IMG/VR virus record: IMGVR_UViG_3300006111_000001 | Reading direction: 5' to 3' (one strand) | DNA length: 59,891 nucleotides | Origin: a virus | Part shown: positions 1-59,891 of the stretch, piece by piece | Position numbering within the stretch: position 1 is the first letter of the stretch | How the letters are laid out: every line of letters starts with the position of its first letter | Notes under the pieces: model-generated | What the model was told of the DNA's origin: nothing | The model's input: only the letters and a program-made list of their open reading frames with translations | Databases searched by the model: none | Program-made: the position numbers and the translations under genes

Positions 1-120
1 TCAGATTGATATAGGTTGACGTGGAAACGGTCGGAGTCGCCGTCAACGTATCGCCGCTTTTCAAAAACAAATATGGATTTCCATAATTGTCCAATGGCAA
101 ACCCTGCCAAGTTGCAGAAT
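1..120. repeat. Terminal direct repeat, left copy (identical to 59772..59891)
   Basis: The first 120 nt of the window (tcagattgatataggttgacgtgg...gttgcagaat) recur exactly at the last 120 nt. The repeat lies inside the 3' end of a minus-strand ORF, so it is more likely circular-assembly overlap or terminal redundancy than an att site. Confidence 0.9.
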
Positions 121-450
121 TGAACATATTGACATTAAGCGCAGTCGAAACCGCACCGGCACCAGCCGGGATAGCAACCGTTGTTTGATAATAATTGACC
201 GCTGATCGGGTCACAAAAACCTGCACATTGTAAGCCGTGGACGTACAAGTATTTGCCGCTGTCAACGAAAAACACGCCGACCCATTGGCCCCAGCCGTGT
301 AAATCGTCACATTGTTAGCCGCATTGGATTGCACAAGGCCCAACGTAGGCGTTTGAACGGTTACAACGCTATTGGGCGTCGTTGCTGCATTGACCCCGCT
401 TGCAATGCCCACAAGTGATAATACAAGGGCCGAACTACAATAAAATTGAC
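1..450 (-). CDS. Fibre-module protein with signal-like N-terminus, T/N/G-rich (149 aa)
   Basis: Hand translation from ATG at 450..448 (MNARQFYCSSALVLSLVGIASGVNAATTPNS...STYINL) to TGA at 3..1. Not in the ORF track. Hydrophobic N-terminus followed by low-complexity T/A/N-rich sequence like the neighbouring fibre-module proteins. Confidence 0.45.
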
Positions 451-456
451 GCGCGT

Positions 457-1947
457 TCATTTTATGCCTCCAAAAGACCCCATAAGCACGGACACAGACG
501 CAGCTTGAATGTAAGCCGCCGTTGTTCCGCTAGATGATGTTCCGCAAGAAAAACCGGTGCCATTTGTGTAATTTAAATGATTGCCACCCGTATCCGTACA
601 TGATGGTAAGGTTGCAGCAGTTGGGCTTGCGGTTGAAGCGGTGACGTTTGCCACCACCGTATTTGCTGATTGTGTAGCGTGCATCGGTAAAGTGACCGTT
701 GCGGTATCCCCAGAAGTGATTACCGTGCCATTCACAGCTGGAATTGTTGTTGTAAAATTGGACGCTCCGGCGTTTGCCATGGTCAATGTATTAGCGCCCG
801 TCGATGACCCCAAAATCTTTATTGTTGAATTGTTATACGTTTGAACCGCCGTCCAAGTTTGCGCCAAATTCAATTCGGCAATGGTTCCGGTATTAGCTGG
901 TAAGGTTGCCGTGGTTGATCCGGCCACCGCTGTGGGAACAATCGTTGTGGCGCCACTTGTGGCACCTTGCATTATCAACGATCCGCCAACCGGCCCCGTT
1001 GATTGACCCAAAGTCAAAGCACCATTGGAAATCGTTGCATTGGCATTACCAGACACGGCATTTGTGGTTGAGGCGTAATAACTCAATTGCCCGGACGTAC
1101 CGGAATTGACCGTACCCGATCCGCCCGAAATAGTATTGCAGCCAAACCCCGTACTTGTGGTCCAAGTCAGCGCACTGGTCGCAGCCGAGCAAGATGGAAT
1201 GGCAAAAGACGCAATGTTAGCCGTTGACCCGGTGTTATTCCCCAAAATCGTGTTAGCCGTAATTTGCGGCAAATTTGCCAAAGTCAGACTATTTGACGGG
1301 AATGTAATCGTGGACGTTGCTTGCAGAGTGGTAAATTTGCCCGTGCTGGCCGTTGTGACGCCCACCGCCATGCTATTCAAACCGGTTGACGTTATGCTGC
1401 CAACGCTTGTTGGCGAAACAGTCCCCCCACCGGAATAAAAATTGATAACGCCCCCGGTTCCAAGCGCACCAATGTCAAATTCACCATCTGTAGTATAAGT
1501 ATAAGCCGCATGAGCAGCTGTAAACGGAGCTGCGGCCCCAGCACTATTATTTATGCCAAAATCCGCATAATGCGTTGAATCATTGCCATCGTCCGCCGTT
1601 ACAACAAAGTCAGATGAGGCACTTGATCCGCTATTGGTATTTTGAAGGCTCAATTGATAGAAATTATTGGCGTTTCCGGTAAATTGAAACGCCGTTGCGC
1701 CAGAACTTGTATATCCCGGCACACCCACATTGGTTCCCAGCGCAATTGATCCGCTTGTGGTGATCGGATTGGCCGTACAGGTTAAGCCGCCATTGGTCGA
1801 ACACGTCACAGACGTAACCGTACCCGATCCGCTGCCACCACTTGACGCCCCCGACGAAATCACAATTCCACTATTTCCCAATTGCTGAGCAATTGCGGGA
1901 ACGCAAACAATCAAGCCAAATAAAACAATAGCAAGCCGCTTCATCAT
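457..1947 (-). CDS. Putative tail fibre / receptor-binding protein, G/S/T-rich
   Basis: 496 aa; hydrophobic signal-like N-terminus (MMKRLAIVLFGLIVCVPAIAQQ); extreme Gly/Ser/Thr/Asn richness; sits in the distal tail module. Confidence 0.5.
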   Translation of the reverse strand: MMKRLAIVLFGLIVCVPAIAQQLGNSGIVISSGASSGGSGSGTVTSVTCSTNGGLTCTANPITTSGSIALGTNVGVPGYTSSGATAFQFTGNANNFYQLSLQNTNSGSSASSDFVVTADDGNDSTHYADFGINNSAGAAAPFTAAHAAYTYTTDGEFDIGALGTGGVINFYSGGGTVSPTSVGSITSTGLNSMAVGVTTASTGKFTTLQATSTITFPSNSLTLANLPQITANTILGNNTGSTANIASFAIPSCSAATSALTWTTSTGFGCNTISGGSGTVNSGTSGQLSYYASTTNAVSGNANATISNGALTLGQSTGPVGGSLIMQGATSGATTIVPTAVAGSTTATLPANTGTIAELNLAQTWTAVQTYNNSTIKILGSSTGANTLTMANAGASNFTTTIPAVNGTVITSGDTATVTLPMHATQSANTVVANVTASTASPTAATLPSCTDTGGNHLNYTNGTGFSCGTSSSGTTAAYIQAASVSVLMGSFGGIK

Positions 1948-2339
1948 TTGTAATAGCTCACGTTGATAGTGGCGCTTGCAGTCGTTTGAATAAACTGCAA
2001 CGAAGCCAGATTGCCCGTGTAAGACAAAGCAGAACCCGCCGCGACCAGCATGCCAACAGATGCAGTTGGTGCCACACCATCATCGCGCCACCGAACAGAT
2101 TGTGTTTCAACCACGATAACAGCCAATGTCGCCCCGGTCGGCACGGTCAAAAACGTTGCCCCAGACAATGAGGTGATTTGCTGATACCCCAATGGCGTTA
2201 CAAATGCCGTGGACACCGTGCAGCTTGGTTGACTGCCAGGGCATCCAACCGTTGAAATCTTACTTGGAACAACGCTTGCCGCAGTTTGGGCAAAAGCCGG
2301 TGATACCAAAAGCCAAAAAACGACAATTAACCATTTCAT
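1944..2339 (-). CDS. Small secreted/structural protein (signal-peptide-like N-terminus)
   Basis: 131 aa; MKWLIVVFWLLVSPAFAQ leader; start overlaps upstream stop (translational coupling). Confidence 0.45.
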   Translation of the reverse strand: MKWLIVVFWLLVSPAFAQTAASVVPSKISTVGCPGSQPSCTVSTAFVTPLGYQQITSLSGATFLTVPTGATLAVIVVETQSVRWRDDGVAPTASVGMLVAAGSALSYTGNLASLQFIQTTASATINVSYYK

Positions 2340-4747
2340 TTTTTGGCCTCCAATTCTTCAAGCCGGGCAGTGAGTTCACGCACCGCTTGCCACAACACCG
2401 GAATTAATTGATCCGGCCTCAAATGATGTGTGCCATCTTCGTCTTGCACATATCCGGCAAAATCTTTGCCCGTGGCGGCAAACGCATCGCGCACTTCGGT
2501 AGCCAAGAAACCCCAATGGGTCCGCTTGCCAGGACGATCCACAAATTTTTTAACTTTGACCTTTTTTGCGATCATGCGCGGGACAGGGTGCATTTTTTGC
2601 TGCAATTGTCCCGGCTCGCCTTTTTTGCCCGGCACAAATTCCATGACCGGATTGCCATCGGCATCAACCACCGGCATCAAGTCATAAACGCCAGTTTCCG
2701 TTTTAACGATCCGGTCAAACGCAACCGGCTTGCCGTCCACAATTTGAATATCGTGAACAACGCCCTCAGACACTTCGCTTTCGTGAACAAGTTGATCTTC
2801 TTCAACTTCAATTTCATCCCGTCCACCGGCAATCCACTTAAACGTCTTTGGTTCAAGGGATTTAATGATGGGCAACACATCCGAAACCGGCTCAATATCG
2901 GTTTTTAAACTTGGATCAGATGTTTGAATGGTGCCATTGACAGCCCACACCGCAGACCACCGGCCCGCCGCCGTGCCGCATGTGTAAGCATTGTCAGATA
3001 ACCCAGCCAAATGACCGCCAAACACAGCCGCATAACCACCGCCCCCGGTAAATGTGGCGCGTCCATTTAACGTCAAACCAGCCAGAACGCCCGTGCCGTC
3101 AATGTTAATATAAGCACTGGACGTTCCGCCGCTCAAAATGCCCACTTGACCAGACACGCATTGAATATAAGCCGTCCCCGGATTCATTGTGGAATCTGGA
3201 AACGCTTTACCCGCCCCATATGATCCGTTTAAATAAATGCGAGCGGAATCGGCCAAAACAATCGATGCACTGGTGCCAGGATTATATCGGTGCGCTTGGG
3301 TCAAGTCGATTGCCGCGCGATACCCGGACAGACCTTTAAACGAAATGCCCGCGTCCACCGGAAATTTTACAGTAGACCCGCCAATAACATTGGTTCCGCT
3401 GGAATCCATCAGCCAGCCAATCCACGTATTGCCGTAACCAACAGTCGTCGTGGTTCCGCTGTAGAAAGTGGATTGCGACGTGCTGGACCCGGCTCGCAGC
3501 ATGCTATGAAACCAACCGATACATGCCACGTCATAAGATGTGGTGCCAGAAAGATTGGTGTAATCAAATTCAAACGGGTTTAGATACGTGCCATCTTTGT
3601 AAGACGTGGCCCCGCCGTTCATGATTGAAACGGCAGGACACGTTGCAAACCCATAAGTCGCATCGCCGGACGTAATTGTGGGCTTGGCCAATGCCGAAAT
3701 GCCAACATTGACATTCAACGCGGCGCAATCGCCCTTATTGTCCTGATAGACATTTAATTGCATGCCAACGGCGCTTGTCCGTTGCGTCAACGGATTGCCA
3801 AAAACGGTATAATCCGTGCTGCTATTCCAGCCCGAATAGTTCCGCATAAACAAAGCAAAGGGAAAGGTTTGCGGCATGTAATAAATACCGGTTGAATACC
3901 CCCCCAGCGTGTTTAGGCCGGTGACATAATGTTCAATGGAAAAATTCTGGCGCGACCAATCCCCGTTAAAATATTTGGTATTATCGGCCAAAGCAAAATT
4001 AGTCAGGTCCGGTTGCATTGTGACCATTGAATAAAATTTGCCGCGCTTGGATTGCGAGCCATCCAACGCCAAAGACGCAACTTGCCCTTGACCATAGAAA
4101 TTTGCCGTTAATTTCGGCCAAGTCTGATATGTCGCACCACCCGTCGAGCTTCCGCCATCCGATGACGCGGTTATGGTTGTGGTATAAAGCCCAACGGGAA
4201 CATAAATGCTGCCATTTGTATTGGCGCCAATCGCCGTTGTGACCGCAACCGTATTGTCATACCCATAAGTCGAAATACCGCCATAATACGCAAGATTGCG
4301 CGGCAAATCCTGATCTTGAATGTTCCGAAATGTCGGAGACGCGGTGACACCCGTGGACGCATTCCCCGGCCCCGCCAAAAATGTTTGGCTGGACACCGAA
4401 ATAAACGACGCGCTTAAAGTGCCAAACGTGGTGACGGGCGATCCGGTAATACCAAATAAAGCCGTGGGCAAAAATAGGCCAACCGAATTGACCCCAGCCC
4501 CAGATACCGCGACCCAGCCCGCGCTTGTCGTGGTTCCCGTGGTGACACATGCATAATAAGCCCGATTGGTCACGTCATAGCAGAAATCGGGCGGTACACC
4601 CCCGGCAACACCTTGCTGCCCGGCAACATGCCCGTTTGGATTCCCGGCATAGACAAAGACATTAGGCGATTGAATATTTGAACTCATAAACCACCTATTG
4701 AACAAACCAATTGCCCGCGCCATCGCATTGCAGCGTTGCACTGGCAA
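2336..4747 (-). CDS. Tail fibre/tailspike with C-terminal intramolecular-chaperone (peptidase S74-like) domain
   Basis: 803 aa. C-terminal ~195 aa carry the hallmark pattern of the endosialidase/T5 L-shaped-fibre chaperone domain: ...TSDPSLKTDIEPV... and terminal ...HLRPDQLIPVLWQAVRELTARLEELE. N-terminal body is G/S/T-rich. Confidence 0.6.
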   Translation of the reverse strand: MPVQRCNAMARAIGLFNRWFMSSNIQSPNVFVYAGNPNGHVAGQQGVAGGVPPDFCYDVTNRAYYACVTTGTTTSAGWVAVSGAGVNSVGLFLPTALFGITGSPVTTFGTLSASFISVSSQTFLAGPGNASTGVTASPTFRNIQDQDLPRNLAYYGGISTYGYDNTVAVTTAIGANTNGSIYVPVGLYTTTITASSDGGSSTGGATYQTWPKLTANFYGQGQVASLALDGSQSKRGKFYSMVTMQPDLTNFALADNTKYFNGDWSRQNFSIEHYVTGLNTLGGYSTGIYYMPQTFPFALFMRNYSGWNSSTDYTVFGNPLTQRTSAVGMQLNVYQDNKGDCAALNVNVGISALAKPTITSGDATYGFATCPAVSIMNGGATSYKDGTYLNPFEFDYTNLSGTTSYDVACIGWFHSMLRAGSSTSQSTFYSGTTTTVGYGNTWIGWLMDSSGTNVIGGSTVKFPVDAGISFKGLSGYRAAIDLTQAHRYNPGTSASIVLADSARIYLNGSYGAGKAFPDSTMNPGTAYIQCVSGQVGILSGGTSSAYINIDGTGVLAGLTLNGRATFTGGGGYAAVFGGHLAGLSDNAYTCGTAAGRWSAVWAVNGTIQTSDPSLKTDIEPVSDVLPIIKSLEPKTFKWIAGGRDEIEVEEDQLVHESEVSEGVVHDIQIVDGKPVAFDRIVKTETGVYDLMPVVDADGNPVMEFVPGKKGEPGQLQQKMHPVPRMIAKKVKVKKFVDRPGKRTHWGFLATEVRDAFAATGKDFAGYVQDEDGTHHLRPDQLIPVLWQAVRELTARLEELEAKK

Positions 4748-5492
4748 AATTGGATCGAAGGTTAAAAGCGGACGTGGACCCTAAAATGGTGTCCCCGGAA
4801 TAAGGCGTCACAGCGATATTGTAGGTTTGAGCCGTGCCAATTTCGTCAGTAACGGTAATTTTGTTCCAGATATAAGTGGACGTGCATTGGTAAAGATTTT
4901 CGGTCTTGTTTGAAGCCGTGGCACTTTTCCAAGCAATCGTGCTTAGAGACGGAATTGCGGTATCCGTTGACCCAGATGTGATTTGGCGCCCCACATTGGC
5001 CGTTGACGTTGTGGTGGACACGGATAGTGAATTAATCTGGCTTTGAAGCTGTTGAGTGATATAGGTTAGGTAATCTAACCCGCCCTCAATCGCCTTAAAT
5101 GTCGGCCCCTGGTTGGAAATCGACACCGTTTGAACCAAAGGAACCACACGCGAAATCGTGATGTAATATCCCGCCGATAATGGCGATCCGGTTAAGGGAT
5201 AAGTGACCGTCCCGCCAATGCTTCCAACCCCTGTCAGGGTGTATTGGCTTGGCGTTAATGTGGTCAAAGTGTTGGGAGTGACATTGGTATTTAATACTGT
5301 GATGACCGCATCCCCAGCCGACACCATGGGGAAATTATAGGTGAACGAGGTTGTAACCCCATTTCCTTGCGCCGTGGTCGAACTTGACGTGGTTGAAACG
5401 GTCGAAAATACCGGGTCCGCAATCAGTCCCAGTACAACAAAGACCAGAATTTTAAACACGGCGGACAAGCGCATTTGCACCTTTTCCGCCAA
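4695..5492 (-). CDS. S/T-rich structural protein (fibre module)
   Basis: 265 aa; hydrophobic N-terminal segment then Ser/Thr-rich sequence; start may be the TTG at 5492 or the internal ATG (MRLSAVFK). Confidence 0.4.
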   Translation of the reverse strand: MAEKVQMRLSAVFKILVFVVLGLIADPVFSTVSTTSSSTTAQGNGVTTSFTYNFPMVSAGDAVITVLNTNVTPNTLTTLTPSQYTLTGVGSIGGTVTYPLTGSPLSAGYYITISRVVPLVQTVSISNQGPTFKAIEGGLDYLTYITQQLQSQINSLSVSTTTSTANVGRQITSGSTDTAIPSLSTIAWKSATASNKTENLYQCTSTYIWNKITVTDEIGTAQTYNIAVTPYSGDTILGSTSAFNLRSNFASATLQCDGAGNWFVQ

Positions 5493-5566
5493 GGGATGTT
5501 ATGGCCGACGCATCTTTGCGCTCTTGCCTAAGACTTCTTTAACCCGACGCAGCGGTTAAGGTCTAG

Positions 5567-8500
5567 CTATTCGCCATTCCTAGCCCGCATTTTATCTTCC
5601 ATTGCACCTTTGATAATGTCGTTTGGCCCCCCGACACTTTGAGCCGCAATCATATTTGCCGCAGCCGTCCGGCTGGATGAAATCGTTTTGGTGATGGTTT
5701 CCGCCCGGATATTCTTGGGGATTTGCTGCCAGCCCGGATTTTGAACCAAAGCGTTTAATCGCATTTTGGCTAACCGGCCCGCCGTCTGGGCATATTGGTC
5801 ATATTGCTCATCGGTCAAATCCTGCCCTCGGATTGACCGGCGCAATTTCCCAACCCCCAGACCCAAGGCGTTCATTTCCTTAACCACCGAATCATTGGCA
5901 TAACGATCCGCCGTGCCACTTTGCGGGATTGGTTCGCCAAACATATCTCGTTTGGGCAATAGGCCAATTGAGACAAACGGCACCTTGGCCTTGGCGGCAT
6001 CCAATAAGGTCCGCGCTTCGCGTTGATACGGATCGACCGCGTGAGCCACTTGACTCATGCCAACGCTAAACGGCATCCAATTGATGACCATCCCTCGAAT
6101 ATAGCTTTCGCCATATTCTTCCGGATGAAACACCGCATTCAGCATGTCAGACAATCCTTTCATAAAGGTTTCATCCAACACCGCTTTATTAAACCCTTCA
6201 AACGCCGCTTTGGCTAAAACCGTGCCATCTTCACCATCCCAGCCATGCGCGGCTTCGGTCATATTGGCCCCAAACCGCATAAGCATGGCAAACGGCCCCA
6301 GACGGTCATAGGCCACCGACACATCGCCAATGGTAATGTGATTGGGTTTATTGGCCATCAGCCACACACGGCGCTCATTGGGATCAGCAGGGCCATCCCC
6401 GGTCATCAACCCATTTAAGGTCATCATGACGGATGTACCGATTAAAGCCGTGCCGGTGGCGATTTTGCCAAATTGCATGTCTTGAGCAGACCCGCCGTTT
6501 TGCCCGGACAAATTGCCGCGCACGTCCCTATCCAATAAGCCAATGGGCGAGCGTTCAATAAATGCTTCGCGGGTTATTTGGGTGCCAATTTTCATAAACG
6601 GCACAATGATTTTTGCCGCTAGGTTTGAATTGGCCGCAGCTGTTAATTTCCCTGAAAACGAATTGTAATCCGCAGGCGCCATGAATAATTCTTTCATGGC
6701 ATCCGCACTTGCAGCAATCATCATTTCCGGTGTCGGCTTTTGAGTTAATTCCGCAACCCGTCCTTTGAACGCATCCCCGGTCAAACCATCATTCATGGCT
6801 TCCCGATAGGCCAAAGATTGAATGTTTTGCTCATATCGCAGGGATTTAAAAAACGAGTGAATGGCCGCAACCGATTTGGACGGCACATTGATAATTTCGC
6901 CAACCTTGCCCGGAATGGCCCGCGTGTTCATATCGGTAAAATGACCAGATACCTTTTCCCCAGGCAATGCAGGGGAAATGCCGGTTTTAAACGCTTGCGT
7001 TGCCGCCATTAAGCCATCGGATGATCCCTTCATCATGCCGTATAATTGCGCGCCCGCCTCACCTAAATAAACTCGATTTTTGACCTCATAGCCCAAAGCC
7101 TCGCGCGCCGCGCCGACCGCAGACGCCACCGGAATTTCGATCAAAGGACGCGCCAAGGCATTTAACGCATTGCCCACCGAATACCGGGCATGGGTTATCG
7201 GCCCCGAAATCAAAGCATTAACGTAATATTCCAATATGGCGTTTTTGATCGACCCACGGGCGGAATCATTAACAAACTTGGCCACTTGTCCCGGCGTTTG
7301 CAGGTTCATCCCAAATTGCGCTTCTTGCCTTAGTTGTTCCGGTGTCCGGCCAATGGTGCTTTGGAAGAATTGCGCCAACGCTTCGGCATCCGCCGACCCT
7401 TCCAGCTTACGGAATGCTCCCAACGCCCGGCCAGCTTCCGCCGTAATCCCCGCCACTTGCTCTTGAATCATCAAGTGACGTTGCCGCGCTTTGGCATAGG
7501 CCATCACATCGGCATCCGATCCATTGGCCGCTTTTGCCATCAAATCACGCACTTCCGTCGCAGATTGAATTAACAGCTTTCGAGCCGCAAGGATTTGTTC
7601 GGCGTTGAACGCTTCCCCGATCCGGCGCCAATTGAGTTTTGCCGCATTCATGCCCAAAGCATCGGCCAGGTCCAATTGTTCCCCGGCAGAAATCACGCCC
7701 CGCCGTGCGGCCATGAAATCTTCATTATCCGCCGCCGTTTGACGCAAAACTTCTTTTACATCTTCCGGTGTATTGAGATTATCTAACCGGATATTCCCGG
7801 CCTTATCTACAAGGTCTGATTCATCGGTTGCGAACCGCTCATTGGGTCCGGCTGGGTATTCTGTCTTGCTCCCATTAGACCTAGTGCTGCGTCCGCGTGA
7901 TCCGCTGCTTTCTTGAACATCGACCGCACCTCCTCCGGCAGGTCCTGATTGCCCGCCATCATCCGCGCTCTTGATCGGCCCTCTAGCAGATTCTTCCGCC
8001 CGGTATTCATTTTCCAAATCCTCCTCGGTGCGCGGATTGTCGTAATCCGGCACGTTATCACCTTCCCAAGCATCGCCTTTGGCTTCTAAATGAGACTTGG
8101 CCCATTCTTCCGCGTGGCGCAATTCGCGCTCAAAATCCGCTTCCTGAGAATGAATTTCCTTTAATTGTTCTTCGGTTGACATGCGGCTGGCAACTTCATT
8201 CCAGAACTCGCTATGCGACATGCCGTCCGCTTTAATGCCCAATTCCCCGGCAATTCGATCCACTTCGGAATTGTGGTTTAAAGCATCCTGATAGGCTTTA
8301 ACCTTGTCATAATCAAAATCGGAGAATTGATGGTCCCCGTTTACGTCACGGGTTAGCTTTTCCAAAAATTGATTAATCGTGGGACGTTCACCGCCCAATT
8401 CAGGGAAAAACCCGGCTTCTTCCGCCGCTTGCGCCACCCGGTCAATATCTTTGCCCGTTTTGCGCAGCACCCCGCCATTACGCTTGCCACCAAACAATGC

Positions 8501-11047
8501 CGCAATATCGCCCCGATCATTGCCAATTCCGCCATAAGATCGAACAAAATCGGTTAGCGTCGAAGGGCGCGCAGGAACCTTGGAATAAAGCTTTTGCTTT
8601 GAACTAGGGCCAAATTTTAGGTTTGACTCTTGTGGTGGTCCAATGCCTTCAACCTTAGCTTGACCTCCGCCCGCGCCGACCGTTCCAGATTTTTGTATAG
8701 CGCCATTTGTTCCGGTGTCAGGTCCGGACGCATTGACGCCACTGTCAGCACCTTCACTTCGTGCCGGGCTTTCGCCAGGTCCGTTTCCAATTCTTCCAGG
8801 CTGTAATTCATCCGAAATCTCCGAAGCATGTTCATCAGCTACCGCGTGACGCTCATCACGCACCCTATCGCCAACGACCTTTGCTTGGTTCCCCGGCGTG
8901 TGTTCCGCATCGCCTTCATGCAGCGTTGCAAAATCAGCCCCCAAAGCACGATCCGGCGCTATTGTAACCTTTTCCGGGTTGGTTGACAAAAGCCTATCGA
9001 ACACGTCCCGAATATCGTCATTGATAGGCGATTTCAGCCGGGTCACGGTTTCATAAATCTTGGTCAGCCATTGTTTAAATTGATCAAACACCCGCGCTAG
9101 GGTTTGGCTTGGCGCGCGGCCTTCCATCAAATAACGTTCAAACCCGCGCGCAAACTTTTCATGCGCCCGCGTCGGTATGGCCTCATCCTCGCTAACCCCA
9201 AGCCATTTACGCACCGTTGCAGCATCCGCCTTAATTTGATCCGGTGCAGCCTCATGAACGGCATCGGCCATCATTTCTTCTAGAAACTTATGGCCGGTTT
9301 CATGGATAAAAGTTGACGCATCGGCGCCCTTGAACAGTTTGATAATTGTCTTATTTTCCCGGAATTGAACAGAACCCCGCTTGGCTTGCTCATATTCCTT
9401 GGCCGTGATTTCCGGCGCTTGATCCTTTTTTTGCGCCATTTCCCGCACACGTTCGCGCGCGGCTTGGATGACGGCCCCATCCCGGTTAAACAATTCCAAC
9501 GGCGATCCCAGCTTGCCGCCCATGCGCGCCGCCCGTGTTTCATACCTTGCCGCGATTAATTGAGCAGCGGCTTCCGCTTCATCCCTTGGCCGTCCGGCAT
9601 CTTCCAATTGACGCGCGACCCTAGAGGCAATTTGCGCCTTTTGTTGTTCAATCGGCAATTCTGTTTTGGCCGGTGTCTCGTCAGGCTTTACACCCTCCGC
9701 CGCAGGTTCACCCGGTTTAGTCTCGACCGGCTTGGCCGTTTCAGTGACCGTTTCATTTTTCGGTTGCGCAGTTTCCGTTTCACCTTGCTCCCGGCCCTGA
9801 ACGCGCGCCTCATCAACGGCTTGCTCGACTTCCGGTGCGGCTTCTTGCGGCATACGCTCTTGCGCTTCCCGATATGCTTTTGTCACATCCGGCGCTAAAT
9901 CGCGCATTTTATAATCATTTTCTTGCAGCACGCGGCGGATGCGCGCCATGTCCGGCGAATCCAGCTTGGCCGTGCTTTCAATTTCGTCCAATTGATCCCG
10001 CAAATCAGATAACCGGCCCGCTTGACGTTTGGTCAAACGATCTTCGACACCATTAACCTTGGCTAAAATATCGTCAATTTCGCTATTGATTGATTTTACA
10101 TCTTCCCGGTTAGCGTGTGCTTCATCGCGCGTTTCCGACAGCTCATTGAGCCATTTGCGATAGGTATCGCGCCGCGCCACCAAAGCATCGTATTTTTCAA
10201 ACGTATCGGGATCAATTTGACGCGCAATAGAATGAATATCCGGCTGTGCTTCTTGCGTTGTGGCTTGAACCGGCGTTGCCTCCGGTGTCGCTTGAGCCTC
10301 CGCCCCAGCCGCCCCTTGTTCGGCAAGCTGATCTTCTAACGGTTTGACACTGGATTTTAAATCATCCGCCAATGCACCATCGGCCAATGGTTCAGGTTCT
10401 TTCAGTCCAAAATAAACCGCGTCATCCCCGCCAATGACTTTGTTCTTAATGGCATCATTCCAAAACTTTGCCGGTGCCGGATGAAACTTTGACCCAAATG
10501 GAAAGCCCATGGCTTCCATGTCCATAATGCCCGTTACGTCCCGTCCCAGCTTATTCAAGCCAAACACGCCACCCGTTGCATTATTGGCTTCTTCACCCGC
10601 CTGAACGATACCCGCTTGGACGCCGCTATACCCCGCCGCACCTACTCTTAAAGCTGCATTTGCCGCCATGACCGCAGGGCGCATGAACGTATCATTAAAC
10701 CCACCCATGAAACTGGGTTTTTTGGGATCGTTAAACCAACCCAGTTTTTTAAAGAAATCTTCGCTTTCCGGAGACAACGCCATTCCTTCCCAGCCGGTTT
10801 TTACGCCGCCCACAAAAGCATCAGTAATCCTGCCTTCCGGTGTCCCCTTGAACCATTGATTAAATTGGTCAGACGTATTGGCTAAAGGCTGAATAGGCGG
10901 CACTTTTGGCAGACGCGCATCAACACCCGGATAAAATGGCCCAGGTTGAGCAGGCGCATGCTGATCCAGCAATGAATCAACGTCCATTGACTGATTCGGC
11001 GCATGCGCATCCAATAAATCATCGACAGATGACGGCTGATCGGTCAT
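5567..11047 (-). CDS. Giant internal virion/ejection protein (T7 gp16-like position), polyvalent, with HExxH zincin-like motif
   Basis: 1826 aa; last gene of a gp11-gp16-like series. Contains a long acidic, probably coiled region (aa ~220-500) and the motif ...ASTFIHETGHKFLEEMM... (HExxH, codons ~9290..9304). Confidence 0.5.
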   Translation of the reverse strand: MTDQPSSVDDLLDAHAPNQSMDVDSLLDQHAPAQPGPFYPGVDARLPKVPPIQPLANTSDQFNQWFKGTPEGRITDAFVGGVKTGWEGMALSPESEDFFKKLGWFNDPKKPSFMGGFNDTFMRPAVMAANAALRVGAAGYSGVQAGIVQAGEEANNATGGVFGLNKLGRDVTGIMDMEAMGFPFGSKFHPAPAKFWNDAIKNKVIGGDDAVYFGLKEPEPLADGALADDLKSSVKPLEDQLAEQGAAGAEAQATPEATPVQATTQEAQPDIHSIARQIDPDTFEKYDALVARRDTYRKWLNELSETRDEAHANREDVKSINSEIDDILAKVNGVEDRLTKRQAGRLSDLRDQLDEIESTAKLDSPDMARIRRVLQENDYKMRDLAPDVTKAYREAQERMPQEAAPEVEQAVDEARVQGREQGETETAQPKNETVTETAKPVETKPGEPAAEGVKPDETPAKTELPIEQQKAQIASRVARQLEDAGRPRDEAEAAAQLIAARYETRAARMGGKLGSPLELFNRDGAVIQAARERVREMAQKKDQAPEITAKEYEQAKRGSVQFRENKTIIKLFKGADASTFIHETGHKFLEEMMADAVHEAAPDQIKADAATVRKWLGVSEDEAIPTRAHEKFARGFERYLMEGRAPSQTLARVFDQFKQWLTKIYETVTRLKSPINDDIRDVFDRLLSTNPEKVTIAPDRALGADFATLHEGDAEHTPGNQAKVVGDRVRDERHAVADEHASEISDELQPGRIGNGPGESPARSEGADSGVNASGPDTGTNGAIQKSGTVGAGGGQAKVEGIGPPQESNLKFGPSSKQKLYSKVPARPSTLTDFVRSYGGIGNDRGDIAALFGGKRNGGVLRKTGKDIDRVAQAAEEAGFFPELGGERPTINQFLEKLTRDVNGDHQFSDFDYDKVKAYQDALNHNSEVDRIAGELGIKADGMSHSEFWNEVASRMSTEEQLKEIHSQEADFERELRHAEEWAKSHLEAKGDAWEGDNVPDYDNPRTEEDLENEYRAEESARGPIKSADDGGQSGPAGGGAVDVQESSGSRGRSTRSNGSKTEYPAGPNERFATDESDLVDKAGNIRLDNLNTPEDVKEVLRQTAADNEDFMAARRGVISAGEQLDLADALGMNAAKLNWRRIGEAFNAEQILAARKLLIQSATEVRDLMAKAANGSDADVMAYAKARQRHLMIQEQVAGITAEAGRALGAFRKLEGSADAEALAQFFQSTIGRTPEQLRQEAQFGMNLQTPGQVAKFVNDSARGSIKNAILEYYVNALISGPITHARYSVGNALNALARPLIEIPVASAVGAAREALGYEVKNRVYLGEAGAQLYGMMKGSSDGLMAATQAFKTGISPALPGEKVSGHFTDMNTRAIPGKVGEIINVPSKSVAAIHSFFKSLRYEQNIQSLAYREAMNDGLTGDAFKGRVAELTQKPTPEMMIAASADAMKELFMAPADYNSFSGKLTAAANSNLAAKIIVPFMKIGTQITREAFIERSPIGLLDRDVRGNLSGQNGGSAQDMQFGKIATGTALIGTSVMMTLNGLMTGDGPADPNERRVWLMANKPNHITIGDVSVAYDRLGPFAMLMRFGANMTEAAHGWDGEDGTVLAKAAFEGFNKAVLDETFMKGLSDMLNAVFHPEEYGESYIRGMVINWMPFSVGMSQVAHAVDPYQREARTLLDAAKAKVPFVSIGLLPKRDMFGEPIPQSGTADRYANDSVVKEMNALGLGVGKLRRSIRGQDLTDEQYDQYAQTAGRLAKMRLNALVQNPGWQQIPKNIRAETITKTISSSRTAAANMIAAQSVGGPNDIIKGAMEDKMRARNGE

Positions 11048-13389
11048 TGCATTGGCACCGTGGGCTTATAGGCTTCGGTTGCCCATTTGTTATCTAGCAA
11101 AGCTTTTCGCGCTTGGTCGCGCGTGATTTTGCCTTGATTGAAAGCCGTTAGCACATTTTCCTTTGTGGACAAATCCACCGCAGCGGCTTTAACGGGCGCC
11201 GTCTGAGTTGGGACAACCGATTGCGGATTGCCCACCAATACGTCAGCTTGCCATTGATTAAACGGGCGCGCATACCCTTTAGTTAATTCGCCCAAAGATT
11301 CCGGGTTTCCAAAACTCAATAATTTGGCCGGTGGAATGCCTTTTGCCCGACCCTCTTTGTAAGCATCGACAAATGACCCCAAGAAATTTTGATAAAGTTG
11401 ATCCCCCTTGGGATCAACAAACCCCATGTGCTCATTCGAGCCTGTAATTTGACCCTTGGCGGCTTTTAAAAACTCTGTTTGCAATTGCTTTTCGGAATCA
11501 TTTTGCGCCATCAGGGTTTGAAGGTGCTTAAGCCCCTCAAAATTCAACCCGCCATCTTTGAAATGCTGCATTAATTGTGATGGATCGGTAATTTGTGGCC
11601 CATTAGGTGACGGCGCCAAAACTTGCGCGACCAAATCGGGAAAATCCTTGCCATACAACGCCGCGTCTTTGTTCACTCCATGCGCCGCTGCCGTCAAAAC
11701 ATGTGTTTGAATGCTCGTGGCAAATTGCGGAGAATGCGCCATTGACCGTTCCCACGCGGCTTTCACGTCAGGACTAATCGAGGTCAGTTGTTCAATAGAC
11801 GTGGGTTTTTGACCCGTCCGGTTTAATTCCCCGCTGACAGCCTGAACGACCAAATCATTGTCCGCCTTATAAGACATTTCCTGTTGGCGGATTTGGTCAC
11901 CCAATCTCTGCTCAACCCGCGACCGGGCCAAATCCCTGAATTGTTGATCCCCAGGCCGTTGCGCTTCCGCTTGATCTTCCGCTTGCTTGACAATCGCCGC
12001 ATAATTCTGCCGCAAATAATCCGTCGAGGTCAGCATGGGCCGGTTATCGTTCCCAGCCGCATTTGCAACTTTGGTCGGTTTTTGACCCGCGAAAGCTTGT
12101 TCGATTCCTTGCGTTACGGACGTATCGTCAAACGCCGCTCGATCCGCTTGACCCTTTTCAGCGGGAACAATTGCCTTGATTAAGGACGATACCGCCGTTT
12201 TGTCATCCATATTTGGCACCGCATTGGGCGCAAGCCCGGATGCCCTGGACACATTATTGACCCAATTATCCACTTCACTTTGTGGCTGATCCTTGCCCAC
12301 CCATTTGCGCCCGATTTCCGCAAGTGTCATTCCCCGGTAATTATTACGAAGATTGGATGCCGTCGCGTTCACCCCATCGGCAGGTGTCGCATAGTTTTCA
12401 AAATCCGGCACATTATTGGCAATGCCATAAGCAGATTTGATATTTCCAGGGTTATTAGACCCTTTATTCAGCCCATTGGTAAATGTCTGGGTCGCTGTTC
12501 CAATGACATTATCGGCAATGGACCGGGTTTGCGCGTCTTTAATCTTGGGCTGCAAAAACGCTTCAATCTGAACTTGAGCCGTGCCGGGAATGCGCGACCG
12601 ATTGTCTTGAAACAATTTTGCCGCCATATCGACATTGGAATTGGACAGCGTGCGCAGTCTTTCTTCCCATGCCTTACCCACGGCGGTATCTCGAACGGAT
12701 TGATAAACGGACGACGCCCGCTTGCCATTTTCGCTGTCGTCAAATGATAACAACCCATCATCTTGTTGGGTCATGCCCGTACCAGCATCCCATCCTTGGG
12801 TTTGCATTTGACGCGCCACGCCAAAATTCACGTCATGCAAAATATCTTCAAACCGCATGTCATTGGCGGCAATGGATGAATCCCCAGCCCTTGAGACAGC
12901 CGTTAAAACCGACGCATGGGCGGAATCCGCGTCCGCCTTTTTAACTTGGGTCGCGGAATAATTATTGGCATCCGAAAGCGCATAACCCTCATGCCTTAAT
13001 GCCAATGTGGTAAACGCTTTTTGAACCGCAGGATTGGGCAGCGTTTCTAACAATTGTTGACGTAAATCTTGAACGTCTTGACTATATTGAGGAAGGGCCG
13101 CAACCGCCGCCAAGCCCTCTTTTGACTTATACGCCGCGCTCAATTTGGACAATTGGTCCATATAAGTTGTTTCGGCATTTGTGGCCATTGTCTCGTTCAG
13201 CATGCCTTGTTGTTTCAGGGCAATATCACCAGCTTCTTGACCGGCATGCTGAACCGATTGACCCAATCCCGAAATAGCAGACGCAACCCCGGCGCCAAAC
13301 GCATCCGGAGACGCATTGACATTCAAAAACCCACCGGATGGTCCGTTAGGTTGAACGCTCGGTATGGCGTCGGGCGTTGCAATGGGCAT
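11044..13389 (-). CDS. Internal core protein (T7 gp15-like by position and size)
   Basis: 781 aa, helix-rich, between the gp14-like and gp16-like ORFs; start/stop overlaps (ATGA) with neighbours. Confidence 0.45.
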   Translation of the reverse strand: MPIATPDAIPSVQPNGPSGGFLNVNASPDAFGAGVASAISGLGQSVQHAGQEAGDIALKQQGMLNETMATNAETTYMDQLSKLSAAYKSKEGLAAVAALPQYSQDVQDLRQQLLETLPNPAVQKAFTTLALRHEGYALSDANNYSATQVKKADADSAHASVLTAVSRAGDSSIAANDMRFEDILHDVNFGVARQMQTQGWDAGTGMTQQDDGLLSFDDSENGKRASSVYQSVRDTAVGKAWEERLRTLSNSNVDMAAKLFQDNRSRIPGTAQVQIEAFLQPKIKDAQTRSIADNVIGTATQTFTNGLNKGSNNPGNIKSAYGIANNVPDFENYATPADGVNATASNLRNNYRGMTLAEIGRKWVGKDQPQSEVDNWVNNVSRASGLAPNAVPNMDDKTAVSSLIKAIVPAEKGQADRAAFDDTSVTQGIEQAFAGQKPTKVANAAGNDNRPMLTSTDYLRQNYAAIVKQAEDQAEAQRPGDQQFRDLARSRVEQRLGDQIRQQEMSYKADNDLVVQAVSGELNRTGQKPTSIEQLTSISPDVKAAWERSMAHSPQFATSIQTHVLTAAAHGVNKDAALYGKDFPDLVAQVLAPSPNGPQITDPSQLMQHFKDGGLNFEGLKHLQTLMAQNDSEKQLQTEFLKAAKGQITGSNEHMGFVDPKGDQLYQNFLGSFVDAYKEGRAKGIPPAKLLSFGNPESLGELTKGYARPFNQWQADVLVGNPQSVVPTQTAPVKAAAVDLSTKENVLTAFNQGKITRDQARKALLDNKWATEAYKPTVPMQ

Positions 13390-13925
13390 TAGATCACACC
13401 GGCCATTTTATACCCAGCCGCTTGACCGGATAGTGAAGATGCCCCGCTTAACAATGAACTAAACGCGCCAATCTGTCCCGCAGCCGCCGCATTCTCGCCT
13501 TTGAGCGTATCCAATTGAGAATCCGCCTGAAACCCAGCACCCTCAAGGTCATAGCCATAGGCTTGCTTGGCGGCATTGGATCGAACGGTTAAAGCGTTTA
13601 ATTGTCCGGTTTCCGCCGCCGATGACCGCACGTCCACAGATGACCCGGAATTAACATCGACTCCAGACGCAGCTTGAGCGGCCTTAATAGCCCCCAATTC
13701 TTGCCGATTTTTTTGCCCTTCATTGGCGGTTTGCTGTTCGCCCGCAACAGACGCCACCCGCGACTTTTCCCCGGCGATAATGGCGTTATTTTGCGCGACT
13801 TGAGCTTGATAATTTGCCGCCGCTCGCTGCGCTTCGCCTTGACGAATATTGCCAAGGATCGAAACGCCAGTCCCCACACCCGCCGTTGCCAATGCTGCAA
13901 TTGCTAATGTAGTTGGTTCACACAT
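13389..13925 (-). CDS. Internal virion protein (T7 gp14-like by position)
   Basis: 178 aa, Ala/Gln-rich with hydrophobic N-terminus; synteny only. Confidence 0.4.
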   Translation of the reverse strand: MCEPTTLAIAALATAGVGTGVSILGNIRQGEAQRAAANYQAQVAQNNAIIAGEKSRVASVAGEQQTANEGQKNRQELGAIKAAQAASGVDVNSGSSVDVRSSAAETGQLNALTVRSNAAKQAYGYDLEGAGFQADSQLDTLKGENAAAAGQIGAFSSLLSGASSLSGQAAGYKMAGVI

Positions 13926-14378
13926 TTACCGCCTCAATTCAAATCGCCGAAACAAGGCCCGCTTTGGTCCAAATTCAACGGGCGGACCAAGATCAAACCC
14001 CAGAATCAAAAGAAACCCACAGGCTTGCACGTAGGATGCCAGCACATAATTTTCCAATAAAGGAAACATTGCTTGCATCTTGGCCACTTCGCGCCGCCCT
14101 TCCCTTACAAAAGAAAATGGCACGCGCTCAATAGCCTCAGACGTTAAAAGCCATGGATAACCCACACCCGATAAGACCGATCCGCCAACCCCAAACATGC
14201 ACGCAATGTCGCCATCAACAAATGCCGTGCGTCGAATAATGCTACCACGAAACGCCTTAAACAGCGCCCGATTGGGCGACATGCCCACGGACGTTAATTC
14301 TAATTTATCACCCCGACGCAGCTTATCTGCCAACATCGAAACGTGATTTAATTGCGCGGGAACAATTTGATACCTCAC
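13926..14378 (-). CDS. Small virion protein (T7 gp13-like by position)
   Basis: 150 aa; directly downstream of the tail-tubular-B-like gene; synteny only. Confidence 0.35.
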   Translation of the reverse strand: MRYQIVPAQLNHVSMLADKLRRGDKLELTSVGMSPNRALFKAFRGSIIRRTAFVDGDIACMFGVGGSVLSGVGYPWLLTSEAIERVPFSFVREGRREVAKMQAMFPLLENYVLASYVQACGFLLILGFDLGPPVEFGPKRALFRRFELRR

Positions 14379-17300
14379 CCGGCACTATCCCCAACATCAA
14401 ACCATGGCACCATTGCCAAAACCGTCAAAGGTAAAGGTTGCGTTTGCTGGACCGCAATTTGCCCCTTAGTCCCACCCAGCCCATCATTGATATTGTTATA
14501 AATATCCCCGGTGAAAAGGGCATAGGGCTGCAAAGGATTATTTGTCCCGACCGGTGCTGCAAATTGCGTCATATTCAACCATGTAACCGTTGCATTCCCA
14601 GGCTGAACGGATTGATCCGGCTGATTGGTTCCCACTTCAAAAACAGACCCGGAATTTTCAACCCGAACCGTTGCATTATACGCGACTTTTCTGCGTCCCT
14701 GAACAGTCACTTGCGCTGGAAAATCCAAATACATGGTTTGCAATTGCGCCGTGAACCCAAGGCCCACCACAATATTTGATGCAGCGACCGATAATGTAAC
14801 CGTACCGCCAGACACCACTTGAGGCGCTTGAACCACGCCATCCGCCAAAATTGAAACGGTCATGCCTTCCAAATGGTTCAGCCCATAAACCGTTGTGATC
14901 GGAGTGGCGATTGACCACGTACCCGGCGATTGCGGAATGGGCAGATTATTGGGGTCATTTGGAAAAGTCTGCGTAATTGGCCGCACGACCTGAACAGATA
15001 AATGACTTGAATCAATATAGGATAAAACCGTCAGCAGACCCCCGCCGATCCGGATAACATCGCCCGCTTGGCCATAGCCCGCCGTATTCGACAGCACCGC
15101 CGCACTTGTGGAAAATGTGGTGACGTTGAGCGAAAAAATATTAACAACCGCGCCGCCGCCCTGATTGGTCGGATCGACTACAACAAATTTAGGGTTTGTG
15201 TATCCCGTCAAGGTCCCGATAACCCCCACGGCGGTAATAGCCCCAGCCGTCACTGTTACCGTGCCGATAGCCCCTGATCCGGTTGGATCGTCAATCCGAG
15301 CATAAGTCGTATCGGAATAATTCTGACCTCCATAAGCCAAAACAGGTTGTTGAAGTGTCGGTGTTCCCGTCGCGCTTAAAACGCTGGCATAGGTTTCCGG
15401 TTGATTTTGGGTATAAGACAGCCCGGCATCAACGCACCACGCATCATCTATGGTTTCCCATAGCCGGTCATTCATGCGTTCCAGATAATACGCATTAACC
15501 CCCGCCCCAGGAATATACCGTTGAACCACAAAATAAGCCGCGTCCACCGGAGGCTCAGAAATCGAACAGACCGATTTAAACAAGCCATTGGTGTCATGCC
15601 GTGACCACGCATAAACGTCTTGCTCTTTCAAATAAGTCAGATTGAGCAAAATGCCGTCATCGCGCACGGCCCATAAGAGCTTATTCGGCTCCTCGCACCA
15701 ATCCCACCGCACGATCGTATGGCCATCAAACAGATGGTTTGAAAGCACCGTCAAATCCGTGCCGGTATAGATATTCGTAAAAAAATTATAGCTCAGATCA
15801 CGGACAATAGAGCCTTTTTCCTGAACATAGAGAATGTCAAAATTGACCGGAATGGGCCGGATTGTCGGAGAGCATCCGGTATAGGCTTGCGGCGCGGCAA
15901 ATTGATTTGACGGCGTGATGGCCGTTCCCGATTGCCCCGATCCGGATAATTGCCACGCTCCGCGCCCGGTCAAAACCACCAAGCCCCCAGGCATGTTAAT
16001 CATCCATTGAATGCCATTGACTTGTTGCGACCATGGAGTCCCAACAATCGCATCATCGGCTTTGGTCGGAATAGACCGATCCATATTAGTGAACGCGCCA
16101 GGTTGAGACGCAAAATAAGTGTCCGGATTGTTATACGTGGACGCATAAAACCGGCGTTGCTGGAAATACGCACAAACTCCCGGATAAGTCCCAGTGGACG
16201 GGCCGACTTGAATTGTACCTTGTGCGCCCGATCCGGTTGAATCAATAAATGACAATGTGTCAGAGGTCGAATACCCATGACCCCCATTGTCAATCGTGAC
16301 CCATTGGATTTGACCATCAATAACAACCACTGTACCGGCAAAGCTAGACCCATTGGTCGATGAAATTGATACCGTCACCCCAGCCGTGGAATAACCAGAC
16401 CCCGGATTTGTCACATTAATAGACGTGACCGAGGACGTAGCAAACGGATTGGTATGGATGGGCGGCGATACGGTATAATCAGGCGTGATATTGGCATCCG
16501 TAAAACAGACACCCCGGCTGGTTCCGATATACCCGTAAATCTGGCCCCCCACGGGAGGGGACGCATAAGACACGGGCGCCCGATAAAAATTATAGGATTC
16601 CGCCGTGGTCACTGGATTGCAGTTAATCCGAATGGTCCCGGCTTGCGCGGAAATATTAACCGATGCCACCGTATAAGGTGGAGACGCTATGCTTTCCTGC
16701 CCCGTGACCGCATCAACCGCCGTGGCCACATATTGATAGTAGAAAGACGTTGTGGACGTGGTGACGCTGGATGCAGACGCAAATAAAGCCGTGGGCGCAG
16801 CAATCGCCACATCAAAGCTGGTTTGCGTCAATGTCCAATTGTTATAATTGATCCGGGTTAAATCATAGGGCGGATAGGACGGATGAGTAAGCGTCATCAC
16901 GTCCGCGCTTTGGGTCCATTTTAACAAAGGAAGATCAGACGCGGCGTAAGGCGTTGACACCTCGTAAATGCGCGCCAGCGTTCCCCCGCCGGTCCATAAC
17001 GGCCAATTGGTCGCATCGACATTTCCACCGGTTAAAGGATCAAGCAAAGTGACCCCAATTGGGGACCGCGTGCCAATCACAAATAACCGGCCATTAACTT
17101 CCGGAATACCCCCAATACCAGACGCATAAACCCAATCGCCCGGCGCCCAAAGGTTATTGACCGAAATTAACGCGGGCGAAACATTGTTAAACCCATAAAT
17201 GGGTATTGGTGTTTCGGTGACATAAGCCCCATCAATGGCAAATCTCAAATAATTATCGCCAAATTCAAGTGCTATGCCTTGAGTGACCGAGTATTGAAAC

Positions 17301-17524
17301 GGGATCAAAACAGGCGGCAATGCAGCATTATTGCCCAGCGACCCTTGTTTGCATTGACCCACAAAAGCCGTTCCCGCGCGCGATGCAGCGCCGCCGCGAT
17401 AGGACGCAAAGAAATTGCGCAGCGTCGAACAACCTTTGCGGTATTTATCAAGGTCTGTCCGGCCAAATAATGACGGCGATAATTCACCAGCATTTAGGGC
17501 ATTTTGTAAAATGGGCGCTGTCAT
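14375..17524 (-). CDS. Tail tubular protein B-like (nozzle)
   Basis: 1049 aa; follows the gp11-like ORF with 1-nt spacing. N-terminus (MTAPILQNALNAGELSPSLFGRTDLDKYRKG...) resembles podovirus tail tubular/nozzle N-termini; beta-rich. Confidence 0.5.
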   Translation of the reverse strand: MTAPILQNALNAGELSPSLFGRTDLDKYRKGCSTLRNFFASYRGGAASRAGTAFVGQCKQGSLGNNAALPPVLIPFQYSVTQGIALEFGDNYLRFAIDGAYVTETPIPIYGFNNVSPALISVNNLWAPGDWVYASGIGGIPEVNGRLFVIGTRSPIGVTLLDPLTGGNVDATNWPLWTGGGTLARIYEVSTPYAASDLPLLKWTQSADVMTLTHPSYPPYDLTRINYNNWTLTQTSFDVAIAAPTALFASASSVTTSTTSFYYQYVATAVDAVTGQESIASPPYTVASVNISAQAGTIRINCNPVTTAESYNFYRAPVSYASPPVGGQIYGYIGTSRGVCFTDANITPDYTVSPPIHTNPFATSSVTSINVTNPGSGYSTAGVTVSISSTNGSSFAGTVVVIDGQIQWVTIDNGGHGYSTSDTLSFIDSTGSGAQGTIQVGPSTGTYPGVCAYFQQRRFYASTYNNPDTYFASQPGAFTNMDRSIPTKADDAIVGTPWSQQVNGIQWMINMPGGLVVLTGRGAWQLSGSGQSGTAITPSNQFAAPQAYTGCSPTIRPIPVNFDILYVQEKGSIVRDLSYNFFTNIYTGTDLTVLSNHLFDGHTIVRWDWCEEPNKLLWAVRDDGILLNLTYLKEQDVYAWSRHDTNGLFKSVCSISEPPVDAAYFVVQRYIPGAGVNAYYLERMNDRLWETIDDAWCVDAGLSYTQNQPETYASVLSATGTPTLQQPVLAYGGQNYSDTTYARIDDPTGSGAIGTVTVTAGAITAVGVIGTLTGYTNPKFVVVDPTNQGGGAVVNIFSLNVTTFSTSAAVLSNTAGYGQAGDVIRIGGGLLTVLSYIDSSHLSVQVVRPITQTFPNDPNNLPIPQSPGTWSIATPITTVYGLNHLEGMTVSILADGVVQAPQVVSGGTVTLSVAASNIVVGLGFTAQLQTMYLDFPAQVTVQGRRKVAYNATVRVENSGSVFEVGTNQPDQSVQPGNATVTWLNMTQFAAPVGTNNPLQPYALFTGDIYNNINDGLGGTKGQIAVQQTQPLPLTVLAMVPWFDVGDSAG

Positions 17525-18292
17525 TTAATAACTCAGCCCATCAGCAAACACCACATTATCCCAATTCATTGGGAAGCCGCCCGCAGACCCAAAAGCCCAA
17601 GGCACAGATGACACCATACGAGCCTTGAACCAATCCGGTATGTGGTCTGTATCGTTAATGCCTTCATTGCCCGATCCAGATCGAGCATCCATAATCGCGT
17701 TCTTGGCAATGGCAATCTGATCTTTTAATTGCTGTTCATTCCGGGCCAGCGCATTAATAAAGTAAGACGCAAGATAAGCCGTTGCCGCCGTCAAAAACAA
17801 TGAATCCCACAAATCGGGCACTTGGGTTAAATCCCGCGTGTAAATCAATTGGGCTTGTTCCAAATTGGTCAGAATGACCTTAATCGGACTGCCATTGGTG
17901 TCGTAATCCGTACCCACCACAAAAGGCGTTGTGGTATCCACCGCTTGCGCGGGTTGCCATACCGTTTGACCCGTGGTCAAAGGCACCGTGCTGCCCGTGG
18001 TATTTGTTTGAGTTGGAATGATAAACCGGGCCTCCAAACAATCGGAGGGCCAAGCATATTCATATAAAAAAGGTTGCGGCGGCGGGTTTGAATCCGTGTA
18101 GGATTTCAATTGCGTTAAAGCAATTTGACCGCGCCAGCCGTTCCAAGGCGCCCCCCGCGCCAATGCTTGCATTTTGGGCGTATAAAACAGCTTGGCAATA
18201 TTGGCTTGCGGCGATCCATCATCAAACGATGAAATAGACGTGCGGTTGCCAATTTCAGCCAAGGCAAGATTGCACACATCAACCGCGTTCAT
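17525..18292 (-). CDS. Tail tubular protein A-like (T7 gp11-like)
   Basis: 255 aa. N-terminus MNAVDVCNLALAEIGNRTSISSF...GAPWNGW and C-terminal ...AATAYLASYFINAL follow the pattern of T7 gp11 (…[21 protein letters not shown]…SRGWTF…). Confidence 0.5.
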   Translation of the reverse strand: MNAVDVCNLALAEIGNRTSISSFDDGSPQANIAKLFYTPKMQALARGAPWNGWRGQIALTQLKSYTDSNPPPQPFLYEYAWPSDCLEARFIIPTQTNTTGSTVPLTTGQTVWQPAQAVDTTTPFVVGTDYDTNGSPIKVILTNLEQAQLIYTRDLTQVPDLWDSLFLTAATAYLASYFINALARNEQQLKDQIAIAKNAIMDARSGSGNEGINDTDHIPDWFKARMVSSVPWAFGSAGGFPMNWDNVVFADGLSY

Positions 18293-18325
18293 GCGACAAC
18301 CTCACCTTAACTTTGAACGTGGGGA

Positions 18326-18625
18326 CTATTCGTCCTCCTCGTCCCCTTCGTCATCTTCATCTTCGACAGTGCCATGAATTGCAGCCAATTCGATCCGGCA
18401 TCCGTTTTCAGTCTTGTGAACCGCCGTCACTTCGCACATCAAACGAAGATGCAGCAAATCACCCATATCAACGTCATCGGAAAGCCCCAGCTTTTCCAAT
18501 TCCGTTTCGGTCAAGCACAAACACAGACCCGGCGGCGTATCAGACGGCTCGTAAGCCATCGGCATCATATCTTCAACCTTTTCGCGCGGCGTGCGCTTAA
18601 GGTTCACCATGCCATAGGCGCTCAT
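18326..18625 (-). CDS. Hypothetical acidic protein
   Basis: 99 aa with poly-acidic C-terminus (EDEDDEGDEEDE). Confidence 0.4.
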   Translation of the reverse strand: MSAYGMVNLKRTPREKVEDMMPMAYEPSDTPPGLCLCLTETELEKLGLSDDVDMGDLLHLRLMCEVTAVHKTENGCRIELAAIHGTVEDEDDEGDEEDE

Positions 18626-19122
18626 TATTCGCGCCCTAATTCAGTGCCGCCCTTACCAATGTCGGTGCGGTCATAACGCTCCATGTGCTTCTTATCCATG
18701 GCCTTTTGTTCTTCTTCGTGGCGCGTATGCATGTCGCGGCGCTCTTTTTCATGCCGCGTGTGCATTTCCTTGCGTTCGGTCGCGTGCAATTCGGAAACAT
18801 GCACCATGTCGTCATTGCCACCCATGGTGCCTTCTTTGCCCACCATTTTCTTATCGCCAGCATGCGGCGTGGCTTCACGATCCGCCGTCTTTTCAGCAGC
18901 CGCAGCGGCCTTTTTCGGCGCCACGGCGCGATCCGTGTCACCCTCAGATTTCACGGTTTCAATATGCGGCGGTGTGCCATAACGCTTCTCGCCTTTGGAT
19001 TTTGCTTTGGGATATTCGCTCATCGTATCAGCCCTTCTTAACAGTGACCCGGCCATAACGACGCGCGGCCTTTGAATTATGCTGCAATCCAATGACCTTT
19101 TCGGCTTTGTTGGCCCGGTCAA
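18625..19122 (-). CDS. Hypothetical charged His/Lys/Glu-rich protein
   Basis: 165 aa track ORF (real start may be the internal MSEYPKAKSKGEK); repeated ERKEMHTRHEKERRDMHTRHEEE segments. Confidence 0.35.
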   Translation of the reverse strand: MTGPTKPKRSLDCSIIQRPRVVMAGSLLRRADTMSEYPKAKSKGEKRYGTPPHIETVKSEGDTDRAVAPKKAAAAAEKTADREATPHAGDKKMVGKEGTMGGNDDMVHVSELHATERKEMHTRHEKERRDMHTRHEEEQKAMDKKHMERYDRTDIGKGGTELGRE

Positions 19123-19231
19123 TGGAACTTACAGTTTCCACAGAATCATCGTCATCGGCAAAAACAGGTTCATCTTTGTAAGACGATCCGTCTTTTTCGA
19201 CTTTCTTGCCCTTTTTGATCCATTTGGCCAT
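19028..19231 (-). CDS. Small basic protein
   Basis: 67 aa, Lys-rich (MAKWIKKGKKVEKDG...). Confidence 0.35.
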   Translation of the reverse strand: MAKWIKKGKKVEKDGSSYKDEPVFADDDDSVETVSSIDRANKAEKVIGLQHNSKAARRYGRVTVKKG

Positions 19232-19521
19232 CAGCGCACCACTCCTTTCGGGGCATACCGTTTTGATACCTTATGGCTCATTCCCATTAAGGTTTCAGCC
19301 AATCGCGCTTCGCGGCCCAGCTTGCCCGGCGCATCGGCTTTTTCGGCGGCATATTCGCGCGTGGTTTTACCAGCCCGTTCCGCCTTTTTGCGAAACGTGC
19401 CTTTGTTGTTCCCAACCGCACCTTTGATCCAATTAGCCACCGTCAGACCCCTTAGACTTATACCGGCGATACGCCTTTGATTTGTGCTCAGGTAACTTTC
19501 CAGGCTTGTCAGCCGCCACAA
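19231..19521 (-). CDS. Small basic protein
   Basis: 96 aa, K/R-rich; partly overlaps the 61-aa ORF 19433..19618, so boundaries are uncertain. Confidence 0.35.
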   Translation of the reverse strand: MWRLTSLESYLSTNQRRIAGISLRGLTVANWIKGAVGNNKGTFRKKAERAGKTTREYAAEKADAPGKLGREARLAETLMGMSHKVSKRYAPKGVVR

Positions 19522-19842
19522 ACTCTTTAGCCACCTTTTGCGACACGCCCGCTAAACCGCCCTTTTTTGATGCAGCGGCATACATAAGAGCGCGTTGACT
19601 TTGCGAGACAGGCGGCATGGATCACCTATTTAAACGACGAAGCCAGCGTGTATTTGTGCCAATCAACATCTTGCCTTGCATCCACATGCGTGACCACCGG
19701 AGCGCCGCCCGCTTTGTTCGGCTGTTTCGGCGCACTCATGCGTAACTCGCAAAATACGTGTAATTCCACCACGTTGAAGCGGTATCCGCATCAATGCGCG
19801 TTTTGGTCAAAGCCGCAGCGCCAACATCACATGGATTAGCCA

Positions 19843-20457
19843 TTAGATTGCCTCACGTCCGATTTGAGCATAAGTTTTCGGCGTAGGCCGTTCATTGGCC
19901 GAGCTTTGCGGCGTGGTCGAAATAACCGGGCTTGCCTTGCGCGGACGCCCGCCACGATTACGTATCGCAGCAGCATCTTCCGTGTGCGGCATGGTCGGCA
20001 CTTCCGAGCGATCCACCGGCATGGCTACAACCACTTCATTGGCCGTCCGGCGCGCATGCTGCAAATTCTGCGCAATCAGCACGCCATTATCGGTCACAAG
20101 ACCTTCGAACGGGCGCCCGTGCAATTGAGCGGTTTGACGCGCCGCATCGGTCAGCATGCCGATAAATTCTTGCATCCGCTTTTCAGCGGCTTTGTTGAGC
20201 GGCACCATTTCCAGATTGGGCGTGCCGATATATTCAACAATGTCCCCTTCCATGCGAAGCGTATCATCTTCGAAATAGCACGGAGAGTTTAGCTTGTATT
20301 TCGGCACCTCACCGTTGAACACGGGACGCGAAATGGTATTGCCTTGCAATTCGGCAAGACGGGCGCGCAGCGCCTCATTCTCAGCCTTAATGCTGGCTAA
20401 ATCTGATCCGCCAAGAGCTTCGGTCGCGGTATTGCCGCCTTCATCATCGTAACGCAT
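19843..20457 (-). CDS. Hypothetical protein
   Basis: 204 aa ORF downstream of the capsid-region terminator-like hairpin. Confidence 0.45.
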   Translation of the reverse strand: MRYDDEGGNTATEALGGSDLASIKAENEALRARLAELQGNTISRPVFNGEVPKYKLNSPCYFEDDTLRMEGDIVEYIGTPNLEMVPLNKAAEKRMQEFIGMLTDAARQTAQLHGRPFEGLVTDNGVLIAQNLQHARRTANEVVVAMPVDRSEVPTMPHTEDAAAIRNRGGRPRKASPVISTTPQSSANERPTPKTYAQIGREAI

Positions 20458-20490
20458 TATAGCGCTCCAAAATTAGTTATAGGGTCAAAA

Positions 20491-20520
20491 CCCTCCCGGT
20501 TTTTAGGCCGGGAGGGCCAG
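20491..20520 (-). terminator. Putative intrinsic terminator after the capsid gene block
   Basis: Perfect 9-bp GC-rich inverted repeat CCCTCCCGG / CCGGGAGGG with an 8-nt loop, followed on the transcribed (minus) strand by UUUU; sits between the 169-aa ORF and the next gene. Confidence 0.4.
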
Positions 20521-20529
20521 AACTAAATG

Positions 20530-21039
20530 CTACGATACAGAATAGCCAGCAGCGTAGAGAGCTTGCGTGTCGTAGCTATCTTCGCGCTGAATAACGATGC
20601 CACCGATGACATTGCCAGACGAAATGGATTCCGTGTTGGCATTGCCAGCCACAACCATGTTAATCCGGTAATAGCGCGGCAAAGCGGCGCCAGCCGGACG
20701 ACGCGGCACGTCAATGGGCAGCACGAAATAACCGGCCTTGTAAGACGCGGTTGAAGCCGTGCCGCTTTCGGCATAGGTGGTCCAGGTGGTGGAATTGGTC
20801 GAACCTTGGAATTGGAAATTCAGGGTCAGCGACGTACAAGCGCAAGTGATGCCGGTGCTTAATTGCAAGGCAACCTTGGGAATGTACAGGCCATCGCCGA
20901 TGCCCAAATCTTCAAACACGCCCATGTCGATGACGGATGATGCCGTGGTTGCAGTCGTGACCAGCGAAACATATTCGCCACCCGTAAATGCAAACGCGGA
21001 ACCGGAGTGATAGAAAAGTGTATTAACGTCGAACAACAT
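20530..21039 (-). CDS. Hypothetical beta-rich protein immediately downstream of capsid gene
   Basis: 169 aa, T/S/G-rich; position suggests a capsid accessory/decoration role. Confidence 0.4.
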   Translation of the reverse strand: MLFDVNTLFYHSGSAFAFTGGEYVSLVTTATTASSVIDMGVFEDLGIGDGLYIPKVALQLSTGITCACTSLTLNFQFQGSTNSTTWTTYAESGTASTASYKAGYFVLPIDVPRRPAGAALPRYYRINMVVAGNANTESISSGNVIGGIVIQREDSYDTQALYAAGYSVS

Positions 21040-21051
21040 TGTTCCGGCTCC

Positions 21052-22092
21052 TCAGACTAGGGTGGCTTCGGTGTTTACGAGCGTGTCGCAAACACGAATG
21101 GGGATGCCACGGAACTCGACAACCGGCTCACCGGCATACTCCGTGGGTTTCAACAACACGTTCTTGTCGCGGATAGCCTGAATGTCCAGGTACTCGCGGA
21201 CGGTACGGTTGACATAGAATGCCGGGCTGATACCGGGCGCCGGTTCATCCGGAGCATCCGTTTCCGTAATGCCAGATGCGCGCTTGGTCAGCGTCGGTAA
21301 ACGCACAACCGCCTTGCTCATGTAATAGAACAGGTCAGGCGGCGTTGAACCTTGCAGACCGACCGTTGTGGTGTCAATATTGGCAATGCGGCAAATATAA
21401 CGCCAATCCTTGGTGACCAAACCCGCATTCCATTGGAAATACGAGGTATAGGCCGGGAAGGGATTGTTGGCGGCGTCATAACCCGGAACCACATCCCCAC
21501 GATCTTCAAACACCAGACCAGCCTTCGACCCTTGCGGGAAAATGCCAAAGCAAGTGTTGTCACCCCAGCCAACAAGCCAGATTGAAGCGTTTGACGACCC
21601 GGTGCCACCGGCGTCAATCACGTTCTGAGCATTGGCGGCAGTGGTGGCCGTCTTGGTATTAAAGCGCGGCGAGAAACCCGTGAACTGGGTCGGAGCCGTG
21701 GACACGTTGCCATAGAACAGCGTGGTTGCCATTTGCTGGCTCAAACCTTCCAAATGGGCGTTATCTTCCGACATGCGAACTTGTGCGACCTTGCCGCCCA
21801 ATTCCGCCACCATCTTGTCAACTTGGCTATAAGCAGCCAATTGGCCAATGGCATCGGTCACTTGCGCCGTGCGCGACTTGGTGTAAGGAACGCCACCATA
21901 AGCCGCGCGCCAGGTGCCTTGCGGCAGACCGGTGCGGATCGTGCTTTTGTGACCAGTCGGCAGGTTGGATTCAACCCACAGCATGTCCTTAAACACTTCG
22001 TTGCACTGAGACAACAATTCAGCAATTTCCGCCACCGACCCATCCGGGTCCATGCGACGGGTCACGTCCAGAAGGGAAAGGTAAGCCATCAA
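21052..22092 (-). CDS. Putative major capsid protein
   Basis: 346 aa (T7 gp10A is 345 aa), directly after a scaffold-like acidic protein and before a terminator-like hairpin; position and size only. Confidence 0.5.
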   Translation of the reverse strand: MMAYLSLLDVTRRMDPDGSVAEIAELLSQCNEVFKDMLWVESNLPTGHKSTIRTGLPQGTWRAAYGGVPYTKSRTAQVTDAIGQLAAYSQVDKMVAELGGKVAQVRMSEDNAHLEGLSQQMATTLFYGNVSTAPTQFTGFSPRFNTKTATTAANAQNVIDAGGTGSSNASIWLVGWGDNTCFGIFPQGSKAGLVFEDRGDVVPGYDAANNPFPAYTSYFQWNAGLVTKDWRYICRIANIDTTTVGLQGSTPPDLFYYMSKAVVRLPTLTKRASGITETDAPDEPAPGISPAFYVNRTVREYLDIQAIRDKNVLLKPTEYAGEPVVEFRGIPIRVCDTLVNTEATLV

Positions 22093-22946
22093 TTTGCTCC
22101 ACTAGAGGCGGAATAACGTCTATCCGCGCGAGATTTAAGAACTGGTGCTTTCGGAGTGTTGGCAGCGACGGGACGTGCAGTCTCGACGGTTTTGCCAGCG
22201 ACCCAATTGACAAAACGGATGACTTCGGGATGATCCCCGGCCCCCGTTACGCGAAGCGCATTGCGTAATGCCGCTTCCTTTTCCGGCCCAACGATGGAGC
22301 CGTAGCGTTCAATAACCGCCCCCGCCTTGCGGATCGTCGTTTCTTGACGATTGCCACCAATGTCAGGGTCTTTGCGGAATTCATCTTTCCAGCTATCGCG
22401 CACTTTGTTCCATGTCTCTAATTGGACATTTTGAACCCGCTCCGCGCTTGCCTTTTGCTCGCTAATGAAGAAATCGACCAACTGTTGACCAAGGGCTTGC
22501 GCCGCATCATGCGGCACATTGGCCTTTACTTCGAACTCACCAAGCAACTTATTAAAATCACCAACTAACTTTTCATCCAGCTTGATGCCTTCCGGCACCG
22601 CGAATGTTTCATAAGACGGCAGAACCACGGCATCGGTCGATTCGGGCGCCTTTGCCTCATCAGACTTTGCCTCAATTTCTTTGGCTTCCGGCTCTTTGGT
22701 CCGAGCCTCGCTTAACAGCGTTTCGCCGGTATCAGCGACCTTTGGGGTTTCAGCAGCCGCGATATCCGGCGTTTGTGCAACGTCTGGCGTTGTTGTGGGT
22801 GTCGCGTTATCGGGTGCTGAAAAAGTCGCCGGTGTCGCGCTCGCATCCGGCACAGACACCGGCGCAGTTACCGCGCCCGCCCCTTGGCTTGCAGGTGCGG
22901 GGATGGTTGCCGCAATGTCTTGAATTGGATCAGGCACGCTGGTCAT
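22089..22946 (-). CDS. Putative scaffolding protein
   Basis: 285 aa; Pro/Thr/Ala-rich acidic N-terminal half and helical C-terminal half; stop overlaps the capsid-candidate start. Confidence 0.45.
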   Translation of the reverse strand: MTSVPDPIQDIAATIPAPASQGAGAVTAPVSVPDASATPATFSAPDNATPTTTPDVAQTPDIAAAETPKVADTGETLLSEARTKEPEAKEIEAKSDEAKAPESTDAVVLPSYETFAVPEGIKLDEKLVGDFNKLLGEFEVKANVPHDAAQALGQQLVDFFISEQKASAERVQNVQLETWNKVRDSWKDEFRKDPDIGGNRQETTIRKAGAVIERYGSIVGPEKEAALRNALRVTGAGDHPEVIRFVNWVAGKTVETARPVAANTPKAPVLKSRADRRYSASSGAN

Positions 22947-23298
22947 TCTCCGAAATCATTAAGGCGGCATTGGCAGGATCGACAGCGCACAAGAAACGCA
23001 ACAGGTTTAGACCAACTTCACGTTGACCCTCGTAAAACCCGTTTTCGTGTTCCCCCGTCATACTTATGCGCTTTTCCCAAATGCCCGTATCTGAAAGGAT
23101 TTGCCACAGCCATTCACGGCCATAAAGCGACCCCAAAATAGTCGCAGCGACCTCCCGCCGTTTAACTTCCCTTACTTGCGACTCTTGCTCCGCCAGCTTT
23201 ATTGCTTTTGGATCAGAGGCATCAAAGGCCGGTTTTTTGGTACGTGGACGACGCGGCAAGTTCATAGCCTTAACCACTAACCCGACGCATAAGCGCAA
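22930..23298 (-). CDS. Hypothetical protein
   Basis: 122 aa; real start may be the internal ATG near 23264 because the recurrent TGCGTCGGGTT motif lies within the annotated N-terminus. Confidence 0.35.
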   Translation of the reverse strand: MRLCVGLVVKAMNLPRRPRTKKPAFDASDPKAIKLAEQESQVREVKRREVAATILGSLYGREWLWQILSDTGIWEKRISMTGEHENGFYEGQREVGLNLLRFLCAVDPANAALMISENDQRA

Positions 23299-23428
23299 AT
23301 GTTCAAATGGGTCACAGATGGGTGCTAAATGATGTAATGATGGGTGCTGATATGGGTAAAAAGCAGTCTTGAAAATTGCTGCGTCGGGTTATCATTAATT
23401 CATAAATCAACCATCATGAGGCCAAGGC

Positions 23429-23614
23429 ATGATGTCCACTAGCGCAGAGACAAACGCCCCCGTTGCGTACCCATTGGTGCGCGTCAATTTATATATGGCT
23501 GAACACGTCATTAGGCTGATCGACAATGAAGCAATCCGCCGTGGTGTCAGCCGGTCAGAAATGATCCGGCGCGGGCTTGATCCGATGTTGGAAAAATTAC
23601 GGGGTGCCAGGTGA
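23429..23614 (+). CDS. Ribbon-helix-helix (CopG/Arc-like) DNA-binding protein
   Basis: 61 aa; ...EHVIRLIDNEAIRRGVSRSEMIRRGLDPMLEK is a typical RHH pattern; the only plus-strand gene inside the minus-strand late operon. Confidence 0.55.
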   Translation: MMSTSAETNAPVAYPLVRVNLYMAEHVIRLIDNEAIRRGVSRSEMIRRGLDPMLEKLRGAR

Positions 23615-23742
23615 CAGACATTCAATTTGCAACACTTGTTGCTCTTATCGTGGCCATTGGTCCATTGTGGCTTTTGGGTATAATCCAATGGTCAATGTCT
23701 ATTTATGACGAATATCATCGCCGCAGGGGATATTGGAAATAA
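23611..23742 (+). CDS. Small hydrophobic peptide translationally coupled to the RHH gene
   Basis: 43 codons from GTG overlapping the RHH stop (GTGA): VTDIQFATLVALIVAIGPLWLLGIIQWSMSIYDEYHRRRGYWK; one predicted transmembrane helix. Not in the ORF track (<60 aa). Confidence 0.3.
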   Translation: MTDIQFATLVALIVAIGPLWLLGIIQWSMSIYDEYHRRRGYWK

Positions 23743-24147
23743 TACCAATTGTGACACGCGCAATCAGCGATGATAATTTAATTTGACCGCTTGAGCATAA
23801 AGCAGATTAAACGCGCGATCAGACAATTCAATGCGCACCGGCTGACCATTTGATCCAACGCCGGTAATCAAATATTGCTGGCCGTCATAACTTAAATTGG
23901 CTGTTTGAGCGGGCTTATAATCATCCATGGGGCGCTTCCAACCATGAATCGGGGAAACCTTCTCTGATTTCCATTGGCACAGGCCCGCTTGACGGTATCC
24001 GCCGCACATAACCGCTTGACGTGCATTTGTATGCCTCAAAGGCACAAGACGCCAACATTTGTTCGCGGCCCGTTGAATTTAGCTTTTTGCCGTTAATCCG
24101 GATAGATCGCACATAGTCAATTAATTCATTGGGCGTCTTAACCTGAA

Positions 24148-24474
24148 TCACTTTAGCGCCTTTCTCATATCCGCAATGACCTCCGGATGGTCATTGATAA
24201 ACTGCAATAGAAACGGGGATATTGCCCGAATAACCCGTTCCTCCTCTTTCATTGGCAATCCAACCATAGACGTGCGGAATATCGTGTGAAGTAATTCATG
24301 CAAGAATGTTTCAGCTCGCACTTGCTGTTCTAAATCTTGGTCAATCCTGATTGTGGATTTGTGATCCAGAAACACGCCTTGGGTGTCATCGTAAAAATCA
24401 TATAGCTCTACTTTGATTTTTCGATACCCAACGCGGATTTCTGTTGGAAGTTTCATGCCGCCCACCGTACCCAA
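24148..24474 (-). CDS. Small protein with HExxH motif (possible mini-zincin)
   Basis: 108 aa; ...ETFLHELLHTIF... motif. Confidence 0.4.
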   Translation of the reverse strand: MGTVGGMKLPTEIRVGYRKIKVELYDFYDDTQGVFLDHKSTIRIDQDLEQQVRAETFLHELLHTIFRTSMVGLPMKEEERVIRAISPFLLQFINDHPEVIADMRKALK

Positions 24475-25820
24475 TCAGATTGATTAACCGTCACTTGATC
24501 TTCGAGATAGACCGGCACTTGGAATGTCACCCCGCGCTTAGGATGGGTCCACCAAAGAGCTTGAATAGGCGACTGATACCGCGCGCGCAGGAATAGCCGC
24601 GCATATTCGTCATAACCTTTCAACGTTCCGTTTACGATCACGCCGGGCAGCGGCAAGTATTGATGCCAATGCCCCATAATGACGGTATCGAAATCCCGGC
24701 CAATTTGAGATTCGGAACCGTGCAGCTTCACGGTCCCGCGCAGGATCGGCCCTAATGCGCCAATGATTCCATCGCCGCCCTTAACCCCCAGCGCATCACC
24801 ATGGGTTAAAAGATACCGATGCCCCGCCACGCAATAATGGGCATCCGTTTCCCCAGGAATATAAAACCGTACCCGGTCATCGCCCGCAAACCGCTGTTCA
24901 AGCCACGTATAAAGCAGCCATTCATAAGACGTGTGAACCCGTTGCTTTGACCTTGGCTTTTTGCCCATACGCCCATGATTGCCCACGACGCAAGGCACAA
25001 ACACTTTGCCAAACCGCTCTGCCATGGTTTCAATGGCGCGAATCAATTGACCCATTAGCCAAACTAAAGTTGGCGCCGTCCGCATTTCATTGGTCTGGGT
25101 CAATTCATCGTGCAGGTCATCCCCGGAAATCATATCCCCGCCCAAATTGACTACAATACCGGGATATTCAGGGGATGATAAGTGATGGATGCACAAATCA
25201 ACAATGCGCTCGACCAGCGATTTTATGCGCCGTTCGGCAATTTCAAGATTGAATTCATTGACCCCCGCCACTTCAATCCGGTCAACCCGCTCGCCCACAT
25301 GCCAATCTGACCACATCGTACTAGGTACGCCAGGCGCCCCCGCCACACTGGTTGAATTAACAACCCAATCAGGAATAATGATCGGCAACCGGGACAGGTT
25401 GAATATTTCTTCCCTGATCCGTTCAGCGGATAGGCTTTCCCGGTGCGCCTCGGTCAATTGCTTTGTTAAAACATCAATCCGGTCTTTGAACTTGATCCGC
25501 TCGCGTTCGGCAAGTGGCGTTTGATCAAGCGCAATGCTAACCGGCTCTCCCGATATTTGTTCAAATGTGCCATCCGATTTTAACCGGAATCGCGGCTTTT
25601 CATTGGCAGCTTTCGGTATCTCTGACGCAACCAGACCTCGTTTAAACCCGGCATTACACCGCGTTTCGAATGTCCCGCGCGGGATTCCCTTGTCTCCCGT
25701 GGGCTGCATTTGCTTATCAAGAACCGACGCAAATTGCGACGCCATCAAATGCGTTTTATGCCGGGCATATAAATCCACAGCTTCTTGCAATGCCCATTGT
25801 GGAATTTTATGCCCGGCCAT
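24453..25820 (-). CDS. Calcineurin-like metallophosphoesterase
   Basis: 455 aa; ordered motifs GGDMISGDD, GNHG, THGD, GHWH typical of the metallophosphatase fold; N-terminal ~200 aa extension. Confidence 0.7.
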   Translation of the reverse strand: MAGHKIPQWALQEAVDLYARHKTHLMASQFASVLDKQMQPTGDKGIPRGTFETRCNAGFKRGLVASEIPKAANEKPRFRLKSDGTFEQISGEPVSIALDQTPLAERERIKFKDRIDVLTKQLTEAHRESLSAERIREEIFNLSRLPIIIPDWVVNSTSVAGAPGVPSTMWSDWHVGERVDRIEVAGVNEFNLEIAERRIKSLVERIVDLCIHHLSSPEYPGIVVNLGGDMISGDDLHDELTQTNEMRTAPTLVWLMGQLIRAIETMAERFGKVFVPCVVGNHGRMGKKPRSKQRVHTSYEWLLYTWLEQRFAGDDRVRFYIPGETDAHYCVAGHRYLLTHGDALGVKGGDGIIGALGPILRGTVKLHGSESQIGRDFDTVIMGHWHQYLPLPGVIVNGTLKGYDEYARLFLRARYQSPIQALWWTHPKRGVTFQVPVYLEDQVTVNQSDWVRWAA

Positions 25821-25827
25821 GGTTCAC

Positions 25828-27513
25828 CTATGCCGCAACTTGAACTTTAACCGTCTCAGGCGGCAAATACCTTGCTCGCTCCTCATCGGTTAAGGTTGCA
25901 GGGTTTTTGCACGTGACTTCCAACGTCCCCAAATGAACCACTTGGAATGTCAAATCAACATCGCACCAGATTTGATACCCAGCTTTGCGAACCTTGCGAC
26001 AGAAATTCAAATCTTCCGAAAAATACAAAAATTCTTTGCCGTCATGGCCCAAAGTGTAATTCTCGTTGATCCACTCCGCTAATGGCGTGCCATCCAAACT
26101 GTCCAAAACCTCTTGCGGCGGCACGTCCGTAAAATAATCTTTCAGCAAAGATTTGAACCCATCCAGCCGGGTTTCACCTTGCCAATGATAGGTTTCAAAA
26201 TATGACGGCCATTGCGTCTTGCGGTACACATCACATTTGACCAGCAACAACCCGCCAGGCAGCAACAAAGCTTCCTGTAACCCGCCTTCCATAACCGATT
26301 GCGGGTTTTTAAAGGTCCCCAATGTTTCATAGGGCGGCACGCGCTTATTATAAGTCGCGCCCACAATGTCTTTCTTGTGGTTCAACAACCGAATAAGCGT
26401 ATCCGGTGGAAACTTCATATCTGAATCCACCCACAGGATAAAATCGCATCCTGTATCCAAAGCTTTTTGAACCGTGGAGTTGCGGGAATGCGTAATCATC
26501 GAAGATTGAACATTGATAATGGCGGTATCAATCCCGGCCCGTGCCGAATAAGTCAGCAGCCCCGCCACATCAACCGCCGTTCCCGCTTCCCATGTCCGGC
26601 CAGATGGAATAGCAATACCCACCCGCAACGGACGCGGGATGGATTTTTTAATCTCAGCAATGTGCTTTTCAGCCGCCGCTTTGATTTGCAAATACTTGTC
26701 AGATGGCGCGTGATCCATCTTGGCCGACACTTGCTTGATCAATTCCGGATTGCGCAGGTGCTTAATCTTTTCATAGCAAAAGGCTTGGGCTTGCGGCAAA
26801 CGTTCAAGCATGGCCCGGAACGCAGCCGTTTCTTTGCCGCCAAACGCCACTTCACCCAGAATAAACGCGTCTCGGCACCGAACAGGATGCGTTGCCTCAA
26901 AATAGCCAAGCCAAAATTCAAACTCAACCAAACCGTGAGTAAGCCCCTTGCCTTCGGGCATTAACACATCAAGATCAACCTCGATCAATTGGCCAAACAC
27001 CGTGGCGATTTCATCCCACCACGTATCGCCAAACCAATTTGGAAACCCATTGGGCATGAAATACCCAAGTGTCTCATAGACCTTGCGAGGAATGACCGGC
27101 AGAGACGGAAACCCCTGATGCCCCGCATCCCGCAGGTGCATGACCCCAATCCCATTGACCAGTCCCTTGGCCGCATTAAAAATGCGATTGGGCCATTTGG
27201 CATCATCATCCAAAGTATAGTCATCGGCAAAAGCCATCAGATACTTACCTTGAGATTTTTCAGCCAAAGCATTGTAAACCGCTGCCAATGTCCCATGTCG
27301 CTCACCCAGCACGACGGACAATTGCCGACCGGGGATTTCAAGCGTGCCAAGCAATTCAACCGCTTCGGTATAAGTTGAATCGTCGTCGTCTAGTGCAATA
27401 AGCACTTCGACATTTGGCGGGATTTTGCGGTTAATCATCAAAGATGATACGGCGCGCAAAAGATTGCCGGGACGACCCCGCGACGGGATCAGGACAGAAA
27501 TTTCAATGGTCAT
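25828..27513 (-). CDS. Two-domain glycosyltransferase (GT-A fold, GT2-like N-domain plus second DxD domain)
   Basis: 561 aa; N-terminus ISVLIPSRGRP...ALDDDDS (GT2-like); second domain with WVDSDMKF (DxD) and C-terminal FSEDLNFCRKVRKAGYQIWCD. Confidence 0.65.
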   Translation of the reverse strand: MTIEISVLIPSRGRPGNLLRAVSSLMINRKIPPNVEVLIALDDDDSTYTEAVELLGTLEIPGRQLSVVLGERHGTLAAVYNALAEKSQGKYLMAFADDYTLDDDAKWPNRIFNAAKGLVNGIGVMHLRDAGHQGFPSLPVIPRKVYETLGYFMPNGFPNWFGDTWWDEIATVFGQLIEVDLDVLMPEGKGLTHGLVEFEFWLGYFEATHPVRCRDAFILGEVAFGGKETAAFRAMLERLPQAQAFCYEKIKHLRNPELIKQVSAKMDHAPSDKYLQIKAAAEKHIAEIKKSIPRPLRVGIAIPSGRTWEAGTAVDVAGLLTYSARAGIDTAIINVQSSMITHSRNSTVQKALDTGCDFILWVDSDMKFPPDTLIRLLNHKKDIVGATYNKRVPPYETLGTFKNPQSVMEGGLQEALLLPGGLLLVKCDVYRKTQWPSYFETYHWQGETRLDGFKSLLKDYFTDVPPQEVLDSLDGTPLAEWINENYTLGHDGKEFLYFSEDLNFCRKVRKAGYQIWCDVDLTFQVVHLGTLEVTCKNPATLTDEERARYLPPETVKVQVAA

Positions 27514-27526
27514 GCCAAAGCCCTTT

Positions 27527-27766
27527 TTAATTGCGATACGGAATAATCAAACCCGTCCCTTTGCGCATTAAGCGTTCTGTTTTTTCGCTCATTTCTTCAT
27601 AGATGCCCGCCATAGCAAGCCAGTGCATTGACTTGCGCGAATGAGCCATGCCGCGCGCCAATGTGTGCAATTGCGCCAAATGATCCTTCATGCGCAGGAA
27701 CAATTCGCGCTCGTTAATTTCAGAACCAATATGGTTCTGATATGCTTTCATCGTTGTTTCAGCCAT
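27527..27766 (-). CDS. Hypothetical protein
   Basis: 79 aa ORF. Confidence 0.35.
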   Translation of the reverse strand: MAETTMKAYQNHIGSEINERELFLRMKDHLAQLHTLARGMAHSRKSMHWLAMAGIYEEMSEKTERLMRKGTGLIIPYRN

Positions 27767-27904
27767 GATTCAATTCCCCTGTTAAATGTCGGCTTGCCAT
27801 CCTTATCCGTTTCAAAGCCCCTAAAGCCGGGCGCCCGGACACGCAGGACAGCTTGGTATGCTCGGACAGCCGACTTACCCGCCGGAAATGGCGCCCCACG
27901 AAAC

Positions 27905-28462
27905 TCAAGCAGACAACTCACGCAGCTTGGCCAGCCGCGCATTCAAATCACTCAGCTTGGCCGCAGCTTCGGCCTCGCGCGCCTCAATTTCAGCCTCGCG
28001 CTCATCCAATGCTTTATGCGCCGCCAATATCTGATCCCTGGCGGTTTCAATGTTTTCTTCGTGGTCCTCGACCGCCATTTGATGATCCGCCGCGACCTTG
28101 GCTGCTTGCGCATTGAAGGCTTCTTGCGCTGCATTCAAATCAGCCTCGCGCTGATTCAAATCATTCTCGCGCGCGTCTAGCGCCGTTTTGCGCTGATCCA
28201 AATGCGCCCGGATGCCTTCTTGAACATCCGACAATTGGTCAATTTCCACCTTGCGCTGATCCAAGGCTTTTTCCTTGGCCACCACGTCCGTTTGAGCCTC
28301 ATTGACTTCGGCCAGTAAAGCCGTGTTTTGCTCAATGGCATCTTTCAACGTGGCAATGACCTGCCCCGTGGTCGCGGAATCAGACAAAAGCACAATCAGA
28401 CCTTCAAGTGTGCCAAGCCCCTTTAAGGTGCTTTCCATTGGCATGTTTAATCCACCAAACAT
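27905..28462 (-). CDS. Coiled-coil protein
   Basis: 185 aa, strongly helical/charged (…AEIEAREAEAAAKLSDLNARLAKLRELSA). Confidence 0.4.
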   Translation of the reverse strand: MFGGLNMPMESTLKGLGTLEGLIVLLSDSATTGQVIATLKDAIEQNTALLAEVNEAQTDVVAKEKALDQRKVEIDQLSDVQEGIRAHLDQRKTALDARENDLNQREADLNAAQEAFNAQAAKVAADHQMAVEDHEENIETARDQILAAHKALDEREAEIEAREAEAAAKLSDLNARLAKLRELSA

Positions 28463-28473
28463 TGTCCCGATCC

Positions 28474-28773
28474 TTATGTGTTAGAAATCACAGATACGGA
28501 CGTTCCGCCGCCCGCTGGCACCGCAAAATATTCCGTTGAGTTTTGATACATCCGTGGAGACGTTGCCGCCGCAGCCACGTTGAAATCTACCGAGCAAGTG
28601 GCATCCGGATGCAGCCGCACCATGACCGTTTTGGGATTAAAGAACGCCGCGTAGGTCACGCCCGCCGTGATGGCCACCTTCTGCGTTGCCAAATACGGTT
28701 GATGACCAATCTGGCCAATCTGGTTTCCCACCATGCCCAATGACGAAAATTCAGTTACATAAAGATTGGCCAT
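28474..28773 (-). CDS. Hypothetical protein
   Basis: 99 aa ORF downstream of portal. Confidence 0.4.
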   Translation of the reverse strand: MANLYVTEFSSLGMVGNQIGQIGHQPYLATQKVAITAGVTYAAFFNPKTVMVRLHPDATCSVDFNVAAAATSPRMYQNSTEYFAVPAGGGTSVSVISNT

Positions 28774-28776
28774 GGC

Positions 28777-28938
28777 CTAACCCCCGCTCAATTTGGCAAA
28801 AATAACGCGCCAATGATTGGGCATCGGATCAGAACCAACCACCGCCCATCCGGCAGCACCATGCGCGTTTAATCGTTGAGCCAATTCTTCCGGTGTCATC
28901 CGTGGGAAATCGACCACGTTATACTCGTATGTGTTCAT
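28777..28938 (-). CDS. Small protein translationally coupled to portal
   Basis: 53 aa (MNTYEYNVVDFPRMTPEELAQRLNAHGAAGWAVVGSDPMPNHWRVIFAKLSGG); its ATG overlaps the portal TGA (ATGA). Not in ORF track. Confidence 0.3.
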   Translation of the reverse strand: MNTYEYNVVDFPRMTPEELAQRLNAHGAAGWAVVGSDPMPNHWRVIFAKLSGG

Positions 28939-30800
28939 TGACTGCCCCCGTTCCCAATGCCGTGCAGCATGGCTTGAACCGCGTTTTGCCCCCCGCCCAC
29001 GTCAATATCCGATAGTGTTTTGGCCCCTTGAACCGCCGCCAGGCTGGCTTGCCCTTGTTGCTGCGCTTGCATCTGCGCCGCGCGTTGCTGACGCAATGCC
29101 GCAACCTTCTCAGGCGAATTAAGGATATGTTTGGGAATAAATAAATCATCCGCGTATTCGCGCATCCAGGCATCCCGATCCCAAATATCAGCGATGGACG
29201 GATCACCCGCTTGCATGTTCCCAGCCGTACCAGCAAACCGCTCAAGCGCGGACGTGGACGAGGCTTTTTGCGCCAAGGCCAACATGCCCACAAACTCAAT
29301 TCCGATATTCACGCCCTGTAACGATTTGGGCAGCGGCGGCAGCAAACCCTTGCGTTGCATAATCGCAAACACCCGCTTAACCGCAGGTGCTAGGGCTTCA
29401 TTCTGTAACCGCTCAATCACCGGACCCAGCACTTGCAGCTTTTCTTGTTGCCGTTGTGCAACTTCATAAGCGGTCATGTTCTTGTTCGATGCCGTTTCCA
29501 GCATCATGAACAGGTCATTAAAGAACCCCTCTTTGATCCGCTGTTGAATTGCGGCCAAGTCTTGCATCATGTGATCAATGTTGGGCTGAACCGTATAAAT
29601 CGGTCGCATGCCCTTGCCATTGTCCAATTGATTCACATAAGTCACTTTGCCGGGCAGGATCGAGGAAGGCTCATTCTTCAAATCCATCGAAGCAAGCATT
29701 GGCGGACGCACCATTTTTTCAATGGCTTCCGCTTTGCGCATTGTCTCGACTTGCAACTGCATAATGTCCGGGAGCACGTCCATGCCCACCGAACGCCCAT
29801 AAGCATCATTGGACGTTGTGGCCCAGCGTGGAGCGTAATGCGGTTGGTCTAAGAAGCCCCGCATGGATAGGGGATAAGCCCCACCGGCACCCCAGACCCA
29901 ATAGACCTCGCGCCAGACAAAATCCCCATCCACGACGCCGACATTGCCGGAGCCATTAGGCGTCTTAATGGGAAAATTTGGCTCAATCGCATGCGCCACG
30001 GTCCGTTCGACTTCAAGCGAACCGCCCTTTTCCATCCACAGCTTTTGAATGTCAGACGGGCAATTCTCAATCCCAAACATTTCCACAATCGCGGAAACGG
30101 TCATAACAAATTGGCGATAAAGAGATTCAACCCGATTGGCCGATGACGAAGCCAAGAAATACTCACCGCAGCATGGCGTATAAGCACGGATCACATCTTC
30201 ATCATCCTCGTAAAGAATGACCGGACCCGTCCCAAAGGTCACCAAATCTTCAAACATTTGGGCGCCAGCGTCATAGAAGTTCGACCGGCCCATGACCTCG
30301 TAAACGCGGTTCTCGCATTCTTCAAACCAATCAACTGCGTCATCATCCATATCTGAACGATCAAGCAGCCCAGGCTTTAATTTGAACCACGGGCGAGATG
30401 GAGACATTAAACCGCTCATCATACCAGCCGCACACTTACGCATGGCCAGCGTGCCCGTAGGATCGACAATCGCGTCATTAATAGGCGAGCCGCGCACCAT
30501 GCTATTGGGTGTCGGCATTGCATTGTTAATAAAAATGCCCCGGCGCGGCAGGATATAGGTTTCAAGGATCGACCAATGCGACGCCCAGCTTTGCCGCCAG
30601 GATCGAAGCATGGCCAGCCGTGTCTCTAAATGCCCGCGCAGGATCAGCCAGTCATTGCCTTGCGTTACTTCGCGCACCGAAGCTTTGGCCGGTGTCATGG
30701 CTAATGCTTTTGGCCCGGCGCTTTCATACGCGACCTCGCGCGCCTTACGGCCCGGCTTGGAGCGTGTATCCGGACGGTCTGTAACCGCAGCGTCACTCAT
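28935..30800 (-). CDS. Portal protein
   Basis: 621 aa; position immediately after terminase; size and composition consistent with podovirus portal/connector proteins. Confidence 0.55.
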   Translation of the reverse strand: MSDAAVTDRPDTRSKPGRKAREVAYESAGPKALAMTPAKASVREVTQGNDWLILRGHLETRLAMLRSWRQSWASHWSILETYILPRRGIFINNAMPTPNSMVRGSPINDAIVDPTGTLAMRKCAAGMMSGLMSPSRPWFKLKPGLLDRSDMDDDAVDWFEECENRVYEVMGRSNFYDAGAQMFEDLVTFGTGPVILYEDDEDVIRAYTPCCGEYFLASSSANRVESLYRQFVMTVSAIVEMFGIENCPSDIQKLWMEKGGSLEVERTVAHAIEPNFPIKTPNGSGNVGVVDGDFVWREVYWVWGAGGAYPLSMRGFLDQPHYAPRWATTSNDAYGRSVGMDVLPDIMQLQVETMRKAEAIEKMVRPPMLASMDLKNEPSSILPGKVTYVNQLDNGKGMRPIYTVQPNIDHMMQDLAAIQQRIKEGFFNDLFMMLETASNKNMTAYEVAQRQQEKLQVLGPVIERLQNEALAPAVKRVFAIMQRKGLLPPLPKSLQGVNIGIEFVGMLALAQKASSTSALERFAGTAGNMQAGDPSIADIWDRDAWMREYADDLFIPKHILNSPEKVAALRQQRAAQMQAQQQGQASLAAVQGAKTLSDIDVGGGQNAVQAMLHGIGNGGSQ

Positions 30801-31157
30801 CCGAGCAGCGATGCCTTGGCCGTTGTCGCCGGTGTCGTTAAGCCACCAGCCCCGCCATCATTCTTGACAGTCCCGCTAAATCCCGCACCCGCCGCAGCAG
30901 CAGCTTTGCCCTTTTGTGAATTGCCAGCCTGATCGACATTTGCATTGGCCATAATTGGCGGCGCCGCAGCCGGTGGCACAGCAGGAATAACAGGAGCTTG
31001 AGGTGTCGGAGGTGACGAAAATAACGCGCCCAAAGGTCAATCCTCACGGTTAAGTGAGGCAAAATCTAAACCCGACGCATGGTCATTTGTGTTCTATGGG
31101 TGCGAATTGCACCCTATATGCCCCACGATTGGGGGCGGCAAAGCGGATATTTGGGTG

Positions 31158-31952
31158 CTATCGCTTGCCCCATGCAGAGGCGAGAGGATTGTAATCAACT
31201 TCATGTTTGTTTGGTCGCAACCCAGCGCGCACGCGGTAATCGTCAACCGGACGAAATGCGGCAATGTCAATCCCGCTCATAATCCCATACCGCATGCAGT
31301 CCATTAAATGGTCATTTTCTTTGACCACTTGCCCCTTATCGTCCCGGCGATAAATGCGATACTCGCTTAACGTATTTTGCAGCGTTTTAAATATTTTAAG
31401 CCGCCCCGTCGATAATCGCATCCAGGTCCGATATATGCCCGCTTCCCTCGCATTATTGGCCGTAATCAGCGTTAATCCTAATTGTTGATATTCCCATAAC
31501 AATTGCTCGCCATCCTTTTGTGCTCGACCGCGTGACGCCGGATCAATAACCCCCGGTATCCACTCTCCGCGCGCCTTAATGGCTTGAGCGTGAGTCGATG
31601 GTTCAGCCTGCCCGCGATAATGTTCAGAATAAGCGTAAACCACGTCCGATTCGGTATCATGCGCAAACCACAATCCCGCCGTTCTATTCCATCCCACGTC
31701 CATGGCGTAAAAATGTTTCCAATGAGCGGGTATTTCGAACGGATCACAGGTCACGTCATCTTCCGGCACCGGATAAATGGCGCCCGATCCAAGGGCCGGA
31801 ATGCCTTTGGTGCGCGCGTCCCGTTCATGCGGAGCATAAGACTTAATCATTTCCGCTTGCGCTTCCGCTGATATGTGCGGAACGTCTGCCCAGGAAACGA
31901 ATGTAATGTATTTCGCCATTTCCGTTAGCCGTTTTGCAAAGCAACGGCCCAA
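31158..31952 (-). CDS. terL: Terminase large subunit, C-terminal nuclease portion
   Basis: 264 aa; RNase-H-like terminase nuclease pattern (…HFYAMDVGWNRTAG…, …ENDHLMDCMRYG…). Probable true start is MAKYITF at ~31919, 5 nt after the HNH stop. Confidence 0.7.
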   Translation of the reverse strand: MGRCFAKRLTEMAKYITFVSWADVPHISAEAQAEMIKSYAPHERDARTKGIPALGSGAIYPVPEDDVTCDPFEIPAHWKHFYAMDVGWNRTAGLWFAHDTESDVVYAYSEHYRGQAEPSTHAQAIKARGEWIPGVIDPASRGRAQKDGEQLLWEYQQLGLTLITANNAREAGIYRTWMRLSTGRLKIFKTLQNTLSEYRIYRRDDKGQVVKENDHLMDCMRYGIMSGIDIAAFRPVDDYRVRAGLRPNKHEVDYNPLASAWGKR

Positions 31953-32449
31953 CGCTTGCCGCGAACAATGCGCCCAATTTGCGTTTGTTTTACCCCAAAC
32001 ATTTCACCTAATTGTCGTTGATAAAATTTGCCGCTTTTCCAAAGGCTTAATATCTTACGCACATCATCGACAGACAAGACGGCGTTATGATGCCGCTCAC
32101 CCATCAAACTTGTCCCATGCTTTCGCTTGTCCAAATGATTTGACGACCGAGTATCCCATCTTAGATTTGAATAATGGTTATTCGATGGATCGCCGTCGAT
32201 ATGGCAAATTTCCGCCCCGTCAAACGGCTTTAACCCTATAAAAGCATACGCAACCAATTGATGAGCTTTTTTGTGGATCGACTTACCATCCTTACGCAAA
32301 ATCACCATTGGATAGCCGTCAGATCGAATCCACATCTTCAATATTTTGCCAATGCGCGCGCCGGGAGCAGCCGTAACGCGACGAACAGCGCCCCATTCAC
32401 TAACTTCATAATCCTCAAAACCAGGCACAATCCGCCATTCAGCAATCAT
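31925..32449 (-). CDS. HNH homing endonuclease inserted within terL
   Basis: 174 aa; N-terminal NUMOD4-like (YEVSEWGAVRR) and HNH core (HQLVAYAFIG…ICHIDGDPSNNHYSNLRWDTRSSNH). Start overlaps the TerL-ATPase stop (ATGA). Confidence 0.8.
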   Translation of the reverse strand: MIAEWRIVPGFEDYEVSEWGAVRRVTAAPGARIGKILKMWIRSDGYPMVILRKDGKSIHKKAHQLVAYAFIGLKPFDGAEICHIDGDPSNNHYSNLRWDTRSSNHLDKRKHGTSLMGERHHNAVLSVDDVRKILSLWKSGKFYQRQLGEMFGVKQTQIGRIVRGKRWAVALQNG

Positions 32450-33219
32450 GACTTAACCTCCCCTTCCAAACGCGCACCACCCGGCATGAATGAAAGAACC
32501 ACAGCCGAAAGGCCGCGCAGCGGCGTGAACCCGCATATCACCAACCCGGACGGTTGACCGGGCACGGTCGAAAGCGTTCGAGTTAAGCCTTCCGAGTAAA
32601 TGTCCAATGGCGGTTCTTCATCAAATTGCATAATGTCGATTTTGGCCGCTTGGAACGATTCACGCCCCTGATCATAGGATTTAAACAGCATCCGCGACAC
32701 GCCGCCCGATAAATGCTTGACCGTCACGCTATCCACAGCATCCGGCACGCCCGGCCTTGGTGTCGCCTTGATGATATTGTCAGCCGGTATTAAACCCGTG
32801 CCATGGTCCCCGGTTGGCCCCAAATACGTCACTTGCAAGGATTCGCGGACGGCCTTGGTATCTTCGCCCGCCGCCCACATGGTCACAGGGCGATCAAACT
32901 TGCGCCCAACCCACCAATGGGGATACCAACCAGTTAAATGAAGGGCGCACTCATACGAACACCCAAACGTCTTTCCCGATCGGTTGCCGCCGACCAAAGC
33001 CCGCTCTTGATACGTGGCCCCAGCCGCAAAATGGGCCAAATGCTTAGGGTATAATTCGCGCCGCAATGGCCCGGTATCAGGATAAGCCCGGTAAAGCAGC
33101 GTCTTGCGGTAAATGTCATGCTCTAATTCGATAATGGCCTTAAGGCGCGCATAATCATCCACCGGCAGCGCTGCCAATTGTTCTGGCGTCAGCGCCGCAA
33201 CTTCATCGAACAAAGCCAC
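32446..33219 (-). CDS. terL: Terminase large subunit, N-terminal ATPase portion
   Basis: 257 aa; Walker A (GGNRSGKT), Walker B-like (IDIMQFDEEPP); ends where the HNH ORF begins. Confidence 0.75.
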   Translation of the reverse strand: MALFDEVAALTPEQLAALPVDDYARLKAIIELEHDIYRKTLLYRAYPDTGPLRRELYPKHLAHFAAGATYQERALVGGNRSGKTFGCSYECALHLTGWYPHWWVGRKFDRPVTMWAAGEDTKAVRESLQVTYLGPTGDHGTGLIPADNIIKATPRPGVPDAVDSVTVKHLSGGVSRMLFKSYDQGRESFQAAKIDIMQFDEEPPLDIYSEGLTRTLSTVPGQPSGLVICGFTPLRGLSAVVLSFMPGGARLEGEVKS

Positions 33220-33421
33220 ATTCGCCGCCTAACCGATGGTACAATGCTTTTACAGCCAGAAACGCCATAACCGGGCAATAGCCCGTTTCCCAATTCTGAA
33301 CCGTGCGCGCGGTCACGTCTAATACCAAAGCCAATTCAGCACGCGATAGGCCCAATAATTCCCGATATTCAGCCAATCGAGCGGCAAAATTGACCTGTTT
33401 GGAAATATTTTCAGTAACCAC
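33203..33421 (-). CDS. Small HTH (XRE-like) protein
   Basis: 72 aa; …LGLSRAELALVLDVTARTVQNWETG… helix-turn-helix pattern. Confidence 0.45.
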   Translation of the reverse strand: MVTENISKQVNFAARLAEYRELLGLSRAELALVLDVTARTVQNWETGYCPVMAFLAVKALYHRLGGECGFVR

Positions 33422-33456
33422 CGCGCAAACTCCTCATTTTTAAGAAATAATTTCCA

Positions 33457-33903
33457 TCAATGAACTTTTGACGGGGCAATCTCGCGCGCTTTCTTCATAA
33501 TCATCATAGCATCGGCAACGCGCTCGTTTGGCGCCATTTCCTTAACGGTATGCTCAATCGACCCTTTGTGCTCATGCTCGTGCTTTTGAACGAACAATTT
33601 GAGATACTCGCCCAGCTTTGCCCAAGCGGTCACACGCGCCCCGTGTGACGAACCTTCACCTGTACGCCGAGCCTCGGTCAAAAGCCCGTCCAGCACCAAA
33701 TCTGCCGTGATTTCAGCCGTTTTTATTTGCTTTGACACCAATTGAGCCACAGCCGCCTTCACCTGAGCATTCCCTAGCAAGCGCGGACCATTAACCTCTG
33801 CGCTTTTAGCCGAGTACCCAGCCCGGATAGCCGCTTGTGTCGCGTTTAAATCCTTAACGTATTCAAGAACAAAGCGTTGTTGCTTGGGGTTCAGGTCGCT
33901 CAT
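33457..33903 (-). CDS. terS: Terminase small subunit (Terminase_2/P27 family)
   Basis: 148 aa; N-terminal signature LNPKQQRFVLEYVKDLNATQAAIRAGYSAKSAEVNGPRLLGNAQVKAAV. Confidence 0.75.
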   Translation of the reverse strand: MSDLNPKQQRFVLEYVKDLNATQAAIRAGYSAKSAEVNGPRLLGNAQVKAAVAQLVSKQIKTAEITADLVLDGLLTEARRTGEGSSHGARVTAWAKLGEYLKLFVQKHEHEHKGSIEHTVKEMAPNERVADAMMIMKKAREIAPSKVH

Positions 33904-34027
33904 GCGTTTATCTTGCCAAACAATGACTTAGCCAAACACTCGACAAAGATTGCAATGCTGATCCTATTAAAAAAATCCAACATGACAGGCGGCATGAAAA
34001 CTTGGCCTTGGTGTTCAAAAGCGCGAT

Positions 34028-34261
34028 TCATGGCGTTTGGCCTTTCAACAATGATTTGGCCAGTCTCTCCACCATTTCCGCCGCAGCCACGCCGTGGAAA
34101 TACGCTTTGTTCCGACTATAGCCCGGCATAAACCGCGAATTGTAACGCCGGGATTCGTATTCAAATTGAGCGCGCAGGGCTTTTGAATACATTTCAACAA
34201 TGTGCGGAGGCAATAAAACGCCCGATTGGTCGGTTATGTCGCCAATTGCAATCATCGCCAC
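34028..34261 (-). CDS. Hypothetical protein
   Basis: 77 aa ORF. Confidence 0.3.
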   Translation of the reverse strand: MAMIAIGDITDQSGVLLPPHIVEMYSKALRAQFEYESRRYNSRFMPGYSRNKAYFHGVAAAEMVERLAKSLLKGQTP

Positions 34262-34488
34262 ATTCCAAAAAACTCGCGGGATACAAACGCATCCATACCG
34301 TTTGGCCCCAGAATGTCGCTGCCCGTAACGGGTTCAACAGGCTTTGACGCCAATCCCGCCATTTCCAATATCGCATCCACAAATTCTTCCGCCAGTATAT
34401 CAGACGGAGCAGCGGGTAATTCAACCACTCGTCCGTTATACGAGATGGTCACCGGCCCAATTTGCGGCATGTATTCCGGTTTGCTCAT
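34252..34488 (-). CDS. Hypothetical protein
   Basis: 78 aa ORF. Confidence 0.3.
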   Translation of the reverse strand: MSKPEYMPQIGPVTISYNGRVVELPAAPSDILAEEFVDAILEMAGLASKPVEPVTGSDILGPNGMDAFVSREFFGMWR

Positions 34489-34802
34489 TGGCCATCCATC
34501 AAATTAATGGCGGAAATAATCGTGCCAGTTAAAAAGCACAACCATCCAACGGCATAGAACATCAACGCTATCATGGTCCGCCTCGCGCTTTTAATTTCCA
34601 TCAATGACCGCAATTTCCAAGCCCAAACGCTCTCTTGAAAATTGATTTCAAAAAACAATCCAAGCATGCCCCCAAAAACAAATGGCACCCAAATCCGCCA
34701 GCCAGGCACATAACCGTTGACCACAGCCAGTATCGCGGGCGCAAAAAGCAAAAATTGCGCAAATCCAAATACTTTTAAAGCCGTTTGCCGTTTCATGGTC
34801 AT
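34485..34802 (-). CDS. Small membrane protein
   Basis: 105 aa with 3 hydrophobic helices. Confidence 0.4.
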   Translation of the reverse strand: MTMKRQTALKVFGFAQFLLFAPAILAVVNGYVPGWRIWVPFVFGGMLGLFFEINFQESVWAWKLRSLMEIKSARRTMIALMFYAVGWLCFLTGTIISAINLMDGQ

Positions 34803-34845
34803 GTATTTTCACCCGACGCAGCCAGCACCGACAAGCAAAAAACCA

Positions 34846-35406
34846 TTACCCAAACCTCCGCCCGACAAATTCCGCATGCCGCTTAAATGACCGCTCCCGC
34901 TTCTTATCCAAAGGAAAATAAGCAATGGCAGCGTGATCCGCGCAATATGGCTTATTCGATAACTTTGCGTCTTGGCAGTAACGCCAAACATTATCTTGCG
35001 GCCCCGGATTGCCATAGACCCAGCAGCACCCGCACGGTTCTTTAACACCCTCACCGGCCACAACATCACCCCACGCCGGATCAATCGGCAGTGATTTAGA
35101 TACCAAGCGCGGCTTCATTGGTTCAGTGACCAGCCTGGGCATCCGCAGCCCTTTAAACCCCATCACGCGCTTTGCATGTGCCTTGGCCTTTGGCTTTTGT
35201 TCGACCGGCTCCTGATCCGCCCCCTTGGCATTTGACAGCTTAAGCCCCAACCGCCGCAATTGCCCCATAACTGCATTGCGCGTGATATGCCATCCAGCCG
35301 CCTCCGAAGCAATTAAAGCAATCTGGCTGGACGATGCCCCAGGAGTTTTTTCCCAAGCCTCTCGAATGTATTTGCGCGAGTCCGAAATCTGAATGGCGTT
35401 TCTCAT
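34846..35406 (-). CDS. GcrA-like cell-cycle regulator homolog
   Basis: 186 aa; N-terminal …SSSQIALIASEAAGWHITRNAVMGQLRRLGLKL matches the GcrA N-terminal DNA-binding pattern; C-terminal …CGCCWVYGNPGPQDNVWRYCQDAKLSNKPYCADHAAIAY matches the GcrA C-terminal Cys/His pattern. Confidence 0.7.
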   Translation of the reverse strand: MRNAIQISDSRKYIREAWEKTPGASSSQIALIASEAAGWHITRNAVMGQLRRLGLKLSNAKGADQEPVEQKPKAKAHAKRVMGFKGLRMPRLVTEPMKPRLVSKSLPIDPAWGDVVAGEGVKEPCGCCWVYGNPGPQDNVWRYCQDAKLSNKPYCADHAAIAYFPLDKKRERSFKRHAEFVGRRFG

Positions 35407-35575
35407 TTTGTTTCCCCAAAAAATCCCGGTCGCGCCGGTTTTTCACCGCGATAATCCCGCAGAATGTCCAACCAATCCAAAACCGTAATCCATGCCGACG
35501 CGCCGATGATAAGCACCCCCATCAGCCAAAGCGGGCTTGTGACAAACACCCACCACCAAAATGATAGGGTTTCCA

Positions 35576-36130
35576 TCACGCCTCCGCCCTAAACATGGTC
35601 GCAACCTTGGCCCTGATGCGCTCGACCGATACCATGCGCTCGTCCCTACTCATTTCAACCGGCGCTGGATCACGCGGTGCCAAAAGCTTTTGAACCGCGC
35701 GCAATTCCGCTTGCTTGTCCTTCATTAGCTTCTCGCACCGGCTCCAAATGACCCCAACAACCGGAATAAACGTATCCGCCGACCGTATTTGCTCCCCGAT
35801 CACTTGACGCAAAATCCGCTCAGGAACAGGCGCCAAAATCTTGACGTACAATTCCCCGTCAAAATTGGTCAGTGCCTTTGATCGAACCAGCCAAGTCATC
35901 ATTTCGCCCGCAAAAGCCTTTCCGCAAGGTTGCAACGCATCAAACAAATCCCGGCTGTACCGGCTCAAGATCAAGTGTTGGTCCGCTGAAATGCCCACCG
36001 CTTGCCCCCGGCGCTCCACCATCCCCACCAACGGCGCTAGCGATGCTGGCAAGCGCGGCATCAAGGCTGGATTGCCGTTTTCCCTTTGATCCGCGCGCTC
36101 TAAAGCACCCTTCGATGAATGAGATTGCAT
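35576..36130 (-). CDS. Hypothetical protein
   Basis: 184 aa track ORF overlapping the upstream gene by ~190 nt; real start is probably an internal Met. Confidence 0.3.
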   Translation of the reverse strand: MQSHSSKGALERADQRENGNPALMPRLPASLAPLVGMVERRGQAVGISADQHLILSRYSRDLFDALQPCGKAFAGEMMTWLVRSKALTNFDGELYVKILAPVPERILRQVIGEQIRSADTFIPVVGVIWSRCEKLMKDKQAELRAVQKLLAPRDPAPVEMSRDERMVSVERIRAKVATMFRAEA

Positions 36131-36770
36131 CTATCGCCCCTTCCCGTTTTGCCGAACCCAAAACCTCAATCAAAGCCGCATCCCCATGAATGCCTCGCCA
36201 TCGGCCAAGCACTGACCGGGCTTGAGGCTCTTTGACGCCCTTGGAAATTAAAAATTTTAGACCATCAGTAAAAACCAAAGTGGCCAAATCGGGCGGCTTG
36301 CCGCCAGTTACGCTAGTAACTGAATCCTCTATATTGGATATAGGATTAGGATAGCTTTCGTGGGGGTTAGCCACTTGGTTATCTTTGGGTTTGCTTTGGG
36401 TTTCATCTAGCAAACCCACTGGGTTATTTTTGGGTTTAGCTTTAGGCCTGCCACCGCCCGCCCCATTGGTTCGCGCCCGCTCTTGCCGTAGGATAGCAGC
36501 GGCCCATTCTTTCTCTAATCTCTTTTGACGCCACTTGCCGTCAGTCAAATCAAAAAACCTGACCAACACAGGACGTAGCTTTGTAAATCGCGCCAATGGC
36601 ATCCGGCATATCCGCGCCATGGTTTCCGCGTCATCATCTAACGGCTCGCCATTGTTGCGCCATGTCGCATAAAGAATAAAATGATACGCTCCAAACAACT
36701 CAGCATCGCAATGCAGAGTATCGCCCAAAAGCGCATCCACAAACATTGGCATAACCGGCGCCTGGCTCAT
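35940..36770 (-). CDS. DUF1376 (YdaU-like) replication-associated protein
   Basis: 276 aa; N-terminus MPMFVDALLGDTLHCDAELFGAYHFILYATWRNNGEPLDDD… follows the DUF1376 pattern; Gly/Lys-rich linker and C-terminal domain. Confidence 0.55.
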   Translation of the reverse strand: MSQAPVMPMFVDALLGDTLHCDAELFGAYHFILYATWRNNGEPLDDDAETMARICRMPLARFTKLRPVLVRFFDLTDGKWRQKRLEKEWAAAILRQERARTNGAGGGRPKAKPKNNPVGLLDETQSKPKDNQVANPHESYPNPISNIEDSVTSVTGGKPPDLATLVFTDGLKFLISKGVKEPQARSVLGRWRGIHGDAALIEVLGSAKREGAIDAISFIEGCFRARGSKGKRQSSLDAALASIASAVGGDGGAPGASGGHFSGPTLDLEPVQPGFV

Positions 36771-36771
36771 A

Positions 36772-37032
36772 TCAACCCGCCTTCCGGTTACGCTTGCGCG
36801 TGCCGCGCAGGTGCATAATTGACGTGTGATCCCGATTTAATAATCGCCCCATTTGTGCGCACGACAACCCCAGCGGGGCCATCGCCATTACAGCAGCCCG
36901 ACGAGCCGCAACCAATTCACGAAACCGAGCCTCGCCTTTAATTTCATCAATGGTAAACCCATGGGATTTAGCCACTTCTGCAATGACATACCGGCCACGC
37001 TCAAAACTGTTAATGTGCTCAGGAATAATCAT
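36772..37032 (-). CDS. DnaA domain IV-like HTH protein
   Basis: 86 aa; …AARRAAVMAMAPLGLSCAQMGRLLNRDHTSIMHLRG… resembles the DnaA C-terminal DNA-binding signature (…RDHTTV…). Confidence 0.55.
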   Translation of the reverse strand: MIIPEHINSFERGRYVIAEVAKSHGFTIDEIKGEARFRELVAARRAAVMAMAPLGLSCAQMGRLLNRDHTSIMHLRGTRKRNRKAG

Positions 37033-37907
37033 GCGGCATCCCCAAATAAATTTGATTGCCGATCAACGGAATCCAAATACCGGCACGCCTGGCGCCAATA
37101 AGCCTCTTTCAGTTCCGTGCCAATAAACTTTCGGCCTAGCTTGAGAGACATATACCCCTCAGATCCAATCCCCATAAATGGGCTCAAAACCACATCCCCG
37201 GCATTGCTCCACATAATCAAGGCCCGCTCAATCACATCAAGCTGCAATGGACACAAATGGCGCTCATCATTATGTTCCCGCGCCATGTGGACGTTCAAAA
37301 CATTGGATTGGTTGACAGTCATCCATACCGGGCTGGCCCATTCCTGCCATTGTTCAACGGGGAAATCTTCCGGCGTATGAGTGATAGGATCAGCATTCTC
37401 GCCCGGTTTCACAAACGTCAAAAGGTAATCGGGCATCCCGCCGCGACTTTTGGCGCTGTCTTTTTTTAGCTGCTTATAAAGCAAGCCGACATGCTTTGTA
37501 CGGGTCATTTCCGTGACAGGGCATTTCCAGATCGTGCGCCGTGAATGCAAAATCCATCCTTCCGCCTCATGAGCACGAATAATTTGCCCGCTGAAATCCT
37601 TGATCCCAACCGCGCCATCTTTCCATTTAGTCATCGGGAGATCGGAGCAATGAACGGCAGTCAGCCGCCCAGGTTTGGTTACACGGAATTTTTCGCGCAC
37701 CAAAAATTGATAATGGGCTGCAAATTCTTCATCAGTAGAATTGCCCATATCGGCGGCACTGGTCGAATAAACAAACAGCGATCCGAAAGGCGGCGAATAG
37801 ACCGAAAAATCAATGCTTTCGCTCGGTAACTGGCTTATGACGCTAACGCAGTCTCCGTTGAACGCCGCAAACCGCTCGCCGTGGTATTCGTTGTCGCAGT
37901 CAACCAT
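37029..37907 (-). CDS. DNA methyltransferase, N4/N6 class (beta permutation; SPPF motif)
   Basis: 292 aa; catalytic motif IV as …DFSVYSPPFG… precedes an AdoMet motif I-like …DVVLSPFMGIGSEG…; SPPF/SPPY is commonest in N4-cytosine enzymes but does not fix specificity. Confidence 0.7.
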   Translation of the reverse strand: MVDCDNEYHGERFAAFNGDCVSVISQLPSESIDFSVYSPPFGSLFVYSTSAADMGNSTDEEFAAHYQFLVREKFRVTKPGRLTAVHCSDLPMTKWKDGAVGIKDFSGQIIRAHEAEGWILHSRRTIWKCPVTEMTRTKHVGLLYKQLKKDSAKSRGGMPDYLLTFVKPGENADPITHTPEDFPVEQWQEWASPVWMTVNQSNVLNVHMAREHNDERHLCPLQLDVIERALIMWSNAGDVVLSPFMGIGSEGYMSLKLGRKFIGTELKEAYWRQACRYLDSVDRQSNLFGDAA

Positions 37908-39313
37908 GATGGTAGTCTCCCTTTGTGTTTAGGTTCGTAAGCAATCTTTGTTTGTTGAGTAGTGGTAGCAGACCGAAGCATGGCGGCGCGCATGGCGGAT
38001 TTCATCTTGCTGTGATCCATCGCCTTGCGGTCAATCACGCGTCCGATCTCGGATTCACCCTCTGCAACGATCAAGTGAACATTGACAGGTTTAGTCTGTC
38101 CAAACCGCCAGCAACGGCGGACGGCCTGATACCATGTCTCATAGGAATAGCCGCGACCGACAAACGCCATATCAGCGCAATGCGACCAATCTAAGCCATA
38201 TCCAAGCATCGACGGCTTGCCGATCAGCACCTTGATATCGCCCGAAGCAAAAGCCTCTAGTCGGCTTTCCTTTTCATCAATGGATTGTGCCCCCCGAACC
38301 TCAACCGCAAAAGGCAAAGCCTTTTTAACGCTGTCGGCTTCATAATCGGTATCAACCCAAATGATCCACGGTTTATCTTGAGTGACGAAGCCGCCCAAAA
38401 CATCCGTTCTAGCGGCAGCGGTTTGACGTTTCACGTCATGCAGATTGGTCGCTGATAGGGCCAGATGGGCAAATAGATCATTGCCATCGGTTTTAATTTC
38501 GGTTTGGGCCGCCTGATGCCGGATAATTTCCATCGGCGGCAGATCAAACCGCGAGTCAGTTTCCATGTCCCCCAGATCAGCCGGACGTTCAGCCATCCGG
38601 CACCAAGATGCCATCCAATCCCAAAATGAAATCTCAGCATGACCCTTAAGCCGCCACTCTTGGGAAGCGGTTGAAGTGTCATTGATAAAGAACCGGGATA
38701 GCATTTCATTTGCGGCCATGATTTCAAGAAATTCAGCATAATTGCCAATTTCCATGTGATCATTCGGGGCCGGTGTCGCGGTCGCTGTCAGCTTAAACCG
38801 ATGACCCTTGAACGCATCAATCAACGCCCGCGTGGTTTTATTTGTAAATGATTTAAGAATTGACGCCTCATCAAGTGACACGGCACCAAAAGCATCAGGA
38901 TCAATCTTATCCAAGCGGTCATAATTGCAAATGTTAATTCCTGGTCCAACATCTGACATTTCGCGGATTACGCGGGCCTCATAACCATACTTATCCGCCC
39001 GGCGCTTGGTTTGTTGCGCGACAGCTAACGGCGTCAGCAATAAACCGCGCCCGTTAGTCGCCTTCATGGCGTGGTACAAATACTCAAGCTGGATCTCGGT
39101 TTTGCCCATGCCAGTGTCTAAAAACAACCCAGCCGCGCCGACGCGCAAATTATGGTCAACGCATTCGCGCTGAAACGGAAACAAATGATCCGCTAACAAC
39201 GCATCGCCCTTTAAGCCGCGCATAACCGCACGAGGCTGCTTGGACGCAAGAAAAGATTGATAATCACCGTTCATTTGGTGTCCCAGCATAAAATTTTGTG
39301 TCAACCGGCTCAC
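37835..39313 (-). CDS. SNF2-like superfamily-2 helicase/ATPase
   Basis: 492 aa; Walker A (LDTGMGKT), DEAH-like motif II (VSLDEAS), motif III (LTATATP), and C-terminal …QAVRRCWRFGQTKPVNVHLIVAEGESE typical of SNF2 motif VI. Confidence 0.7.
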   Translation of the reverse strand: MSRLTQNFMLGHQMNGDYQSFLASKQPRAVMRGLKGDALLADHLFPFQRECVDHNLRVGAAGLFLDTGMGKTEIQLEYLYHAMKATNGRGLLLTPLAVAQQTKRRADKYGYEARVIREMSDVGPGINICNYDRLDKIDPDAFGAVSLDEASILKSFTNKTTRALIDAFKGHRFKLTATATPAPNDHMEIGNYAEFLEIMAANEMLSRFFINDTSTASQEWRLKGHAEISFWDWMASWCRMAERPADLGDMETDSRFDLPPMEIIRHQAAQTEIKTDGNDLFAHLALSATNLHDVKRQTAAARTDVLGGFVTQDKPWIIWVDTDYEADSVKKALPFAVEVRGAQSIDEKESRLEAFASGDIKVLIGKPSMLGYGLDWSHCADMAFVGRGYSYETWYQAVRRCWRFGQTKPVNVHLIVAEGESEIGRVIDRKAMDHSKMKSAMRAAMLRSATTTQQTKIAYEPKHKGRLPSWLTATTNTTASGLRRSTETALAS

Positions 39314-39466
39314 CCTCGCCTATCCATTCCAGGCACTCGCTCCAATATTCATGGTGCGAAAGCCCATTGTTTCGACCCGTGCGCGCCCATTTGCCGGTGC
39401 CTATGGCCCAATCCACTTGAGACTTGGGAAAGTGGCGAAAATACCGGATTGCGGGCGCCGCACTCA

Positions 39467-40654
39467 TCATGCCGCCGCCCTCACATCCATATATGCACCT
39501 ATGAACTCTGCCGCTGCTTGCGGGACAATCGCGTTACCGAAGCCGCGCAACATACCCACTCGGTTGGGTAGCCCATCAACCAAGAGACAAATTCCGGGTT
39601 TAACTGGCCTGGCTTTTCCGTCGATCCCGACAATCCGTTCTGCATCGGCCCAATAATTGCCGCTTGAACGTTCAACGCTTGGCTGTTGCGTTCGAATTGT
39701 GACGGCCCCGCGTTGTTTTTGGCGTCGTTCGTTGTCGGCGTCGACCAATAAACCATAGACGGAAGCGTCATGCTCCCCGATCCGTATTTCTGGTTCGGTC
39801 CGCCCTTGTCGCCGTCTGTCGCTTTGGGCGTCGACCAAAGCGCCGGCACATGATCCTGCAAATTGACCTGGTGCCCCGATTGTATCCGGGCTGCCGCTTT
39901 GTCCGGGTCCGTATAGTCCCCGCCGCCCTTCTCGCGCACTTGCGGCGTCGCCCAAAGCGCCGTCGTCTGGCGCAACAACAAGCCCCCTTGTAAATTCGGT
40001 TGAAGCTGCGCGCCCGTCCCGTCGTTCGCCCGAGGCGTCGGCCAAAGTGCTTGGATCGTATTCTGTAGCGTCACTGTTGCTTTTGAGCCGTCCGGCCGGA
40101 CCCCTGTCGGCGTCGTACCGGGAGGATTGCTTTGCCCGCCGCTCGGAGTTGTGGGCGTGGGCCACAAAGAACAATCGGTCGCGGCGGTGCGGCGCGCCGA
40201 CGGCACAAGCCGGAATAATCGCCGCCCCAACGGCGTAATCAAGTCCTTCAAGATCATTGGCGACATTGTCGAGCCATGATTGACCAACCGCTGCCGCAAC
40301 CTGTTCGCCAAACAGGTTTGAAGGTCGACACTCGCCGACGAGCCGAAACAATTCCGGCCAGAGGTGACGCTTGTCGTCGACCCCTTGCCGCTTTCCCGCG
40401 ACACTGAAGGGCTGGCATGGTGGCGAGCCGGTCCAGACGGGACGGTCGACCGGCCATCCGGCAAGTCTAAGAGCCTCGGCCCATCCCCCGATTCCGGCGA
40501 AGAAATGGACTTGGTCGAATCCGACAAGGTCGGCGCCGGTGACGTCGCAAATAGATCGAATGTCGACGAATCCATCTGGAATCAATCCTTGTTTGATTAG
40601 CTCGCGCAACCAAGCAGCGGCAAACGGATCGTTTTCGTTGTAATAAGCCGTCAT
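39467..40654 (-). CDS. DNA (cytosine-5) methyltransferase; conserved motifs split between two reading frames
   Basis: 395-aa frame carries motif I (FFAGIGG), motif IV (GSPPCQPFSVAG), motif VI (FGEQV), motif VIII-like (RRDRLFFV) and C-terminal motif X-like (GNAIVPQAAAEFI). The overlapping frame 39499..40575 carries five LW(P/A/S)TP repeats and a motif IX-like LMGYPTEW. Confidence 0.65.
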   Translation of the reverse strand: MTAYYNENDPFAAAWLRELIKQGLIPDGFVDIRSICDVTGADLVGFDQVHFFAGIGGWAEALRLAGWPVDRPVWTGSPPCQPFSVAGKRQGVDDKRHLWPELFRLVGECRPSNLFGEQVAAAVGQSWLDNVANDLEGLDYAVGAAIIPACAVGAPHRRDRLFFVAHAHNSERRAKQSSRYDADRGPAGRLKSNSDATEYDPSTLADASGERRDGRAASTEFTRGLVVAPDDGALGDAASAREGRRGLYGPGQSGSPDTIGAPGQFAGSCAGALVDAQSDRRRQGRTEPEIRIGEHDASVYGLLVDADNERRQKQRGAVTIRTQQPSVERSSGNYWADAERIVGIDGKARPVKPGICLLVDGLPNRVGMLRGFGNAIVPQAAAEFIGAYMDVRAAA

Positions 40655-41082
40655 GCCGCCACCGCATCCAATTCAAATGCTTCGATGGTTACTTTGACCT
40701 TGGGCTTATCCGCCCAATGCCGCCGCACGGTCAGCCAAATGATTTGCTTGTCATCTTGGTACACAACGCCGTTAAGAGCATCGCAAACCGCCTTGGCGAC
40801 ATTATCCAGATCGACCCGATGAATCGGTGCAAACGTCCCTTTTAAAGCCGCATTGCGTTGACGTGCTGGCCAAGATTTAGGAGGCACGACAAACACATTG
40901 ATGGTCGCCGCTATGGCATTGCCAACCGGATCATCTTTGAACACGGCGCGCGCCGCCCATTGAACGGCTTGCTCATATTCAACCGTCTTGGCGGGAGTAT
41001 AAACATGACCCTGTTTGGTCATGCGCGGACGCTGTTTGCCGACCGGCTCCCCGCCAATTTCAAATGTCGCCAAGTGACGCAT
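40651..41082 (-). CDS. rusA: RusA-family Holliday junction resolvase
   Basis: 143 aa; …EIGGEPVGKQRPRMTKQGHVYTP… and overall RusA pattern. Confidence 0.8.
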   Translation of the reverse strand: MRHLATFEIGGEPVGKQRPRMTKQGHVYTPAKTVEYEQAVQWAARAVFKDDPVGNAIAATINVFVVPPKSWPARQRNAALKGTFAPIHRVDLDNVAKAVCDALNGVVYQDDKQIIWLTVRRHWADKPKVKVTIEAFELDAVAA

Positions 41083-41450
41083 CAGGCCGCAACACGCTTT
41101 AATGCGGCTTCACCCAACGGAGTGGTGGCAAGCATGCCCAAAGCGTTCAAATACAATTCCAGCTTTGCTTCTTCTTCATCGCGCTGCGCTTTGTCTTTTT
41201 TGCGAAGCGCAATGACCTTGCGGATGATTTTGGTTTCAAACCCGTGAGCAGCCGCCTCCGCGTACACATCCTTAATGTCCCCAGCCAGCTCTGCCTTCTC
41301 GGTTTCAAGGCGCTCAATCCGCTCCACTATTGACTGCAATTGTCCGTTTGAAATTGTCATTCTCAATCTCCAAAAAGGCCAGGGCCAAAGCCCCGGCAAG
41401 TTGAGGGAGGTACGCCCGTGTGGGCCTGTTGAGCAGGTAAAAACCCGCAA
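41082..41450 (-). CDS. gapR: GapR-like (DUF2312) nucleoid-associated protein
   Basis: 122 aa; …QLQSIVERIERLETEKAELAGDIKDVYAEAAAHGFETKIIRKVIALRKKDKAQRDEEEAKLELYLNALGM closely follows the Caulobacter GapR/DUF2312 sequence. Confidence 0.8.
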   Translation of the reverse strand: MRVFTCSTGPHGRTSLNLPGLWPWPFWRLRMTISNGQLQSIVERIERLETEKAELAGDIKDVYAEAAAHGFETKIIRKVIALRKKDKAQRDEEEAKLELYLNALGMLATTPLGEAALKRVAA

Positions 41451-41460
41451 TTCTTAAAAC

Positions 41461-42063
41461 TCAATCGCCAGTTAAATCGGAAAATACAGGTCCATCACTT
41501 TGTGACCCGTTCGAATGCACCAATGGCCGATCCGATTCAGCGCGGATGCCGTCAAAATCAGCCCGCGCTTGTAAAATGCGATCCGCCAATTGCGCATGTT
41601 CTTTCTGTAAATCATCCAATTCCCCTCGGATTCGTAGCATTGCCGTGTCGCCACAAGCTGGTTCAAACACAAACGCCACAAACCGATACCCAAATAAGCC
41701 GCTTAACCGCGAAATATGCTTTCCGCTTGGGTACTTGCCCTCAAGCCATTCCCGAACGGTGCGCTCATCACTATCAACCGCTCTCGCCACCTCTTTCACG
41801 GTATTGCGCGGATAGGCTTGGCGCAGCCAGAACGCCACGCGCGATCCCATTTCAGGAACGGCATCAACGCACGGCATTTTTTTGGTAACTTTCACTGTGT
41901 ATTTGCTCATCGTTCCCTCGCATTTTAATGATGCAAGGACGGGAGCCAGATTGATGATTGAACGGGAATTGGAGCGTGACGACCTTGGCCGGAATGACAC
42001 GCTCGACAATTGGGTAAAACTTGATATGGCGACAGGACTGGCCTTGATCGTCATTGGCTGCAA
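41461..42063 (-). CDS. Hypothetical early protein (possible regulator)
   Basis: 200-aa track ORF; likely starts at the internal MSKYTVKVTKKMPCVD…; contains a …DERTVREWLEG… HTH-like stretch. Confidence 0.35.
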   Translation of the reverse strand: MQPMTIKASPVAISSFTQLSSVSFRPRSSRSNSRSIINLAPVLASLKCEGTMSKYTVKVTKKMPCVDAVPEMGSRVAFWLRQAYPRNTVKEVARAVDSDERTVREWLEGKYPSGKHISRLSGLFGYRFVAFVFEPACGDTAMLRIRGELDDLQKEHAQLADRILQARADFDGIRAESDRPLVHSNGSQSDGPVFSDLTGD

Positions 42064-42125
42064 ACTTATTAACCGGTCGGATCATCCCCAACCGATTGGC
42101 GAACAAGTTGCGGCCAATGACTGAT

Positions 42126-42374
42126 CTAGCCAGCATTACGCACCTCATCATTTTGAGATTGCGGCAATGGCACCAAAAAAATGTCTGGCCTTAATTCGCA
42201 CCGGGAAATACCGGTTGCCCTTTCAATGGCCAACGCATTTTCGGCTGAAATCTTGGTTGAACGATTAACCCATGCCCAAATGGACGGCTGTTTGACCCCA
42301 ATGGCGCGGGCCAAGGCGTTTTGTCCACCGGCAATCTCTAATGCGCGTTGCAGCGCGGTTATAGGCGTGTTCAT
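42126..42374 (-). CDS. Cro-like HTH regulator
   Basis: Divergent from the CI-like gene. Track ORF begins at TTG 42410; the ATG at 42374 (MNTPITALQRALEIAGGQNALARAIGVKQPSIWAWVNRS…) is the more likely start. Confidence 0.55.
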   Translation of the reverse strand: MNTPITALQRALEIAGGQNALARAIGVKQPSIWAWVNRSTKISAENALAIERATGISRCELRPDIFLVPLPQSQNDEVRNAG

Positions 42375-42457
42375 AGGTTTGTCTATATAGGCAAACCAAA
42401 GCCGCGTCAATAGTGGATGCTATTGGAAAAATGAGTTTTTTTAATTAATGTGCGGAC
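42375..42457. promoter_or_regulatory. Divergent cI/cro-like switch region with operator-like palindromes
   Basis: Near-perfect palindrome GGTTTGtcTATATAggCAAACC (42375..42398) abutting the cro-like ATG; inverted repeat CAATAG-N6-CTATTG (42408..42425); candidate -35/-10 hexamers on both strands. Confidence 0.45.
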
Positions 42458-43120
42458 ATGGAAACTTTAGGTAAACGAGTGCGCGCCCGTCGCGCTGATT
42501 TAAAATTGTCTCAAGCGGAACTTGCCAGCCGCGTGGGCATATCTCAGCCGTCTTTATCAGCCATTGAAAATGACGAGACTCAAGGCACCACCAAAATATT
42601 AAAGCTGGCAGAAGTATTGGAATGTGACCCCAATTGGCTTTTGATGGGCAATAAACTAAAGTTTAGCGTCCCCAACAAACTTACAACTTATAAAAATAAT
42701 CCTGTTGCAAACGAATCAGTTTTTACTACCATCAATATGGGCAAAAGAGACTTACCTATTAGAGGTCTGGCTCAAGGGGGTGATGGGGTGCTAACATTTG
42801 ACCAAGACGCAATAGATTATACTTTTCGTCCATCTAATTTAGTCGGCATAGATGAAGCGTTTGCGCTTTATGTTACCGGCGACTCCATGGGCGAAGTCTT
42901 GATCCCAGGCACTTTGTTATTGGTTCACCCCAAACAAGAACCAAAAATTATGGATTTTGTCGTTATTGAAAAAATTGACCGATCCGTAATCGTTAAACGA
43001 TTGGTTCGCAGATCGGCCAATAGCGTCACCTTGCGCGAATACGACCCGCCCAATGATTTTGTGCTTTCTCGCAGCGAAATTCGAATGATGTTGCGGGTTT
43101 GCGGGACGGCCATGGAATGA
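42458..43120 (+). CDS. CI-like repressor (HTH_XRE plus S24 LexA-like peptidase domain)
   Basis: 220 aa; N-terminal …LKLSQAELASRVGISQPSLSAIENDET… HTH; C-terminal …FALYVTGDSMGEVLIPGTLLLVHP…VIVKRL… with Ser and Lys catalytic-dyad context. Confidence 0.8.
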   Translation: METLGKRVRARRADLKLSQAELASRVGISQPSLSAIENDETQGTTKILKLAEVLECDPNWLLMGNKLKFSVPNKLTTYKNNPVANESVFTTINMGKRDLPIRGLAQGGDGVLTFDQDAIDYTFRPSNLVGIDEAFALYVTGDSMGEVLIPGTLLLVHPKQEPKIMDFVVIEKIDRSVIVKRLVRRSANSVTLREYDPPNDFVLSRSEIRMMLRVCGTAME

Positions 43121-43443
43121 AACGGCTTGCCGCACTCTTTATACTAGGAGCATGCGCCAGCCCTCAGCTGGCCACACCCCAACAAAAAAACGAGGCAATC
43201 AAAACCTGGTTTGATTGCATGACTATAAAAGCCGTGCAATTCGACGACCACCAATCCGATGCCGGATCAATCGCTTTGGGCATTATGGGGCTTTGCCACA
43301 CGGATTTTATGGAAAGCGTGCGTTTACAATTAACCGGCACATCCCCAGCCCTTCAAACCAATCTTAAGGCCAAGCTTTTAAACGATGAACTGCCAATGGC
43401 AACCAGCGTCGTTTTAACGGTGCGATCCCCTCAAAAACGCTAA
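43117..43443 (+). CDS. Lipoprotein (possible superinfection-exclusion protein)
   Basis: MKRLAALFILGACASPQ lipobox-like signal (…LGAC); immediately downstream of the CI-like gene with ATGA overlap. The track ORF starts 18 nt upstream at 43099. Confidence 0.5.
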   Translation: MKRLAALFILGACASPQLATPQQKNEAIKTWFDCMTIKAVQFDDHQSDAGSIALGIMGLCHTDFMESVRLQLTGTSPALQTNLKAKLLNDELPMATSVVLTVRSPQKR

Positions 43444-43522
43444 TTTGACGCCGGGCAAATTTTTGCAAATTTTCTCCATGCCCAAAATTATCGGTATTTC
43501 TATATTGCAATAAATTTGCCTA

Positions 43523-43551
43523 TTGACCGTAAATATAGTTTGTCCTATAAA
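43523..43551 (+). promoter_or_regulatory. Candidate sigma70-type promoter of the rightward early operon
   Basis: TTGACC (43523..43528), 17-nt spacer, TATAAA (43546..43551); preceded by palindromic GCAAA..TTTGC sites and followed by paired GC-rich hairpins. Confidence 0.4.
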
Positions 43552-43650
43552 TATTTCCGTCACCGGATGCACCCCCGGTGAAGCAGCGGCCCCGGTACAA
43601 ACCCTCCTGCATCGAGCCGGGGCCGCTGACCACCACAAGGGAGATTTGAT

Positions 43651-43848
43651 ATGGCCCGCCTAACGTCAGAAATTGAGGTTAAATCTTGGGAAGTGTTCCA
43701 AACTAACTCCACCATTATGCTTACTGGTTACGACAACGCGGGCAGCGATGTTGTTACCGTCTACGCCACTGACAAAGAATTGGTTGCCTTGCGCGATGTG
43801 TTAATCGCTCGCTATCCGGTAATCACCGAAATTCGGGTTGCCGCATAA
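43651..43848 (+). CDS. Hypothetical protein
   Basis: 65 aa; strong RBS (AAGGGAG) upstream. Confidence 0.4.
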   Translation: MARLTSEIEVKSWEVFQTNSTIMLTGYDNAGSDVVTVYATDKELVALRDVLIARYPVITEIRVAA

Positions 43849-44174
43849 TGCGCTACGAAACCCTATTCACGCTTAAAAGCGATGACATTGAAATCGAATA
43901 CGAAATCAATGTTGATTACGAGCATAATGAAGCATACGGCGGCGGTTGGTCAGAACCCCGCGTGCCGGAGCATTGCGACATTATCAGAGTTACCGGCAGA
44001 GCATATCTGCAAGGCGGCAGAAACCCGATCATGGGCCAACCGTTTGATTTTATGCCCCTACTGTCAGCAAGCGCACTTCAAAGCCTAGCGGACGCTTGTT
44101 TAAACGATCACAACGGCATGATTGCGGACGCCATGGAAATGCGCGCTCTGGAACGCCGTGATGCAGCGGAGTAA
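43848..44174 (+). CDS. Hypothetical protein
   Basis: 108 aa; ATG overlaps upstream stop. Confidence 0.4.
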
Positions 44175-44179
44175 TTACT

Positions 44180-44740
44180 ATGCTATTCACAATCCCTTTC
44201 CGTTCATGGACTGGCAAAGCCGCATTTGAGGTCGAGATCGCCGACGATGTTGAACCGCGCTTTCAAATGCGCGCTGCCTTGTCGGTTGTGATCGGCAAAG
44301 CCAAAGAAAAGGGCGAACGTGCCAATCTCAGCCGTGCCGATCTCAGCGGTGCCGATCTCAGCGGTGCCTATCTCAGCGGTGCCGATCTCAGCGGTGCCTA
44401 TCTCAGCGGTGCCAATCTCAGCGGTGCCGATCTCAGCGGTGCCGATCTCAGCGGTGCCTATCTCAGCGGTGCCGATCTCAGCGGTGCCTATCTCAGCCGT
44501 GCTAAAGGTGCATTTTCGCTTGGAACGCCGGATGGTTGGTCGGCTGTTGCTTGGCTGCGCGACGGTTTCTTATCGATCCGCGTCGGTTGCCGAGATAAGC
44601 GGTTAGATGAAGCCCGCGCATATTGGGCCAATAAAAATGACCGGTGCGAAGTTATGGCGGCGCTGGATTACGCTGAAATAATTGCGCGCCTTCGTGGTTG
44701 GGCCATTGAAGCACCGGCTGAACAAGTGGCAGCGGAGTAA
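44180..44740 (+). CDS. Pentapeptide-repeat protein
   Basis: 186 aa; central run of ~12 consecutive pentapeptides A(D/N/Y)LSG ([25 protein letters not shown]…) flanked by unique N- and C-terminal segments. Confidence 0.75.
44327..44503 (+). repeat. Tandem 15-bp repeat (~11.8 copies) encoding the pentapeptide repeats
   Basis: Near-identical units ctcagcggtgccgat / ctcagcggtgcctat / ctcagcggtgccaat in head-to-tail array. Confidence 0.9.
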
Positions 44741-44746
44741 TTTACC

Positions 44747-44896
44747 ATGGAAATCGAACACCTTTGCGAAATATGCGACGAGCGGATTGGAAAACAAGAC
44801 ACCGAGTCAGGCTTTTGGCTTGGCGACCGCGCGCCGTTTATTTGCGACGTGTGCAATATTGATTTGGCCGAACGCCAAATGGCAGGTGAACAATGA
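44747..44896 (+). CDS. Small CxxC…CxxC zinc-ribbon-like protein
   Basis: 49 aa (MEIEHLCEICDERIGKQDTESGFWLGDRAPFICDVCNIDLAERQMAGEQ); stop overlaps next start (ATGA). Not in ORF track. Confidence 0.35.
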   Translation: MEIEHLCEICDERIGKQDTESGFWLGDRAPFICDVCNIDLAERQMAGEQ

Positions 44897-45174
44897 TTGC
44901 CACACCCGATCAGCCGCGCGTTATTGTGCGCCCACATACACGCCGCAAATCAATAAATTTTATAAACGCCGAACTCGAACGCCGCGCGCAACGGGATTTA
45001 ACCGTTCAATTGTTGCGCGAATATGTCGATGAAAAAAAGACGTTCGATATTCCCTTTAAAAGCCGTGTGGTTGTCAAAGACGTGACCAACGATTTTTTAC
45101 TGGCATTTTCGGTTTTAACTTTTTTTGTTGGTTTTATCGCATGCGCCGCAACCATCGTCTTGGTGACGCTATGA
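44893..45174 (+). CDS. Hypothetical membrane-anchored protein
   Basis: 93 aa with C-terminal hydrophobic helix. Confidence 0.4.
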   Translation: MIATPDQPRVIVRPHTRRKSINFINAELERRAQRDLTVQLLREYVDEKKTFDIPFKSRVVVKDVTNDFLLAFSVLTFFVGFIACAATIVLVTL

Positions 45175-45238
45175 AACTGATTTTTAATTGGTTCAAGCGT
45201 CCAACGCTTGCTGACTTACCCCTAGAAACCCGGCTGAT

Positions 45239-46375
45239 TTGCGCAGCCATTATGGGAGCAAAGAAATGAACGCGCCCACCAAACTTCACGCTTTGCCCAA
45301 AGCGGGATTCGCGCCAGGTATTTATTTTAACCTGCCCGAAAATGAATACCGTGCGGACCCCAGCCTATCCGCGTCAGGCATTAAAAGCTTGATCCGATCA
45401 CCTTTTGATTATTGGTGCGATTGTCTGGACCCCACGCGGGAAGATGACCAAACCGAAGCCAAAGACAAAGGCAAAGCATATCACAAAATGCTTTTGGAAG
45501 GCATTGCGGCTTTCGATGCGACCTACGTGGTAGCGCCAACCATTGAAAATTATCCGGACGCATTGCCGGATGGATCAGCGTTAAAAGCTTGGTTGAAAGA
45601 TCAGGGCGCAAAACAGACGGGCACTAATGCCGAACTGTATCAGCTCGCCCTTGAAATCAACCCTGCCCTAGAATTTTGGCCAGATATTCGCGCCAAATGG
45701 AAAGCCGATCACATGGATTGTGAAGCGGTATCCCGCGAGACTTGGACAGAGCTGCAACGCGCCCGCATGGTTTTATCCCGCATGGACAGCGCCAAACGTG
45801 CATTTACGGGCGGCATGTCGGAGGTTTCAATTTTTTGGGTGCATGAATCCGGCGTCCCGATGAAGGCCCGGATCGACTATTTAAAACCCAGCGCCATAGT
45901 GGACCTAAAGACCTTTGCCAACAAAATGGGCAAAGACTTGCGGTCAGCCGTGGTTAGCGAGATTTCAAACAACCGCTATGAAATCCAAGCCGCTGTCTAT
46001 CTGGACGGCATTAAAACCATCAAGGCTCTATTCAAAGCCGGGAAGCTGGCAATTGTTGGGGATCATGACCCCGAATGGCTTGAAAAGGTCATGGCGACCG
46101 ACCGGCATAGGTTCTTTTTTGCTTTTCTGCAAACTGGTCGCTGTCCCAATTTTATTATTCGTGAATTTGCCGAATTTGACACCTTTGCTGGATTGGGTGC
46201 CCAGGCTAACGAATATTTTTCAATCGGTCGCATGGCCTACAAGCACGGCATCGAGCAATGGGCGCGATATATGCGGACTTTTGGCCCCGATGAACCATGG
46301 GTGACTGACTACGAAATCCAACCTTTCCGCGATGACGAGTTTCCAGTGTGGGTGCTCCAAAGAGGTGTCCAATGA
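45239..46375 (+). CDS. PD-(D/E)XK-family nuclease (recombination exonuclease candidate)
   Basis: 378 aa; …MKARIDYLKPSAIVDLKTFANK… fits the D…(D/E)xK catalytic arrangement; sits upstream of the ATPase and SSB. Confidence 0.55.
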   Translation: MRSHYGSKEMNAPTKLHALPKAGFAPGIYFNLPENEYRADPSLSASGIKSLIRSPFDYWCDCLDPTREDDQTEAKDKGKAYHKMLLEGIAAFDATYVVAPTIENYPDALPDGSALKAWLKDQGAKQTGTNAELYQLALEINPALEFWPDIRAKWKADHMDCEAVSRETWTELQRARMVLSRMDSAKRAFTGGMSEVSIFWVHESGVPMKARIDYLKPSAIVDLKTFANKMGKDLRSAVVSEISNNRYEIQAAVYLDGIKTIKALFKAGKLAIVGDHDPEWLEKVMATDRHRFFFAFLQTGRCPNFIIREFAEFDTFAGLGAQANEYFSIGRMAYKHGIEQWARYMRTFGPDEPWVTDYEIQPFRDDEFPVWVLQRGVQ

Positions 46376-47316
46376 CCGTGATGAAATTTACCCAAGCGAT
46401 CCGCAAAGCCACCCGCCCGCTCATTGCCATTGGTGGACCATCAGGCAGCGGAAAAACTTATGGTGCTCTTTTAATGGCGCGAGGCATTGCCGGACCCAAA
46501 GGCAAGATTATTGTCTTGGACACCGAGAACGGTCGAAGCCAAATGTATGCCGATGATCCGACAATTGGCGGGTTTATCGTGGGAGATATGTATCCGCCGT
46601 TTACCAGTGCATCATTTATTGACGCCATCGACGCCGCTGAAAATGCCGGAGCTGACTGCATTGTGATCGACAGTATGACCATGGAGTGGTCCGGCACAGG
46701 CGGATGTATCGAGCAAGCCGAGGAAATGGCAAAGCCCGGCCCCCAAGCATGGATTAAACCAAAGCGCAACCACGCTCGAATGATGAATCGCATTCTCCGT
46801 TGTCAAGTGCCGGTCATTTTTACCCTTCGCGCAAAGCCAGAATTGCTAACGGTCAAAAACGCCCAAGGCAAAGACACGTTCATTAAGGGCGAAATGATTT
46901 GCGAACAGGAATCCCGTTTCATTTATGAAATGACCCTTGCTTGCCTTTGTGATTACCAGACCAACAAAGCATATTATTCCAAGCTGAAAAACCTACCAAA
47001 GCCCTTAACCGGCGTTTTAAAAGACGGCGATCTAATCACCGTTGATACAGGACGGATCATTAAAGAATGGGTATCCACTGGACAGGCAGTCGATACCGCC
47101 CTTGAACGGTCCAAGGCTTTAATGATTGAAGCCGCCCAGCAAGGTTTAATTGCCTTTGCGGATTGCTGGAAACATACCCCCAAAGAACACCAGCGGCTTT
47201 TGGCCGATGAAAAAGACCGGCTCAAAATTGTGGCGCAAACCGTTGACGCGCTACACGCTGAAAATGAACCAGAGCCAACCGAACCGAAAGATGACGGTTT
47301 AGGGGAGGCCGCATAA
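46348..47316 (+). CDS. RecA-like/AAA ATPase (AAA_24 / Sak4-like recombination ATPase candidate)
   Basis: 322 aa; Walker A (GGPSGSGKT), Walker B-like (DCIVIDSMT); real start may be the ATG near 46373. Confidence 0.6.
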   Translation: MGAPKRCPMTVMKFTQAIRKATRPLIAIGGPSGSGKTYGALLMARGIAGPKGKIIVLDTENGRSQMYADDPTIGGFIVGDMYPPFTSASFIDAIDAAENAGADCIVIDSMTMEWSGTGGCIEQAEEMAKPGPQAWIKPKRNHARMMNRILRCQVPVIFTLRAKPELLTVKNAQGKDTFIKGEMICEQESRFIYEMTLACLCDYQTNKAYYSKLKNLPKPLTGVLKDGDLITVDTGRIIKEWVSTGQAVDTALERSKALMIEAAQQGLIAFADCWKHTPKEHQRLLADEKDRLKIVAQTVDALHAENEPEPTEPKDDGLGEAA

Positions 47317-47777
47317 TGGCCGGATCAGTCAATAAATGCATCATCCTTGGTCATTTGGGCGCAGACCCCGAATGCCGCCACACGCAATCAGGTGACTTGA
47401 TTGTAAACTTGCGGGTTGCCACATCGGAATCATGGCGGGATAAAAATTCAGGTGAACGCCGCGAGAAAACCGAGTGGCATCGTGTTGTAATTTTTAACGA
47501 TGCCTTGGGCAAGGTCGCGCAGCAATACCTCAAGAAAGGCGCGAAAGTCTATCTTGAAGGCCAATTGCAGACCCGCAAATGGGTCGATCAAGGCGGCACT
47601 GAACGATATTCAACCGAGATCGTTTTGGCACGGTTTAAAGGCGAATTGACCATGCTGGATGGTGCTAGAGCATCAAATCGAGAACCAGGCGAGGATGATT
47701 ACAATCAGGACGAACGCCCAGCCTCATCATATCGTGCGCCACAAAACAGCGATATGGATGATGAAATCCCATTTTGA
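47316..47777 (+). CDS. ssb: Single-stranded DNA-binding protein
   Basis: 153 aa; OB-fold SSB pattern (…NKCIILGHLGADPECRHTQSGDLIVNLRVATSESWRDK…EWHRVVIF…) and acidic C-terminal tail …DMDDEIPF. Confidence 0.85.
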   Translation: MAGSVNKCIILGHLGADPECRHTQSGDLIVNLRVATSESWRDKNSGERREKTEWHRVVIFNDALGKVAQQYLKKGAKVYLEGQLQTRKWVDQGGTERYSTEIVLARFKGELTMLDGARASNREPGEDDYNQDERPASSYRAPQNSDMDDEIPF

Positions 47778-48145
47778 GGTCTGCCATGCTCCAACGCCGC
47801 AAACACACCCGCTCAGGTATTCGAGACAATGACGGGCCGATCCGTAACGCATCACACCGTCAATGGGTGCGCGGTCACGTCTGTGCTGCACCAGGATGCG
47901 TCAATACACCGATAGAATGTGCTCACGTTGACTATGACGTGCCATTGGCTGATCGGGGCGGTATGGGGCTTAAAAATGGCGACAACTGGACGTGGCCGCT
48001 ATGTGGTGGACCTAACGGGCATCACGCGGAAAGCCATCGGATCGGGGCAAAGACATTCGCGGCTAAGTATCGGTTAGACCCCCACACCATTGCCGCCGAT
48101 CTATGGCGCAGATCACCACATAAGATGAAACAGGAGAGACAGTGA
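47774..48145 (+). CDS. Cys/His-rich zinc-binding protein (possible HNH-like)
   Basis: 123 aa; …CAAPGCVNTPIECAHVDYD…WPLCGGPNGHHAESH… pattern. Confidence 0.35.
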   Translation: MRSAMLQRRKHTRSGIRDNDGPIRNASHRQWVRGHVCAAPGCVNTPIECAHVDYDVPLADRGGMGLKNGDNWTWPLCGGPNGHHAESHRIGAKTFAAKYRLDPHTIAADLWRRSPHKMKQERQ

Positions 48146-48510
48146 TAACCCTAGACACAACACAAATCCGCGCATTGCTGCATGGTATAAAGCCAAATGA
48201 TTGGTTTCCAGGTAATATATTTCTTGCTGCTGAAATTGCCTACGAGCACATACCCGCCCTCTGCGATGAAATAGATGCACTACGTAAGAAGGTGGCGGAG
48301 TTGGAAGCTGAGCGGAAATGGCGACCGATTGAAAATGCGCCAAAATATCAATCTGTAATTTTGGCAACAAAGAACAACAAAGTCGGAGAAGCAATTTTTG
48401 CAAGATCAAATGATGGTCAAATGGAATGGTGGTGGATCAATACTCACGACCCGGTTGAATTTATGCCCACCCACTGGATGCCCCTACCAACCCCACCAAT
48501 TGAGGACTGA
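48142..48510 (+). CDS. Hypothetical protein (DUF551-like C-terminus)
   Basis: 122 aa; C-terminal …EWWWINTHDPVEFMPTHWMPLPTPP… resembles DUF551 phage proteins. Confidence 0.4.
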   Translation: MITLDTTQIRALLHGIKPNDWFPGNIFLAAEIAYEHIPALCDEIDALRKKVAELEAERKWRPIENAPKYQSVILATKNNKVGEAIFARSNDGQMEWWWINTHDPVEFMPTHWMPLPTPPIED

Positions 48511-48513
48511 CCG

Positions 48514-48882
48514 ATGGATGACAAAAACCCAATGCGTCAAATATTGACTGACAACATAAGGCAATCTGCCCGCATTAGGGAGCTTGAGGCGGCTTTGCGT
48601 TTGATTATTGACGCCGCCAAAAGTGGTTCAGATACCAGTGTTCTTCAAAACTTTGCAGCCGACGCGCTGCACTCAAAAAAGGCCCGCCCAATGATCGCTG
48701 GACACCCGGAAGTCACCAAGAAAACCTATGCCCAAGAACGCGATAAGGTTGAGCGGGCCGTAAGGTTCGCCATTGGTGCAGTCCATAACGGCTTGGGGGC
48801 CGATCATCAGGTTCCCGCCGAAACGGTTGCAAAACTGACCGCGCAAATTGAGCGCGATTTCCTTGTCGAAATTATGGAATAG
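48514..48882 (+). CDS. Hypothetical protein
   Basis: 122 aa ORF. Confidence 0.4.
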   Translation: MDDKNPMRQILTDNIRQSARIRELEAALRLIIDAAKSGSDTSVLQNFAADALHSKKARPMIAGHPEVTKKTYAQERDKVERAVRFAIGAVHNGLGADHQVPAETVAKLTAQIERDFLVEIME

Positions 48883-49216
48883 AGGCCCCAACCATGAATG
48901 CCTTGGACACTCACACGATCACAATTAACGTGACGCCACTCGACCTAGCCGCGCTGCATCAATTGTTGGTCGTAAATCACGCTTTGGCCGGTAGCATGGG
49001 TCACGCGGCCCAAAAAGACCTTAAAGCGTTAATTGGCGTCCTTGATGGGCTGATTGTTCAAATCTCAATTGGAATTAATCGATAAGAAAGGCCACTCGCG
49101 TCGATGCCGCCCTTAACCCCGAAACCACCAACGCATAGGGCGGCGAACCGTCGGCGCTTCCAGCACCGAGCCGGGGCGGTGGCCCTATGCACCCCGGCGA
49201 TTAACAAAAGGAGACA

Positions 49217-49579
49217 ATGATGGACTTTCAAGATTTCAGTGTTTTCAACCGCCGCCGTTGCGAAGCGGCCAATGGTTTCAACCACGCCCTTTCGAGATGG
49301 ACCCTTTCGGACTGGTTTACTGCGGTTGTTGGTGAACTTGGCGAAGCTGCCAATGTCGCAAAAAAGCTGAATCGTGTGCGCGATGGAATTCCCGGCAACA
49401 GCGAAACGCCGGAACAATTGCAAGCAGCTTTGGCGGATGAAATTGCAGATACGTTTATTTATCTCGATTTGCTCGCTCAAAGCGCCGGGATCAATTTGGA
49501 AGTGGCTGTGATTGATAAATTCAATCGCACATCGGCCAAGATCGGCTACAACGACAAGCTATTTCGCAGAAGCTTATAG
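49217..49579 (+). CDS. MazG-like nucleotide pyrophosphohydrolase
   Basis: 120 aa; …VVGELGEAANVAKKL… and …ADEIADTFIYLDLLAQSAGINLEVAVIDKFNR… follow the MazG/NTP-PPase helix pattern. Confidence 0.7.
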   Translation: MMDFQDFSVFNRRRCEAANGFNHALSRWTLSDWFTAVVGELGEAANVAKKLNRVRDGIPGNSETPEQLQAALADEIADTFIYLDLLAQSAGINLEVAVIDKFNRTSAKIGYNDKLFRRSL

Positions 49580-49595
49580 GCATCCAGGCGATTGA

Positions 49596-49796
49596 ATGGA
49601 GGGAATGATGGAAAAAGCAGATGCAAAAACGGCAATTATTGTCGGATGTTTTTTAATTTGGTTTGGAATTTTCTTTTGCACAATGATGATATTTGGCGCT
49701 GAAAGTTTTGTGCCTAAAGCATTTTTTGTTTTATCGGTTATAGGCGGGGGTTGGCGACTGGTTCAATGGGGTTTGTCGCATGATGGGAGGGAATGA
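49596..49796 (+). CDS. Small membrane protein
   Basis: 66 aa, two hydrophobic helices. Confidence 0.35.
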   Translation: MEGMMEKADAKTAIIVGCFLIWFGIFFCTMMIFGAESFVPKAFFVLSVIGGGWRLVQWGLSHDGRE

Positions 49797-49981
49797 TGCC
49801 AATATCAACATGGATTTTTGTTTTGGCGATTTTTTATTGCACTGTCGAAACAGCTTACTTTGGATGGAATTTTACACCTGCATCTGAGGCCGAACTTATT
49901 GCAGACGGGATTTCAACAATTATTGCCTCAATTGGATTTTTGGCTCGCATCATCGAGCGCCAAACGCTGGCAATTAAATAA
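49793..49981 (+). CDS. Small membrane protein
   Basis: 62 aa, two hydrophobic helices; ATGA coupling to upstream ORF. Confidence 0.35.
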   Translation: MMPISTWIFVLAIFYCTVETAYFGWNFTPASEAELIADGISTIIASIGFLARIIERQTLAIK

Positions 49982-50023
49982 CCCATGACCCCCCGCTTCC
50001 TATCCCGTCAGGCCGGATAACCC

Positions 50024-50341
50024 ATGAACTTCCCGCGCCCAATCCCAGCCAACAGGCAAGATGAAATTGAAATTCATCGGCCTTGGGCACGGCTGCCAAA
50101 TTGGCCGCGATTGCTACCAGAACTTTTGGCGGCTGCCTATGTCGGCGGTGTCTCGATCGGTACTTTCCGAACGGAGGTCGAACAAGGCATTTGGCCCCCG
50201 CCAATCCGGCGCGGACGGCGCATATTTTGGGATTTGGGCGACCTTGATAGGGCAGTTGACCGGCTAAAGGGCATTGTATCTGATACTCTTCCTGATCAAC
50301 CTTCGGGCCTCGGGGACATAAATTGGGACAAATCCGCTTGA
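50024..50341 (+). CDS. Excisionase / AlpA-like HTH protein
   Basis: 105 aa; …LLAAAYVGGVSIGTFRTEVEQGIWPPPIRRGRRIFWDLGDLDRAVD… resembles Xis/AlpA DNA-binding domains; immediately upstream of integrase. Confidence 0.5.
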   Translation: MNFPRPIPANRQDEIEIHRPWARLPNWPRLLPELLAAAYVGGVSIGTFRTEVEQGIWPPPIRRGRRIFWDLGDLDRAVDRLKGIVSDTLPDQPSGLGDINWDKSA

Positions 50342-51375
50342 GCCTCAGCGTGCCACGGCTCCATATCGTCGGGGACCGCTTTTATTGGCGCCCCACGGCC
50401 CCTATCCGTGCTTTGGGGTTTTCTTACGAGGCTTTGGGCAAAGACCCCATGAAAGCCGCTGCAAGGGCCAGGGAGCTTAATGAACAGGTCGAGCGGGCCA
50501 AACTAGGGTTGGATGCCAGGACCAAGCGCGGCGACACGGTGGCAGCCCTGATCGACGCCTATCAGTCCTGCCCCCGGTATAAGAGCCGGGCGGAAACCAC
50601 CCGAAAGGGCTATGACCATTTCCTAAAACACATCCGCGCGCTTGCCGGGCATGTCATTGTGGCGACCATTGACCGGCCCGGCATGTTGCAGACCTATGAG
50701 AAGCTAATCGCCGCCAGGGGCCTTTATACCGCCAATGCGTATATGAAGGTCTGGCAGATATTGCTTAAGCACGCCTATGACCTCGGATGGCGCAAAGATA
50801 ACCCCGCCGCCGGGCTTGGGCTTCAAACGCCGCCGCCGCGAGAGCAAGTCTGGACGGTCGATCAAATCCTTGCATTTTGTGATGCCGCCGTGGAAATGGG
50901 CAGGCCGTCCATGCGTCTGGCGATGCTATTGGCCTATGACCTTGGGCAACGCCCTGGCGACTATATCAAGCTGACTTGGACCACTTACACCGGGTCCGGG
51001 TTTATGATTAAGCAGTCCAAGACCAAAACCCGCGTCAATGCGCCGTTCGAAAACCCGTTTCTTTGGGCTGAAATCGACGCCATGCCGCGCAAACACTCGC
51101 ATGTCTTGATTTGTGAGGGGACCAAAGCCCCCTATAAGGCTGATTATTTCCGGCACCTATGCACCAAGATCAGGCGCGCGGCCAAACTGCCGGAACAGCT
51201 TCAATTCCGCGATCTGCGCCGGACAGCCGCCACGGAAATTGGCAATGCCGGGGCAACAGATGATCAGTTACGGGCGCTCCAAGGCTGGAAAACCCGGAAT
51301 CAGGCGGCGACTTATGTGGTGGTATCGTCAGCCGGTGCCGAAGGCGCTCAAGCGAAACGGAGGGCGAACAGGTAA
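50323..51375 (+). CDS. int: Tyrosine integrase
   Basis: 350 aa; N-terminal SAM-like and C-terminal catalytic patterns (…GQRPGDYIKLTW…, …FRDLRRTAATEIGNAG…LQGWKTRNQAATYV…). Confidence 0.8.
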   Translation: MGQIRLSLSVPRLHIVGDRFYWRPTAPIRALGFSYEALGKDPMKAAARARELNEQVERAKLGLDARTKRGDTVAALIDAYQSCPRYKSRAETTRKGYDHFLKHIRALAGHVIVATIDRPGMLQTYEKLIAARGLYTANAYMKVWQILLKHAYDLGWRKDNPAAGLGLQTPPPREQVWTVDQILAFCDAAVEMGRPSMRLAMLLAYDLGQRPGDYIKLTWTTYTGSGFMIKQSKTKTRVNAPFENPFLWAEIDAMPRKHSHVLICEGTKAPYKADYFRHLCTKIRRAAKLPEQLQFRDLRRTAATEIGNAGATDDQLRALQGWKTRNQAATYVVVSSAGAEGAQAKRRANR

Positions 51376-51453
51376 AGGATCAGGTGTAATTTTCGTTACA
51401 CTTTGGGGGTTTTTCAGGGGCTAAGGATTTTCCCTAACCCCTTGAAAAATCTT

Positions 51454-51500
51454 GGTGAGCGCGATGGGATTCGAACCCATGACCCTTTGATTAAAAGTAT
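51454..51500 (-). other. tRNA 3'-end fragment (T-arm, acceptor 3' strand and CCA): probable attP core
   Basis: Minus-strand reading …ATGGG-TTCGAAT-CCCAT-CGCGCTC-A-CCA gives a canonical T stem-loop, a 7-nt acceptor 3' strand, discriminator and CCA; no matching 5' acceptor strand (GAGCGCG) upstream, so not a complete tRNA gene. Confidence 0.55.
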
Positions 51501-51614
51501 CATGCACCCCTAGCAAATCCGCCATTTTTTACACTTGTTCTGCGTCTGTTCATGTATGATATATCAATGACTTACGGGCTAAGTGTAACGGCAGTTTGAT
51601 GGAAAAGTGATAAA

Positions 51615-51983
51615 ATGGCAGGAGATGTTTCAGTCAATTTGGCGCCACAAACATCAAAACTGGAAAATTCAACCAAAACCAGTTTTGTTTATTTGGTCCG
51701 CAGCGGGCAACATTTAAAAATTGGCAGAACGAAAAATGTTCAAGCCAGATTTTTGGCTTTGCAAAATGCCACACCCGCCAAATTACGTTTAATCCGGTAT
51801 TTTGAAGTGCCCGCCGAAGAAGTGATCGGGATAGAATATGAAGCCATGGTAACTTTAAAATCCCAGGGCTATCACGTTCGAGGCGAGTGGTTTTCGGCGC
51901 CCACCGATTTAGCTTTAAGGGCTATCTATCAAGCAATTGAAGCCGCAAAGCCTAATGGCAAGCCAATTGTGACTCCGGCCTAG
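51615..51983 (+). CDS. T5orf172 (GIY-YIG-like) domain protein
   Basis: 122 aa; …SFVYLVRSGQHLKIGRTKNVQARFLALQNATPAKLRLI…GEWFSAP… follows the T5orf172 pattern. Confidence 0.6.
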   Translation: MAGDVSVNLAPQTSKLENSTKTSFVYLVRSGQHLKIGRTKNVQARFLALQNATPAKLRLIRYFEVPAEEVIGIEYEAMVTLKSQGYHVRGEWFSAPTDLALRAIYQAIEAAKPNGKPIVTPA

Positions 51984-52107
51984 CGCGAACAATATCGGTT
52001 TAGGCTGACACAGAATCGGACACATCATTTGTCAGGGGTGTTCTGGTTTTGCCCCATATATTATTCATTATTGGGTTTATTGAACATTATATGGGTCATC
52101 CCGGCTC

Positions 52108-52362
52108 CTATTTTGCTTCTCGCGCTAATTTGCGCGCTGGAATGGTTTTACAAAAATCAATTATTTGGATACAAGATTTACAAGTGACTTTGCCGCGCTC
52201 AGATTTGACAAAGAAATCATTACCTTCTTCGCCATCAAGCGAAAACCCACAAAGCGTATAATCTTCACCAGTCACAGAACCAGAATGAGCGATACCATTA
52301 TTTTCTATCCAAATCGCAATCATCGGTCGCTCCTTAATAATAAATGGACAAATCGCCTGCAC
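52108..52362 (-). CDS. Hypothetical small Cys-containing protein
   Basis: 84 aa; AT-richer accessory region. Confidence 0.3.
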   Translation of the reverse strand: MQAICPFIIKERPMIAIWIENNGIAHSGSVTGEDYTLCGFSLDGEEGNDFFVKSERGKVTCKSCIQIIDFCKTIPARKLAREAK

Positions 52363-52612
52363 ACGCTTGTCCCATGTCTTTCGTGGTGCAGTACGGATGG
52401 GTCATAGCAGCTCCTTATTTCATGTAACTGGTCACGCCGGATATTTTTTCCATATCGGCTTTAATAACTTCATTGACCACATGATAATGCCATCGCCAAA
52501 GCAATGAAATGACTTCATCTCTAGCGCGTCCGCGAGGCATAACCCACAAACCAAAATGGATTATATGTCGCGTCAAAGAATATCGAAAATTTTTCACGGC
52601 GACTCGCTCCTT

Positions 52613-52825
52613 TTATGCCGCTTTGATCATTGCCGTATAGCAAATGGCAGTTGTTTGTTTAGGCGGCGGGTAATCTTCGAACGGCGACAATGCGTCTATT
52701 TTGTTTTGATCCATGAGTTCTAACGCAGCTTGTAACCCAGCCGATATTTGTTTGTCAGTTGGTTCTTTGGGAACAATGACAAACCCTTGGGGGCATAGAT
52801 AAGTTAAAAGTTTAATCCACATCAT
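52613..52825 (-). CDS. Hypothetical small protein
   Basis: 70 aa. Confidence 0.3.
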   Translation of the reverse strand: MMWIKLLTYLCPQGFVIVPKEPTDKQISAGLQAALELMDQNKIDALSPFEDYPPPKQTTAICYTAMIKAA

Positions 52826-53010
52826 CGGCTCCTTAATAATTGGCGCGGGCTATCGCAGTCCACCATCCGGTAGCTGGATTATCTCTTACCGTACCCCCGC
52901 GCAGCACAGTCGTATTCTGTCGGAAATGTCCCCTATGGGCGTCATCAGCGGTCATCCGGCTCTGAATGACTTGAGATTGACCAAGACAGAAATCAGTCAA
53001 TTCGATGCTC

Positions 53011-53235
53011 CTATTGTGCAGTTTGTTTAAACCCAAAATATTCTGGATCGTCTGAAATTAAGTCAAATACTTTTCCATATTTCAAATCTAGCTTTTCATG
53101 GACAAGTGCCCAATGTGCTCCATCTGACAGGTCAAGCGTTTCGACCTCATCCATTATTTCTTTGATGCGCTTTTTAGACGGGTTCATGGTCGCTCCTTTA
53201 TTCCCAATTTTCATTATTAGCGCGGTCAACCGCAT
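53011..53235 (-). CDS. Hypothetical small protein
   Basis: 74 aa. Confidence 0.3.
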   Translation of the reverse strand: MRLTALIMKIGNKGATMNPSKKRIKEIMDEVETLDLSDGAHWALVHEKLDLKYGKVFDLISDDPEYFGFKQTAQ

Positions 53236-53395
53236 CTACGCCAATCGCCAATTTCTGCGCCTCGGTGAAAGTGTCCCATATTTCTCTTGTTTTGTAACCA
53301 ACGTGATTGCGCCAATTATGCACTCGACCGCCTTTCCCCCAAGATTGGGGAACTTCGAGGATTTCTTTGATAAGATATTCATCAAGCTCGTCCAT
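53198..53395 (-). CDS. Hypothetical small protein
   Basis: 65 aa. Confidence 0.3.
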   Translation of the reverse strand: MDELDEYLIKEILEVPQSWGKGGRVHNWRNHVGYKTREIWDTFTEAQKLAIGVDAVDRANNENWE

Positions 53396-53404
53396 TACCG
53401 GCTC

Positions 53405-54031
53405 CTAATTTGCTTTGCGCTTTTTGCAATCGCGCAATCGTGTGTAAATAATGCTTTCGCTGACTTTCAGCTTGGCCGCGATTTGCTTGATCGTCAGCCC
53501 TTCCTTGCGGAGGGCTTTAATCTGTTTCAGCTTTTCAGCGGTTAGTTTCTTGGGCGCACCTTGCCAGCCGCCCTCACGTTCTTTAAACGCCTGAATACCG
53601 GCTTTAGTCCGTTCAATGGTTAGCTGGCGTTCAAATTCCGCGACAATGGCGAATAGGCCAAGGATTAGCTTGCCGGTTGCTGTGCTGAAATCGAATTGCT
53701 CTGTCAGGGATTTAAAAGACGCGCCCGCATCGGAAATCTGGTCTAGCCGTGCGTATAGTTCACGCATATTGCGGGCCAGCCGATCTAGACGCCAGACCAC
53801 AAGGGTATCGCCCTCGCGCAAATCTTTCATGGCGTGTTCAAGTGCCGGTCTGGACTTAGACGCCGCCGATTTTTTTTCGATGTGGAGATTGTCGGGCAAC
53901 ACCCCGGCACGCTTAAGCGCGTCCACTTGAAGGTCAAGTTTCTGATCTTCTGTGAACACGCGGGCATACCCGATTAATCGGGTCGCGGGCAGGTCTGGCA
54001 ATTTTGTGCGTCGTTTCAAAACCATGACCAC
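53405..54031 (-). CDS. Serine recombinase (Hin/Gin invertase-resolvase family) with Phe in place of the catalytic Ser
   Basis: 208 aa; strong family match (…DTLVVWRLDRLARNMRELYARLDQISDAGASFKSLTEQFDFSTATGKLILGLFAIVAEFERQLTIERTKAG… plus C-terminal HTH), but the nucleophile motif reads GYARVFTEDQ (codon ttc) instead of GYARVSTxxQ. Confidence 0.75.
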   Translation of the reverse strand: MVMVLKRRTKLPDLPATRLIGYARVFTEDQKLDLQVDALKRAGVLPDNLHIEKKSAASKSRPALEHAMKDLREGDTLVVWRLDRLARNMRELYARLDQISDAGASFKSLTEQFDFSTATGKLILGLFAIVAEFERQLTIERTKAGIQAFKEREGGWQGAPKKLTAEKLKQIKALRKEGLTIKQIAAKLKVSESIIYTRLRDCKKRKAN

Positions 54032-54119
54032 ATTTTACATGAAACGGCCAGATAGTCAACAAATAGCGTATGATTTTTACACTGGAATTAGCGAATGGCT
54101 ATTGCAGTCTAATTTGATC

Positions 54120-54140
54120 CGTGTATAATGGGGACACCAA
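54120..54140 (+). promoter_or_regulatory. Candidate extended -10 promoter for the plus-strand accessory operon
   Basis: …tgTATAATggggaca… (TGnTATAAT) ~25 nt upstream of the 54156 ATG, followed by GGAG RBS. Confidence 0.35.
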
Positions 54141-54155
54141 CACGGAGACACGACA

Positions 54156-54374
54156 ATGACCATCGAAAAGAATATTTCAATTTTTGACGGAAACGACCAG
54201 GAACACGCCGAATTTATTCGCGGCTGCGTCAAAAGCCTTGGCGGTGAAATCCCCGCTCATTGGTCAGACGAAGCGGTAATCGAGTTTTTTAATACCCTGT
54301 CTAACGATGCCCCGCGCATTTATACGGACATGGAAAAAGCAGATATGAAATATCAAGCCCAAATGGCTGAATAA
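54156..54374 (+). CDS. Hypothetical protein
   Basis: 72 aa; first gene of the plus-strand accessory operon. Confidence 0.4.
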   Translation: MTIEKNISIFDGNDQEHAEFIRGCVKSLGGEIPAHWSDEAVIEFFNTLSNDAPRIYTDMEKADMKYQAQMAE

Positions 54375-54388
54375 GAAAGGCCCGACTA

Positions 54389-54652
54389 ATGCGTTATGTT
54401 CTTGAGGGTGAATGGAGCGGATACGTAAGCGCCCAACAAAAGGTGCATCATCGGGAAATTGTGCCCGCATCTTTGGTTAAGGATATGCGACTGCACACAA
54501 TCCAATTTACCGATGGAACTTATTTGAGGATTAAGTGTTGGGAAGCCAAGCCGCGTGAACGCATTGAAACCAAAGACCAGTATGGCCGGTTGATACGTGA
54601 CGCAATTCGGATTGGCAAACCTTTTGTCACCGTCAGCGAACTCAAGCAATAA
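54389..54652 (+). CDS. Hypothetical protein
   Basis: 87 aa; preceded by the conserved TAA-AAAGGCCC-N5-ATG junction. Confidence 0.4.
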   Translation: MRYVLEGEWSGYVSAQQKVHHREIVPASLVKDMRLHTIQFTDGTYLRIKCWEAKPRERIETKDQYGRLIRDAIRIGKPFVTVSELKQ

Positions 54653-54663
54653 AGGCCCGCTCC

Positions 54664-55182
54664 ATGCGCGACATTCACAAAGACATTGGCGAAAAGCTAA
54701 AAGCAACGCTTGATGCTGCAATAGGCGAGACTGCGCTTAAAGCCGTCAAAGAAAAGACAAAAGAAATTATCCAAGAAATTGAAGATGATCTTGAATACCG
54801 CGTCAAAGATGATCTGGCTTACAATTTGGTCGAATATGTGGCCGATATGGCAAACAAAACAATTGACGCTTTATTGCGCGGCAATGAAAACGAAATGCGC
54901 CGGTATCTTGGTTGCGAACGTGGCGCTTGGACAGGTCGAAGCGATGCCGATGTATGTGGTGCCAAGCGTCCAGACGATCAATGGCACCAAGTCATAAACG
55001 GCACCTTGTCCGAATATGGCGGCTTAGATTTACGGCGCAAAATCGCAGATGCTTACGCCGATCTTATCAAAAATGAGCGCATTCTTGATTTGGAAAATCA
55101 GGTGAAATGCCTTGTTGCCCAGGTTAATAAATTGGAAGCCCAAAAACGTGACATTTGGGAACGCCGTGGCGAATACGCTTAA
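54664..55182 (+). CDS. Hypothetical coiled-coil protein
   Basis: 172 aa; preceded by the conserved AAAGGCCC junction. Confidence 0.4.
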   Translation: MRDIHKDIGEKLKATLDAAIGETALKAVKEKTKEIIQEIEDDLEYRVKDDLAYNLVEYVADMANKTIDALLRGNENEMRRYLGCERGAWTGRSDADVCGAKRPDDQWHQVINGTLSEYGGLDLRRKIADAYADLIKNERILDLENQVKCLVAQVNKLEAQKRDIWERRGEYA

Positions 55183-55204
55183 CCCTAGAATAAAGGCCCC
55201 GACT

Positions 55205-55456
55205 ATGACCTTATCAGATTTAGTTGACCAAGCATCCGATCTTGCCGCAGACCTGCACAACAAGGCCGCATTGATTGAGCGCGGTAAAGCCAATCTTAAC
55301 CTAAGCGGCGATGCGGATCATTCCGTGATCCAAGCGTTTACATCACTGGCAACGGCGGCGGCTGCAATGGCAAACGCTTTGATAATGCAAAGCGCATTGA
55401 CCAAGCAAAAAGCCGACAATGACGCAATCCGCGCCACCCTCAAAGCTAAACAATAA
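55205..55456 (+). CDS. Hypothetical protein
   Basis: 84 aa from ATG at 55205 (in frame within track ORF 55112..55456); preceded by AAAGGCCCCGACT. Confidence 0.35.
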   Translation: MTLSDLVDQASDLAADLHNKAALIERGKANLNLSGDADHSVIQAFTSLATAAAAMANALIMQSALTKQKADNDAIRATLKAKQ

Positions 55457-55467
55457 AGGCCCAGACC

Positions 55468-55650
55468 ATGATCCGCAGACGCGCCAAAATCACCATTACG
55501 GTATCCGTTGATTTGGATGATGTGCCGGGTGCTTACTACCAGCCCGAAGATTGGGTGCAAATGATGACAGGTGAAATTTTGTCTCGCGCCAATCACTATA
55601 ACCCAAAACTTGAAGCCACTGACATTGAAGTCAGTCGCATCACTCAATAA
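55468..55650 (+). CDS. Hypothetical protein
   Basis: 60 aa; preceded by AAAGGCCCAGACC. Confidence 0.35.
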   Translation: MIRRRAKITITVSVDLDDVPGAYYQPEDWVQMMTGEILSRANHYNPKLEATDIEVSRITQ

Positions 55651-55661
55651 GGCCCCGCGCT

Positions 55662-56834
55662 TTGATTCGCTCATTCAACTACATCCCAGCGCGTGCAGCC
55701 GGTCAAATTTTGTTTGACGGATTCCCATATCAATCCGCGATTGAGTGGCCCAATTTCATTCATGGCCAATGTCAAAACATTCAAGCCAATGGTCAGCCCG
55801 ATCAATTTGGATGGCGATACAAAACCATTGACGGCACCCCTTACCTTTTGGCCGATGACCCATTTGTGGTCAAATTAAAAAACGCAATGGTTCAGCGCGT
55901 CAATTTTGGTCAAGACCGCTGGCACGTTGCCGTCAGCCCAGGGGTTTGTATTGAAGAAACCTATTATTCGGGCGAATGGTTTAACCGTTTTTGCGGTCAA
56001 ACCATGAGAATCCCCACCAATGCCGGATCGTTTGACGTGCATGTCATGGAAGATATTGCGCCAGAGTCGGTGTCATCCGTCCCCAGCGTATTATTGGCTC
56101 ATCAATGGGACACGAATTATGCGCATTGCCTAATGGAAACCGTGGGAAAATTGTTTTTAGCAGAACATTGGGACGATCATTTGCCGCAGCTAATCTGGAA
56201 CCCGACAACCCCATATCAGCGCGAGATTGCGGATTTGCTATCAATCAAATACGTTCCGCAAACCCAAAAAGCCGTTCAATACGATGAATTATATGTCATT
56301 TCCCAATTTGCCCATAACGGGATTTGCGCGGAACAGTTCAAACAAATCCGCGCGCTGTTTCAACAAAGGCTTTGCGACAAAATCCCTTATTTCTCAAATC
56401 CCCCAGTTACATCAGGCAACAAGCGCATTCTGATTTCCAGAAACGACGCCACCAGCCGCCGTATTGCTAATGAATCAAACATAATGACCGCCCTGGCTCC
56501 CATGGGCTTTGAGCGTGTCACGTTGAGCAATTTAAGCGTGCTCGACCAGGCCAAGCTATTTCATTCAGCATCAATCATTGTGGCGCCACACGGCGCCGGA
56601 TTAATGAATATGCTGTTTGCCAGCCCCAGCACCGCCTTGATTGAAATTGCCCCCGAATCCTACCAGCACCCTTTGTTCTGGTACGTCGCCAAGTGGTTGG
56701 GCCATTGGTACGGGCGAATCATCACCCCGGATCACGGTTCCGAAAAAGACATGATTGTTGACATTGCGGCGGTTAAAAACGCCATTGACGCCGCCATATC
56801 GTCTAAAAGTGTACGGTCATCACTTGTTGCATAG
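55662..56834 (+). CDS. Glycosyltransferase, GT61/DUF563-like
   Basis: 390 aa; C-terminal …RILISRNDATSRRIANESNIMTALAPMGFERVTL…LFHSASIIVAPHGAGLMNMLFASP… resembles the DUF563/GT61 core. Confidence 0.55.
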   Translation: MIRSFNYIPARAAGQILFDGFPYQSAIEWPNFIHGQCQNIQANGQPDQFGWRYKTIDGTPYLLADDPFVVKLKNAMVQRVNFGQDRWHVAVSPGVCIEETYYSGEWFNRFCGQTMRIPTNAGSFDVHVMEDIAPESVSSVPSVLLAHQWDTNYAHCLMETVGKLFLAEHWDDHLPQLIWNPTTPYQREIADLLSIKYVPQTQKAVQYDELYVISQFAHNGICAEQFKQIRALFQQRLCDKIPYFSNPPVTSGNKRILISRNDATSRRIANESNIMTALAPMGFERVTLSNLSVLDQAKLFHSASIIVAPHGAGLMNMLFASPSTALIEIAPESYQHPLFWYVAKWLGHWYGRIITPDHGSEKDMIVDIAAVKNAIDAAISSKSVRSSLVA

Positions 56835-56889
56835 CTAAAAAGGCATCAAGGTAAATAAAAACGCCTTTTAACCCCTTGGAGTAACGACA

Positions 56890-57378
56890 ATGAAAAACGC
56901 CCTATTAGCTTTATTGGCCCTAATGTTTATTGCACCCCCAGCCATGGCCGGAGGAACGCCGTGTCAAATGTTCGCCGGGTATTTTCGCTGTAACGGCGGC
57001 AATCAGGCTTTATGGGTGCCAAATTCCGGCCTGTATTGGAACCCCAGCGAAGGCGGTACAAGCTGGACCATCCAACAATCCACCAATGGCCACACAATCC
57101 TGATTTCTGGCCTTGGATGGAGCGATACCGGCAACGGCAATGCAGATTGGTATTTGGCCAGACTAGAGCCGGTTGACACCGAAACGGCGCCTAACGTTTA
57201 TACGTCAACGTCAACAATTCAGTGCATCGGCGGTCAAGGTCTGTCATCGCCCAATTATCTTGCGCCCAATTGCGTTTTGACCGGCAAATCCATTTCGCTA
57301 ACGCTGGAAAGCACAACGGCTGGCACTTTGGTTTACGGCACCAGAACCAGCCACGTTGAAAATTACGTCAATTTTTAG
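56890..57378 (+). CDS. Secreted protein (signal peptide)
   Basis: 162 aa; MKNALLALLALMFIAPPAMAGG leader; last gene of the plus-strand accessory operon. Confidence 0.45.
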   Translation: MKNALLALLALMFIAPPAMAGGTPCQMFAGYFRCNGGNQALWVPNSGLYWNPSEGGTSWTIQQSTNGHTILISGLGWSDTGNGNADWYLARLEPVDTETAPNVYTSTSTIQCIGGQGLSSPNYLAPNCVLTGKSISLTLESTTAGTLVYGTRTSHVENYVNF

Positions 57379-57640
57379 TCCGGCAATTGGCTTCGACATT
57401 ACGATTGTGAATAACCGCCCATTGCTTTTCCGAACGCGTCCATCTTGATTCAAAATCTGAATCAGGATGGACTTCGGAAAGCCACCCGCACGCAGTTGGA
57501 TTAGGCGCCGGATTTTCCGCGCAACTCGCTGTCAAGATCAGCGTCAGACATGCGCCGCACATCATCATGAATGATTTGAGCATTTCGATCCTCCGCAACA
57601 GCGGATTGCAAATCAACCGCTTGTTGTTCAATTCGGCCAT
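57368..57640 (-). CDS. Lipoprotein, o-spanin-like (overlapping the i-spanin-like gene)
   Basis: Lipobox-like …LILTASC…, Pro-rich; overlaps 57501..57734 in another frame as in Rz/Rz1 pairs; likely starts at an internal Met. Confidence 0.4.
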   Translation of the reverse strand: MAELNNKRLICNPLLRRIEMLKSFMMMCGACLTLILTASCAENPAPNPTACGWLSEVHPDSDFESRWTRSEKQWAVIHNRNVEANCRTKN

Positions 57641-57734
57641 GATCCCTTAATCCCTTGTCTCGAACCATATCAACAATCTTCGCCCCTATGGACGACACGA
57701 TGGTCGAGACAAGGGATAAAAGGGCTTCAATCAT
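57501..57734 (-). CDS. i-spanin-like protein (N-terminal TM plus charged helical segment)
   Basis: 77 aa; MIEALLSLVSTIVSSIGAKIV hydrophobic N-terminus then charged helix. Confidence 0.4.
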   Translation of the reverse strand: MIEALLSLVSTIVSSIGAKIVDMVRDKGLRDHGRIEQQAVDLQSAVAEDRNAQIIHDDVRRMSDADLDSELRGKSGA

Positions 57735-58084
57735 TGACCAGCCGTTTGTTGCGCGCCATGGGCTTGAGCAATGGCCGTTGACAGAGCAACCGCCAGTGAC
57801 GCCGCCCCAGCCTTTACACCCGCCGCAACCGCCGCTTTAGCCGTGCTGGACGCCGCATCGCCAATGGCTTGAGCCGCAGCATGCAAATCAGTCGGATTGC
57901 TGGCAACCGCTTGAATGGCCGAAGTGGCAAATTGTTCCGCAAACGGAATCAATGTGGCCACTTCGGCGTGTTCAATTTGAGAAACAGCATCGGTCACAAA
58001 CGGCTCGACAGCCTTGTGAAACCATTGTGAAAACCAAGACATATTAAACCCCGTTTGTTTGAAGGGATTGAGGATCAATTTCAC
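57731..58084 (-). CDS. Hypothetical Ala-rich protein in lysis cassette
   Basis: 117 aa. Confidence 0.35.
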   Translation of the reverse strand: MKLILNPFKQTGFNMSWFSQWFHKAVEPFVTDAVSQIEHAEVATLIPFAEQFATSAIQAVASNPTDLHAAAQAIGDAASSTAKAAVAAGVKAGAASLAVALSTAIAQAHGAQQTAGQ

Positions 58085-58355
58085 GGATTAACTTGCGCCG
58101 GATGGCATCCACCAACGGCACCAAAGACGCCCCCACAATCAGCGCCACTTCATCGCCAGGCACAACCAATTGACCGGCGCTCAGGCAATGAATGACCCAT
58201 TGCAACACAAGCCCAGCGCCAGCCGTGGACATGGCAACAGCGGACGTGGAAGTATTTTGACTGGTGTTCATAACATTACCCTGATAAAGCCGACGCAGCC
58301 GCTTGAGCAAGCTGATTATCGGTATATGGATCAGACCCGTTTTCGTGATGGACAA
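58044..58355 (-). CDS. Hypothetical membrane protein
   Basis: 103-aa track ORF with hydrophobic helices; overlaps neighbours, start uncertain. Confidence 0.3.
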   Translation of the reverse strand: MSITKTGLIHIPIISLLKRLRRLYQGNVMNTSQNTSTSAVAMSTAGAGLVLQWVIHCLSAGQLVVPGDEVALIVGASLVPLVDAIRRKLIREIDPQSLQTNGV

Positions 58356-58710
58356 TGGCGCGCGTCAACGGGATCAAAACCAATTGAGACGACAAATTCA
58401 CATATTCATCCGGTCCGCATCCGGTCAAATTGCACACATCGCTTTTATATGCCTCAGTGTCATTTTCCGATGGGGGCGCCCATCGATCAATTGCGCCAGA
58501 AATCGTATTAATGCCGTGCAGCACTTGATAATTTTTCAACGTAATCATCAGCGCCCGCAAACCATCTTCCGGCGTATCAAATTCGCAAAATTGATCGTCG
58601 GAACCCGGCACCACTTGCCCTTTCCAAATGGTTTTGGAAAGTTTGATATTGCCAGGATTGTTTAATCGAATGCCGCGCGCGGTCATTTTTTGATCCATCG
58701 TTTTTCGCAA
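58276..58710 (-). CDS. Lysis-cassette protein, candidate endolysin/cell-wall hydrolase
   Basis: 144 aa; conserved-looking N-terminal …RGIRLNNPGNIK… motif; flanked by holin-like and spanin-like genes. Enzymatic class not recognised with confidence. Confidence 0.35.
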   Translation of the reverse strand: MRKTMDQKMTARGIRLNNPGNIKLSKTIWKGQVVPGSDDQFCEFDTPEDGLRALMITLKNYQVLHGINTISGAIDRWAPPSENDTEAYKSDVCNLTGCGPDEYVNLSSQLVLIPLTRAIVHHENGSDPYTDNQLAQAAASALSG

Positions 58711-58901
58711 ATACGATAAACCCCGTGAACCGCAATAATCGCGCCACCAATGGCGCCAATTCCGTGCGCAACCCCCAACGTGCTTTCGACAAAATCATGC
58801 CATGTCGGCAACGTCATTAGAATGAATCCTAACGCGGCCTCAAGCGCACCGTGCAGCTCAGTCTTATGGTCCATTTCCCCATTACTCCAATACCGTGACA
58901 T
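58683..58901 (-). CDS. Holin-like small membrane protein
   Basis: 72 aa with two hydrophobic helices (…ALGFILMTLPTW… and …GIGAIGGAIIAVHGV…) and basic C-terminus. Confidence 0.4.
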   Translation of the reverse strand: MSRYWSNGEMDHKTELHGALEAALGFILMTLPTWHDFVESTLGVAHGIGAIGGAIIAVHGVYRICEKRWIKK

Positions 58902-58907
58902 GATTTT

Positions 58908-59759
58908 TTACCAAAAGATTGCCGCGTAACCCGCTGTTGCGTTACCACCTGATTGCGCGCTTGTACCAGCAGCGGCACCACCGCCACCACCACCATATCC
59001 AGAAGCATTACCGCCCGCTGCACCAGCGGCAGTAGCGTTGGCTCCATCGCCACCTTTGCCTAAGTACCCACCACCACCACCACCACCAGCCGTGCCGGAA
59101 GCTGCGCCCGATCCCCCCAAAGATGAACTTGAAAATAATGAGGCTGCACCATAGCCGCCTTGATAGACTGTACCTGAGTTGCGTTGACCAGCACCACCAC
59201 CACCTGGATAACCGCCGTCAGTAGAAGTGGTTGATCCAGAATAAATACCGCCCGGACCGCCACCACCAGACATGCCCCCTGGATAAACAAGCGCTTTATT
59301 AAGGCCACCACCGGCTGAGTAAGTAACACCACCAACAACTAACGTGGTAGCTGTGCCATTACCGCCAATTGCACCACTTGCAGCAGCGCCAGCAGCGCCA
59401 ATTGTTATGGTTGCACTAGACCCAATGTAGACGGGGAAAAATTCAACGCCACCAGCACCACCGCCGCCGCCGCCCTCTGTTCCACTTGCAGGGGTGCCAT
59501 TGCCAGCAGCACCCCCGCCAACAAGTAAAACGTAATAAACGCCATACCCTTTGCCTTGCGTGACCGGATTAAATGTCCCGCTTGCCGTGTAGGCAACTTG
59601 ATAATTAAGACCGCTTAGGCCAATAAATGCTTTGCCAGCAGCGGGACCCGCCCCAGGCGCAACATTCAACGGCGTTGCAACCGCAAAGCCTAACTGACCA
59701 ATTGCGAATAAAAGCGCAATTAATCCAAAGCGAAGATTCTTAAGCATTTTAGAAATCAC
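58908..59759 (-). CDS. Glycine-rich fibre-module protein with signal-peptide-like N-terminus
   Basis: 283 aa; MISKMLKNLRFGLIALLFAIGQLGFAVA leader; long poly-Gly/Ala/Ser tracts; precedes the lysis cassette. Confidence 0.5.
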   Translation of the reverse strand: MISKMLKNLRFGLIALLFAIGQLGFAVATPLNVAPGAGPAAGKAFIGLSGLNYQVAYTASGTFNPVTQGKGYGVYYVLLVGGGAAGNGTPASGTEGGGGGGAGGVEFFPVYIGSSATITIGAAGAAASGAIGGNGTATTLVVGGVTYSAGGGLNKALVYPGGMSGGGGPGGIYSGSTTSTDGGYPGGGGAGQRNSGTVYQGGYGAASLFSSSSLGGSGAASGTAGGGGGGGYLGKGGDGANATAAGAAGGNASGYGGGGGGAAAGTSAQSGGNATAGYAAIFW

Positions 59760-59771
59760 CGCAAACAGAGG

Positions 59772-59891
59772 TCAGATTGATATAGGTTGACGTGGAAACG
59801 GTCGGAGTCGCCGTCAACGTATCGCCGCTTTTCAAAAACAAATATGGATTTCCATAATTGTCCAATGGCAAACCCTGCCAAGTTGCAGAAT
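59772..59891. repeat. Terminal direct repeat, right copy (identical to 1..120)
   Basis: Exact 120-nt match to window start; implies a unit genome of ~59771 bp. Confidence 0.9.

Follow-up and report, generated by a model that had tools for sequence, protein, structure and literature searches.

A sharply defined, gene-oriented word as a probable late-promoter element in a temperate alphaproteobacterial podophage, with a GcrA-like protein as its candidate reader

Several phages mark their late genes with a short sequence word. In T4 (late element TATAAATA, gp55/gp33), Mu and P2/P4, such a word stands before each late unit, faces the same way as the gene and is absent from early regions, and a phage-made factor retargets the host RNA polymerase to it. 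P2 and Mu carry a dyad, either at -55 or over the -35. In lambda the gene for the late regulator Q is found at the early/late boundary, directly before the first site at which Q acts; the qut element at PR' falls within the core promoter, and one late promoter combined with antitermination serves the late genes.

Two alphaproteobacterial systems place a specific element between the -35 and the -10 of a sigma-70 promoter. The first is that of Caulobacter GcrA, a monomer whose DNA-binding domain reads TGATTCG: R33 contacts the T and a G, I37, N34 and H41 contact the central bases and their methyl groups, R42 contacts the C and a G, and G38 also belongs to the contact set (PMC5887438). GcrA boxes lie mostly at -20 ± 1 or -30 ± 2, in the -35/-10 spacer, and the reader acts as a monomer (PMC9976885). 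A further class of boxes is centered at +5 to +30 relative to the transcription start. Structures in the literature show GcrA anchored on sigma-70 region 2. The second is the GafYZ/GafA control of GTA genes, in which GafY, a DnaA domain IV homologue, activates about 20 Caulobacter GTA promoters and the GafZ element lies between -35 and -10 (PMC11150451, PMC9632790). GafY and HdaB belong to the DnaA domain IV-type class (PMC9632790); the site of GafY itself is far upstream, outside the spacer, and its binding involves IHF (PMC11150451). Phage homologues of GcrA have been known since the phiCbK genomes, and for them only a role in host cell-cycle manipulation has been guessed (PMC3556154).

The stretch of DNA analyzed here, 59,891 nt in all and hereafter the window, is a novel temperate podophage of an alphaproteobacterium. 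Its ends are repeated over 120 nt (1-120 equals 59772-59891), so the genome is complete and circularly assembled, at about 59.8 kb; genes for GapR, a GcrA-family protein and a CcrM-like methylase indicate the alphaproteobacterial host. A megablast of 20 kb against phage records gave no match, and there is no near DNA relative among deposited phages, where the best portal matches stay below 40% identity. Identical contigs originate from bog-lake metagenomes, and the gene map was drawn from domain scans together with the gene calls of identical public contigs.

On this map a plus-strand lysogeny/recombination arm carries a cI-type repressor (42458-43120), SSB and an integrase (50323-51375) and is followed by a low-GC moron block with a resolvase and a glycosyltransferase; a serine recombinase/invertase gene occupies 53405-54031. 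The single, long leftward arm begins at a cro-type gene (ATG 42374). Its first part is devoted to replication and DNA modification (GapR, RusA, C5-methylase, helicase, N6-methylase, a DnaA domain IV-type protein and a primosomal-type protein), next comes the GcrA-family gene (34846-35406, minus strand), and last a T7/BPP-1/epsilon15-type virion module that crosses the window ends to 57.4 kb. That module encodes TerS, a split TerL, portal, protease/scaffold, major capsid protein, tail tube A and B, internal virion proteins and tail fibres, with an XRE-type HTH gene (33203-33421) between TerS and TerL. The divergent early promoters between cI and cro (42375..42457) read TTGGAA-17-TAATGT-6-ATG for cI and TTGACG-17-TATAGA-7-ATG for cro; both show the canonical sigma-70 consensus, which illustrates what the host polymerase recognizes, and both would give leaderless mRNAs.

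A first-pass annotation of the window had drawn attention to a recurrent 11-nt word, TGCGTCGGGTT, placed at 5541, 23279 and 31069 on the minus strand and at 23380 on the plus strand. Our scan recovered all four as exact copies. A fifth, variant copy was also claimed; the one-mismatch form TGCGTCGGGTG is indeed present, and it begins at 34810 on the minus strand, not at 34811. The claimed excess over chance is large: the whole window holds four exact copies against 0.04 expected, and none of 100 dinucleotide shuffles reached four. Allowing up to one mismatch gives eight copies against 1.5 expected, adding 34810-34820 and 58287-58297 and two coding copies at 12906 and 14310, all on the minus strand. 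With up to two mismatches the excess vanishes (23 copies against 21.8 expected), which marks the motif as sharply defined. For the 8-nt core TGCGTCGG the count is 10 against 3.0 expected, again attained by none of 100 shuffles, and searching with it adds 5505-5512, before the tail-fibre gene, and a coding copy at 25724-25731. Chance as the origin of the repetition is excluded by these shuffles.

Placement is equally uneven. All 10 cores lie in the sense of the local gene, and six of them (those of all four exact copies, that of the 34810 copy and the one at 5505-5512) are intergenic, in a window of which intergenic DNA makes up only 5.8% on our own gene map. One further core sits at a gene junction, in the last codons of the upstream gene (the 58287 copy), and three fall truly within genes (12909, 14313 and 25724). 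The first-pass annotation had named equal frequency in coding sequence and random orientation as the finding that would tell against it; neither is seen, and the observation therefore stands. Every copy lies within the late (virion) region of about 37 kb downstream of the GcrA-like gene, and copies stand ahead of the packaging, portal, capsid, tail-fibre and terminal blocks. The lysogeny arm, the moron block and the replication part contain no core, and neither does any other DNA between about 35.4 and 57.6 kb. The sole plus-strand copy precedes the sole plus-strand gene of the late region, which encodes an RHH protein. The interval that separates the motif's end from the start codon is 7 to 66 nt across the noncoding and junction sites, which makes the 10 to 50 nt first proposed roughly right.

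In the direction of transcription the first copy is 34810..34820 (-). It starts 25 nt past the stop codon of the GcrA-like gene. Small membrane-protein genes, TerS and TerL come after it, and the interval to the first start codon is 7 nt if that codon is ATG 34802 and 13 nt if it is ATG 34796. The exact copy 31069..31079 (-) follows in a 124-nt gap that separates the C-terminal TerL gene from a 78-aa gene and portal, 35 nt before TTG 31033; TAGAAC lies 11 nt upstream of it. The exact copy 23279..23289 (-), 13 nt before ATG 23265, heads a unit consisting of a 111-aa gene, protease/scaffold, major capsid protein and a 169-aa gene. This unit is closed, after the gene that succeeds the major capsid protein gene, by a terminator at 20485..20518 (-), an 11-bp hairpin (10 G-C pairs and one G-U, centroid -22 kcal/mol) followed by TTTT; with the motif at one end and the terminator at the other, at least one unit is bounded on both sides. 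The gap between the gene for the 1826-aa internal virion protein and the tail-fibre gene holds two copies, an exact one at 5541..5551 (-) and, 39 nt downstream, the core-only copy TGCGTCGG at 5505..5512 (-); measured from the end of the 11-mer, the tail-fibre gene starts after 66 nt if at ATG 5474 and after 48 nt if at TTG 5492. Past the window junction, the one-mismatch copy TGCGTCGGCTT at 58287..58297 (-) occupies the last seven codons of a 144-aa gene; 15 nt further on, ATG 58271 opens a small gene whose product has a hydrophobic N-terminus and is possibly a lysis protein.

The three cores inside genes are a point against a promoter role. The one-mismatch copy 14310..14320 (-) lies in sense within the internal-virion-protein gene 13926-14378 and could be an internal promoter or a chance match, whereas 12906..12916 (-), also with one mismatch and inside a 781-aa gene, is probably a chance match. 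The core copy TGCGTCGGTTC at 25721..25731 (-), about 90 nt into a 455-aa exonuclease-like gene, is of uncertain role.

The 163-nt divergent gap 23266-23428, between the capsid unit and the RHH gene, needs room for two promoters and carries two copies of the word, both facing outward. The second is the exact plus-strand copy 23380..23390, which stands 38 nt before ATG 23429 of the RHH (CopG-type) gene 23429..23614 (+), close to the distance of about 40 nt that had been noted. Between the two copies lie four repeats of ATGGGT(GC) on the plus strand (23307..23357; starts 23307, 23318, 23340 and 23352, hence spacings of 11, 22 and 12 nt), which look like an operator. The same half-site recurs in a palindrome, GGGTGC-N5-GCACCC, at 31098..31114, beginning 18 nt upstream of the 31069 copy. 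It is more likely that the ATGGGTGC repeat is an RHH-type operator, with the RHH protein as its reader, than that this protein reads the motif, and ATGGGTGC and the palindrome may form a second, repressive layer on two late promoters.

The two outward-facing copies also enclose a 90-nt segment as the arms of a perfect 12-nt inverted repeat, which invites a different reading, namely that the copies are crossover sites of the serine recombinase/invertase, if not mere chance matches. The phage does encode a resolvase/invertase, and one copy lies ahead of the tail-fibre genes. Known invertase sites (Hin/Gin) are inverted pairs of about 26 bp, and the 12-nt arms here are far shorter; moreover, most copies of the word lie in direct orientation, tens of kb apart, and all 16 population contigs that we compared are collinear, with no inversion. 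We regard this reading as hardly credible.

What follows the word is more regular than what precedes it. No conserved sequence is present upstream of it across the sites. In contrast, the 7 nt past the 11-mer, which include no motif bases, are 73% A+T compared with 52% for intergenic DNA (P = 0.0016), and at 8 of the 10 cores a -10-like hexamer of the form TAnnnn or GAnnnn begins at motif position 10 to 12. These hexamers, with A at the second position, are TATCAT (at 23380), TAGATT (just downstream of the 31069 copy), GAAAAT, TATCAG, CATAAC/TAACAT (at 5505), GATAAA (at 14310), TAAAGA and TAGTGG; they are weak, as the last two illustrate. The best TATAAT score at motif positions 10 to 13 averages 3.3 against a background of 1.6 (P ≤ 2e-4; the same against an intergenic-only background), a comparison slightly favored by the motif itself, as its T at positions 10 and 11 can serve as the first base of the hexamer. 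The A+T test is the cleaner of the two, because the motif's own T feeds part of the score.

Upstream elements are poor and irregularly spaced, whereas a sigma-70 promoter has its -35 at 16 to 18 nt from the -10. A -35-like hexamer (TTGnnn or TAGACC) lies 16 to 17 nt from the putative -10 at 5541, 34810, 58287 and 14310, 20 nt from it at 23279 and 31069, which are the two strongest-looking sites, and 14 to 15 nt from it at 23380. A scan with a generic sigma-70 consensus detects none of the motif sites, as is expected of activator-dependent promoters, yet this is also a weakness of the model. Two promoters have T(T/A)GAACA, preceded by CCCAT, at a distance of 11 nt upstream from the motif. In three late units the ATG comes 13, 13 and 15 nt past the motif and 8 to 9 nt past the -10-like hexamer, which suggests that these sites would yield leaderless or near-leaderless mRNAs, like those expected of cI and cro.

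Taken as a promoter, each site would have the word in its spacer, immediately followed by a weak -10-like hexamer (TAnnnn, with its first base at motif position 10 to 12), and host sigma-70 RNA polymerase would start a few nucleotides further downstream. Three units would be leaderless or nearly so, and the other leaders would run to roughly 20 to 50 nt. GCGTC would then fall at about -21 to -17, centered at -19 to -20 if the -10-like hexamer at motif positions 11 to 17 is real. With -35 and -10 both poor, we infer that the late promoters stay silent until a phage factor that recognizes the word is made. Occurrence statistics, placement, orientation and the coupled A/T-rich block were computed directly, and start sites and timing are what the model adds to them.

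The same features bear on two other ways in which a word of this kind might act. One is that it holds the -10 (CGTC) of a host ECF-type sigma promoter, with the start near the word's 3' end and short leaders that include AAGG-type ribosome sites. The -10 elements of ECF promoters are commonly CGTC or CGTT. A start near the end of the motif would leave the AAGG before ATG 23265 inside the mRNA, and GAAC is found upstream at two sites; its distance from CGTC is 13 nt, however, against 16 to 17 nt for the GGAAC-type -35 of known ECF promoters, and the other sites have no GAAC. The conserved GGGTT and the A/T-rich block downstream would be left unexplained, and domain scans of most ORFs, including all large ones, found neither a sigma factor gene nor a phage RNA polymerase. 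We consider an ECF promoter improbable.

The other possibility, which we rate as very improbable, is that the word acts in RNA, as a translational signal in the 5' leader, an RNase site or a loading site for antitermination, with the promoters lying further upstream. All copies are indeed in the sense of the transcript and near start codons, and the divergent gap leaves 90 nt between its copies for two promoters. Because the distance to the start codon varies from 7 to 66 nt, however, the word cannot act uniformly on the ribosome site; the copies share no secondary structure, Rfam and tRNA scans of the window returned no matches, the -10-like block at fixed distance has no explanation, and the 58287 copy lies within upstream coding sequence. 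We also considered a hairpin through AACC-GGTT pairing and rejected it, as this pairing is possible at the 5541 copy only.

The first-pass suggestion of a promoter element or regulator site is thus supported computationally by the placement and orientation of the word, its late-only spread, the divergent pair and the coupled -10-like A/T block. The terminator-bounded capsid unit, the early promoters as a precedent for leaderless starts, and the lack of any phage RNA polymerase or sigma factor in the domain scans of most ORFs (all large ones among them) favor it too. Judged from these sequence features, TGCGTCGG(GTT) is probably the specific element of the phage late promoters. In standing before each late unit, in gene orientation and never in early DNA, it resembles the late words of T4, Mu and P2/P4, and here too a phage-made factor would retarget the host polymerase. 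The word differs from those in being G+C-rich and in lying upstream of the -10 rather than replacing it, no dyad at -55 or over the -35 accompanies it as in P2 and Mu, and the family of the proposed factor, GcrA, is not known to act in this way. With lambda Q the phage shares a regulator gene, here a candidate one, directly upstream of the first site of action, at the early/late boundary, and an element within the core promoter; unlike lambda, it has many copies, and at least one terminator-bounded unit has its own. A late-promoter consensus word as such is of a well-known kind, and what is new is its sequence, its position in the spacer and the reader proposed for it.

That reader would be the 186-aa product of the GcrA-family gene 34846..35406 (-), the last gene of the early/replication operon. 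An N-terminal DNA-binding domain, a linker and a C-terminal domain of the sigma-interacting type make up the protein, the same layout as in Caulobacter GcrA. It matches PF07750 in a domain scan (E = 2e-11), the NCBIfam model "sigma 70 cofactor GcrA" (E = 5e-13) and, over residues 22-172 and thus both domains, Caulobacter GcrA (PDB 7ye1_G, E = 8e-9). At 49.6 bits against an orthologue cut-off of 280 bits it is far under the threshold, and it is not a GcrA orthologue. An AF2 model built with 30 family members shows an N-terminal three-helix domain (helices within 2-53, pLDDT about 95), a disordered linker of about 65 residues (55-120) and a C-terminal domain with pLDDT of 77 to 94; the top two Foldseek matches of this model are GcrA chains, weakly. 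The recognition helix reads TRNAVMGQLRRLGL, compared with TRNAVIGKVHRLGL in Caulobacter GcrA. It keeps R33, N34, G38 and R42, and only I37 (to M) and H41 (to R), which contact the central bases, have changed. Both substitutions also occur in other members of the GcrA family, so they are not a specific signature.

The word shows a corresponding likeness to the Caulobacter box. TGCGTCG matches YGAKTCG at six of seven positions; our own calculation puts the chance of such a match somewhere in an 11-mer at roughly 0.04. The word retains T, G, T, C and G where the conserved arginines read the box, and the one mismatch is the methylated A, here a C. Both are single, non-palindromic sites of 7 to 11 nt, as suits a monomeric reader, and the phage word lies where the -35/-10 spacer would be, the putative center at about -19 to -20 comparing with the known class at -20 ± 1. 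The phage site nevertheless contains GCGTC, not the GANTC by which a GcrA box is defined, so the methylatable adenine is replaced by cytosine and CcrM cannot methylate it; the conserved word also runs 4 nt further (GGTT), and the predicted targets are phage late genes, not host cell-cycle genes. GANTC, the CcrM site, overlaps no copy of the motif. In the genome both YGAKTCG (10 copies, only one of them intergenic, against about 32 expected) and GANTC (194 against about 372 expected) are depleted. To our knowledge no target site has been proposed for any phage-encoded GcrA homologue.

The word is asymmetric, strictly polar and present once per promoter (twice before the tail fibre), which argues for a monomeric or sigma-like reader and not a dimeric HTH or RHH protein. 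If it behaves as Caulobacter GcrA does, the phage protein would ride as a monomer on sigma-70 region 2 while its N-terminal domain reads the asymmetric spacer word. The lines of evidence for a GcrA-like reader fit together, each being weak alone; domain architecture and conserved base-contacting residues were computed directly, and the binder is what we infer. We put forward only tentatively, with the odds somewhat against it, that this GcrA-like sigma-70 cofactor reads the word. Among the readers that the first-pass annotation had suggested it fits best and the RHH protein worst.

A different phage DNA-binding protein might instead use the word as its operator to activate or repress the late units, host sigma-70 recognizing the adjoining core elements. 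The phage encodes three candidates: the XRE-type HTH protein, the RHH protein, and an 86-aa DnaA domain IV-type HTH protein of the GafY/HdaB kind (36772..37032 (-); PF08299, E = 3e-10). A motif copy lies in front of the RHH gene, as at an autoregulated gene, and GafY gives a precedent for a DnaA domain IV homologue that activates a set of promoters. Dyads or tandem repeats are the usual targets of RHH and XRE proteins, however, whereas the word is single, asymmetric and strictly polar, and the separate ATGGGTGC and GGGTGC-N5-GCACCC repeat beside two of the copies resembles just such an operator. The DnaA domain IV-type gene for its part lies in the replication module, adjoining a primosomal-type gene. 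The parallel with GafYZ extends to the alphaproteobacterial clade, the presence of a small DnaA domain IV-type protein, a specific element (ZBE) between -35 and -10 and a GTA activator that contacts sigma-70. It breaks down in that the ZBE is palindromic and occurs at a single promoter, whereas the phage word is asymmetric and is repeated at seven or more sites, and in that GafY requires IHF and a far-upstream site; we identified no GafZ homologue in the phage. An operator for one of these proteins therefore seems unlikely to us. The word shows no resemblance to the LexA, CtrA or DnaA box, and a literature search for it returned unrelated oligonucleotides only.

Comparative searches yielded no support from informative relatives. 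We searched by pattern and by portal in collections of viruses, genomes and metagenomes. Wherever the motif turned up, the contig was at least 99.87% identical to the window; such contigs are population variants and uninformative. Relatives at or below 66% portal identity do not have the motif. The nearest distinct relatives (63 to 66% portal identity, 60% G+C) include two at 63%, L005 and L006, that share a different word, TTGAACTA, in two late intergenic gaps. Given this word in the relatives and T(T/A)GAACA upstream of the motif here, in the late promoters of the lineage a -35-like element may be shared and the spacer word lineage-specific. The portal relatives have repeated 10-mers of their own, which proved to be clustered iterons or operators, not dispersed oriented words.

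For the GcrA-like protein, tblastn against phage records found no relatives, and an indexed protein search returned the protein itself and a single 32% match; an exhaustive search gathered 753 members of the family, the nearest about 40% identical to the phage protein. A GcrA-like gene lies within reach in only one portal relative (L028). Among 78 other viral loci with GcrA-like genes, a crude scan with rough ORF calls revealed no general dispersed intergenic TGNNTCG word. One of these contigs (L178) has three intergenic copies of the canonical-type cacTGATTCG, one of them 16 nt ahead of an ATG.

The full scheme that these observations permit, which we consider possible but doubtful, is that a GcrA protein has been retargeted from m6A-GANTC to the adenine-less TGCGTCGG and works as an early-to-late switch, opening at least seven weak late promoters, several of them leaderless. 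The retargeted cofactor would be produced from the last gene of the replication operon, whose end lies 25 nt before the first copy, and would load onto host sigma-70. More speculatively, the C that replaces the methylated A might carry a 5-methyl group from a phage Dcm-type enzyme, to be recognized by the same methyl pocket (I37M); the C5-cytosine DNA methyltransferase encoded at 39467..40654 (-) is relevant to this speculation only.

The genome is a compact, testable case: it has a single GcrA-like gene, and every late unit carries the same sharply defined word. The geometry of the word agrees with the prediction from GcrA-RNA polymerase structures, and the one base at which its box departs from that of the host is the methylated one. 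Should the GcrA link fail, what is left is a clean consensus for the late promoters of an uncultured bog-lake phage, ordinary but of use in annotation. If the link is true, it would show how few changes re-specify a sigma-70 cofactor, would define a new class of late-gene switch in alphaproteobacterial phages and would provide a usable orthogonal promoter/activator pair.

The divergent pair of copies of the 11-nt motif put forward as a late-promoter element, at 23279 (minus strand) and 23380 (plus strand), flanks four ATGGGT(GC) repeats (23307-23357) spaced 11, 22 and 12 nt apart. At the portal copy of the motif (31069, minus strand), we found a GGGTGC-N5-GCACCC palindrome (31098-31114) that begins 18 nt upstream. 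Together, the repeats and the palindrome resemble the operator of a dimeric regulator, which is perhaps the RHH protein (CopG-type; 23429-23614, plus strand) encoded beside the divergent copies. Taken by itself, the 8-mer of the repeats was not enriched genome-wide (5 occurrences versus 3.4 expected). The leader past the 31069 copy contains a hairpin, CCTCAC-ttaacc-GTGAGG (31040-31063, minus strand), which base-pairs with the ribosome-binding site (GAGGA) of the 78-aa gene and may exert translational control.

Additional expression signals were observed in other parts of the genome. Divergent early promoters at 42375-42457 carry canonical sigma-70 hexamers ending 6 to 7 nt before the ATGs of cI (42458) and cro (42374), and both mRNAs would be leaderless. 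Directly after the gene downstream of the major capsid protein gene lies a strong hairpin (20485-20518, minus strand; 11 bp, comprising 10 G-C and 1 G-U) followed by TTTT, which probably functions as an intrinsic terminator, increasing capsid relative to tail expression.

Recurring intergenic words were also noted in other viral contigs. L005 and L006, the nearest distinct relatives by portal (63% identity; 60% G+C), have TTGAACTA in common in two late intergenic gaps (L005, 3732-3852; L006, 434-502 and 3612-3732), and this may be a late-promoter word of L005 and L006 themselves. Viral contig L178, which encodes a GcrA-like protein, contains three intergenic copies of cacTGATTCG, a word of the canonical GcrA-box type (7398-7409, 9079-9085), and one copy lies 16 nt upstream of an ATG. 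GANTC occurs 194 times in the whole window, about half the ∼372 expected, and the phage encodes a CcrM-like N6 methylase (37029-37748), a Dcm-like C5 methylase (39467-40654), and GapR (41082-41360).

The termini of the window are identical over 120 nt (1-120 and 59772-59891), which makes it a ∼59.77-kb assembly that is circular (or circularly permuted). A minus-strand ORF with its ATG at 460 spans the junction. TerL is split (31158-33219, minus strand). Its ATPase part (32446-33219) and its nuclease part (31158-31952) each overlap slightly with an intervening HNH/NUMOD4 homing-endonuclease ORF (31925-32449), and all three occupy different frames. Between TerS and TerL lies a small gene for an XRE-type HTH protein (33203-33421).

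In the lysogeny arm, the DNA of a pentapeptide-repeat protein gene (44180-44740, plus strand) displays strongly periodic (15-nt) self-similarity; its product may act as a DNA mimic or as a defense/antidefense moron. A low-GC block (51400-57400; 46 to 47%) holds genes for a T5orf172/GIY-YIG-like protein (51615-51983), a serine recombinase/invertase (53405-54031), and a GT61 glycosyltransferase (55662-56834). These genes, along with a second glycosyltransferase gene within the late region (25828-27513), may be seroconversion morons.

Follow-up and report, generated by a model that had tools for sequence, protein, structure and literature searches.

The locus studied here raises the question of what a short plus-strand unit does within a long block of minus-strand phage genes. 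The unit comprises a gene for a ribbon-helix-helix (RHH) DNA-binding protein and a 43-codon open reading frame (ORF) for a hydrophobic peptide that overlaps its stop codon. The first-pass annotation had likened this arrangement to small antitoxin–membrane-toxin or regulator–effector pairs. The objects of analysis were the window, that is, the whole stretch of 59,891 bases, and about 120 related loci recovered by capsid-based searches. The explanation that we put forward, to which we give an even chance, is a small two-gene operon of an RHH regulator and a cargo peptide, located in a recombination-prone accessory slot and not representing a toxin–antitoxin system.

Phage genome and position of the unit

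The window carries a 120-bp terminal direct repeat and therefore represents a complete, circularly assembled phage genome. An identical (100%) genome was present on many freshwater metagenome contigs. The phage is temperate, has a lambdoid layout, and originates from an uncultured freshwater bacterium. It is an epsilon15/BPP-1-like temperate podophage, and its major capsid protein is of the epsilon15/BPP-1 type (PF20911, E 1.5e-121). RecE-like, Sak4-like, and SSB genes were found, as well as the following genes:

42458–43120, plus strand: CI-like repressor with HTH and S24 peptidase domains
42126–42410, minus strand: Cro-like gene
50323–51375, plus strand: tyrosine integrase
28935–30800, minus strand: portal
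25828–27513, minus strand: two-domain glycosyltransferase
22930–23265, minus strand: Bbp19-like gene (ATG at 23265), heading the scaffold/capsid operon

The host is probably an alphaproteobacterium, since the genome contains GcrA-like (PF07750, 2e-11) and GapR-like (PF10073, 3e-30) genes and its closest genomic relatives sit in Stellaceae and Bradyrhizobium MAGs.

The minus-strand block extends from ~42.4 to 0.46 kb and includes, in this order, replication genes, terminase, portal, glycosyltransferase, Bbp19-like gene, scaffold, major capsid, and tail genes. The first-pass annotation had described the RHH unit as the only plus-strand unit inside ~34 kb of late genes. The size had to be revised, as the block is ~42 kb long, of which ~33 kb is structural. 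The uniqueness of the unit held: all other plus-strand ORFs of at least 90 aa within the block (457–42410) have negative codon-usage scores and overlap better minus-strand ORFs, and the RHH unit is therefore the sole credible plus-strand unit there. It lies in a low-GC island (23200–24450) with a GC content of 42%–45% vs 51% genome-wide.

The RHH gene

The unit and its leader consist of three elements:

23405–23428, plus strand: 5' leader of the RHH gene with a GAGG/AAGG ribosome-binding site
23429–23614, plus strand: predicted RHH (Arc/CopG-like) DNA-binding protein of 61 aa, Pfam RHH_1
23611–23742, plus strand: 43-codon ORF with a GTG start, candidate single-pass membrane peptide, orphan

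Assignment of the first protein to the RHH family was confirmed: it matched Pfam RHH_1 (PF01402) with 28.4 bits at a gathering cut-off of 20.5 (E 1.5e-6, residues 18–48), and its sequence profile places it in the ribbon-helix-helix superfamily. According to profile and structural matches, the domain spans residues ~15–57, and 4–6 residues remain C-terminal to it. The nearest solved structure in the PDB was 7by2 of the CopG family (E 0.04); the matches to VapB26 and 7by2 had E-values of 0.04 or above, and Arc was not among the PDB matches at E ≤ 1. The AlphaFold single-sequence monomer model was all-helical, with helices at residues 10–38 and 42–60 and no strand, and was mis-modelled and uninformative; a monomer cannot show the dimer with intertwined strands. 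The best Foldseek matches of this model were RHH proteins, at non-significant E-values of 0.35 or above. A sequence search of a large protein collection yielded four clusters only, a metagenome scan with RHH as the query confirmed no homologue, and a set of 50,697 phage records contained no match.

One diverged copy of the gene, encoding a 93% identical protein, was found on L011, a contig of 507 bp whose variant is recorded under ENA ERZ19025922. The two genes differ at 35 of 186 bases, with 25 synonymous and 4 non-synonymous codon changes, which indicates strong purifying selection. All four non-synonymous changes fall in the N-terminal tail (residues 3–10), and residues 11–61 are identical. 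The leader, including the GAGG/AAGG Shine-Dalgarno sequence, is identical at 24 of 24 positions, although the coding region is only ~81%–85% identical; it carries CAACCATCAT, an inverted near-copy of the ATGATGGGTG repeat. Judged by these comparisons and by the related loci described below, the predicted RHH regulator is real, strongly constrained, and conserved in a phage sub-clade.

Conserved RHH position and variable cargo in related phages

In all relatives with a capsid identity of at least 74%, the corresponding slot contains an ORF of the RHH family or resembling it, oriented divergently from the Bbp19-scaffold-capsid operon. The RHH assignment relies on BLASTP for L019 (E 4e-8) and for L052, L017, and L062 (7e-5), on a Pfam RHH_1 match above the cut-off for L115 (24.2 bits), and on weak evidence for L061. 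The small ORF of L015 could not be accepted as a confirmed RHH gene because it found no Pfam or BLASTP support, being RHH-like by sequence pattern and position only. Relatives with 50%–73% capsid identity do not have RHH, and in them a glycosyltransferase gene abuts the Bbp19 gene. In a distant group with 46%–49% capsid identity, a tandem double RHH occupies the same place. The cultured phage phiV10 lacks an RHH unit, and its genes for portal, Bbp19-like protein, scaffold, and capsid form an uninterrupted run.

In the closer relatives, the slot holds 1–4.4 kb of differing genes. The following cargo was found after the RHH or RHH-like ORF:

L019: TylF-type (sugar) methyltransferase (E 3e-102), then a lipoprotein
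L015: HNH-like nuclease (below the Pfam cut-off), then a lipoprotein
L052: 57-aa ORF, then sulfotransferase-like, GT8-like, GT61, and methyltransferase genes
L115: five tRNA genes and a SocA/Panacea-domain gene
L119: family-2 glycosyltransferase
L011, L061, and L122: unknown ORFs

A resemblance of the L061 cargo to GIY-YIG proteins, noted by eye, was dropped since it had no Pfam match.

The junction between RHH and the following gene recurs. An NTGA overlap is present in the window (GTGA), L011 (ATGA), L015 (ATGA), L019 (TTGA), and L052 (ATGA). In L011, it couples the stop codon for the nearly identical RHH protein to an ORF for an unrelated soluble product, at least 98 aa in length; this ORF resembles the 43-codon ORF of the window over four codons at its start (MTD-I/L) and not at all beyond them. 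Since a conserved RHH gene is followed by unrelated genes, the following gene is interchangeable cargo, which argues against a dedicated antitoxin/toxin relationship. The 43-aa peptide is thus most likely an interchangeable passenger of the RHH slot and not the toxin of a toxin–antitoxin system. The two parts of the original comparison therefore fared differently: a regulator–effector pair is still plausible, while the antitoxin–membrane-toxin pair is not supported, given the unrelated cargo in relatives.

The slot has the properties of an accessory cassette, namely variable presence and content at a fixed position and an atypical base composition. As to the cassette's own signals, its promoter-like box is common to the structural units, and no intrinsic terminator was found.

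The overlapping 43-codon ORF

The overlap reported at first pass was found as described: the RHH stop codon TGA (23612–23614) overlaps GTG (23611–23613), the first start codon of the 43-codon hydrophobic ORF. Such 4-nt start/stop overlaps, those with GTG starts included, are the usual form of gene coupling in this genome. The predicted product, MTDIQFATLVALIVAIGPLWLLGIIQWSMSIYDEYHRRRGYWK, has a short acidic N-terminus, 22–24 hydrophobic residues, an aromatic belt, and an RRR/K tail. A helix is predicted at residues 3–38, with a hydrophobic core at residues ~5–28 and the basic C-terminal tail HRRRGYWK, and the structure model is a single helix, as expected.

The first-pass annotation had made its proposal depend on conservation of the small ORF in related genomes, and this expectation failed, since no credible homologue was found anywhere searched. 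A word search of 5.8 billion proteins returned none, and the sole match in an exhaustive phmmer search of 1.84 billion representative proteins was a spurious repeat protein. Against the 50,697 phage records, tblastn gave matches with E ≥ 1 only; phmmer against all ORFs of the related loci matched only this phage itself, and no Pfam, PHROG, or NCBIfam family matched the peptide. The region 23200–24000 is 100% identical across all 12 contigs of this phage and therefore provides no dN/dS or population signal for the peptide.

These results have to be weighed against the possibility that the RHH gene is monocistronic, with 23611–23742 being an untranslated 3' region or a remnant of cargo turnover that contains a chance or decayed ORF. 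We regard this alternative as doubtful, if far from negligible. The absence of homologues speaks for it, and gene finders called the ORF on none of 10 contigs. The ORF starts with GTG, its ribosome-binding site is weak (GGGG), and its GC content is 41%. Its codon-usage score of +0.014 bits per codon is far below the phage mean of 0.29 ± 0.13. The slot undergoes gene replacement, so fragments are expected, and the overlap alone is cheap, given that the base in front of a TGA stop is A, G, or T in 75% of cases.

On the other side, an open frame of this kind is rare by chance: when the region was shuffled, 6.7% of the sequences stayed open for 43 codons, and 0.2% of those matched the observed hydrophobicity. 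The maximal Kyte-Doolittle mean over 19 residues was 2.46, equalled by only 3 of the 371 window ORFs of 40–80 aa. The low codon score is nevertheless the best of the six frames, the others being at −0.28 or lower; it is above that of 97% of non-coding-frame windows and below that of 97% of true coding windows. Moreover, the peptide has a textbook single-pass architecture, real genes use the same overlap junction after RHH in relatives, and the GC skew remains positive up to ~23800. Taken with the GTGA coupling, the rank of the frame and the rarity of its hydrophobicity make translation of this candidate ORF more probable than its absence, and a lack of homologues does not imply that the peptide is untranslated.

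The peptide is therefore treated here as a candidate and plausible orphan cargo of the proposed operon. In the reading that we favor, it would be translated by termination–reinitiation at GTGA and would form a 43-residue single-pass inner-membrane peptide with N-out/C-in topology according to the positive-inside rule. Because the cargo of sister phages is envelope-related and the lifestyle is temperate, our best guess by analogy is an envelope-directed accessory function, and the cell envelope is the probable target of the peptide, which might, for example, exclude superinfecting phages or inhibit a membrane enzyme. It would not be a toxin neutralized by RHH.

Control region

The control region, the genes around it, and the other copies of its box comprise the following elements:

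23380–23390, plus strand: exact TGCGTCGGGTT box, 38 nt upstream of the RHH ATG, candidate promoter-like/regulatory element
23279–23289, minus strand: exact TGCGTCGGGTT box, 13 nt upstream of the Bbp19-like ATG (23265), inverted partner of the box at 23380
31069–31079, minus strand: exact TGCGTCGGGTT box, 35 nt before a 78-aa ORF and the portal unit
5541–5551, minus strand: exact TGCGTCGGGTT box, 48–66 nt before a tail-fibre or tailspike gene (4695–5492)
23307–23357, plus strand: repeat cluster, candidate RHH operator, ATGGGT at 23307, 23318, 23340, and 23352
23764–23928, minus strand: convergent 54-aa gene, the last one of the portal-side late unit

That a copy of the motif precedes the RHH gene, as had been noticed at first pass, is correct, and the copy is exact. 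The four boxes listed are the only exact copies of TGCGTCGGGTT; with one mismatch allowed, there are 8 matches vs 1.5 expected, and none of 100 shuffles reached 8. Near-copies precede two further ORFs, one of 75 aa at 58 kb and a membrane ORF located right behind the GcrA-like gene. The box looks like a phage-specific promoter element and is considered a candidate for this role. It was not conserved in the control regions of relatives. By eye, none of the ECF-type (GAAC-N-CGTC), sigma-54, CtrA-box, or GANTC motifs fitted all four copies.

The divergent intergenic region between the RHH and Bbp19-like genes is 163 bp long. A perfect 12-nt inverted repeat, TAACCCGACGCA/TGCGTCGGGTTA, with arms 90 nt apart, contains the box and brackets the control region. 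The ATGGGT cluster lies exactly between the two divergent boxes. Its copies are spaced by 11, 22, and 12 nt, with a degenerate ATGATG at 23329, which corresponds to one copy per helical turn; within the cluster, GATGGGTGCT is present twice, 22 nt apart. No other such 6-mer cluster exists in the genome, except for a coding tandem repeat. Among Markov-1 random genomes, any such cluster occurred in 1.5% and a phased one in none. In relatives, an obvious repeat operator was seen in L015 only, where TAGCTATA occurs twice at an 11-nt spacing in the equivalent position. Phased repeats are typical of operators bound cooperatively by RHH dimers, as known for Arc, Mnt, CopG, and omega.

In the proposed two-gene operon, RHH would be a minimal Arc/CopG-type transcription factor encoded by the first gene and syntenic across the sub-clade, and the second gene would be whatever cargo directly follows its stop codon. 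RHH dimers would bind the four to five ATGGGT repeats, ~11 bp apart, on one face of the helix. The bound protein would determine how strongly its own gene is transcribed and would probably also tune the divergent promoter of the Bbp19-scaffold-capsid operon. ACCCAT, which is ATGGGT in reverse complement, is located 17 nt upstream of the box at 23279 and 16 nt upstream of the box at 31069; owing to the latter copy, the promoter of the portal unit may respond to RHH too.

The distribution of the boxes also suggests another explanation, in which TGCGTCGGGTT belongs to late promoters, with the GcrA-like protein possibly serving it, and RHH and the peptide are made together with the structural proteins. 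RHH would then feed back on those late promoters in which ACCCAT occupies a −35-like position, and the peptide, as a holin- or antiholin-like factor, would help to time lysis or remodel the membrane. Consistent with this, the four exact boxes head the portal, capsid, tail-fibre, and RHH units, a near-copy follows directly after the GcrA-like gene, the two ACCCAT copies are placed as described, and a scan of other ORFs revealed no lysis genes. However, neither canonical −35/−10 geometry, nor a sigma-70 consensus site, nor a sigma factor was found for the candidate box. The peptide is absent from all relatives and so cannot be an essential lysis component, and the glycan-modifying enzymes among the relatives' cargo suggest accessory functions, not lysis. 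A better holin candidate than the 43-aa peptide is the multi-pass membrane ORF at 34485–34802. A late lytic module of this kind is thus unlikely in our view.

Downstream, the stop codon of the convergent 54-aa gene is only 21 nt from that of the 43-codon ORF. A search for an intrinsic terminator between the RHH operon and this gene was negative, and no Rfam family or structured RNA was found after the operon. Since the convergent gene is so close and no terminator separates the two, transcriptional interference between them is likely to occur, as far as can be judged from this layout.

Comparison with known systems

The unit belongs to known classes, the Arc/CopG-like phage regulators and the phage accessory cassettes. 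With CopG/RHH_1 repressors (PF01402) it shares a length of ~50–60 aa represented by the domain alone, the first position in the operon, and repeats upstream. The immI region of phage P22 offers a close parallel. Its Arc and Mnt proteins are minimal RHH repressors of a temperate podophage, encoded among the late/structural genes and transcribed from a divergent control region of compact size; their operator sub-sites are about one helical turn apart, and the two RHH genes control the antirepressor gene ant. Similarly, the RHH gene described here is minimal and lies within the late region, between the portal-side and Bbp19-scaffold-capsid units, and its candidate operator sub-sites are about one helical turn apart. 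In contrast to immI, there is one RHH gene and the cargo is variable; no ant-like gene was found, the only co-oriented ORF being that of the 43-aa peptide.

Type II RHH antitoxins (VapB, BrnA, ParD, RelB) resemble the unit in the fold family, the RHH-first order, and the 4-nt overlap. They differ from it in that the RHH protein has no toxin-binding C-terminus, the partner is not conserved, and this partner is a 43-aa predicted membrane peptide unrelated to any toxin family. It is very improbable that the unit is a type II-like toxin–antitoxin or abortive-infection pair, in which RHH would repress the operon and neutralize a membrane-depolarizing 43-aa toxin. In favor of such a pair, the gene order with a small second gene mimics type II operons, small hydrophobic peptides can be toxic, and there are weak VapB26 and CopG-family matches in the PDB and sub-threshold matches to NCBIfam VapB (24.3 bits) and BrnA (21.6 bits). 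These two scores, however, are far below the cut-offs of 60. The RHH protein of L011 has the same folded domain, residue for residue, yet its gene precedes an unrelated ORF, and enzyme or tRNA genes come after the more distant RHH homologues. A domain at residues ~15–57 of a 61-aa protein leaves no room for a toxin-binding extension, and PADLOC matched neither RHH nor the peptide. To our knowledge, RHH proteins do not control membrane-peptide toxins, this being the task of antisense RNA in type I systems and of an RNase in type V.

Phage morons and other lysogenic-conversion genes are comparable to the unit as a whole: it is an accessory unit between structural genes, with low GC content and with contents swapped among relatives, and the related cassettes include sugar methyltransferase, glycosyltransferase, sulfotransferase-like, and lipoprotein genes. 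A small single-pass product, predicted here, is likewise found among morons, as with superinfection-exclusion (Sie) proteins and Iap of Pseudomonas phage D3, reportedly a 31-aa small hydrophobic inhibitor of the O-antigen polymerase. In sequence, however, the peptide is related neither to Iap nor to any Sie protein. The unit also differs from morons in having no flanking terminator and in sharing its box with structural operons. Since the box is common to these operons, the RHH unit may be expressed late in the lytic cycle and not in lysogens, and such expression may fit a classical lysogenic-conversion moron poorly. Finally, a leading RHH gene is conserved here, whereas descriptions of classical morons do not usually include a regulator of their own. 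A literature search on RHH-led morons and on GcrA in phage late transcription found nothing directly relevant.

The variable cargo allows a more far-reaching proposal, which we consider speculative and still less likely than the late module. According to it, RHH and the overlap junction would constitute a fixed "docking head" for accessory genes in an alphaproteobacterial clade of epsilon15/BPP-1-like phages. Cargo would recombine in just after codon 3–4 of the downstream ORF, and the new gene would inherit RHH-controlled transcription and coupled translation. The cargo in the window would then be a new kind of membrane effector of 43 aa that shares its regulation with the structural operons via the TGCGTCGGGTT box as a phage-specific promoter element, perhaps read with the aid of the GcrA-like factor of this phage.

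Implications

The practical value of these results is modest. They provide RHH and the phased ATGGGT repeats as a candidate pair of regulator and operator, a box that is a candidate for a phage-specific promoter element, and one more predicted orphan small membrane protein missed by standard gene callers. If the interpretation as an operon of regulator and cargo is correct, it would also correct a tempting mis-annotation, as an RHH gene with a small overlapping ORF would not by itself mean a toxin–antitoxin system. For this clade of uncultured temperate podophages, it would mean that a conserved RHH regulator heads an accessory slot antisense to the structural genes. The contents of this slot would point to functions in envelope modification or exclusion, able to change the surface of the host.

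Gene neighborhood of the ribbon-helix-helix unit

Three minus-strand genes (23764-25820) separate the glycosyltransferase from the ribbon-helix-helix (RHH) unit, and encode a 455-aa phrog_284 'exonuclease'-like protein, a 102-aa fragment of an M78/IrrE-like peptidase, and a 54-aa ORF. The low-GC island of the RHH unit also takes in the 102-aa and 54-aa genes. Outside the phage's own lineage, tblastn detected none of the three genes in any relative.

The accessory-gene slot following the RHH gene was occupied differently in L115, a related locus with a capsid identity of about 80%: positions 2310-4726 contained five tRNA genes (Gly, Cys, Gln, Ser, and Thr) and a SocA/Panacea-domain gene (PF13274, 9e-23). 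The distant relatives L119, L120, L122, L123, L125, and L126 (capsid identity 46-49%) encoded a tandem double RHH, in which a single ORF of about 110-130 aa contains both domains. It lies at about 4.7-5.3 kb of each locus on the minus strand, upstream of the scaffold and capsid genes and oriented divergently from them, a position matching that of the RHH gene in the window. In L119, it is immediately followed by a family-2 glycosyltransferase.

Putative regulatory box

The phage-specific box TGCGTCGGGTT precedes the portal, capsid, tail-fibre, and RHH units, lying 7-48 nt ahead of the first start codon in each.

Copies of the TGCGTCGGGTT box in the window
5541-5551, minus strand, box
23279-23289, minus strand, box
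23380-23390, plus strand, box
31069-31079, minus strand, box
34810-34820, minus strand, near-copy, one mismatch
58287-58297, minus strand, near-copy, one mismatch

The near-copies stand before a membrane ORF, located right after the GcrA-like gene, and before a 75-aa ORF. Two more one-mismatch copies, at 12906 and 14310, are both intragenic. None of the promoter consensuses tried fits the box, which may be a late-promoter element.

Genome ends and other genes

The window carries an exact 120-bp terminal direct repeat (1-120 and 59772-59891) and represents a complete genome, either circularly closed or terminally redundant, with a size of about 59.8 kb. The large terminase gene (31158-33219, minus strand) is split into two ORFs with an HNH endonuclease ORF between them, a layout that looks like an intein or homing-endonuclease insertion.

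Other features of the genome
31158-31952, minus strand, large terminase, C-terminal part
31925-32449, minus strand, HNH endonuclease ORF (phrog_59, 6e-42)
32446-33219, minus strand, large terminase, N-terminal part
34846-35406, minus strand, GcrA-like sigma-70 cofactor (PF07750, 2e-11)
41082-41450, minus strand, GapR-like DNA-binding protein (PF10073, 3e-30)
53405-54031, minus strand, serine DNA invertase (phrog_125, 3e-57)
34485-34802, minus strand, small hydrophobic ORF
44893-45174, plus strand, small hydrophobic ORF
49596-49796, plus strand, small hydrophobic ORF
52029-52187, plus strand, small hydrophobic ORF

Strongly hydrophobic segments, with Kyte-Doolittle 19-residue means of at least 2.0, occur in the four small ORFs, which may represent unannotated membrane proteins; the multi-pass product of 34485-34802 is a candidate holin. 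The early-region ORF 44180-44740, matching PHROGs of unknown function, contains about 11 tandem copies of a perfect 15-nt repeat (44325-44492, plus strand), corresponding to a five-residue repeat in the protein. On the circular map, a few kb separate the serine DNA invertase gene from the tail-fibre end, and the enzyme could drive an invertible host-range segment.

The GcrA-like protein matched the NCBIfam model at 5e-13, but far under the equivalog cut-off. Packaging and structural genes are located directly downstream of its gene, which occupies the position where a late activator would be placed. The GcrA-like and GapR-like genes both indicate an alphaproteobacterial host.

Follow-up and report, generated by a model that had tools for sequence, protein, structure and literature searches.

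The genes that lie between portal and scaffold in this podovirus appear to comprise two independent units, namely a tandem-domain glycosyltransferase (GT) that would O-glycosylate a virion protein, and a mobile phosphoesterase/HExxH module that would act on DNA or nucleotides. We put the probability of this reading at about 0.5. The phage is predicted to be temperate because the window (the whole stretch of viral DNA analysed, 59,891 nucleotides) encodes an integrase, an S24-type CI repressor and a resolvase. Its head module, initially described as T7-like, is rather of the BPP-1/epsilon15-like podovirus type, as judged from its portal and from Pfam matches to GP7, Bbp16 and Bbp19. The slot of interest, bounded by the portal and a Bbp19-like protein, and the head genes that follow it contain the features below; scaffold, capsid and cement protein were assigned with the PHROG set 458, 212 and 427 and with Pfam GP7 and Bbp16.

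28935..30800, minus strand: portal protein, upstream edge of the slot (PHROG 332, 1.8e-145; Pfam Head-tail_con; 37% identity to BPP-1 Bbp21)
28777..28938, minus strand: small 53-aa gene in the portal–GT gap (ORF, also in public assemblies)
28474..28773, minus strand: small 99-aa gene in the portal–GT gap (ORF, also in public assemblies)
27905..28462, minus strand: 185-aa coiled coil in the portal–GT gap (ORF, also in public assemblies)
27527..27766, minus strand: 79-aa gene in the portal–GT gap (ORF, also in public assemblies)
26659..27513, minus strand: N-terminal GT-A domain of the GT, residues 1–285 (Pfam GT2, 1.8e-9, 38.2 bits; PHROG 14945)
25828..26658, minus strand: C-terminal GT-A domain of the GT, residues 286–561 (PHROG 1574, 6.1e-22; Pfam Anp1, 29.5 bits; synteny)
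24453..25820, minus strand: predicted metallophosphoesterase, 455 aa (five invariant motifs; PHROG 284; Foldseek)
24148..24456, minus strand: small HExxH protein, 102 aa (PHROG 1233, 1.8e-15; weak M78/DUF6782 matches below cut-off)
23764..24151, minus strand: one or two small overlapping ORFs (76 aa; 93/54 aa; gene calls differ)
23429..23614, plus strand: ribbon-helix-helix (CopG/Arc-like) gene (weak Pfam RHH_1 match, obtained with the identical gene of public assemblies)
22930..23298, minus strand: Bbp19-like protein, downstream edge of the slot (Pfam Phage_Bbp19, 5e-4; PHROG 528, 3e-10; syntenic in relatives)
22089..22946, minus strand: scaffold (PHROG set above)
21052..22092, minus strand: major capsid protein (PHROG and Pfam sets above)
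20530..21039, minus strand: Bbp16-like cement protein (PHROG and Pfam sets above)

The end of the portal gene (28935) and the start of the Bbp19-like gene (23298) are 5.6 kb apart, compared with a portal-to-scaffold distance of 0.3–0.7 kb in BPP-1 and Cobetia phage Carin1, which bears out the initial annotation in pointing to unusual extra DNA here, as do the three minus-strand ORFs that it had called at 24148 to 27513. The GT ORF (561 aa, 27513..25828) starts 13 nt past the preceding gene on the late strand, and is separated from the phosphoesterase by 7 nt. Upstream of it, four small genes (27527..28938, minus strand) show weak family matches or none; of the four, the 79-aa gene alone has a counterpart, 49% identical and just upstream of the GT in one relative (L011). 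The 185-aa coiled coil resembles SMC/Rad50 coils only faintly and lacks an ATPase domain. Downstream of the HExxH gene, the ORFs at 23764..24151, where public assemblies call only the 54-aa gene, gave no family matches in Pfam or PHROG searches. The plus-strand ribbon-helix-helix gene interrupts the late-strand run and, together with AT-rich gaps, stands between the three-gene block and the Bbp19–scaffold–capsid genes. A promoter and terminator scan gave signal at background level, and the co-transcription with virion genes first described for the block is putative.

Fold, motifs and Pfam matches identify the 561-aa protein as a predicted tandem GT-A, GT2-like glycosyltransferase, in agreement with its initial annotation. 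The N-domain scores 38.2 bits against Pfam Glycos_transf_2 (gathering cut-off 23.3) and matches PHROG 14945 (‘glycosyltransferase’), whereas the C-domain is marginal for Anp1 (29.5 bits against a cut-off of 28.8) and matches PHROG 1574, a family of unknown function in PHROG. The N-domain shares ~27% identity with Streptomyces phage glycosyltransferases, which lie in a non-structural region and are the only actinophage matches. Conservation centres on the C-domain, which many phages encode by itself as a ~200-aa protein; full-length two-domain homologues number about 70, at 38–50% identity. Their alignment leaves D363-S364-D365, E500-D501 and H527 invariant in the C-domain and D98 in the N-domain, where D42-D45 is nearly invariant and the aspartate at position 97 is replaced by asparagine in many relatives. 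The DxD metal/nucleotide-sugar motif is conserved in both domains. With the AlphaFold model (pLDDT 90.2), Foldseek returned 317 PDB matches at E<=1e-3; all of the top matches listed are GT-A enzymes, led by the two-GT-A-domain enzymes PmHS2, K4CP and ColGalT1 and followed by TarS/TarP/RmlT. No membrane helix was detected in the GT (maximum Kyte-Doolittle value of 1.3 over 19-residue windows), and the enzyme is predicted to be soluble.

Gene order among relatives shows the GT to be a lineage-conserved resident of the head module, and the initial view of a single cargo block is not borne out. In a first lineage, 16 non-redundant loci run portal, GT (with both domains or just the C-domain), Bbp19, scaffold, capsid and Bbp16, among them a Stellaceae MAG, a Burkholderia sp. 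Ax-1724 prophage and a Verrucomicrobiia MAG. When relatives were collected by capsid, which does not bias the set towards the GT, the gene was present in four of the five evaluable loci at a capsid identity of at least 63%, and in 6 of 15 overall. Because it is missing from several relatives with 50–63% capsid identity (L137, L139, L140, L144 and L145), the GT is predicted to be dispensable for assembly. In a second podovirus lineage (>40 IMG/VR loci) a C-domain homologue (GT_C) is placed in the order scaffold, capsid, a ~100-aa gene, GT_C and tail tubular A, its stops and starts abutting those of its neighbours. A PHROG scan around 19 distinct GT_C clusters likewise found mostly scaffold, major head, portal, adaptor and virion structural families, with nucleotide-sugar epimerases also prominent. 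Methylobacterium homologues of the C-domain, only 26–31% identical, adjoin flagellin genes in divergent orientation at five loci.

We infer that the GT is made late, most likely alongside the portal, scaffold and capsid proteins, and we likewise infer both the protein acceptor and the virion glycan. Using nucleotide-sugars and a divalent metal (DxD sites), the enzyme would work in the cytoplasm and O-glycosylate a virion protein that self-assembles, be it capsid, cement or another surface component; with its two active sites it could add two sugars in succession. The fold, the intact catalytic motifs, the conserved placement among head genes in both podovirus lineages and the flagellin adjacency of cellular homologues are consistent with this proposal, as are sugar-tailoring genes in the slot of relatives; the nature of the best Foldseek matches, polysaccharide synthases rather than protein glycosyltransferases, counts against a protein acceptor. 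Among the three roles first offered for the block (virion glycosylation, modification of host surface polysaccharide, nucleotide-sugar metabolism), the first is the best supported, by context only, and we do not favour a part in nucleotide-sugar metabolism for the phosphoesterase. The Ser/Thr-rich fibres cited at the time are real (29–31% S/T) but are not evidence for glycosylation. Scaffold, major capsid protein and Bbp16-like cement protein are candidate acceptors. Alignment of capsids from 20 GT-positive and 11 GT-negative relatives revealed no indel or C-terminal extension tracking the GT, and only one weak Thr column separates the groups. Similarly, the Ser/Thr content of the cement protein does not differ between GT-positive and GT-negative relatives, and its alignment has no indel, C-terminal extension or convincing Ser/Thr column that goes with the GT.

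To our knowledge, virion glycosylation by a phage is established as a precedent only in mycobacteriophages. There, phage-encoded glycosyltransferases (examples being Che8 gp110, Corndog gp38 and Myrna) decorate capsid and tail-tube subunits, according to Freeman et al. 2023 as cited in PMC12363180, PMC11256854 and PMC12619734. By analogy the same principle, a phage GT decorating virion subunits, may apply here, although the mycobacteriophage hosts are actinobacterial, the GT genes of Che8-like phages lie near the right genome end and not inside the head operon, and the glycans are found at C-termini of capsid and tail-tube proteins, an extension that the present capsid lacks. Cytoplasmic GT2/GT-A enzymes also glycosylate flagellin. 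For example, Aeromonas Fgi-1, a soluble GT2 lacking a signal peptide or membrane segment, modifies the filament subunit before export, and was modelled on templates that the GT matches as well (2z86, 5tz8 and 5hea) (PMC7874193). The acceptor proposed here is instead a virion protein, and the Methylobacterium homologues are uncharacterised.

A broader proposition, to which we give somewhat less than even odds, is that at least two large podovirus lineages of Gram-negatives conserve virion-protein glycosylation as a trait embedded in an operon, effected by the PHROG 1574 GT-A family, with the fused two-domain form acting as a two-step enzyme. If true, virion glycosylation would not be restricted to actinophages, the lineages in question being environmental and prophage podoviruses of Alphaproteobacteria, Burkholderia and Verrucomicrobia. 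The uncharacterised PHROG 1574 family would be the enzyme, with cellular cousins that would glycosylate flagellin, and this sub-lineage would have fused the PHROG 1574 domain to a second GT-A domain.

Modification of host polysaccharide and glycosylation of DNA are weaker rivals. In the former, the tandem GT, possibly with the GT61 gene at 55662..56834, would alter or make the LPS, capsule or EPS that an infected or lysogenic cell carries, serving superinfection exclusion or preventing readsorption of progeny to debris. We regard this as unlikely, even though the phage is temperate, the top fold matches include wall-teichoic-acid glycosyltransferases besides the capsule polymerases, and EPS and colanic-acid glycosyltransferases of NCBIfam are weakly similar. 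The slot in relatives also holds sugar-tailoring genes (a DegT aminotransferase, a methyltransferase, GT61, a GT8-like protein and sulfotransferases), and an RmlD/epimerase-like gene that overlaps the GT start. Many of these genes are on the opposite strand, which fits lysogeny-expressed morons, and could serve host-surface modification. The GT itself, however, sits on the late strand within the head operon, away from int/att; capsid and tail tubular A flank it tightly in the second lineage; it has neither a membrane segment nor a GtrA/GtrB-like partner; and its Methylobacterium homologues adjoin flagellin genes, not polysaccharide loci. Gtr-type seroconversion employs a membrane-embedded GT with flippase and bactoprenol-GT partners near int/att. 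We rejected this type for the present enzyme, which has no hydrophobic segment and is encoded within the head operon, with the integrase 23 kb away.

The capsule polymerases merit closer comparison. PmHS2 (Pasteurella, 8vh7/8vh8) and K4CP (E. coli K4 chondroitin polymerase, 2z86/2z87), the top Foldseek matches (E 1.7e-13 to 1e-10), share with the GT the tandem GT-A architecture and a DxD motif per domain, are soluble or peripheral, and add two different sugars. Identity is nevertheless 11–14%, and whole-chain TM-scores of 0.26–0.29 imply that the domain arrangement differs. Both enzymes polymerise capsule and are encoded in cellular loci, whereas the GT is encoded in the head operon of a phage; its C-domain also exists as a stand-alone protein.

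Alternatively, the GT could hypermodify phage DNA, with the adjacent DP1/Mre11-like phosphoesterase as a nuclease that spares or processes the modified DNA. Phage GT-A enzymes with R...DxD...ED motifs, encoded in clusters with a C5-methyltransferase and a 5mYOX, glycosylate 5hmC in DNA and resemble TarP (10.1101/2023.12.21.572611). The present GT has the same fold and DxD/ED motifs, TarP is among its fold matches, and the window encodes a C5-cytosine methyltransferase (39467..40654). In one further locus (L097) a GT_C homologue directly follows a phosphoesterase homologue, within a replication/nucleotide module that also encodes DNA pol A, a dNMP phosphatase and a dNTP pyrophosphohydrolase. 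This hints at a DNA target for some members of the GT family and at a possible link between the two genes, GT–phosphoesterase adjacency now being seen twice, in unrelated contexts. DNA glycosylation is still improbable for the GT studied here: the Pfam-annotated 18.8–58.2 kb contain no 5mC dioxygenase (TET/JBP, 5mYOX), dCMP/dUMP hydroxymethylase or thymidylate-synthase homologue, 12 kb that include a different module separate the GT from the methyltransferase, and the family context is overwhelmingly one of head genes. A 492-aa protein beside the methyltransferase, considered as a base-hydroxylating candidate, was rejected as it is an SNF2 helicase.

Returning to the proposal of two units, the second consists of the phosphoesterase and HExxH genes. 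Domain searches, which supported the GT, gave no Pfam or NCBIfam match for the phosphoesterase at E<=0.1 (Metallophos models included) and no PDB sequence match. Its assignment as a putative calcineurin-like metallophosphoesterase with an N-terminal extension holds nonetheless, on three grounds. First, five motifs (D172-x-H174, G228-D229, G280-N281-H282, H340 and G383-H384-x-H386) are invariant in alignments of 19 and 31 sequences. Second, PHROG 284 (‘exonuclease’) is matched at 2.6e-42. Lastly, the model, with a pLDDT of just 75.7, adopts the alpha/beta sandwich and matches PolD DP1 (1.3e-7), Mre11 (5.5e-7) and LpxH (1e-5) in Foldseek. The extension (about residues 1–160) is helical and HTH-like, precedes the DP1/Mre11-like catalytic domain, and corresponds to N-termini that match HTH Pfams in homologues. 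LpxH is a UDP-sugar pyrophosphatase, and its fold match counts against a nuclease reading.

The HExxH protein is a genuine family member: its relatives, ~105 aa long, amount to 461 cluster representatives at E<=1e-3. It was first annotated with 108 aa from a TTG (24474..24148); the ATG at 24456, giving 102 aa and overlapping the phosphoesterase stop by 4 nt as in public assemblies, is the more likely start. Peptidase_M78 (14.8 against 22 bits) and DUF6782 (17.4 against 27 bits) fall below cut-off, and an M78 (ImmA/IrrE) metallopeptidase was rejected despite the HExxH motif, the ~102-aa protein also being shorter than the models.

Comparison with related phages separates this pair from the GT, which is kept in the head module, whereas no related head module examined (~20 with GT) carries the pair. 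Phosphoesterase homologues instead follow DNA pol A–DUF3987–RNR (16 loci) or DUF2800–MTase–pol A (3 loci), or lie beside exonuclease VIII/RusA in S-CBS1 and beside SSAP/HNH/DNA polymerase in Bacteroides phage BU2-2. Occurrence outside structural operons, named at the outset as grounds against the block's proposed role, therefore applies in part, to the phosphoesterase. The two genes appear to form a separate mobile pair, resident elsewhere in DNA replication/recombination modules or as insertions in unrelated phages. PHROG 284, Mre11-SbcD and PolD-DP1 nucleases share with the phosphoesterase the five motifs, the nearest fold and the replication/recombination context of homologues. The present protein differs in having no PolD large-subunit partner and no Rad50/SbcC-type ATPase gene beside it, the latter also being absent at 27 related loci, and in its additional HTH-like domain and small HExxH partner.

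That all three genes form one glycosylation pathway, with an LpxH-like phosphoesterase acting on nucleotide-sugars or a sugar-phosphate and the HExxH protein processing the acceptor, is very improbable: the tight spacing, the LpxH match and the L097 adjacency would suit it, but none of roughly 20 GT-bearing related head modules has a phosphoesterase or HExxH gene, a GT occurs at only 2 of 27 phosphoesterase loci (the window copy and L097), the usual neighbours of phosphoesterase homologues are DNA polymerase, RNR or recombination genes, the HTH-type domain points to DNA binding, and DP1 and Mre11 outrank LpxH. We postulate instead that the region downstream of the GT is a hot spot for accessory genes, holding in this phage a mobile two-gene module in which the HTH-bearing phosphoesterase would be translationally coupled to the HExxH protein. 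The pair most likely acts on DNA or nucleotides, as a putative nuclease or phosphodiesterase, independently of the GT. It recurs with the same 4-nt overlap upstream of terminase in another locus (L162; 40%/39% identity), and is probably also present in the contig of a 79%-identical homologue (P0081).

The genes at ~0.5–41 kb of the window are carried on the minus strand, with a plus-strand ribbon-helix-helix gene listed within the run. Its head portion reads, in transcription order:

Head-module genes of the window phage
Terminase large subunit, minus strand, first in the head run
78-aa gene, minus strand, between terminase and portal
30800..28935, minus strand, portal
Four small genes of 53, 99, 185 (coiled coil) and 79 aa, minus strand, in the gap between portal and glycosyltransferase
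27513..25828, minus strand, glycosyltransferase (GT), 561 aa, from Pfam, PHROG and predicted fold
25820..24453, minus strand, phosphoesterase, 455 aa, from motifs, PHROG 284 and predicted fold
24474 or 24456..24148, minus strand, small HExxH protein
One or two small ORFs, minus strand, downstream of the HExxH gene
23429..23614, plus strand, ribbon-helix-helix (CopG/Arc-like) gene, 61 aa
23298..22930, minus strand, Bbp19-like protein
22946..22089, minus strand, scaffold
22092..21052, minus strand, major capsid protein (Pfam GP7)
21039..20530, minus strand, Bbp16-like cement protein

The portal is 37% identical to the Bordetella phage BPP-1 and Salmonella phage epsilon15-type portals, and the tail genes encode T7-type tubular proteins A and B plus internal virion proteins; together with the GP7 capsid, this identifies a BPP-1/epsilon15-like podovirus whose portal and tail are of the T7 family. 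The phage is temperate, since it carries an integrase (50323..51375), a CI-type HTH and S24 repressor (42458..43120) and a resolvase (53405..54031). The interval 34846..43120 contains GcrA-like (34846..35406), GapR-like, DnaA_C-like and DUF1376 genes and RusA, of which the GcrA, GapR and DnaA_C-like genes point to a probable alphaproteobacterial host. A minus-strand cluster at 37029..40654 comprises an N6/N4 DNA methyltransferase (37029..37907), an SNF2-type helicase (37835..39313) and a C5-cytosine methyltransferase (39467..40654). The window approximates a complete ~60-kb genome that recurs in several freshwater metagenomes, and megablast of 20.0–33.5 kb against 50,697 phage records matched no close cultured relative. 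Between portal and Bbp19-like gene the window holds 5.6 kb; the portal-to-scaffold interval contains only bbp20 and bbp19 in BPP-1 and a single 96-aa gene in Cobetia phage Carin1. Promoter and terminator consensus scans of 22.5–31.2 kb gave matches at or under shuffle expectation, and neither Rfam nor tRNA scanning of the full window gave any.

Pfam Glycos_transf_2, above its gathering score, and PHROG 14945 (glycosyltransferase) cover the GT N-domain; Anp1, just above its own, and PHROG 1574 (function unknown) cover the C-domain. In the AlphaFold model (32 homologues, mean pLDDT 90.2) a helical linker joins two Rossmann-like domains, and the top Foldseek matches in the PDB are enzymes with two GT-A domains (heparosan synthase PmHS2, chondroitin polymerase K4CP and collagen galactosyltransferase), followed by single-domain TarS, TarP and RmlT. 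Membership of the GT-A/GT2 superfamily means that this is not a new kind of protein. A database search recovered ~70 full-length two-domain homologues at 38–50% identity, many on 50–65-kb contigs. Invariant residues include D98 in the N-domain and D363-S364-D365, E500-D501 and H527 in the C-domain, so that both active sites look intact, as judged by conservation. The protein has no hydrophobic segment.

Mapping window proteins onto related loci revealed a first lineage with the order portal, one to three small genes, GT, a variable stretch, Bbp19-like, scaffold, capsid and Bbp16-like. The GT has two domains in the closer relatives (L007, L011–L015, L130) and is reduced to the C-domain (~200 aa) in more distant loci (L016–L021, L033, L039, L132, L135, L149, L160); capsid identities span 49–83%. 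A Stellaceae MAG, a prophage of cultured Burkholderia sp. Ax-1724 and a Verrucomicrobiia MAG share this order. In a capsid-seeded locus set, chosen without the GT as query and hence unbiased toward it, the GT was present in four of five evaluable loci at ≥63% capsid identity, two of five at 50–58% and none of five at lower identity. These counts, along with its absence from BPP-1 and Carin1, indicate a gene that nearly all close relatives have, that is patchy at greater distance and that assembly as such can do without.

The C-domain also forms a stand-alone family (GT_C) with at least 461 IMG/VR matches. In a second lineage of more than 40 fetched loci, relatives of Manatee Spring phage MW202711 (L002, MW202711.1; IMG/VR loci L027, L029, L035, L037, L040, L042 and L045–L088), a GT_C of ~210 aa occupies the order scaffold, capsid, ~100-aa gene, GT_C and tail tubular protein A, with neighbouring stops and starts abutting or overlapping. 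The 79-aa gene upstream of the window GT was considered as a counterpart of this ~100-aa gene and rejected, the two being unrelated. When the three upstream and three downstream genes of 19 distinct GT_C clusters (<60% identity) were compared with PHROGs, the commonest neighbour families were head scaffolding, major head, portal, protease, head-tail adaptor, neck, virion structural and tail-fibre. Also among the neighbours were two nucleotide-sugar epimerases and, in small number, DNA polymerases. By this conserved gene order, the GT is very probably a conserved head-module gene of a podovirus lineage.

The stretch after the GT has different contents in every relative and is an insertion hot spot within the head operon. 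In the portal-to-scaffold slot of L007, an RmlD/epimerase-like gene overlaps the GT start, and the opposite strand carries a DegT aminotransferase, a methyltransferase, GT61, a GT8-like protein and a sulfotransferase. In L014 (2491..9149) the slot carries a sulfotransferase and unknowns, and two ~1,100-aa proteins with no Pfam match lie in the portal-GT gap; the L013 slot (7052..14558) encodes a GIY-YIG homing endonuclease together with a radical-SAM-like protein, Dam methylase and an IS1595 transposase, and that of L012 has DUF4326 and HNH proteins. The hot spot has taken up a nuclease-like pair in the window; in relatives its contents range from sugar-tailoring genes to homing endonucleases, methylases and an IS element. 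The sugar-tailoring genes are consistent with glycan building.

Cellular homologues of the C-domain bear on the acceptor. A genome-collection scan found them, at 26–31% identity to the window, in five Methylobacterium loci (L171, L173, L174, L175 and L176), and in all five the gene is divergent to one or two adjoining flagellin genes whose products are Ser/Thr-rich in their central domains; the M. phyllostachyos locus (L176) continues with a second GT2 gene. Soluble cytoplasmic GT2/GT-A flagellin glycosyltransferases are documented, such as Aeromonas Fgi-1 (PMC7874193), a protein modelled on templates that our GT also matches; our GT resembles it in being free of membrane anchorage. These neighbourhoods support a protein acceptor for the GT family, one that is a subunit of a surface structure built by self-assembly, and suggest that the Methylobacterium homologues are an uncharacterised flagellin glycosyltransferase family.

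That the phage GT modifies a virion protein is a tentative reading, to which we give close to, or slightly under, even odds. The initial annotation had drawn attention to Ser/Thr-rich fibres, and the fibre proteins at 457..1947 and 4695..5492 do contain 29–31% Ser/Thr, a composition common in phage fibres. An alignment of capsids from 20 GT-positive and 11 GT-negative relatives revealed no indels and one weak, phylogeny-confounded Thr column, and neither the length nor the Ser/Thr content of the cement protein separated the groups; no capsid or cement feature in these alignments tracked GT presence. Phage virion glycosylation is established for mycobacteriophages only (Freeman et al. 2023, as cited in PMC12363180, PMC11256854 and PMC12619734). 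Glycosylation there is on a C-terminal extension (PMC12619734), and the window phage has no such extension.

Modification of host polysaccharide by the GT is unlikely. We retain this explanation because the sugar-tailoring genes of the slot, lying on the opposite strand, also fit lysogeny-expressed morons that modify the host surface; the GT itself, however, occupies a late-operon position and has no membrane segments, and both the synteny of the second lineage and the flagellin neighbours of the cellular homologues argue against it. The integrase/resolvase accessory region contains a second glycosyltransferase gene (55662..56834, plus strand; Pfam Glyco_transf_61, 390 aa), and a GT61 gene is also found in the L007 slot. 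For lysogenic conversion of the host surface, the second gene of the window is a better candidate than the GT of the head operon. Glycosylation of DNA appears more doubtful still: phage DNA-hypermodifying GT-A enzymes have the general motif pattern in common with the GT and resemble TarP (10.1101/2023.12.21.572611), and the phage encodes a C5-cytosine methyltransferase, but the annotated 18.8–58.2 kb contains no acceptor-creating dioxygenase or hydroxymethylase, and the only sizeable unknown beside the methyltransferase, a 492-aa protein considered as a TET-like enzyme, proved to be the SNF2 helicase.

The phosphoesterase had no match in Pfam or NCBIfam and none in the PDB with a single sequence, and a PDB profile search returned only two weak, unrelated matches; its placement therefore relies on all five calcineurin-type motifs (invariant in alignments of 19 and 31 homologues), PHROG 284 'exonuclease' (2.6e-42) and a predicted fold (pLDDT 75.7) nearest to the PolD small subunit DP1, then Mre11, then LpxH. 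Residues 1 to ~160 form a helical extension, a region that matches HTH Pfam models in homologues, and the family exceeds 3,500 homologues. For the HExxH protein the most probable start is the ATG at 24456, which gives a 4-nt overlap with the phosphoesterase stop. A word-indexed search found only the protein itself and an IMG/VR pattern scan only copies of the window phage, while an exhaustive phmmer search uncovered a family of 461 cluster representatives whose members are ~105 aa long; similarity to M78/ImmA-type peptidases stayed under threshold.

Neither gene is present in any related head module examined. Among 27 IMG/VR loci, the phosphoesterase follows DNA polymerase A, a DUF3987 primase/helicase and ribonucleotide reductase in 16, and a DUF2800 nuclease, a methyltransferase and DNA polymerase A in three. 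Its homologue follows exonuclease VIII and RusA in Synechococcus phage S-CBS1, and lies between an annealing protein and HNH/DNA polymerase in Bacteroides phage BU2-2. A 79%-identical homologue (P0081), downstream of tail-fibre and endolysin genes and close to an integrase, is followed by a 106-aa ORF with a 4-nt overlap. In Azospirillum agricola prophage L123 (9001..11347) a 58%-identical homologue sits in the gap between cement protein and Phage_attach of a lambda-like head-tail module, ahead of a DUF1937 protein and a deoxynucleotide monophosphate kinase. Lastly, an unrelated phage (L162, 3781..5324) carries phosphoesterase (40%) and HExxH protein (39%) with a 4-nt overlap, just upstream of terminase. 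These several genomic addresses indicate that the pair is, in all probability, separate cargo in the form of a mobile module, and its members are ordinary mobile accessory genes.

Coordinates and domain calls of all three genes in the initial annotation are upheld by ORFs, Pfam/PHROG matches, motifs and predicted folds, as is the placement of the GT in the head module. Its single cargo block is not, since relatives keep the GT in the slot and never the other two genes. We consider instead, with a probability of about 0.85, that the region consists of two independent units, a conserved GT and mobile cargo. A single pathway served by all three genes is the least probable alternative, and GT-phosphoesterase adjacency recurs once outside the window, in L097 (5115..8713), where a phosphoesterase homologue (55%) directly precedes a GT_C homologue (36%) in a setting like DNA/base-modification modules (DUF2800 nuclease, Gp2.5-like SSB, D12 methyltransferase, DNA polymerase A, dNMP phosphatase and dNTP pyrophosphohydrolase). 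The associations of the pair and its predicted fold point to DNA or nucleotide chemistry. We read the phosphoesterase as a probable DP1/Mre11-like nuclease or phosphodiesterase guided by its HTH region, and the HExxH protein as its small metal-binding partner; the pair might serve in recombination, host DNA degradation or anti-defence. It is a widespread uncharacterised phage module.

Literature searches yielded no description of a head-operon GT in BPP-1-like or other podoviruses of Gram-negative hosts. What is new is that the operon position is conserved across two lineages, that a second GT-A domain is fused to the enzyme and that cellular cousins lie beside flagellin genes. Should the GT prove to glycosylate the virion, glycan coats would be a property of hundreds of podoviruses, uncultured or prophage, of Gram-negative bacteria. 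This would bear on the stability of particles and their adsorption, on grazing and immune recognition, and on the design of phage therapy, and PHROG 1574 would gain a function. The conserved synteny offers test systems in the Burkholderia sp. Ax-1724 prophage and the flagellin-adjacent Methylobacterium homologues.

Three further features of the head run deserve mention. The ribbon-helix-helix gene (23429..23614, plus strand) has AT-rich gaps on either side and may be a regulator or antitoxin-like moron, and may mark a transcription-unit boundary ahead of Bbp19-scaffold-capsid. The scaffold N-terminus (22650..22946, minus strand) is of low complexity, its first ~100 residues being rich in Pro, Thr, Ala and Asp. 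The large terminase (31158..33219, minus strand), a single, in-frame and uninterrupted gene in relatives L130 and L145, is split into an N-part (32446..33219, Terminase_6N) and a C-part (31158..31919/31952, Terminase_6C), with an HNH_3/NUMOD4 ORF (31925..32449, minus strand) packed tightly between them; because Rfam detects no group I intron here, the interruption looks like a free-standing homing endonuclease dividing an essential gene.

Follow-up and report, generated by a model that had tools for sequence, protein, structure and literature searches.

In the stretch of viral DNA studied here (IMG/VR record IMGVR_UViG_3300006111_000001; 59,891 nucleotides, hereafter the window), the gene for the large terminase (TerL) is encountered as two open reading frames with an HNH endonuclease gene between them, which raises the question of whether the endonuclease divided the gene and how the packaging motor is produced from such a locus. 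All three ORFs are encoded on the minus strand, each in a different reading frame, and are flanked upstream by the small terminase gene (Terminase_2; 33457..33903, (-), as listed in the gene table for L007, a contig of the identical phage) and downstream by the gene for a T7-type portal protein (Head-tail_con; 28935..30800, (-), public gene calls). The N-terminal piece of TerL (N-piece; 32446..33219, 257 aa) starts with GTG at 33219 and ends with TGA at 32448-32446, this stop codon overlapping the HNH start codon in the sequence ATGA (32446..32449). The HNH gene, of the free-standing homing-endonuclease type (31925..32449, 174 aa), extends from the ATG at 32449 to the TAA at 31927-31925 and is followed, after the 5-nt spacer CGGAA (31920..31924), by the ATG at 31919 opening the C-terminal piece (C-piece, MAKYITF...; 31158..31919, 253 aa, stop codon at 31160-31158). 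Within the 531 nt separating both TerL pieces, only these 5 nt do not belong to an ORF. The same three genes are present in the public gene calls for 14 independent contigs of the window phage, and the arrangement was confirmed to be real, far beyond chance. Since identical proteins were recovered on the 14 contigs, originating from several samples, the HNH-bearing phage represents a viable population; complete viral contigs of approximately 60 kb were seen repeatedly in many samples and in IMG/VR. The sequence-only reading of this DNA had described a TerL encoded by two cistrons around a free-standing HNH gene, with overlapping codons at the first junction and a start codon shortly 3' of the HNH stop, and the ORF coordinates, frames, and domain matches agree with it.

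Both pieces carry the features of a large terminase. The N-piece was matched by Pfam Terminase_6N (E=8.8e-15) and features a Walker A motif (GGNRSGKT, residues 77-84), a Walker B motif (IMQFDEE, 196-202), and motif III (FTP, 231-233), with G82, K83, D200, E201, E202, T232, and P233 being invariant among 120 homologs. It represents a RecA-like ATPase core with a disordered C-terminal tail (...FMPGGARLEGEVKS*), was modeled by AF2 with a pLDDT of 94.5, and found its best Foldseek matches in the TerL ATPase domains of D6E, P74-26, and T4 gp17. The C-piece was assigned to Terminase_6C (E=2.6e-6, residues 79-214) and phrog_5653 (E=3.5e-25), possesses four residues invariant among 118 homologs (D74, D203, H204, and D207), and is similar in structure to the P22 TerL nuclease 4DKW (Foldseek E=8e-17, TMt 0.85). 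All catalytic motifs are kept in both pieces, and both AF2 folds are of high confidence. The suggestion that the two ORFs are halves of one TerL was borne out by the alignment of N-piece plus C-piece to intact TerLs, which runs end to end with zero residues missing or added. The locus therefore combines the ATPase motifs and the RNase H-like nuclease of a TerL, distributed over two cistrons rather than a single polypeptide. In the PHROGs database, the N-piece family is labeled as 'unknown function', and many C-pieces are termed 'hypothetical protein' by JGI.

The pieces had been described as the 'ATPase' and the 'nuclease', but the chain breaks elsewhere. In an intact homolog, Terminase_6N covers residues 61-293, and the position equivalent to the break lies near residue 240. 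The N-piece spans only positions 2-146 of the 215 profile positions, C-piece residues 7-52 weakly match positions 166-211 (E=0.09), and several C-piece homologs of about 250 aa have precomputed PF03237 matches. Moreover, the P22 nuclease crystal construct 4DKW can be aligned only from C-piece residue ~43 onward. The C-piece starts with a hydrophobic strand-like segment (KYITFVSW) and two helices; in the AF2 model, residues 1-9 are without secondary structure and the helices comprise residues 18-27 and 30-38. The break is thus located after motif III, inside the ATPase domain and not at the ATPase/nuclease boundary, and the C-piece consists of the last ~40-50 residues of the ATPase domain plus the nuclease. 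As judged from the Terminase_6N tail match, the AF2 model, and the 4DKW alignment, the first ~42 residues (31794..31919, (-)) represent the end of the ATPase domain, i.e., the lid region, and the remainder (31158..31793, (-)) the RNase H-like nuclease domain, as indicated by Terminase_6C, Foldseek, and the invariant residues. Among 118 C-pieces, 93 begin exactly nine residues ahead of a conserved Trp, with an M-[STA]-[KR] start. The idea that the N-piece tail ...EGEVKS had been imported with the HNH cassette was dropped because ...EGEV... is also present in a fused relative (L013).

Comparison with related genomes lacking the HNH gene had been proposed as a check, and it revealed the same split with overlapping stop and start codons instead of an intact TerL. 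Among the nearest 120 N-piece clusters, all 120 are stand-alone halves (199-287 aa), as are 119 of the nearest 120 C-piece clusters (231-338 aa). Five distinct relatives with identities of 61-84% have cistrons overlapping by 4 or 8 nt and no HNH gene, namely L104 (84% over 68 matched residues), L106 (76%), L004 (67%), L005/6/14 (65%), and the P0040 contig (61-68%). In the nearest relatives without the endonuclease, TerL is divided at the same codon position, and, among close relatives, the HNH gene was detected in the window phage only (absent from L104, L106, L004, L005, and the P0040 contig). Because these relatives are split identically without an HNH gene, the HNH gene is not, as had been supposed, the cause of the split. 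Two fused TerLs also reside within the clade (L013, 63%; L015, 56%). A metagenome scan for close relatives yielded seven loci, the useful ones being L104 and L099, the latter representing the same phage; a near-identical genome of the window phage lacking the HNH gene was not found.

The same breakpoint recurs across the wider TerL family, where it was identified in 34 of 87 viral loci (IMG/VR and reference), 30 of 74 bacterial-genome loci, and 49 of 150 clusters at 50% identity, and hundreds of independent split-piece clusters possess precisely conserved termini. The junction acts like an intergenic position open to diverse cargo, which across the family comprises HNH genes of three types, a remnant of an HNH gene, HipA/HTH, Cpn10, and unknown ORFs. 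Isolates with this break include Acidovorax sp. A1169, Root219, and CF316, as well as Roseomonas acroporae NAR14, Acetobacter musti LMG 30640, and Vibrio galatheae S2757. The examples from cultured strains are prophages, those in the phage collection are metagenomic only, and the collection searched yielded no cultured phage with precisely this break. Several candidates were discarded: EBPR podovirus 1, Rhizobium phage RHph_N2, Chlorobiaceae phage CV-1-33, StenR_269, and MJing1 are annotated with a single intact TerL CDS; Vibrio phages and Xfas53 have a single terminase annotation with N and C matches in one frame; and the TerL of DES1 is split at a different site. In intact proteins, the break site corresponds to a loop of variable length (the two TerL matches are 6-45 nt apart, or -3 nt in two loci). 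A search of the full-text literature did not retrieve a description of this TerL fission, and several papers that had seemed relevant dealt with other genes.

The HNH ORF was identified by Pfam HNH_3 (E=4.9e-12) and NUMOD4 (E=1e-5) and by phrog_59 (E=6e-42); its C-terminal tail has no family match and appears HTH-like by eye. With a family nuclease plus accessory DNA-binding modules, an ORF of its own, and sporadic presence among close relatives, it has the hallmarks of a homing-endonuclease gene. Its GC and GC3 contents (46.4% and 44.8%) are lower than those of the N-piece (55.8% and 59.9%) and the C-piece (51.1% and 51.0%), giving it a foreign-looking composition, and the lower GC suggests a later arrival. 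A strong Shine-Dalgarno (SD) sequence for the HNH ORF, GGGGAGG (32457..32463, (-)), is located within the last N-piece codons, 5 nt from the ATG, with an anti-SD duplex of -11.9 kcal/mol; the C-piece ATG has no usable counterpart (-3.5 kcal/mol at a spacing of 0). Searches for a promoter or terminator private to the HNH gene returned pattern counts at or below the shuffle expectation. Homologs of this HNH were detected at no other TerL junction, save a weak cross-match to the different endonuclease of locus L049, and a viral-contig scan for HNH relatives returned the same phage and one unrelated weak match only.

Taken together, the window phage, a podophage of ~60 kb, quite probably builds its TerL from two translationally coupled chains, the intercistronic junction being a place where free-standing homing endonucleases can settle. 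The gene is split at a constant position behind ATPase motif III; this fission is inherited clade-wide and is widespread in the TerL family, and the two cistrons, arranged head to tail, normally have overlapping stop and start codons, so that coupled translation in roughly 1:1 amounts is probable. The N-terminal strand and lid helices of the C-piece probably complement the RecA-like core of the N-piece, resulting in a complete ATPase joined to the nuclease; association of the chains is putative, and strand complementation is suggested by comparison with homologous TerL structures of the single-chain type. The junction of the window phage has been secondarily occupied by the NUMOD4-HNH_3 gene, which is present here and absent in relatives. 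Translation of the HNH gene would proceed from the strong SD at the 3' end of the N-piece gene, and the SD-less C-piece would probably be reinitiated 5 nt past the HNH stop, the spacer being the proposed site of termination-reinitiation. The HNH enzyme presumably cleaves the junction alleles of co-infecting relatives that lack an HNH gene and is then propagated through recombinational repair, a process known as intronless homing.

How the split arose is a separate matter. According to one explanation, which concerns this origin and is compatible with the coupled two-chain TerL, homing endonucleases created the fission: an ancestral invader would have entered an intact TerL with a stop and a start codon, the split would have spread by co-conversion and persisted after decay of the endonuclease, and the HNH gene of the window would be the latest re-invader. 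We consider this a real possibility, falling somewhat short of probable. In its favor, the breakpoint is scattered over the tree, with at least 12 state changes and 23 split tips among 75, as counted on a single NJ tree without support values. Furthermore, three unrelated HNH types are located precisely within the junction (phrog_59 in the window, phrog_99 HNH_3+AP2 in L049, and a PF01844 HNH in L151), and L003 features a 46-aa remnant of the phrog_99 endonuclease between the pieces, with an ATGA overlap on each side. Endonuclease-made fission has already been proposed for other phage genes (PMC5418858, and Friedrich 2007 cited there). On the other hand, most split loci contain no detectable endonuclease trace, and tblastn searches with both endonucleases against all loci returned the L003 remnant only. 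A matched pair of an intact and an endonuclease-bearing split locus, which would give a clean before and after of the insertion, was not found, L049 and L051 being too diverged. In addition, simple mutation could also split TerL, because intact proteins have a loop of variable length at this position. More tentatively, and as something possible rather than probable, the loop after motif III may itself be a homing site whose repeated invasion by different homing endonucleases turns a single-chain motor into a two-chain one, the fission outliving the endonuclease as a stable, translationally coupled gene pair and the chains reassembling by strand complementation within the ATPase fold.

It is very unlikely that the HNH gene of the window itself broke an intact TerL, as in the nrdA/mobE case of phage Aeh1. 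Its placement exactly between the pieces and the fused TerLs of the clade would fit such an event, but the relatives closer than these (84%, 76%, 67%, and 65%) are split without it, a homolog occurs at no other junction, and the lower GC points to a later arrival. Equally doubtful is a role of the HNH protein as a functional partner of terminase, comparable to the HK97 gp74-type HNH required for cos cleavage, which the sequence-only reading had considered. The gene adjoins the terminase genes, and HNH proteins are known to take part in packaging (Kala 2014, cited in PMC5746245); however, a packaging role of this kind is improbable because none of the relatives examined has this HNH, its architecture (NUMOD4 and HNH_3 with a C-terminal tail) is that of homing endonucleases, and the TerL C-piece keeps a complete nuclease of its own. 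There is hardly more to be said for a decaying TerL pseudogene in a defective element: essential genes in split form are often pseudogenes, and many split examples reside in bacterial genomes as prophages, but the kept catalytic motifs, the high-confidence folds, the hundreds of clusters with conserved termini, and the recurring complete contigs argue against decay.

It is barely conceivable that the phage nevertheless produces one TerL chain, whether through splicing of an intron, protein (trans-)splicing, a ribosomal frameshift, or bypassing, since the 531-nt gap far exceeds the ~50 nt bypassed in T4 gene 60, the frame relation of the pieces in relatives varies (-23 to +3 nt, all three frames) with a start codon always present, and an Rfam scan of 30500-34000 at E<=10 found no group I or II intron, its only matches being three chance snoRNA/IRES hits. 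The lack of room for a group I intron and of an in-frame intein had been recognized correctly: the gap is HNH coding but for its 5 nt, and an intein or split intein is excluded by the three frames together with the residue-for-residue alignment to TerL, which leaves no Hint-like extra residues. Some homologs in the TerL family do carry inteins, at other sites, and terminases with introns, inteins, and split-intein 'fractured genes' are known (PMC2677866, PMC11878797). In such fractured genes, the intein halves measure 88-105 aa (N-intein) and 33-54 aa (C-intein) (Dassa et al., PMC2677866).

Several known systems resemble the locus in part. The T4 topoisomerase genes 39/60 with mobA represent a similar case of genes in pieces. 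Another parallel is NrdA of Aeromonas phage Aeh1, a gene in pieces divided by mobE, a free-standing endonuclease (Friedrich et al. 2007, as cited in PMC8351571 and PMC5418858). Here as there, an essential phage enzyme is encoded by two ORFs around a free-standing endonuclease gene, lacking an intron or intein, and function is presumably restored via non-covalent assembly, as suggested in our case by conservation and by recovery of the phage in many samples. As in genes in pieces, the two ORFs together make up the intact enzyme, whereas the nearest endonuclease-less relatives do not have an uninterrupted gene: the TerL fission is independent of the endonuclease, is common to more than 100 relatives without it, and is found repeatedly within a large family. 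A further difference is the target, the packaging motor TerL, with the break within the ATPase fold. With free-standing phage endonucleases of intronless homing, such as the T4 seg/mob genes and I-HmuI-like HNH_3 enzymes (PMC2988022, PMC10448857), the gene shares its position as an HNH_3/NUMOD4 ORF between conserved genes, compact overlaps, sporadic presence, and atypical composition; unlike the T4 seg/mob type, its translation seems to intervene in the coupling that links the halves of one enzyme, and homing is putative here. Fractured genes, in which split inteins flank a free-standing endonuclease, are known from one gp17-like terminase locus among others (Dassa et al. 2009, PMC2677866), and the order of host N-part, endonuclease ORF, and host C-part in phage-derived DNA is the same. 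However, split-intein halves are lacking in the window, each piece adjoins the endonuclease directly and corresponds to intact TerL residue for residue, and the endonuclease belongs to the HNH family instead of being GIY-YIG or Vsr-like. Compared to the single-chain TerLs of P22, Sf6, T4, P74-26, and D6E (PDB 4DKW, 5OE8, 4ZNK, 3CPE), the Terminase_6N/6C domains, motifs, and folds are the same, but the chain is divided into two polypeptides by a break that follows motif III, precedes the last core strand and the lid, and is situated upstream of the ATPase-nuclease linker. In contrast to the HK97 gp74-type packaging HNH, the window HNH is not a conserved terminase partner.

Models now in use for the packaging motor of tailed phages and herpesviruses treat TerL as one chain whose ATPase core, lid, and nuclease move relative to one another via covalent linkers, the ATPase-nuclease linker featuring among them. 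The phages described here represent a large natural group in which the motor comprises two polypeptides, the RecA-like core being separated from the lid, and thus offer a ready-made test of which covalent connections matter, as well as a source of separable subunits for biochemistry. TerL is also the standard phage marker gene, and the half-length TerLs are currently mis-annotated and may be discarded as fragments in virome phylogenies. Furthermore, the locus is an unusually rich case of homing endonucleases and other cargo exploiting, and possibly creating, gene fissions, with empty, occupied, and decayed junctions co-occurring side by side. If repeated endonuclease-driven fission is true, selfish elements would have recurrently split an essential molecular motor, now in approximately one third of the TerL family.

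The large terminase (TerL) of this podophage was encoded by two cistrons with an HNH endonuclease gene between them, all three genes being located on the minus strand and in three different frames. The upstream cistron (N-piece) extended from a GTG at position 33219 to a TGA at 32448-32446 and encoded 257 aa, in which GGNRSGKT forms Walker A, IMQFDEE Walker B, and FTP motif III; it matched Pfam Terminase_6N (E = 8.8e-15), but only over profile positions 2-146 of 215. Its stop codon shared an ATGA with the start of the HNH ORF (32449-31925; 174 aa, NUMOD4 and HNH_3 domains; E = 6e-42 against phrog_59 'HNH endonuclease'), which was separated by 5 nt (CGGAA) from the downstream cistron (C-piece; ATG at 31919, stop at 31160-31158; 253 aa, MAKYITF...) with a Terminase_6C match at residues 79-214. 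This layout, described in the sequence-only reading, was confirmed by the ORF coordinates and by the gene calls on 14 publicly available, independent contigs of this phage, in which the three genes encoded identical proteins, as they likewise did in loci L096, L097, and L099. A 72-aa HTH_3/HTH_31 ORF (33203-33421, minus strand), an unusual regulator amid a packaging operon, was found between the small terminase gene (33457-33903) and the N-piece, whose start it overlapped by 17 nt. The region 34846-35406 (minus strand) and the genes upstream of it comprised a GcrA-like cell-cycle regulator, a DnaA C-terminal-domain protein, an N6/N4 DNA methyltransferase, and DUF1376 (gene table of L007, a contig of the same phage), a gene set suggesting an alphaproteobacterial host.

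The TerL break fell within the ATPase domain. The two cistrons had been read as separate ATPase and nuclease genes; they did prove to be two TerL parts with the nuclease fold in the C-piece, whereas the boundary was not the one between the domains. Alignment to intact TerLs placed the break at approximately residue 240 of the EBPR podovirus 1 protein, in which Terminase_6N covers residues 61-293. Residues 7-52 of the C-piece weakly matched Terminase_6N positions 166-211 (E = 0.09), and precomputed PF03237 matches were present in several C-piece homologs of ~250 aa. The P22 nuclease crystal domain (4DKW) aligned only from C-piece residue ~43, and the C-piece aligned over 225-242 columns with full-length D6E TerL versus 188 with the nuclease alone. 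Modeled with AF2 (pLDDT 94.5), the N-piece showed a RecA-like core matching the ATPase domains of D6E, P74-26, and T4, with a low-confidence tail after the motif III strand (226-231). The C-piece model (pLDDT 87.9) began with nine unstructured hydrophobic residues and helices 18-27 and 30-38, followed by the nuclease fold; judged by likeness to single-chain TerL structures, its N-terminus would supply the last core strand and the lid of the ATPase, and the two chains would presumably reassemble non-covalently.

Splicing elements were absent from the locus. Within 30500-34000, the Rfam scan returned no intron at E ≤ 10, everything between the pieces except 5 nt was HNH coding sequence, and both pieces abutted without lost or extra residues when aligned to EBPR podovirus 1 gp39 and Rhizobium phage RHph_N2 TerL, bearing out the earlier view that neither a group I intron nor an intein is involved. 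The split-intein halves of 'fractured genes' measure 88-105 aa and 33-54 aa (PMC2677866), for which abutting pieces leave no space. The HNH ATG was preceded by a strong SD (GGGGAGG, -11.9 kcal/mol, 5-nt spacing) inside the last N-piece codons, and the C-piece ATG had no usable one (-3.5 kcal/mol, zero spacing). Weak SDs and overlapping stop and start codons, also found in many relatives, fit termination-reinitiation coupling, by which the TerL cistrons may be translated; in the window phage, such coupling would have to run through the HNH ORF. Promoter and terminator signals at this locus did not exceed shuffle expectation. Ribosomal bypassing, which spans ~50 nt in T4 gene 60, can be dismissed, the gap of 531 nt being far too long.

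The HNH gene had been taken as the cause of the split, which was not borne out by comparison with related genomes lacking it, since the nearest relatives carried the same two cistrons. These overlapped by 8 nt in L104 (N-piece tail 84% identical) and L106 (76%), and by an ATGA in L004 (67%), L005/L006/L014 (65%), and the P0040 contig; in other HNH-free loci, they were separated by a 200-nt spacer (L109) or a 147-aa ORF of unknown function (L107/L108). The 67-kb genome of L107 also carried an IS605 OrfB/TnpB (Cas12f-like TNB) gene (4983-5825, minus strand) ~320 nt downstream of the C-piece. The best 120 N-piece homolog clusters (54-76% identity) all measured 199-287 aa, and 119 of the best 120 C-piece clusters 231-338 aa. 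Because 93 out of 118 C-pieces started exactly nine residues ahead of a conserved Trp (M-[STA]-[KR]), a conserved initiation site rather than random truncation is indicated. In the junction alignment, the HNH cassette (ATGATT...TAACGGAA, ~531 nt) sat precisely where the N-piece tail meets the C-piece ATG. Its GC content (46.4%; GC3 44.8%) was below that of the N-piece (55.8/59.9) and C-piece (51.1/51.0), only 6.7% of same-size genome windows being lower, and no homolog was detected at any other TerL junction in the viral contig scan or by tblastn against all compared loci. The junction between the cistrons thus existed before the HNH, which occupies it secondarily and may have homed into it.

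Other junctions carried different cargo. That of L049 held an endonuclease with HNH_3 and AP2 domains (phrog_99, E = 1e-50), and L003 (MW202785) retained 46 aa from the C-terminus of an endonuclease of the phrog_99 family (E = 5e-5), this remnant having an ATGA overlap on each side; in the prophage L151 of Roseomonas acroporae, the occupant was a PF01844-type HNH. Acidovorax prophages (L074, 4709-7475; L144, L147, and L156) harbored, on the opposite strand, a HipA-like kinase (HipA_C, E = 2.6e-42) with an XRE-type HTH gene, or the HTH alone; in L146, a sister prophage of the same strain, the ATGA junction was empty. A Cpn10/GroES-like gene (4404-5102, E = 1e-19) occupied the prophage-like locus L153 of a Candidatus Angelobacter MAG, a broken DUF1643 was found in L149, and several ORFs of unknown function completed the cargo. 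Given this variety, the junction acts as an ordinary intergenic site, one where homing endonucleases have landed repeatedly.

The same breakpoint recurred across the family. Of 87 viral and reference loci that could be classified, 34 were split there and 53 intact; for 74 bacterial-genome loci, the values were 30 and 44, with split isolates including Acidovorax sp. A1169 (two prophages), Root219, and CF316, Roseomonas acroporae NAR14, Acetobacter musti LMG 30640, and Vibrio galatheae S2757. The best 150 clusters of a 50%-identity library comprised 76 intact proteins, 49 N-pieces terminating at the breakpoint, and 25 entries that were fragmentary or of another kind. On a single NJ tree of concatenated pieces without support values, 23 split tips out of 75 required no fewer than 12 state changes (mean 19.8 and minimum 14 after shuffling of labels), so the split state is heritable, yet was gained or lost repeatedly. 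Every frame relation occurred among the junctions, where the cistrons overlapped by 23, 14, 13, 8, 7, 4, or 1 nt, lay 0-37 nt apart, or flanked an insert of 65 nt to 2.8 kb, while the start codon was always at the equivalent position, which argues for independent initiation of the C-piece rather than recoding. Two PHROGs families, phrog_31467 and phrog_5653, consist of half-proteins only, the N-piece family being labeled 'unknown function' and many C-pieces 'hypothetical protein' (JGI names); the fission is thus so common that it has given rise, unrecognized, to families of its own in public resources. Many TerL homologs of 520-890 aa (P0121, P0123, P0124, P0126, P0132, P0180, P0256, and others) matched the N-piece in two to three separated stretches, interrupted at query positions ~80-88 (Walker A) and ~180-199 by inserts of 120-330 aa that are most likely inteins. 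Some of these are N-pieces that likewise terminate at the fission site, and a single TerL can therefore combine fission with one or two likely inteins. In the cultured Xanthomonas phage DES1 (OK624832.1; L094, 1381-3714), TerL was annotated as two CDSs (118 and 398 aa) with a 165-aa hypothetical ORF between them, the break being at a different, earlier site.

T4 genes 39/60 with mobA represent endonuclease-associated genes in pieces. Aeh1 nrdA/mobE is a further case, as summarized in papers citing it (Friedrich 2007, cited in PMC8351571 and PMC5418858). The window locus works like both, and its HNH resembles free-standing seg/mob endonucleases; however, endonuclease-less relatives of the Aeh1 type carry an intact gene, unlike those found here. 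Endonucleases may have had a causal role in the original fission. The hallmarks of intron-borne endonucleases, inteins, and fractured genes were missing from the locus, as were those of HK97-type packaging HNHs from its HNH, which speaks against the suggestion that it may act with terminase. Full-text literature yielded no description of such a two-cistron TerL, although many subscription journals were outside this scope and a prior mention is possible. The sequence-only reading thus identified a real, unusual arrangement while misattributing the cause and position of the break. More interesting than an HNH insertion is what the locus exemplifies: a widespread large terminase naturally made of two chains, with the break lying within the ATPase domain at a junction that is a hot spot for homing endonucleases.
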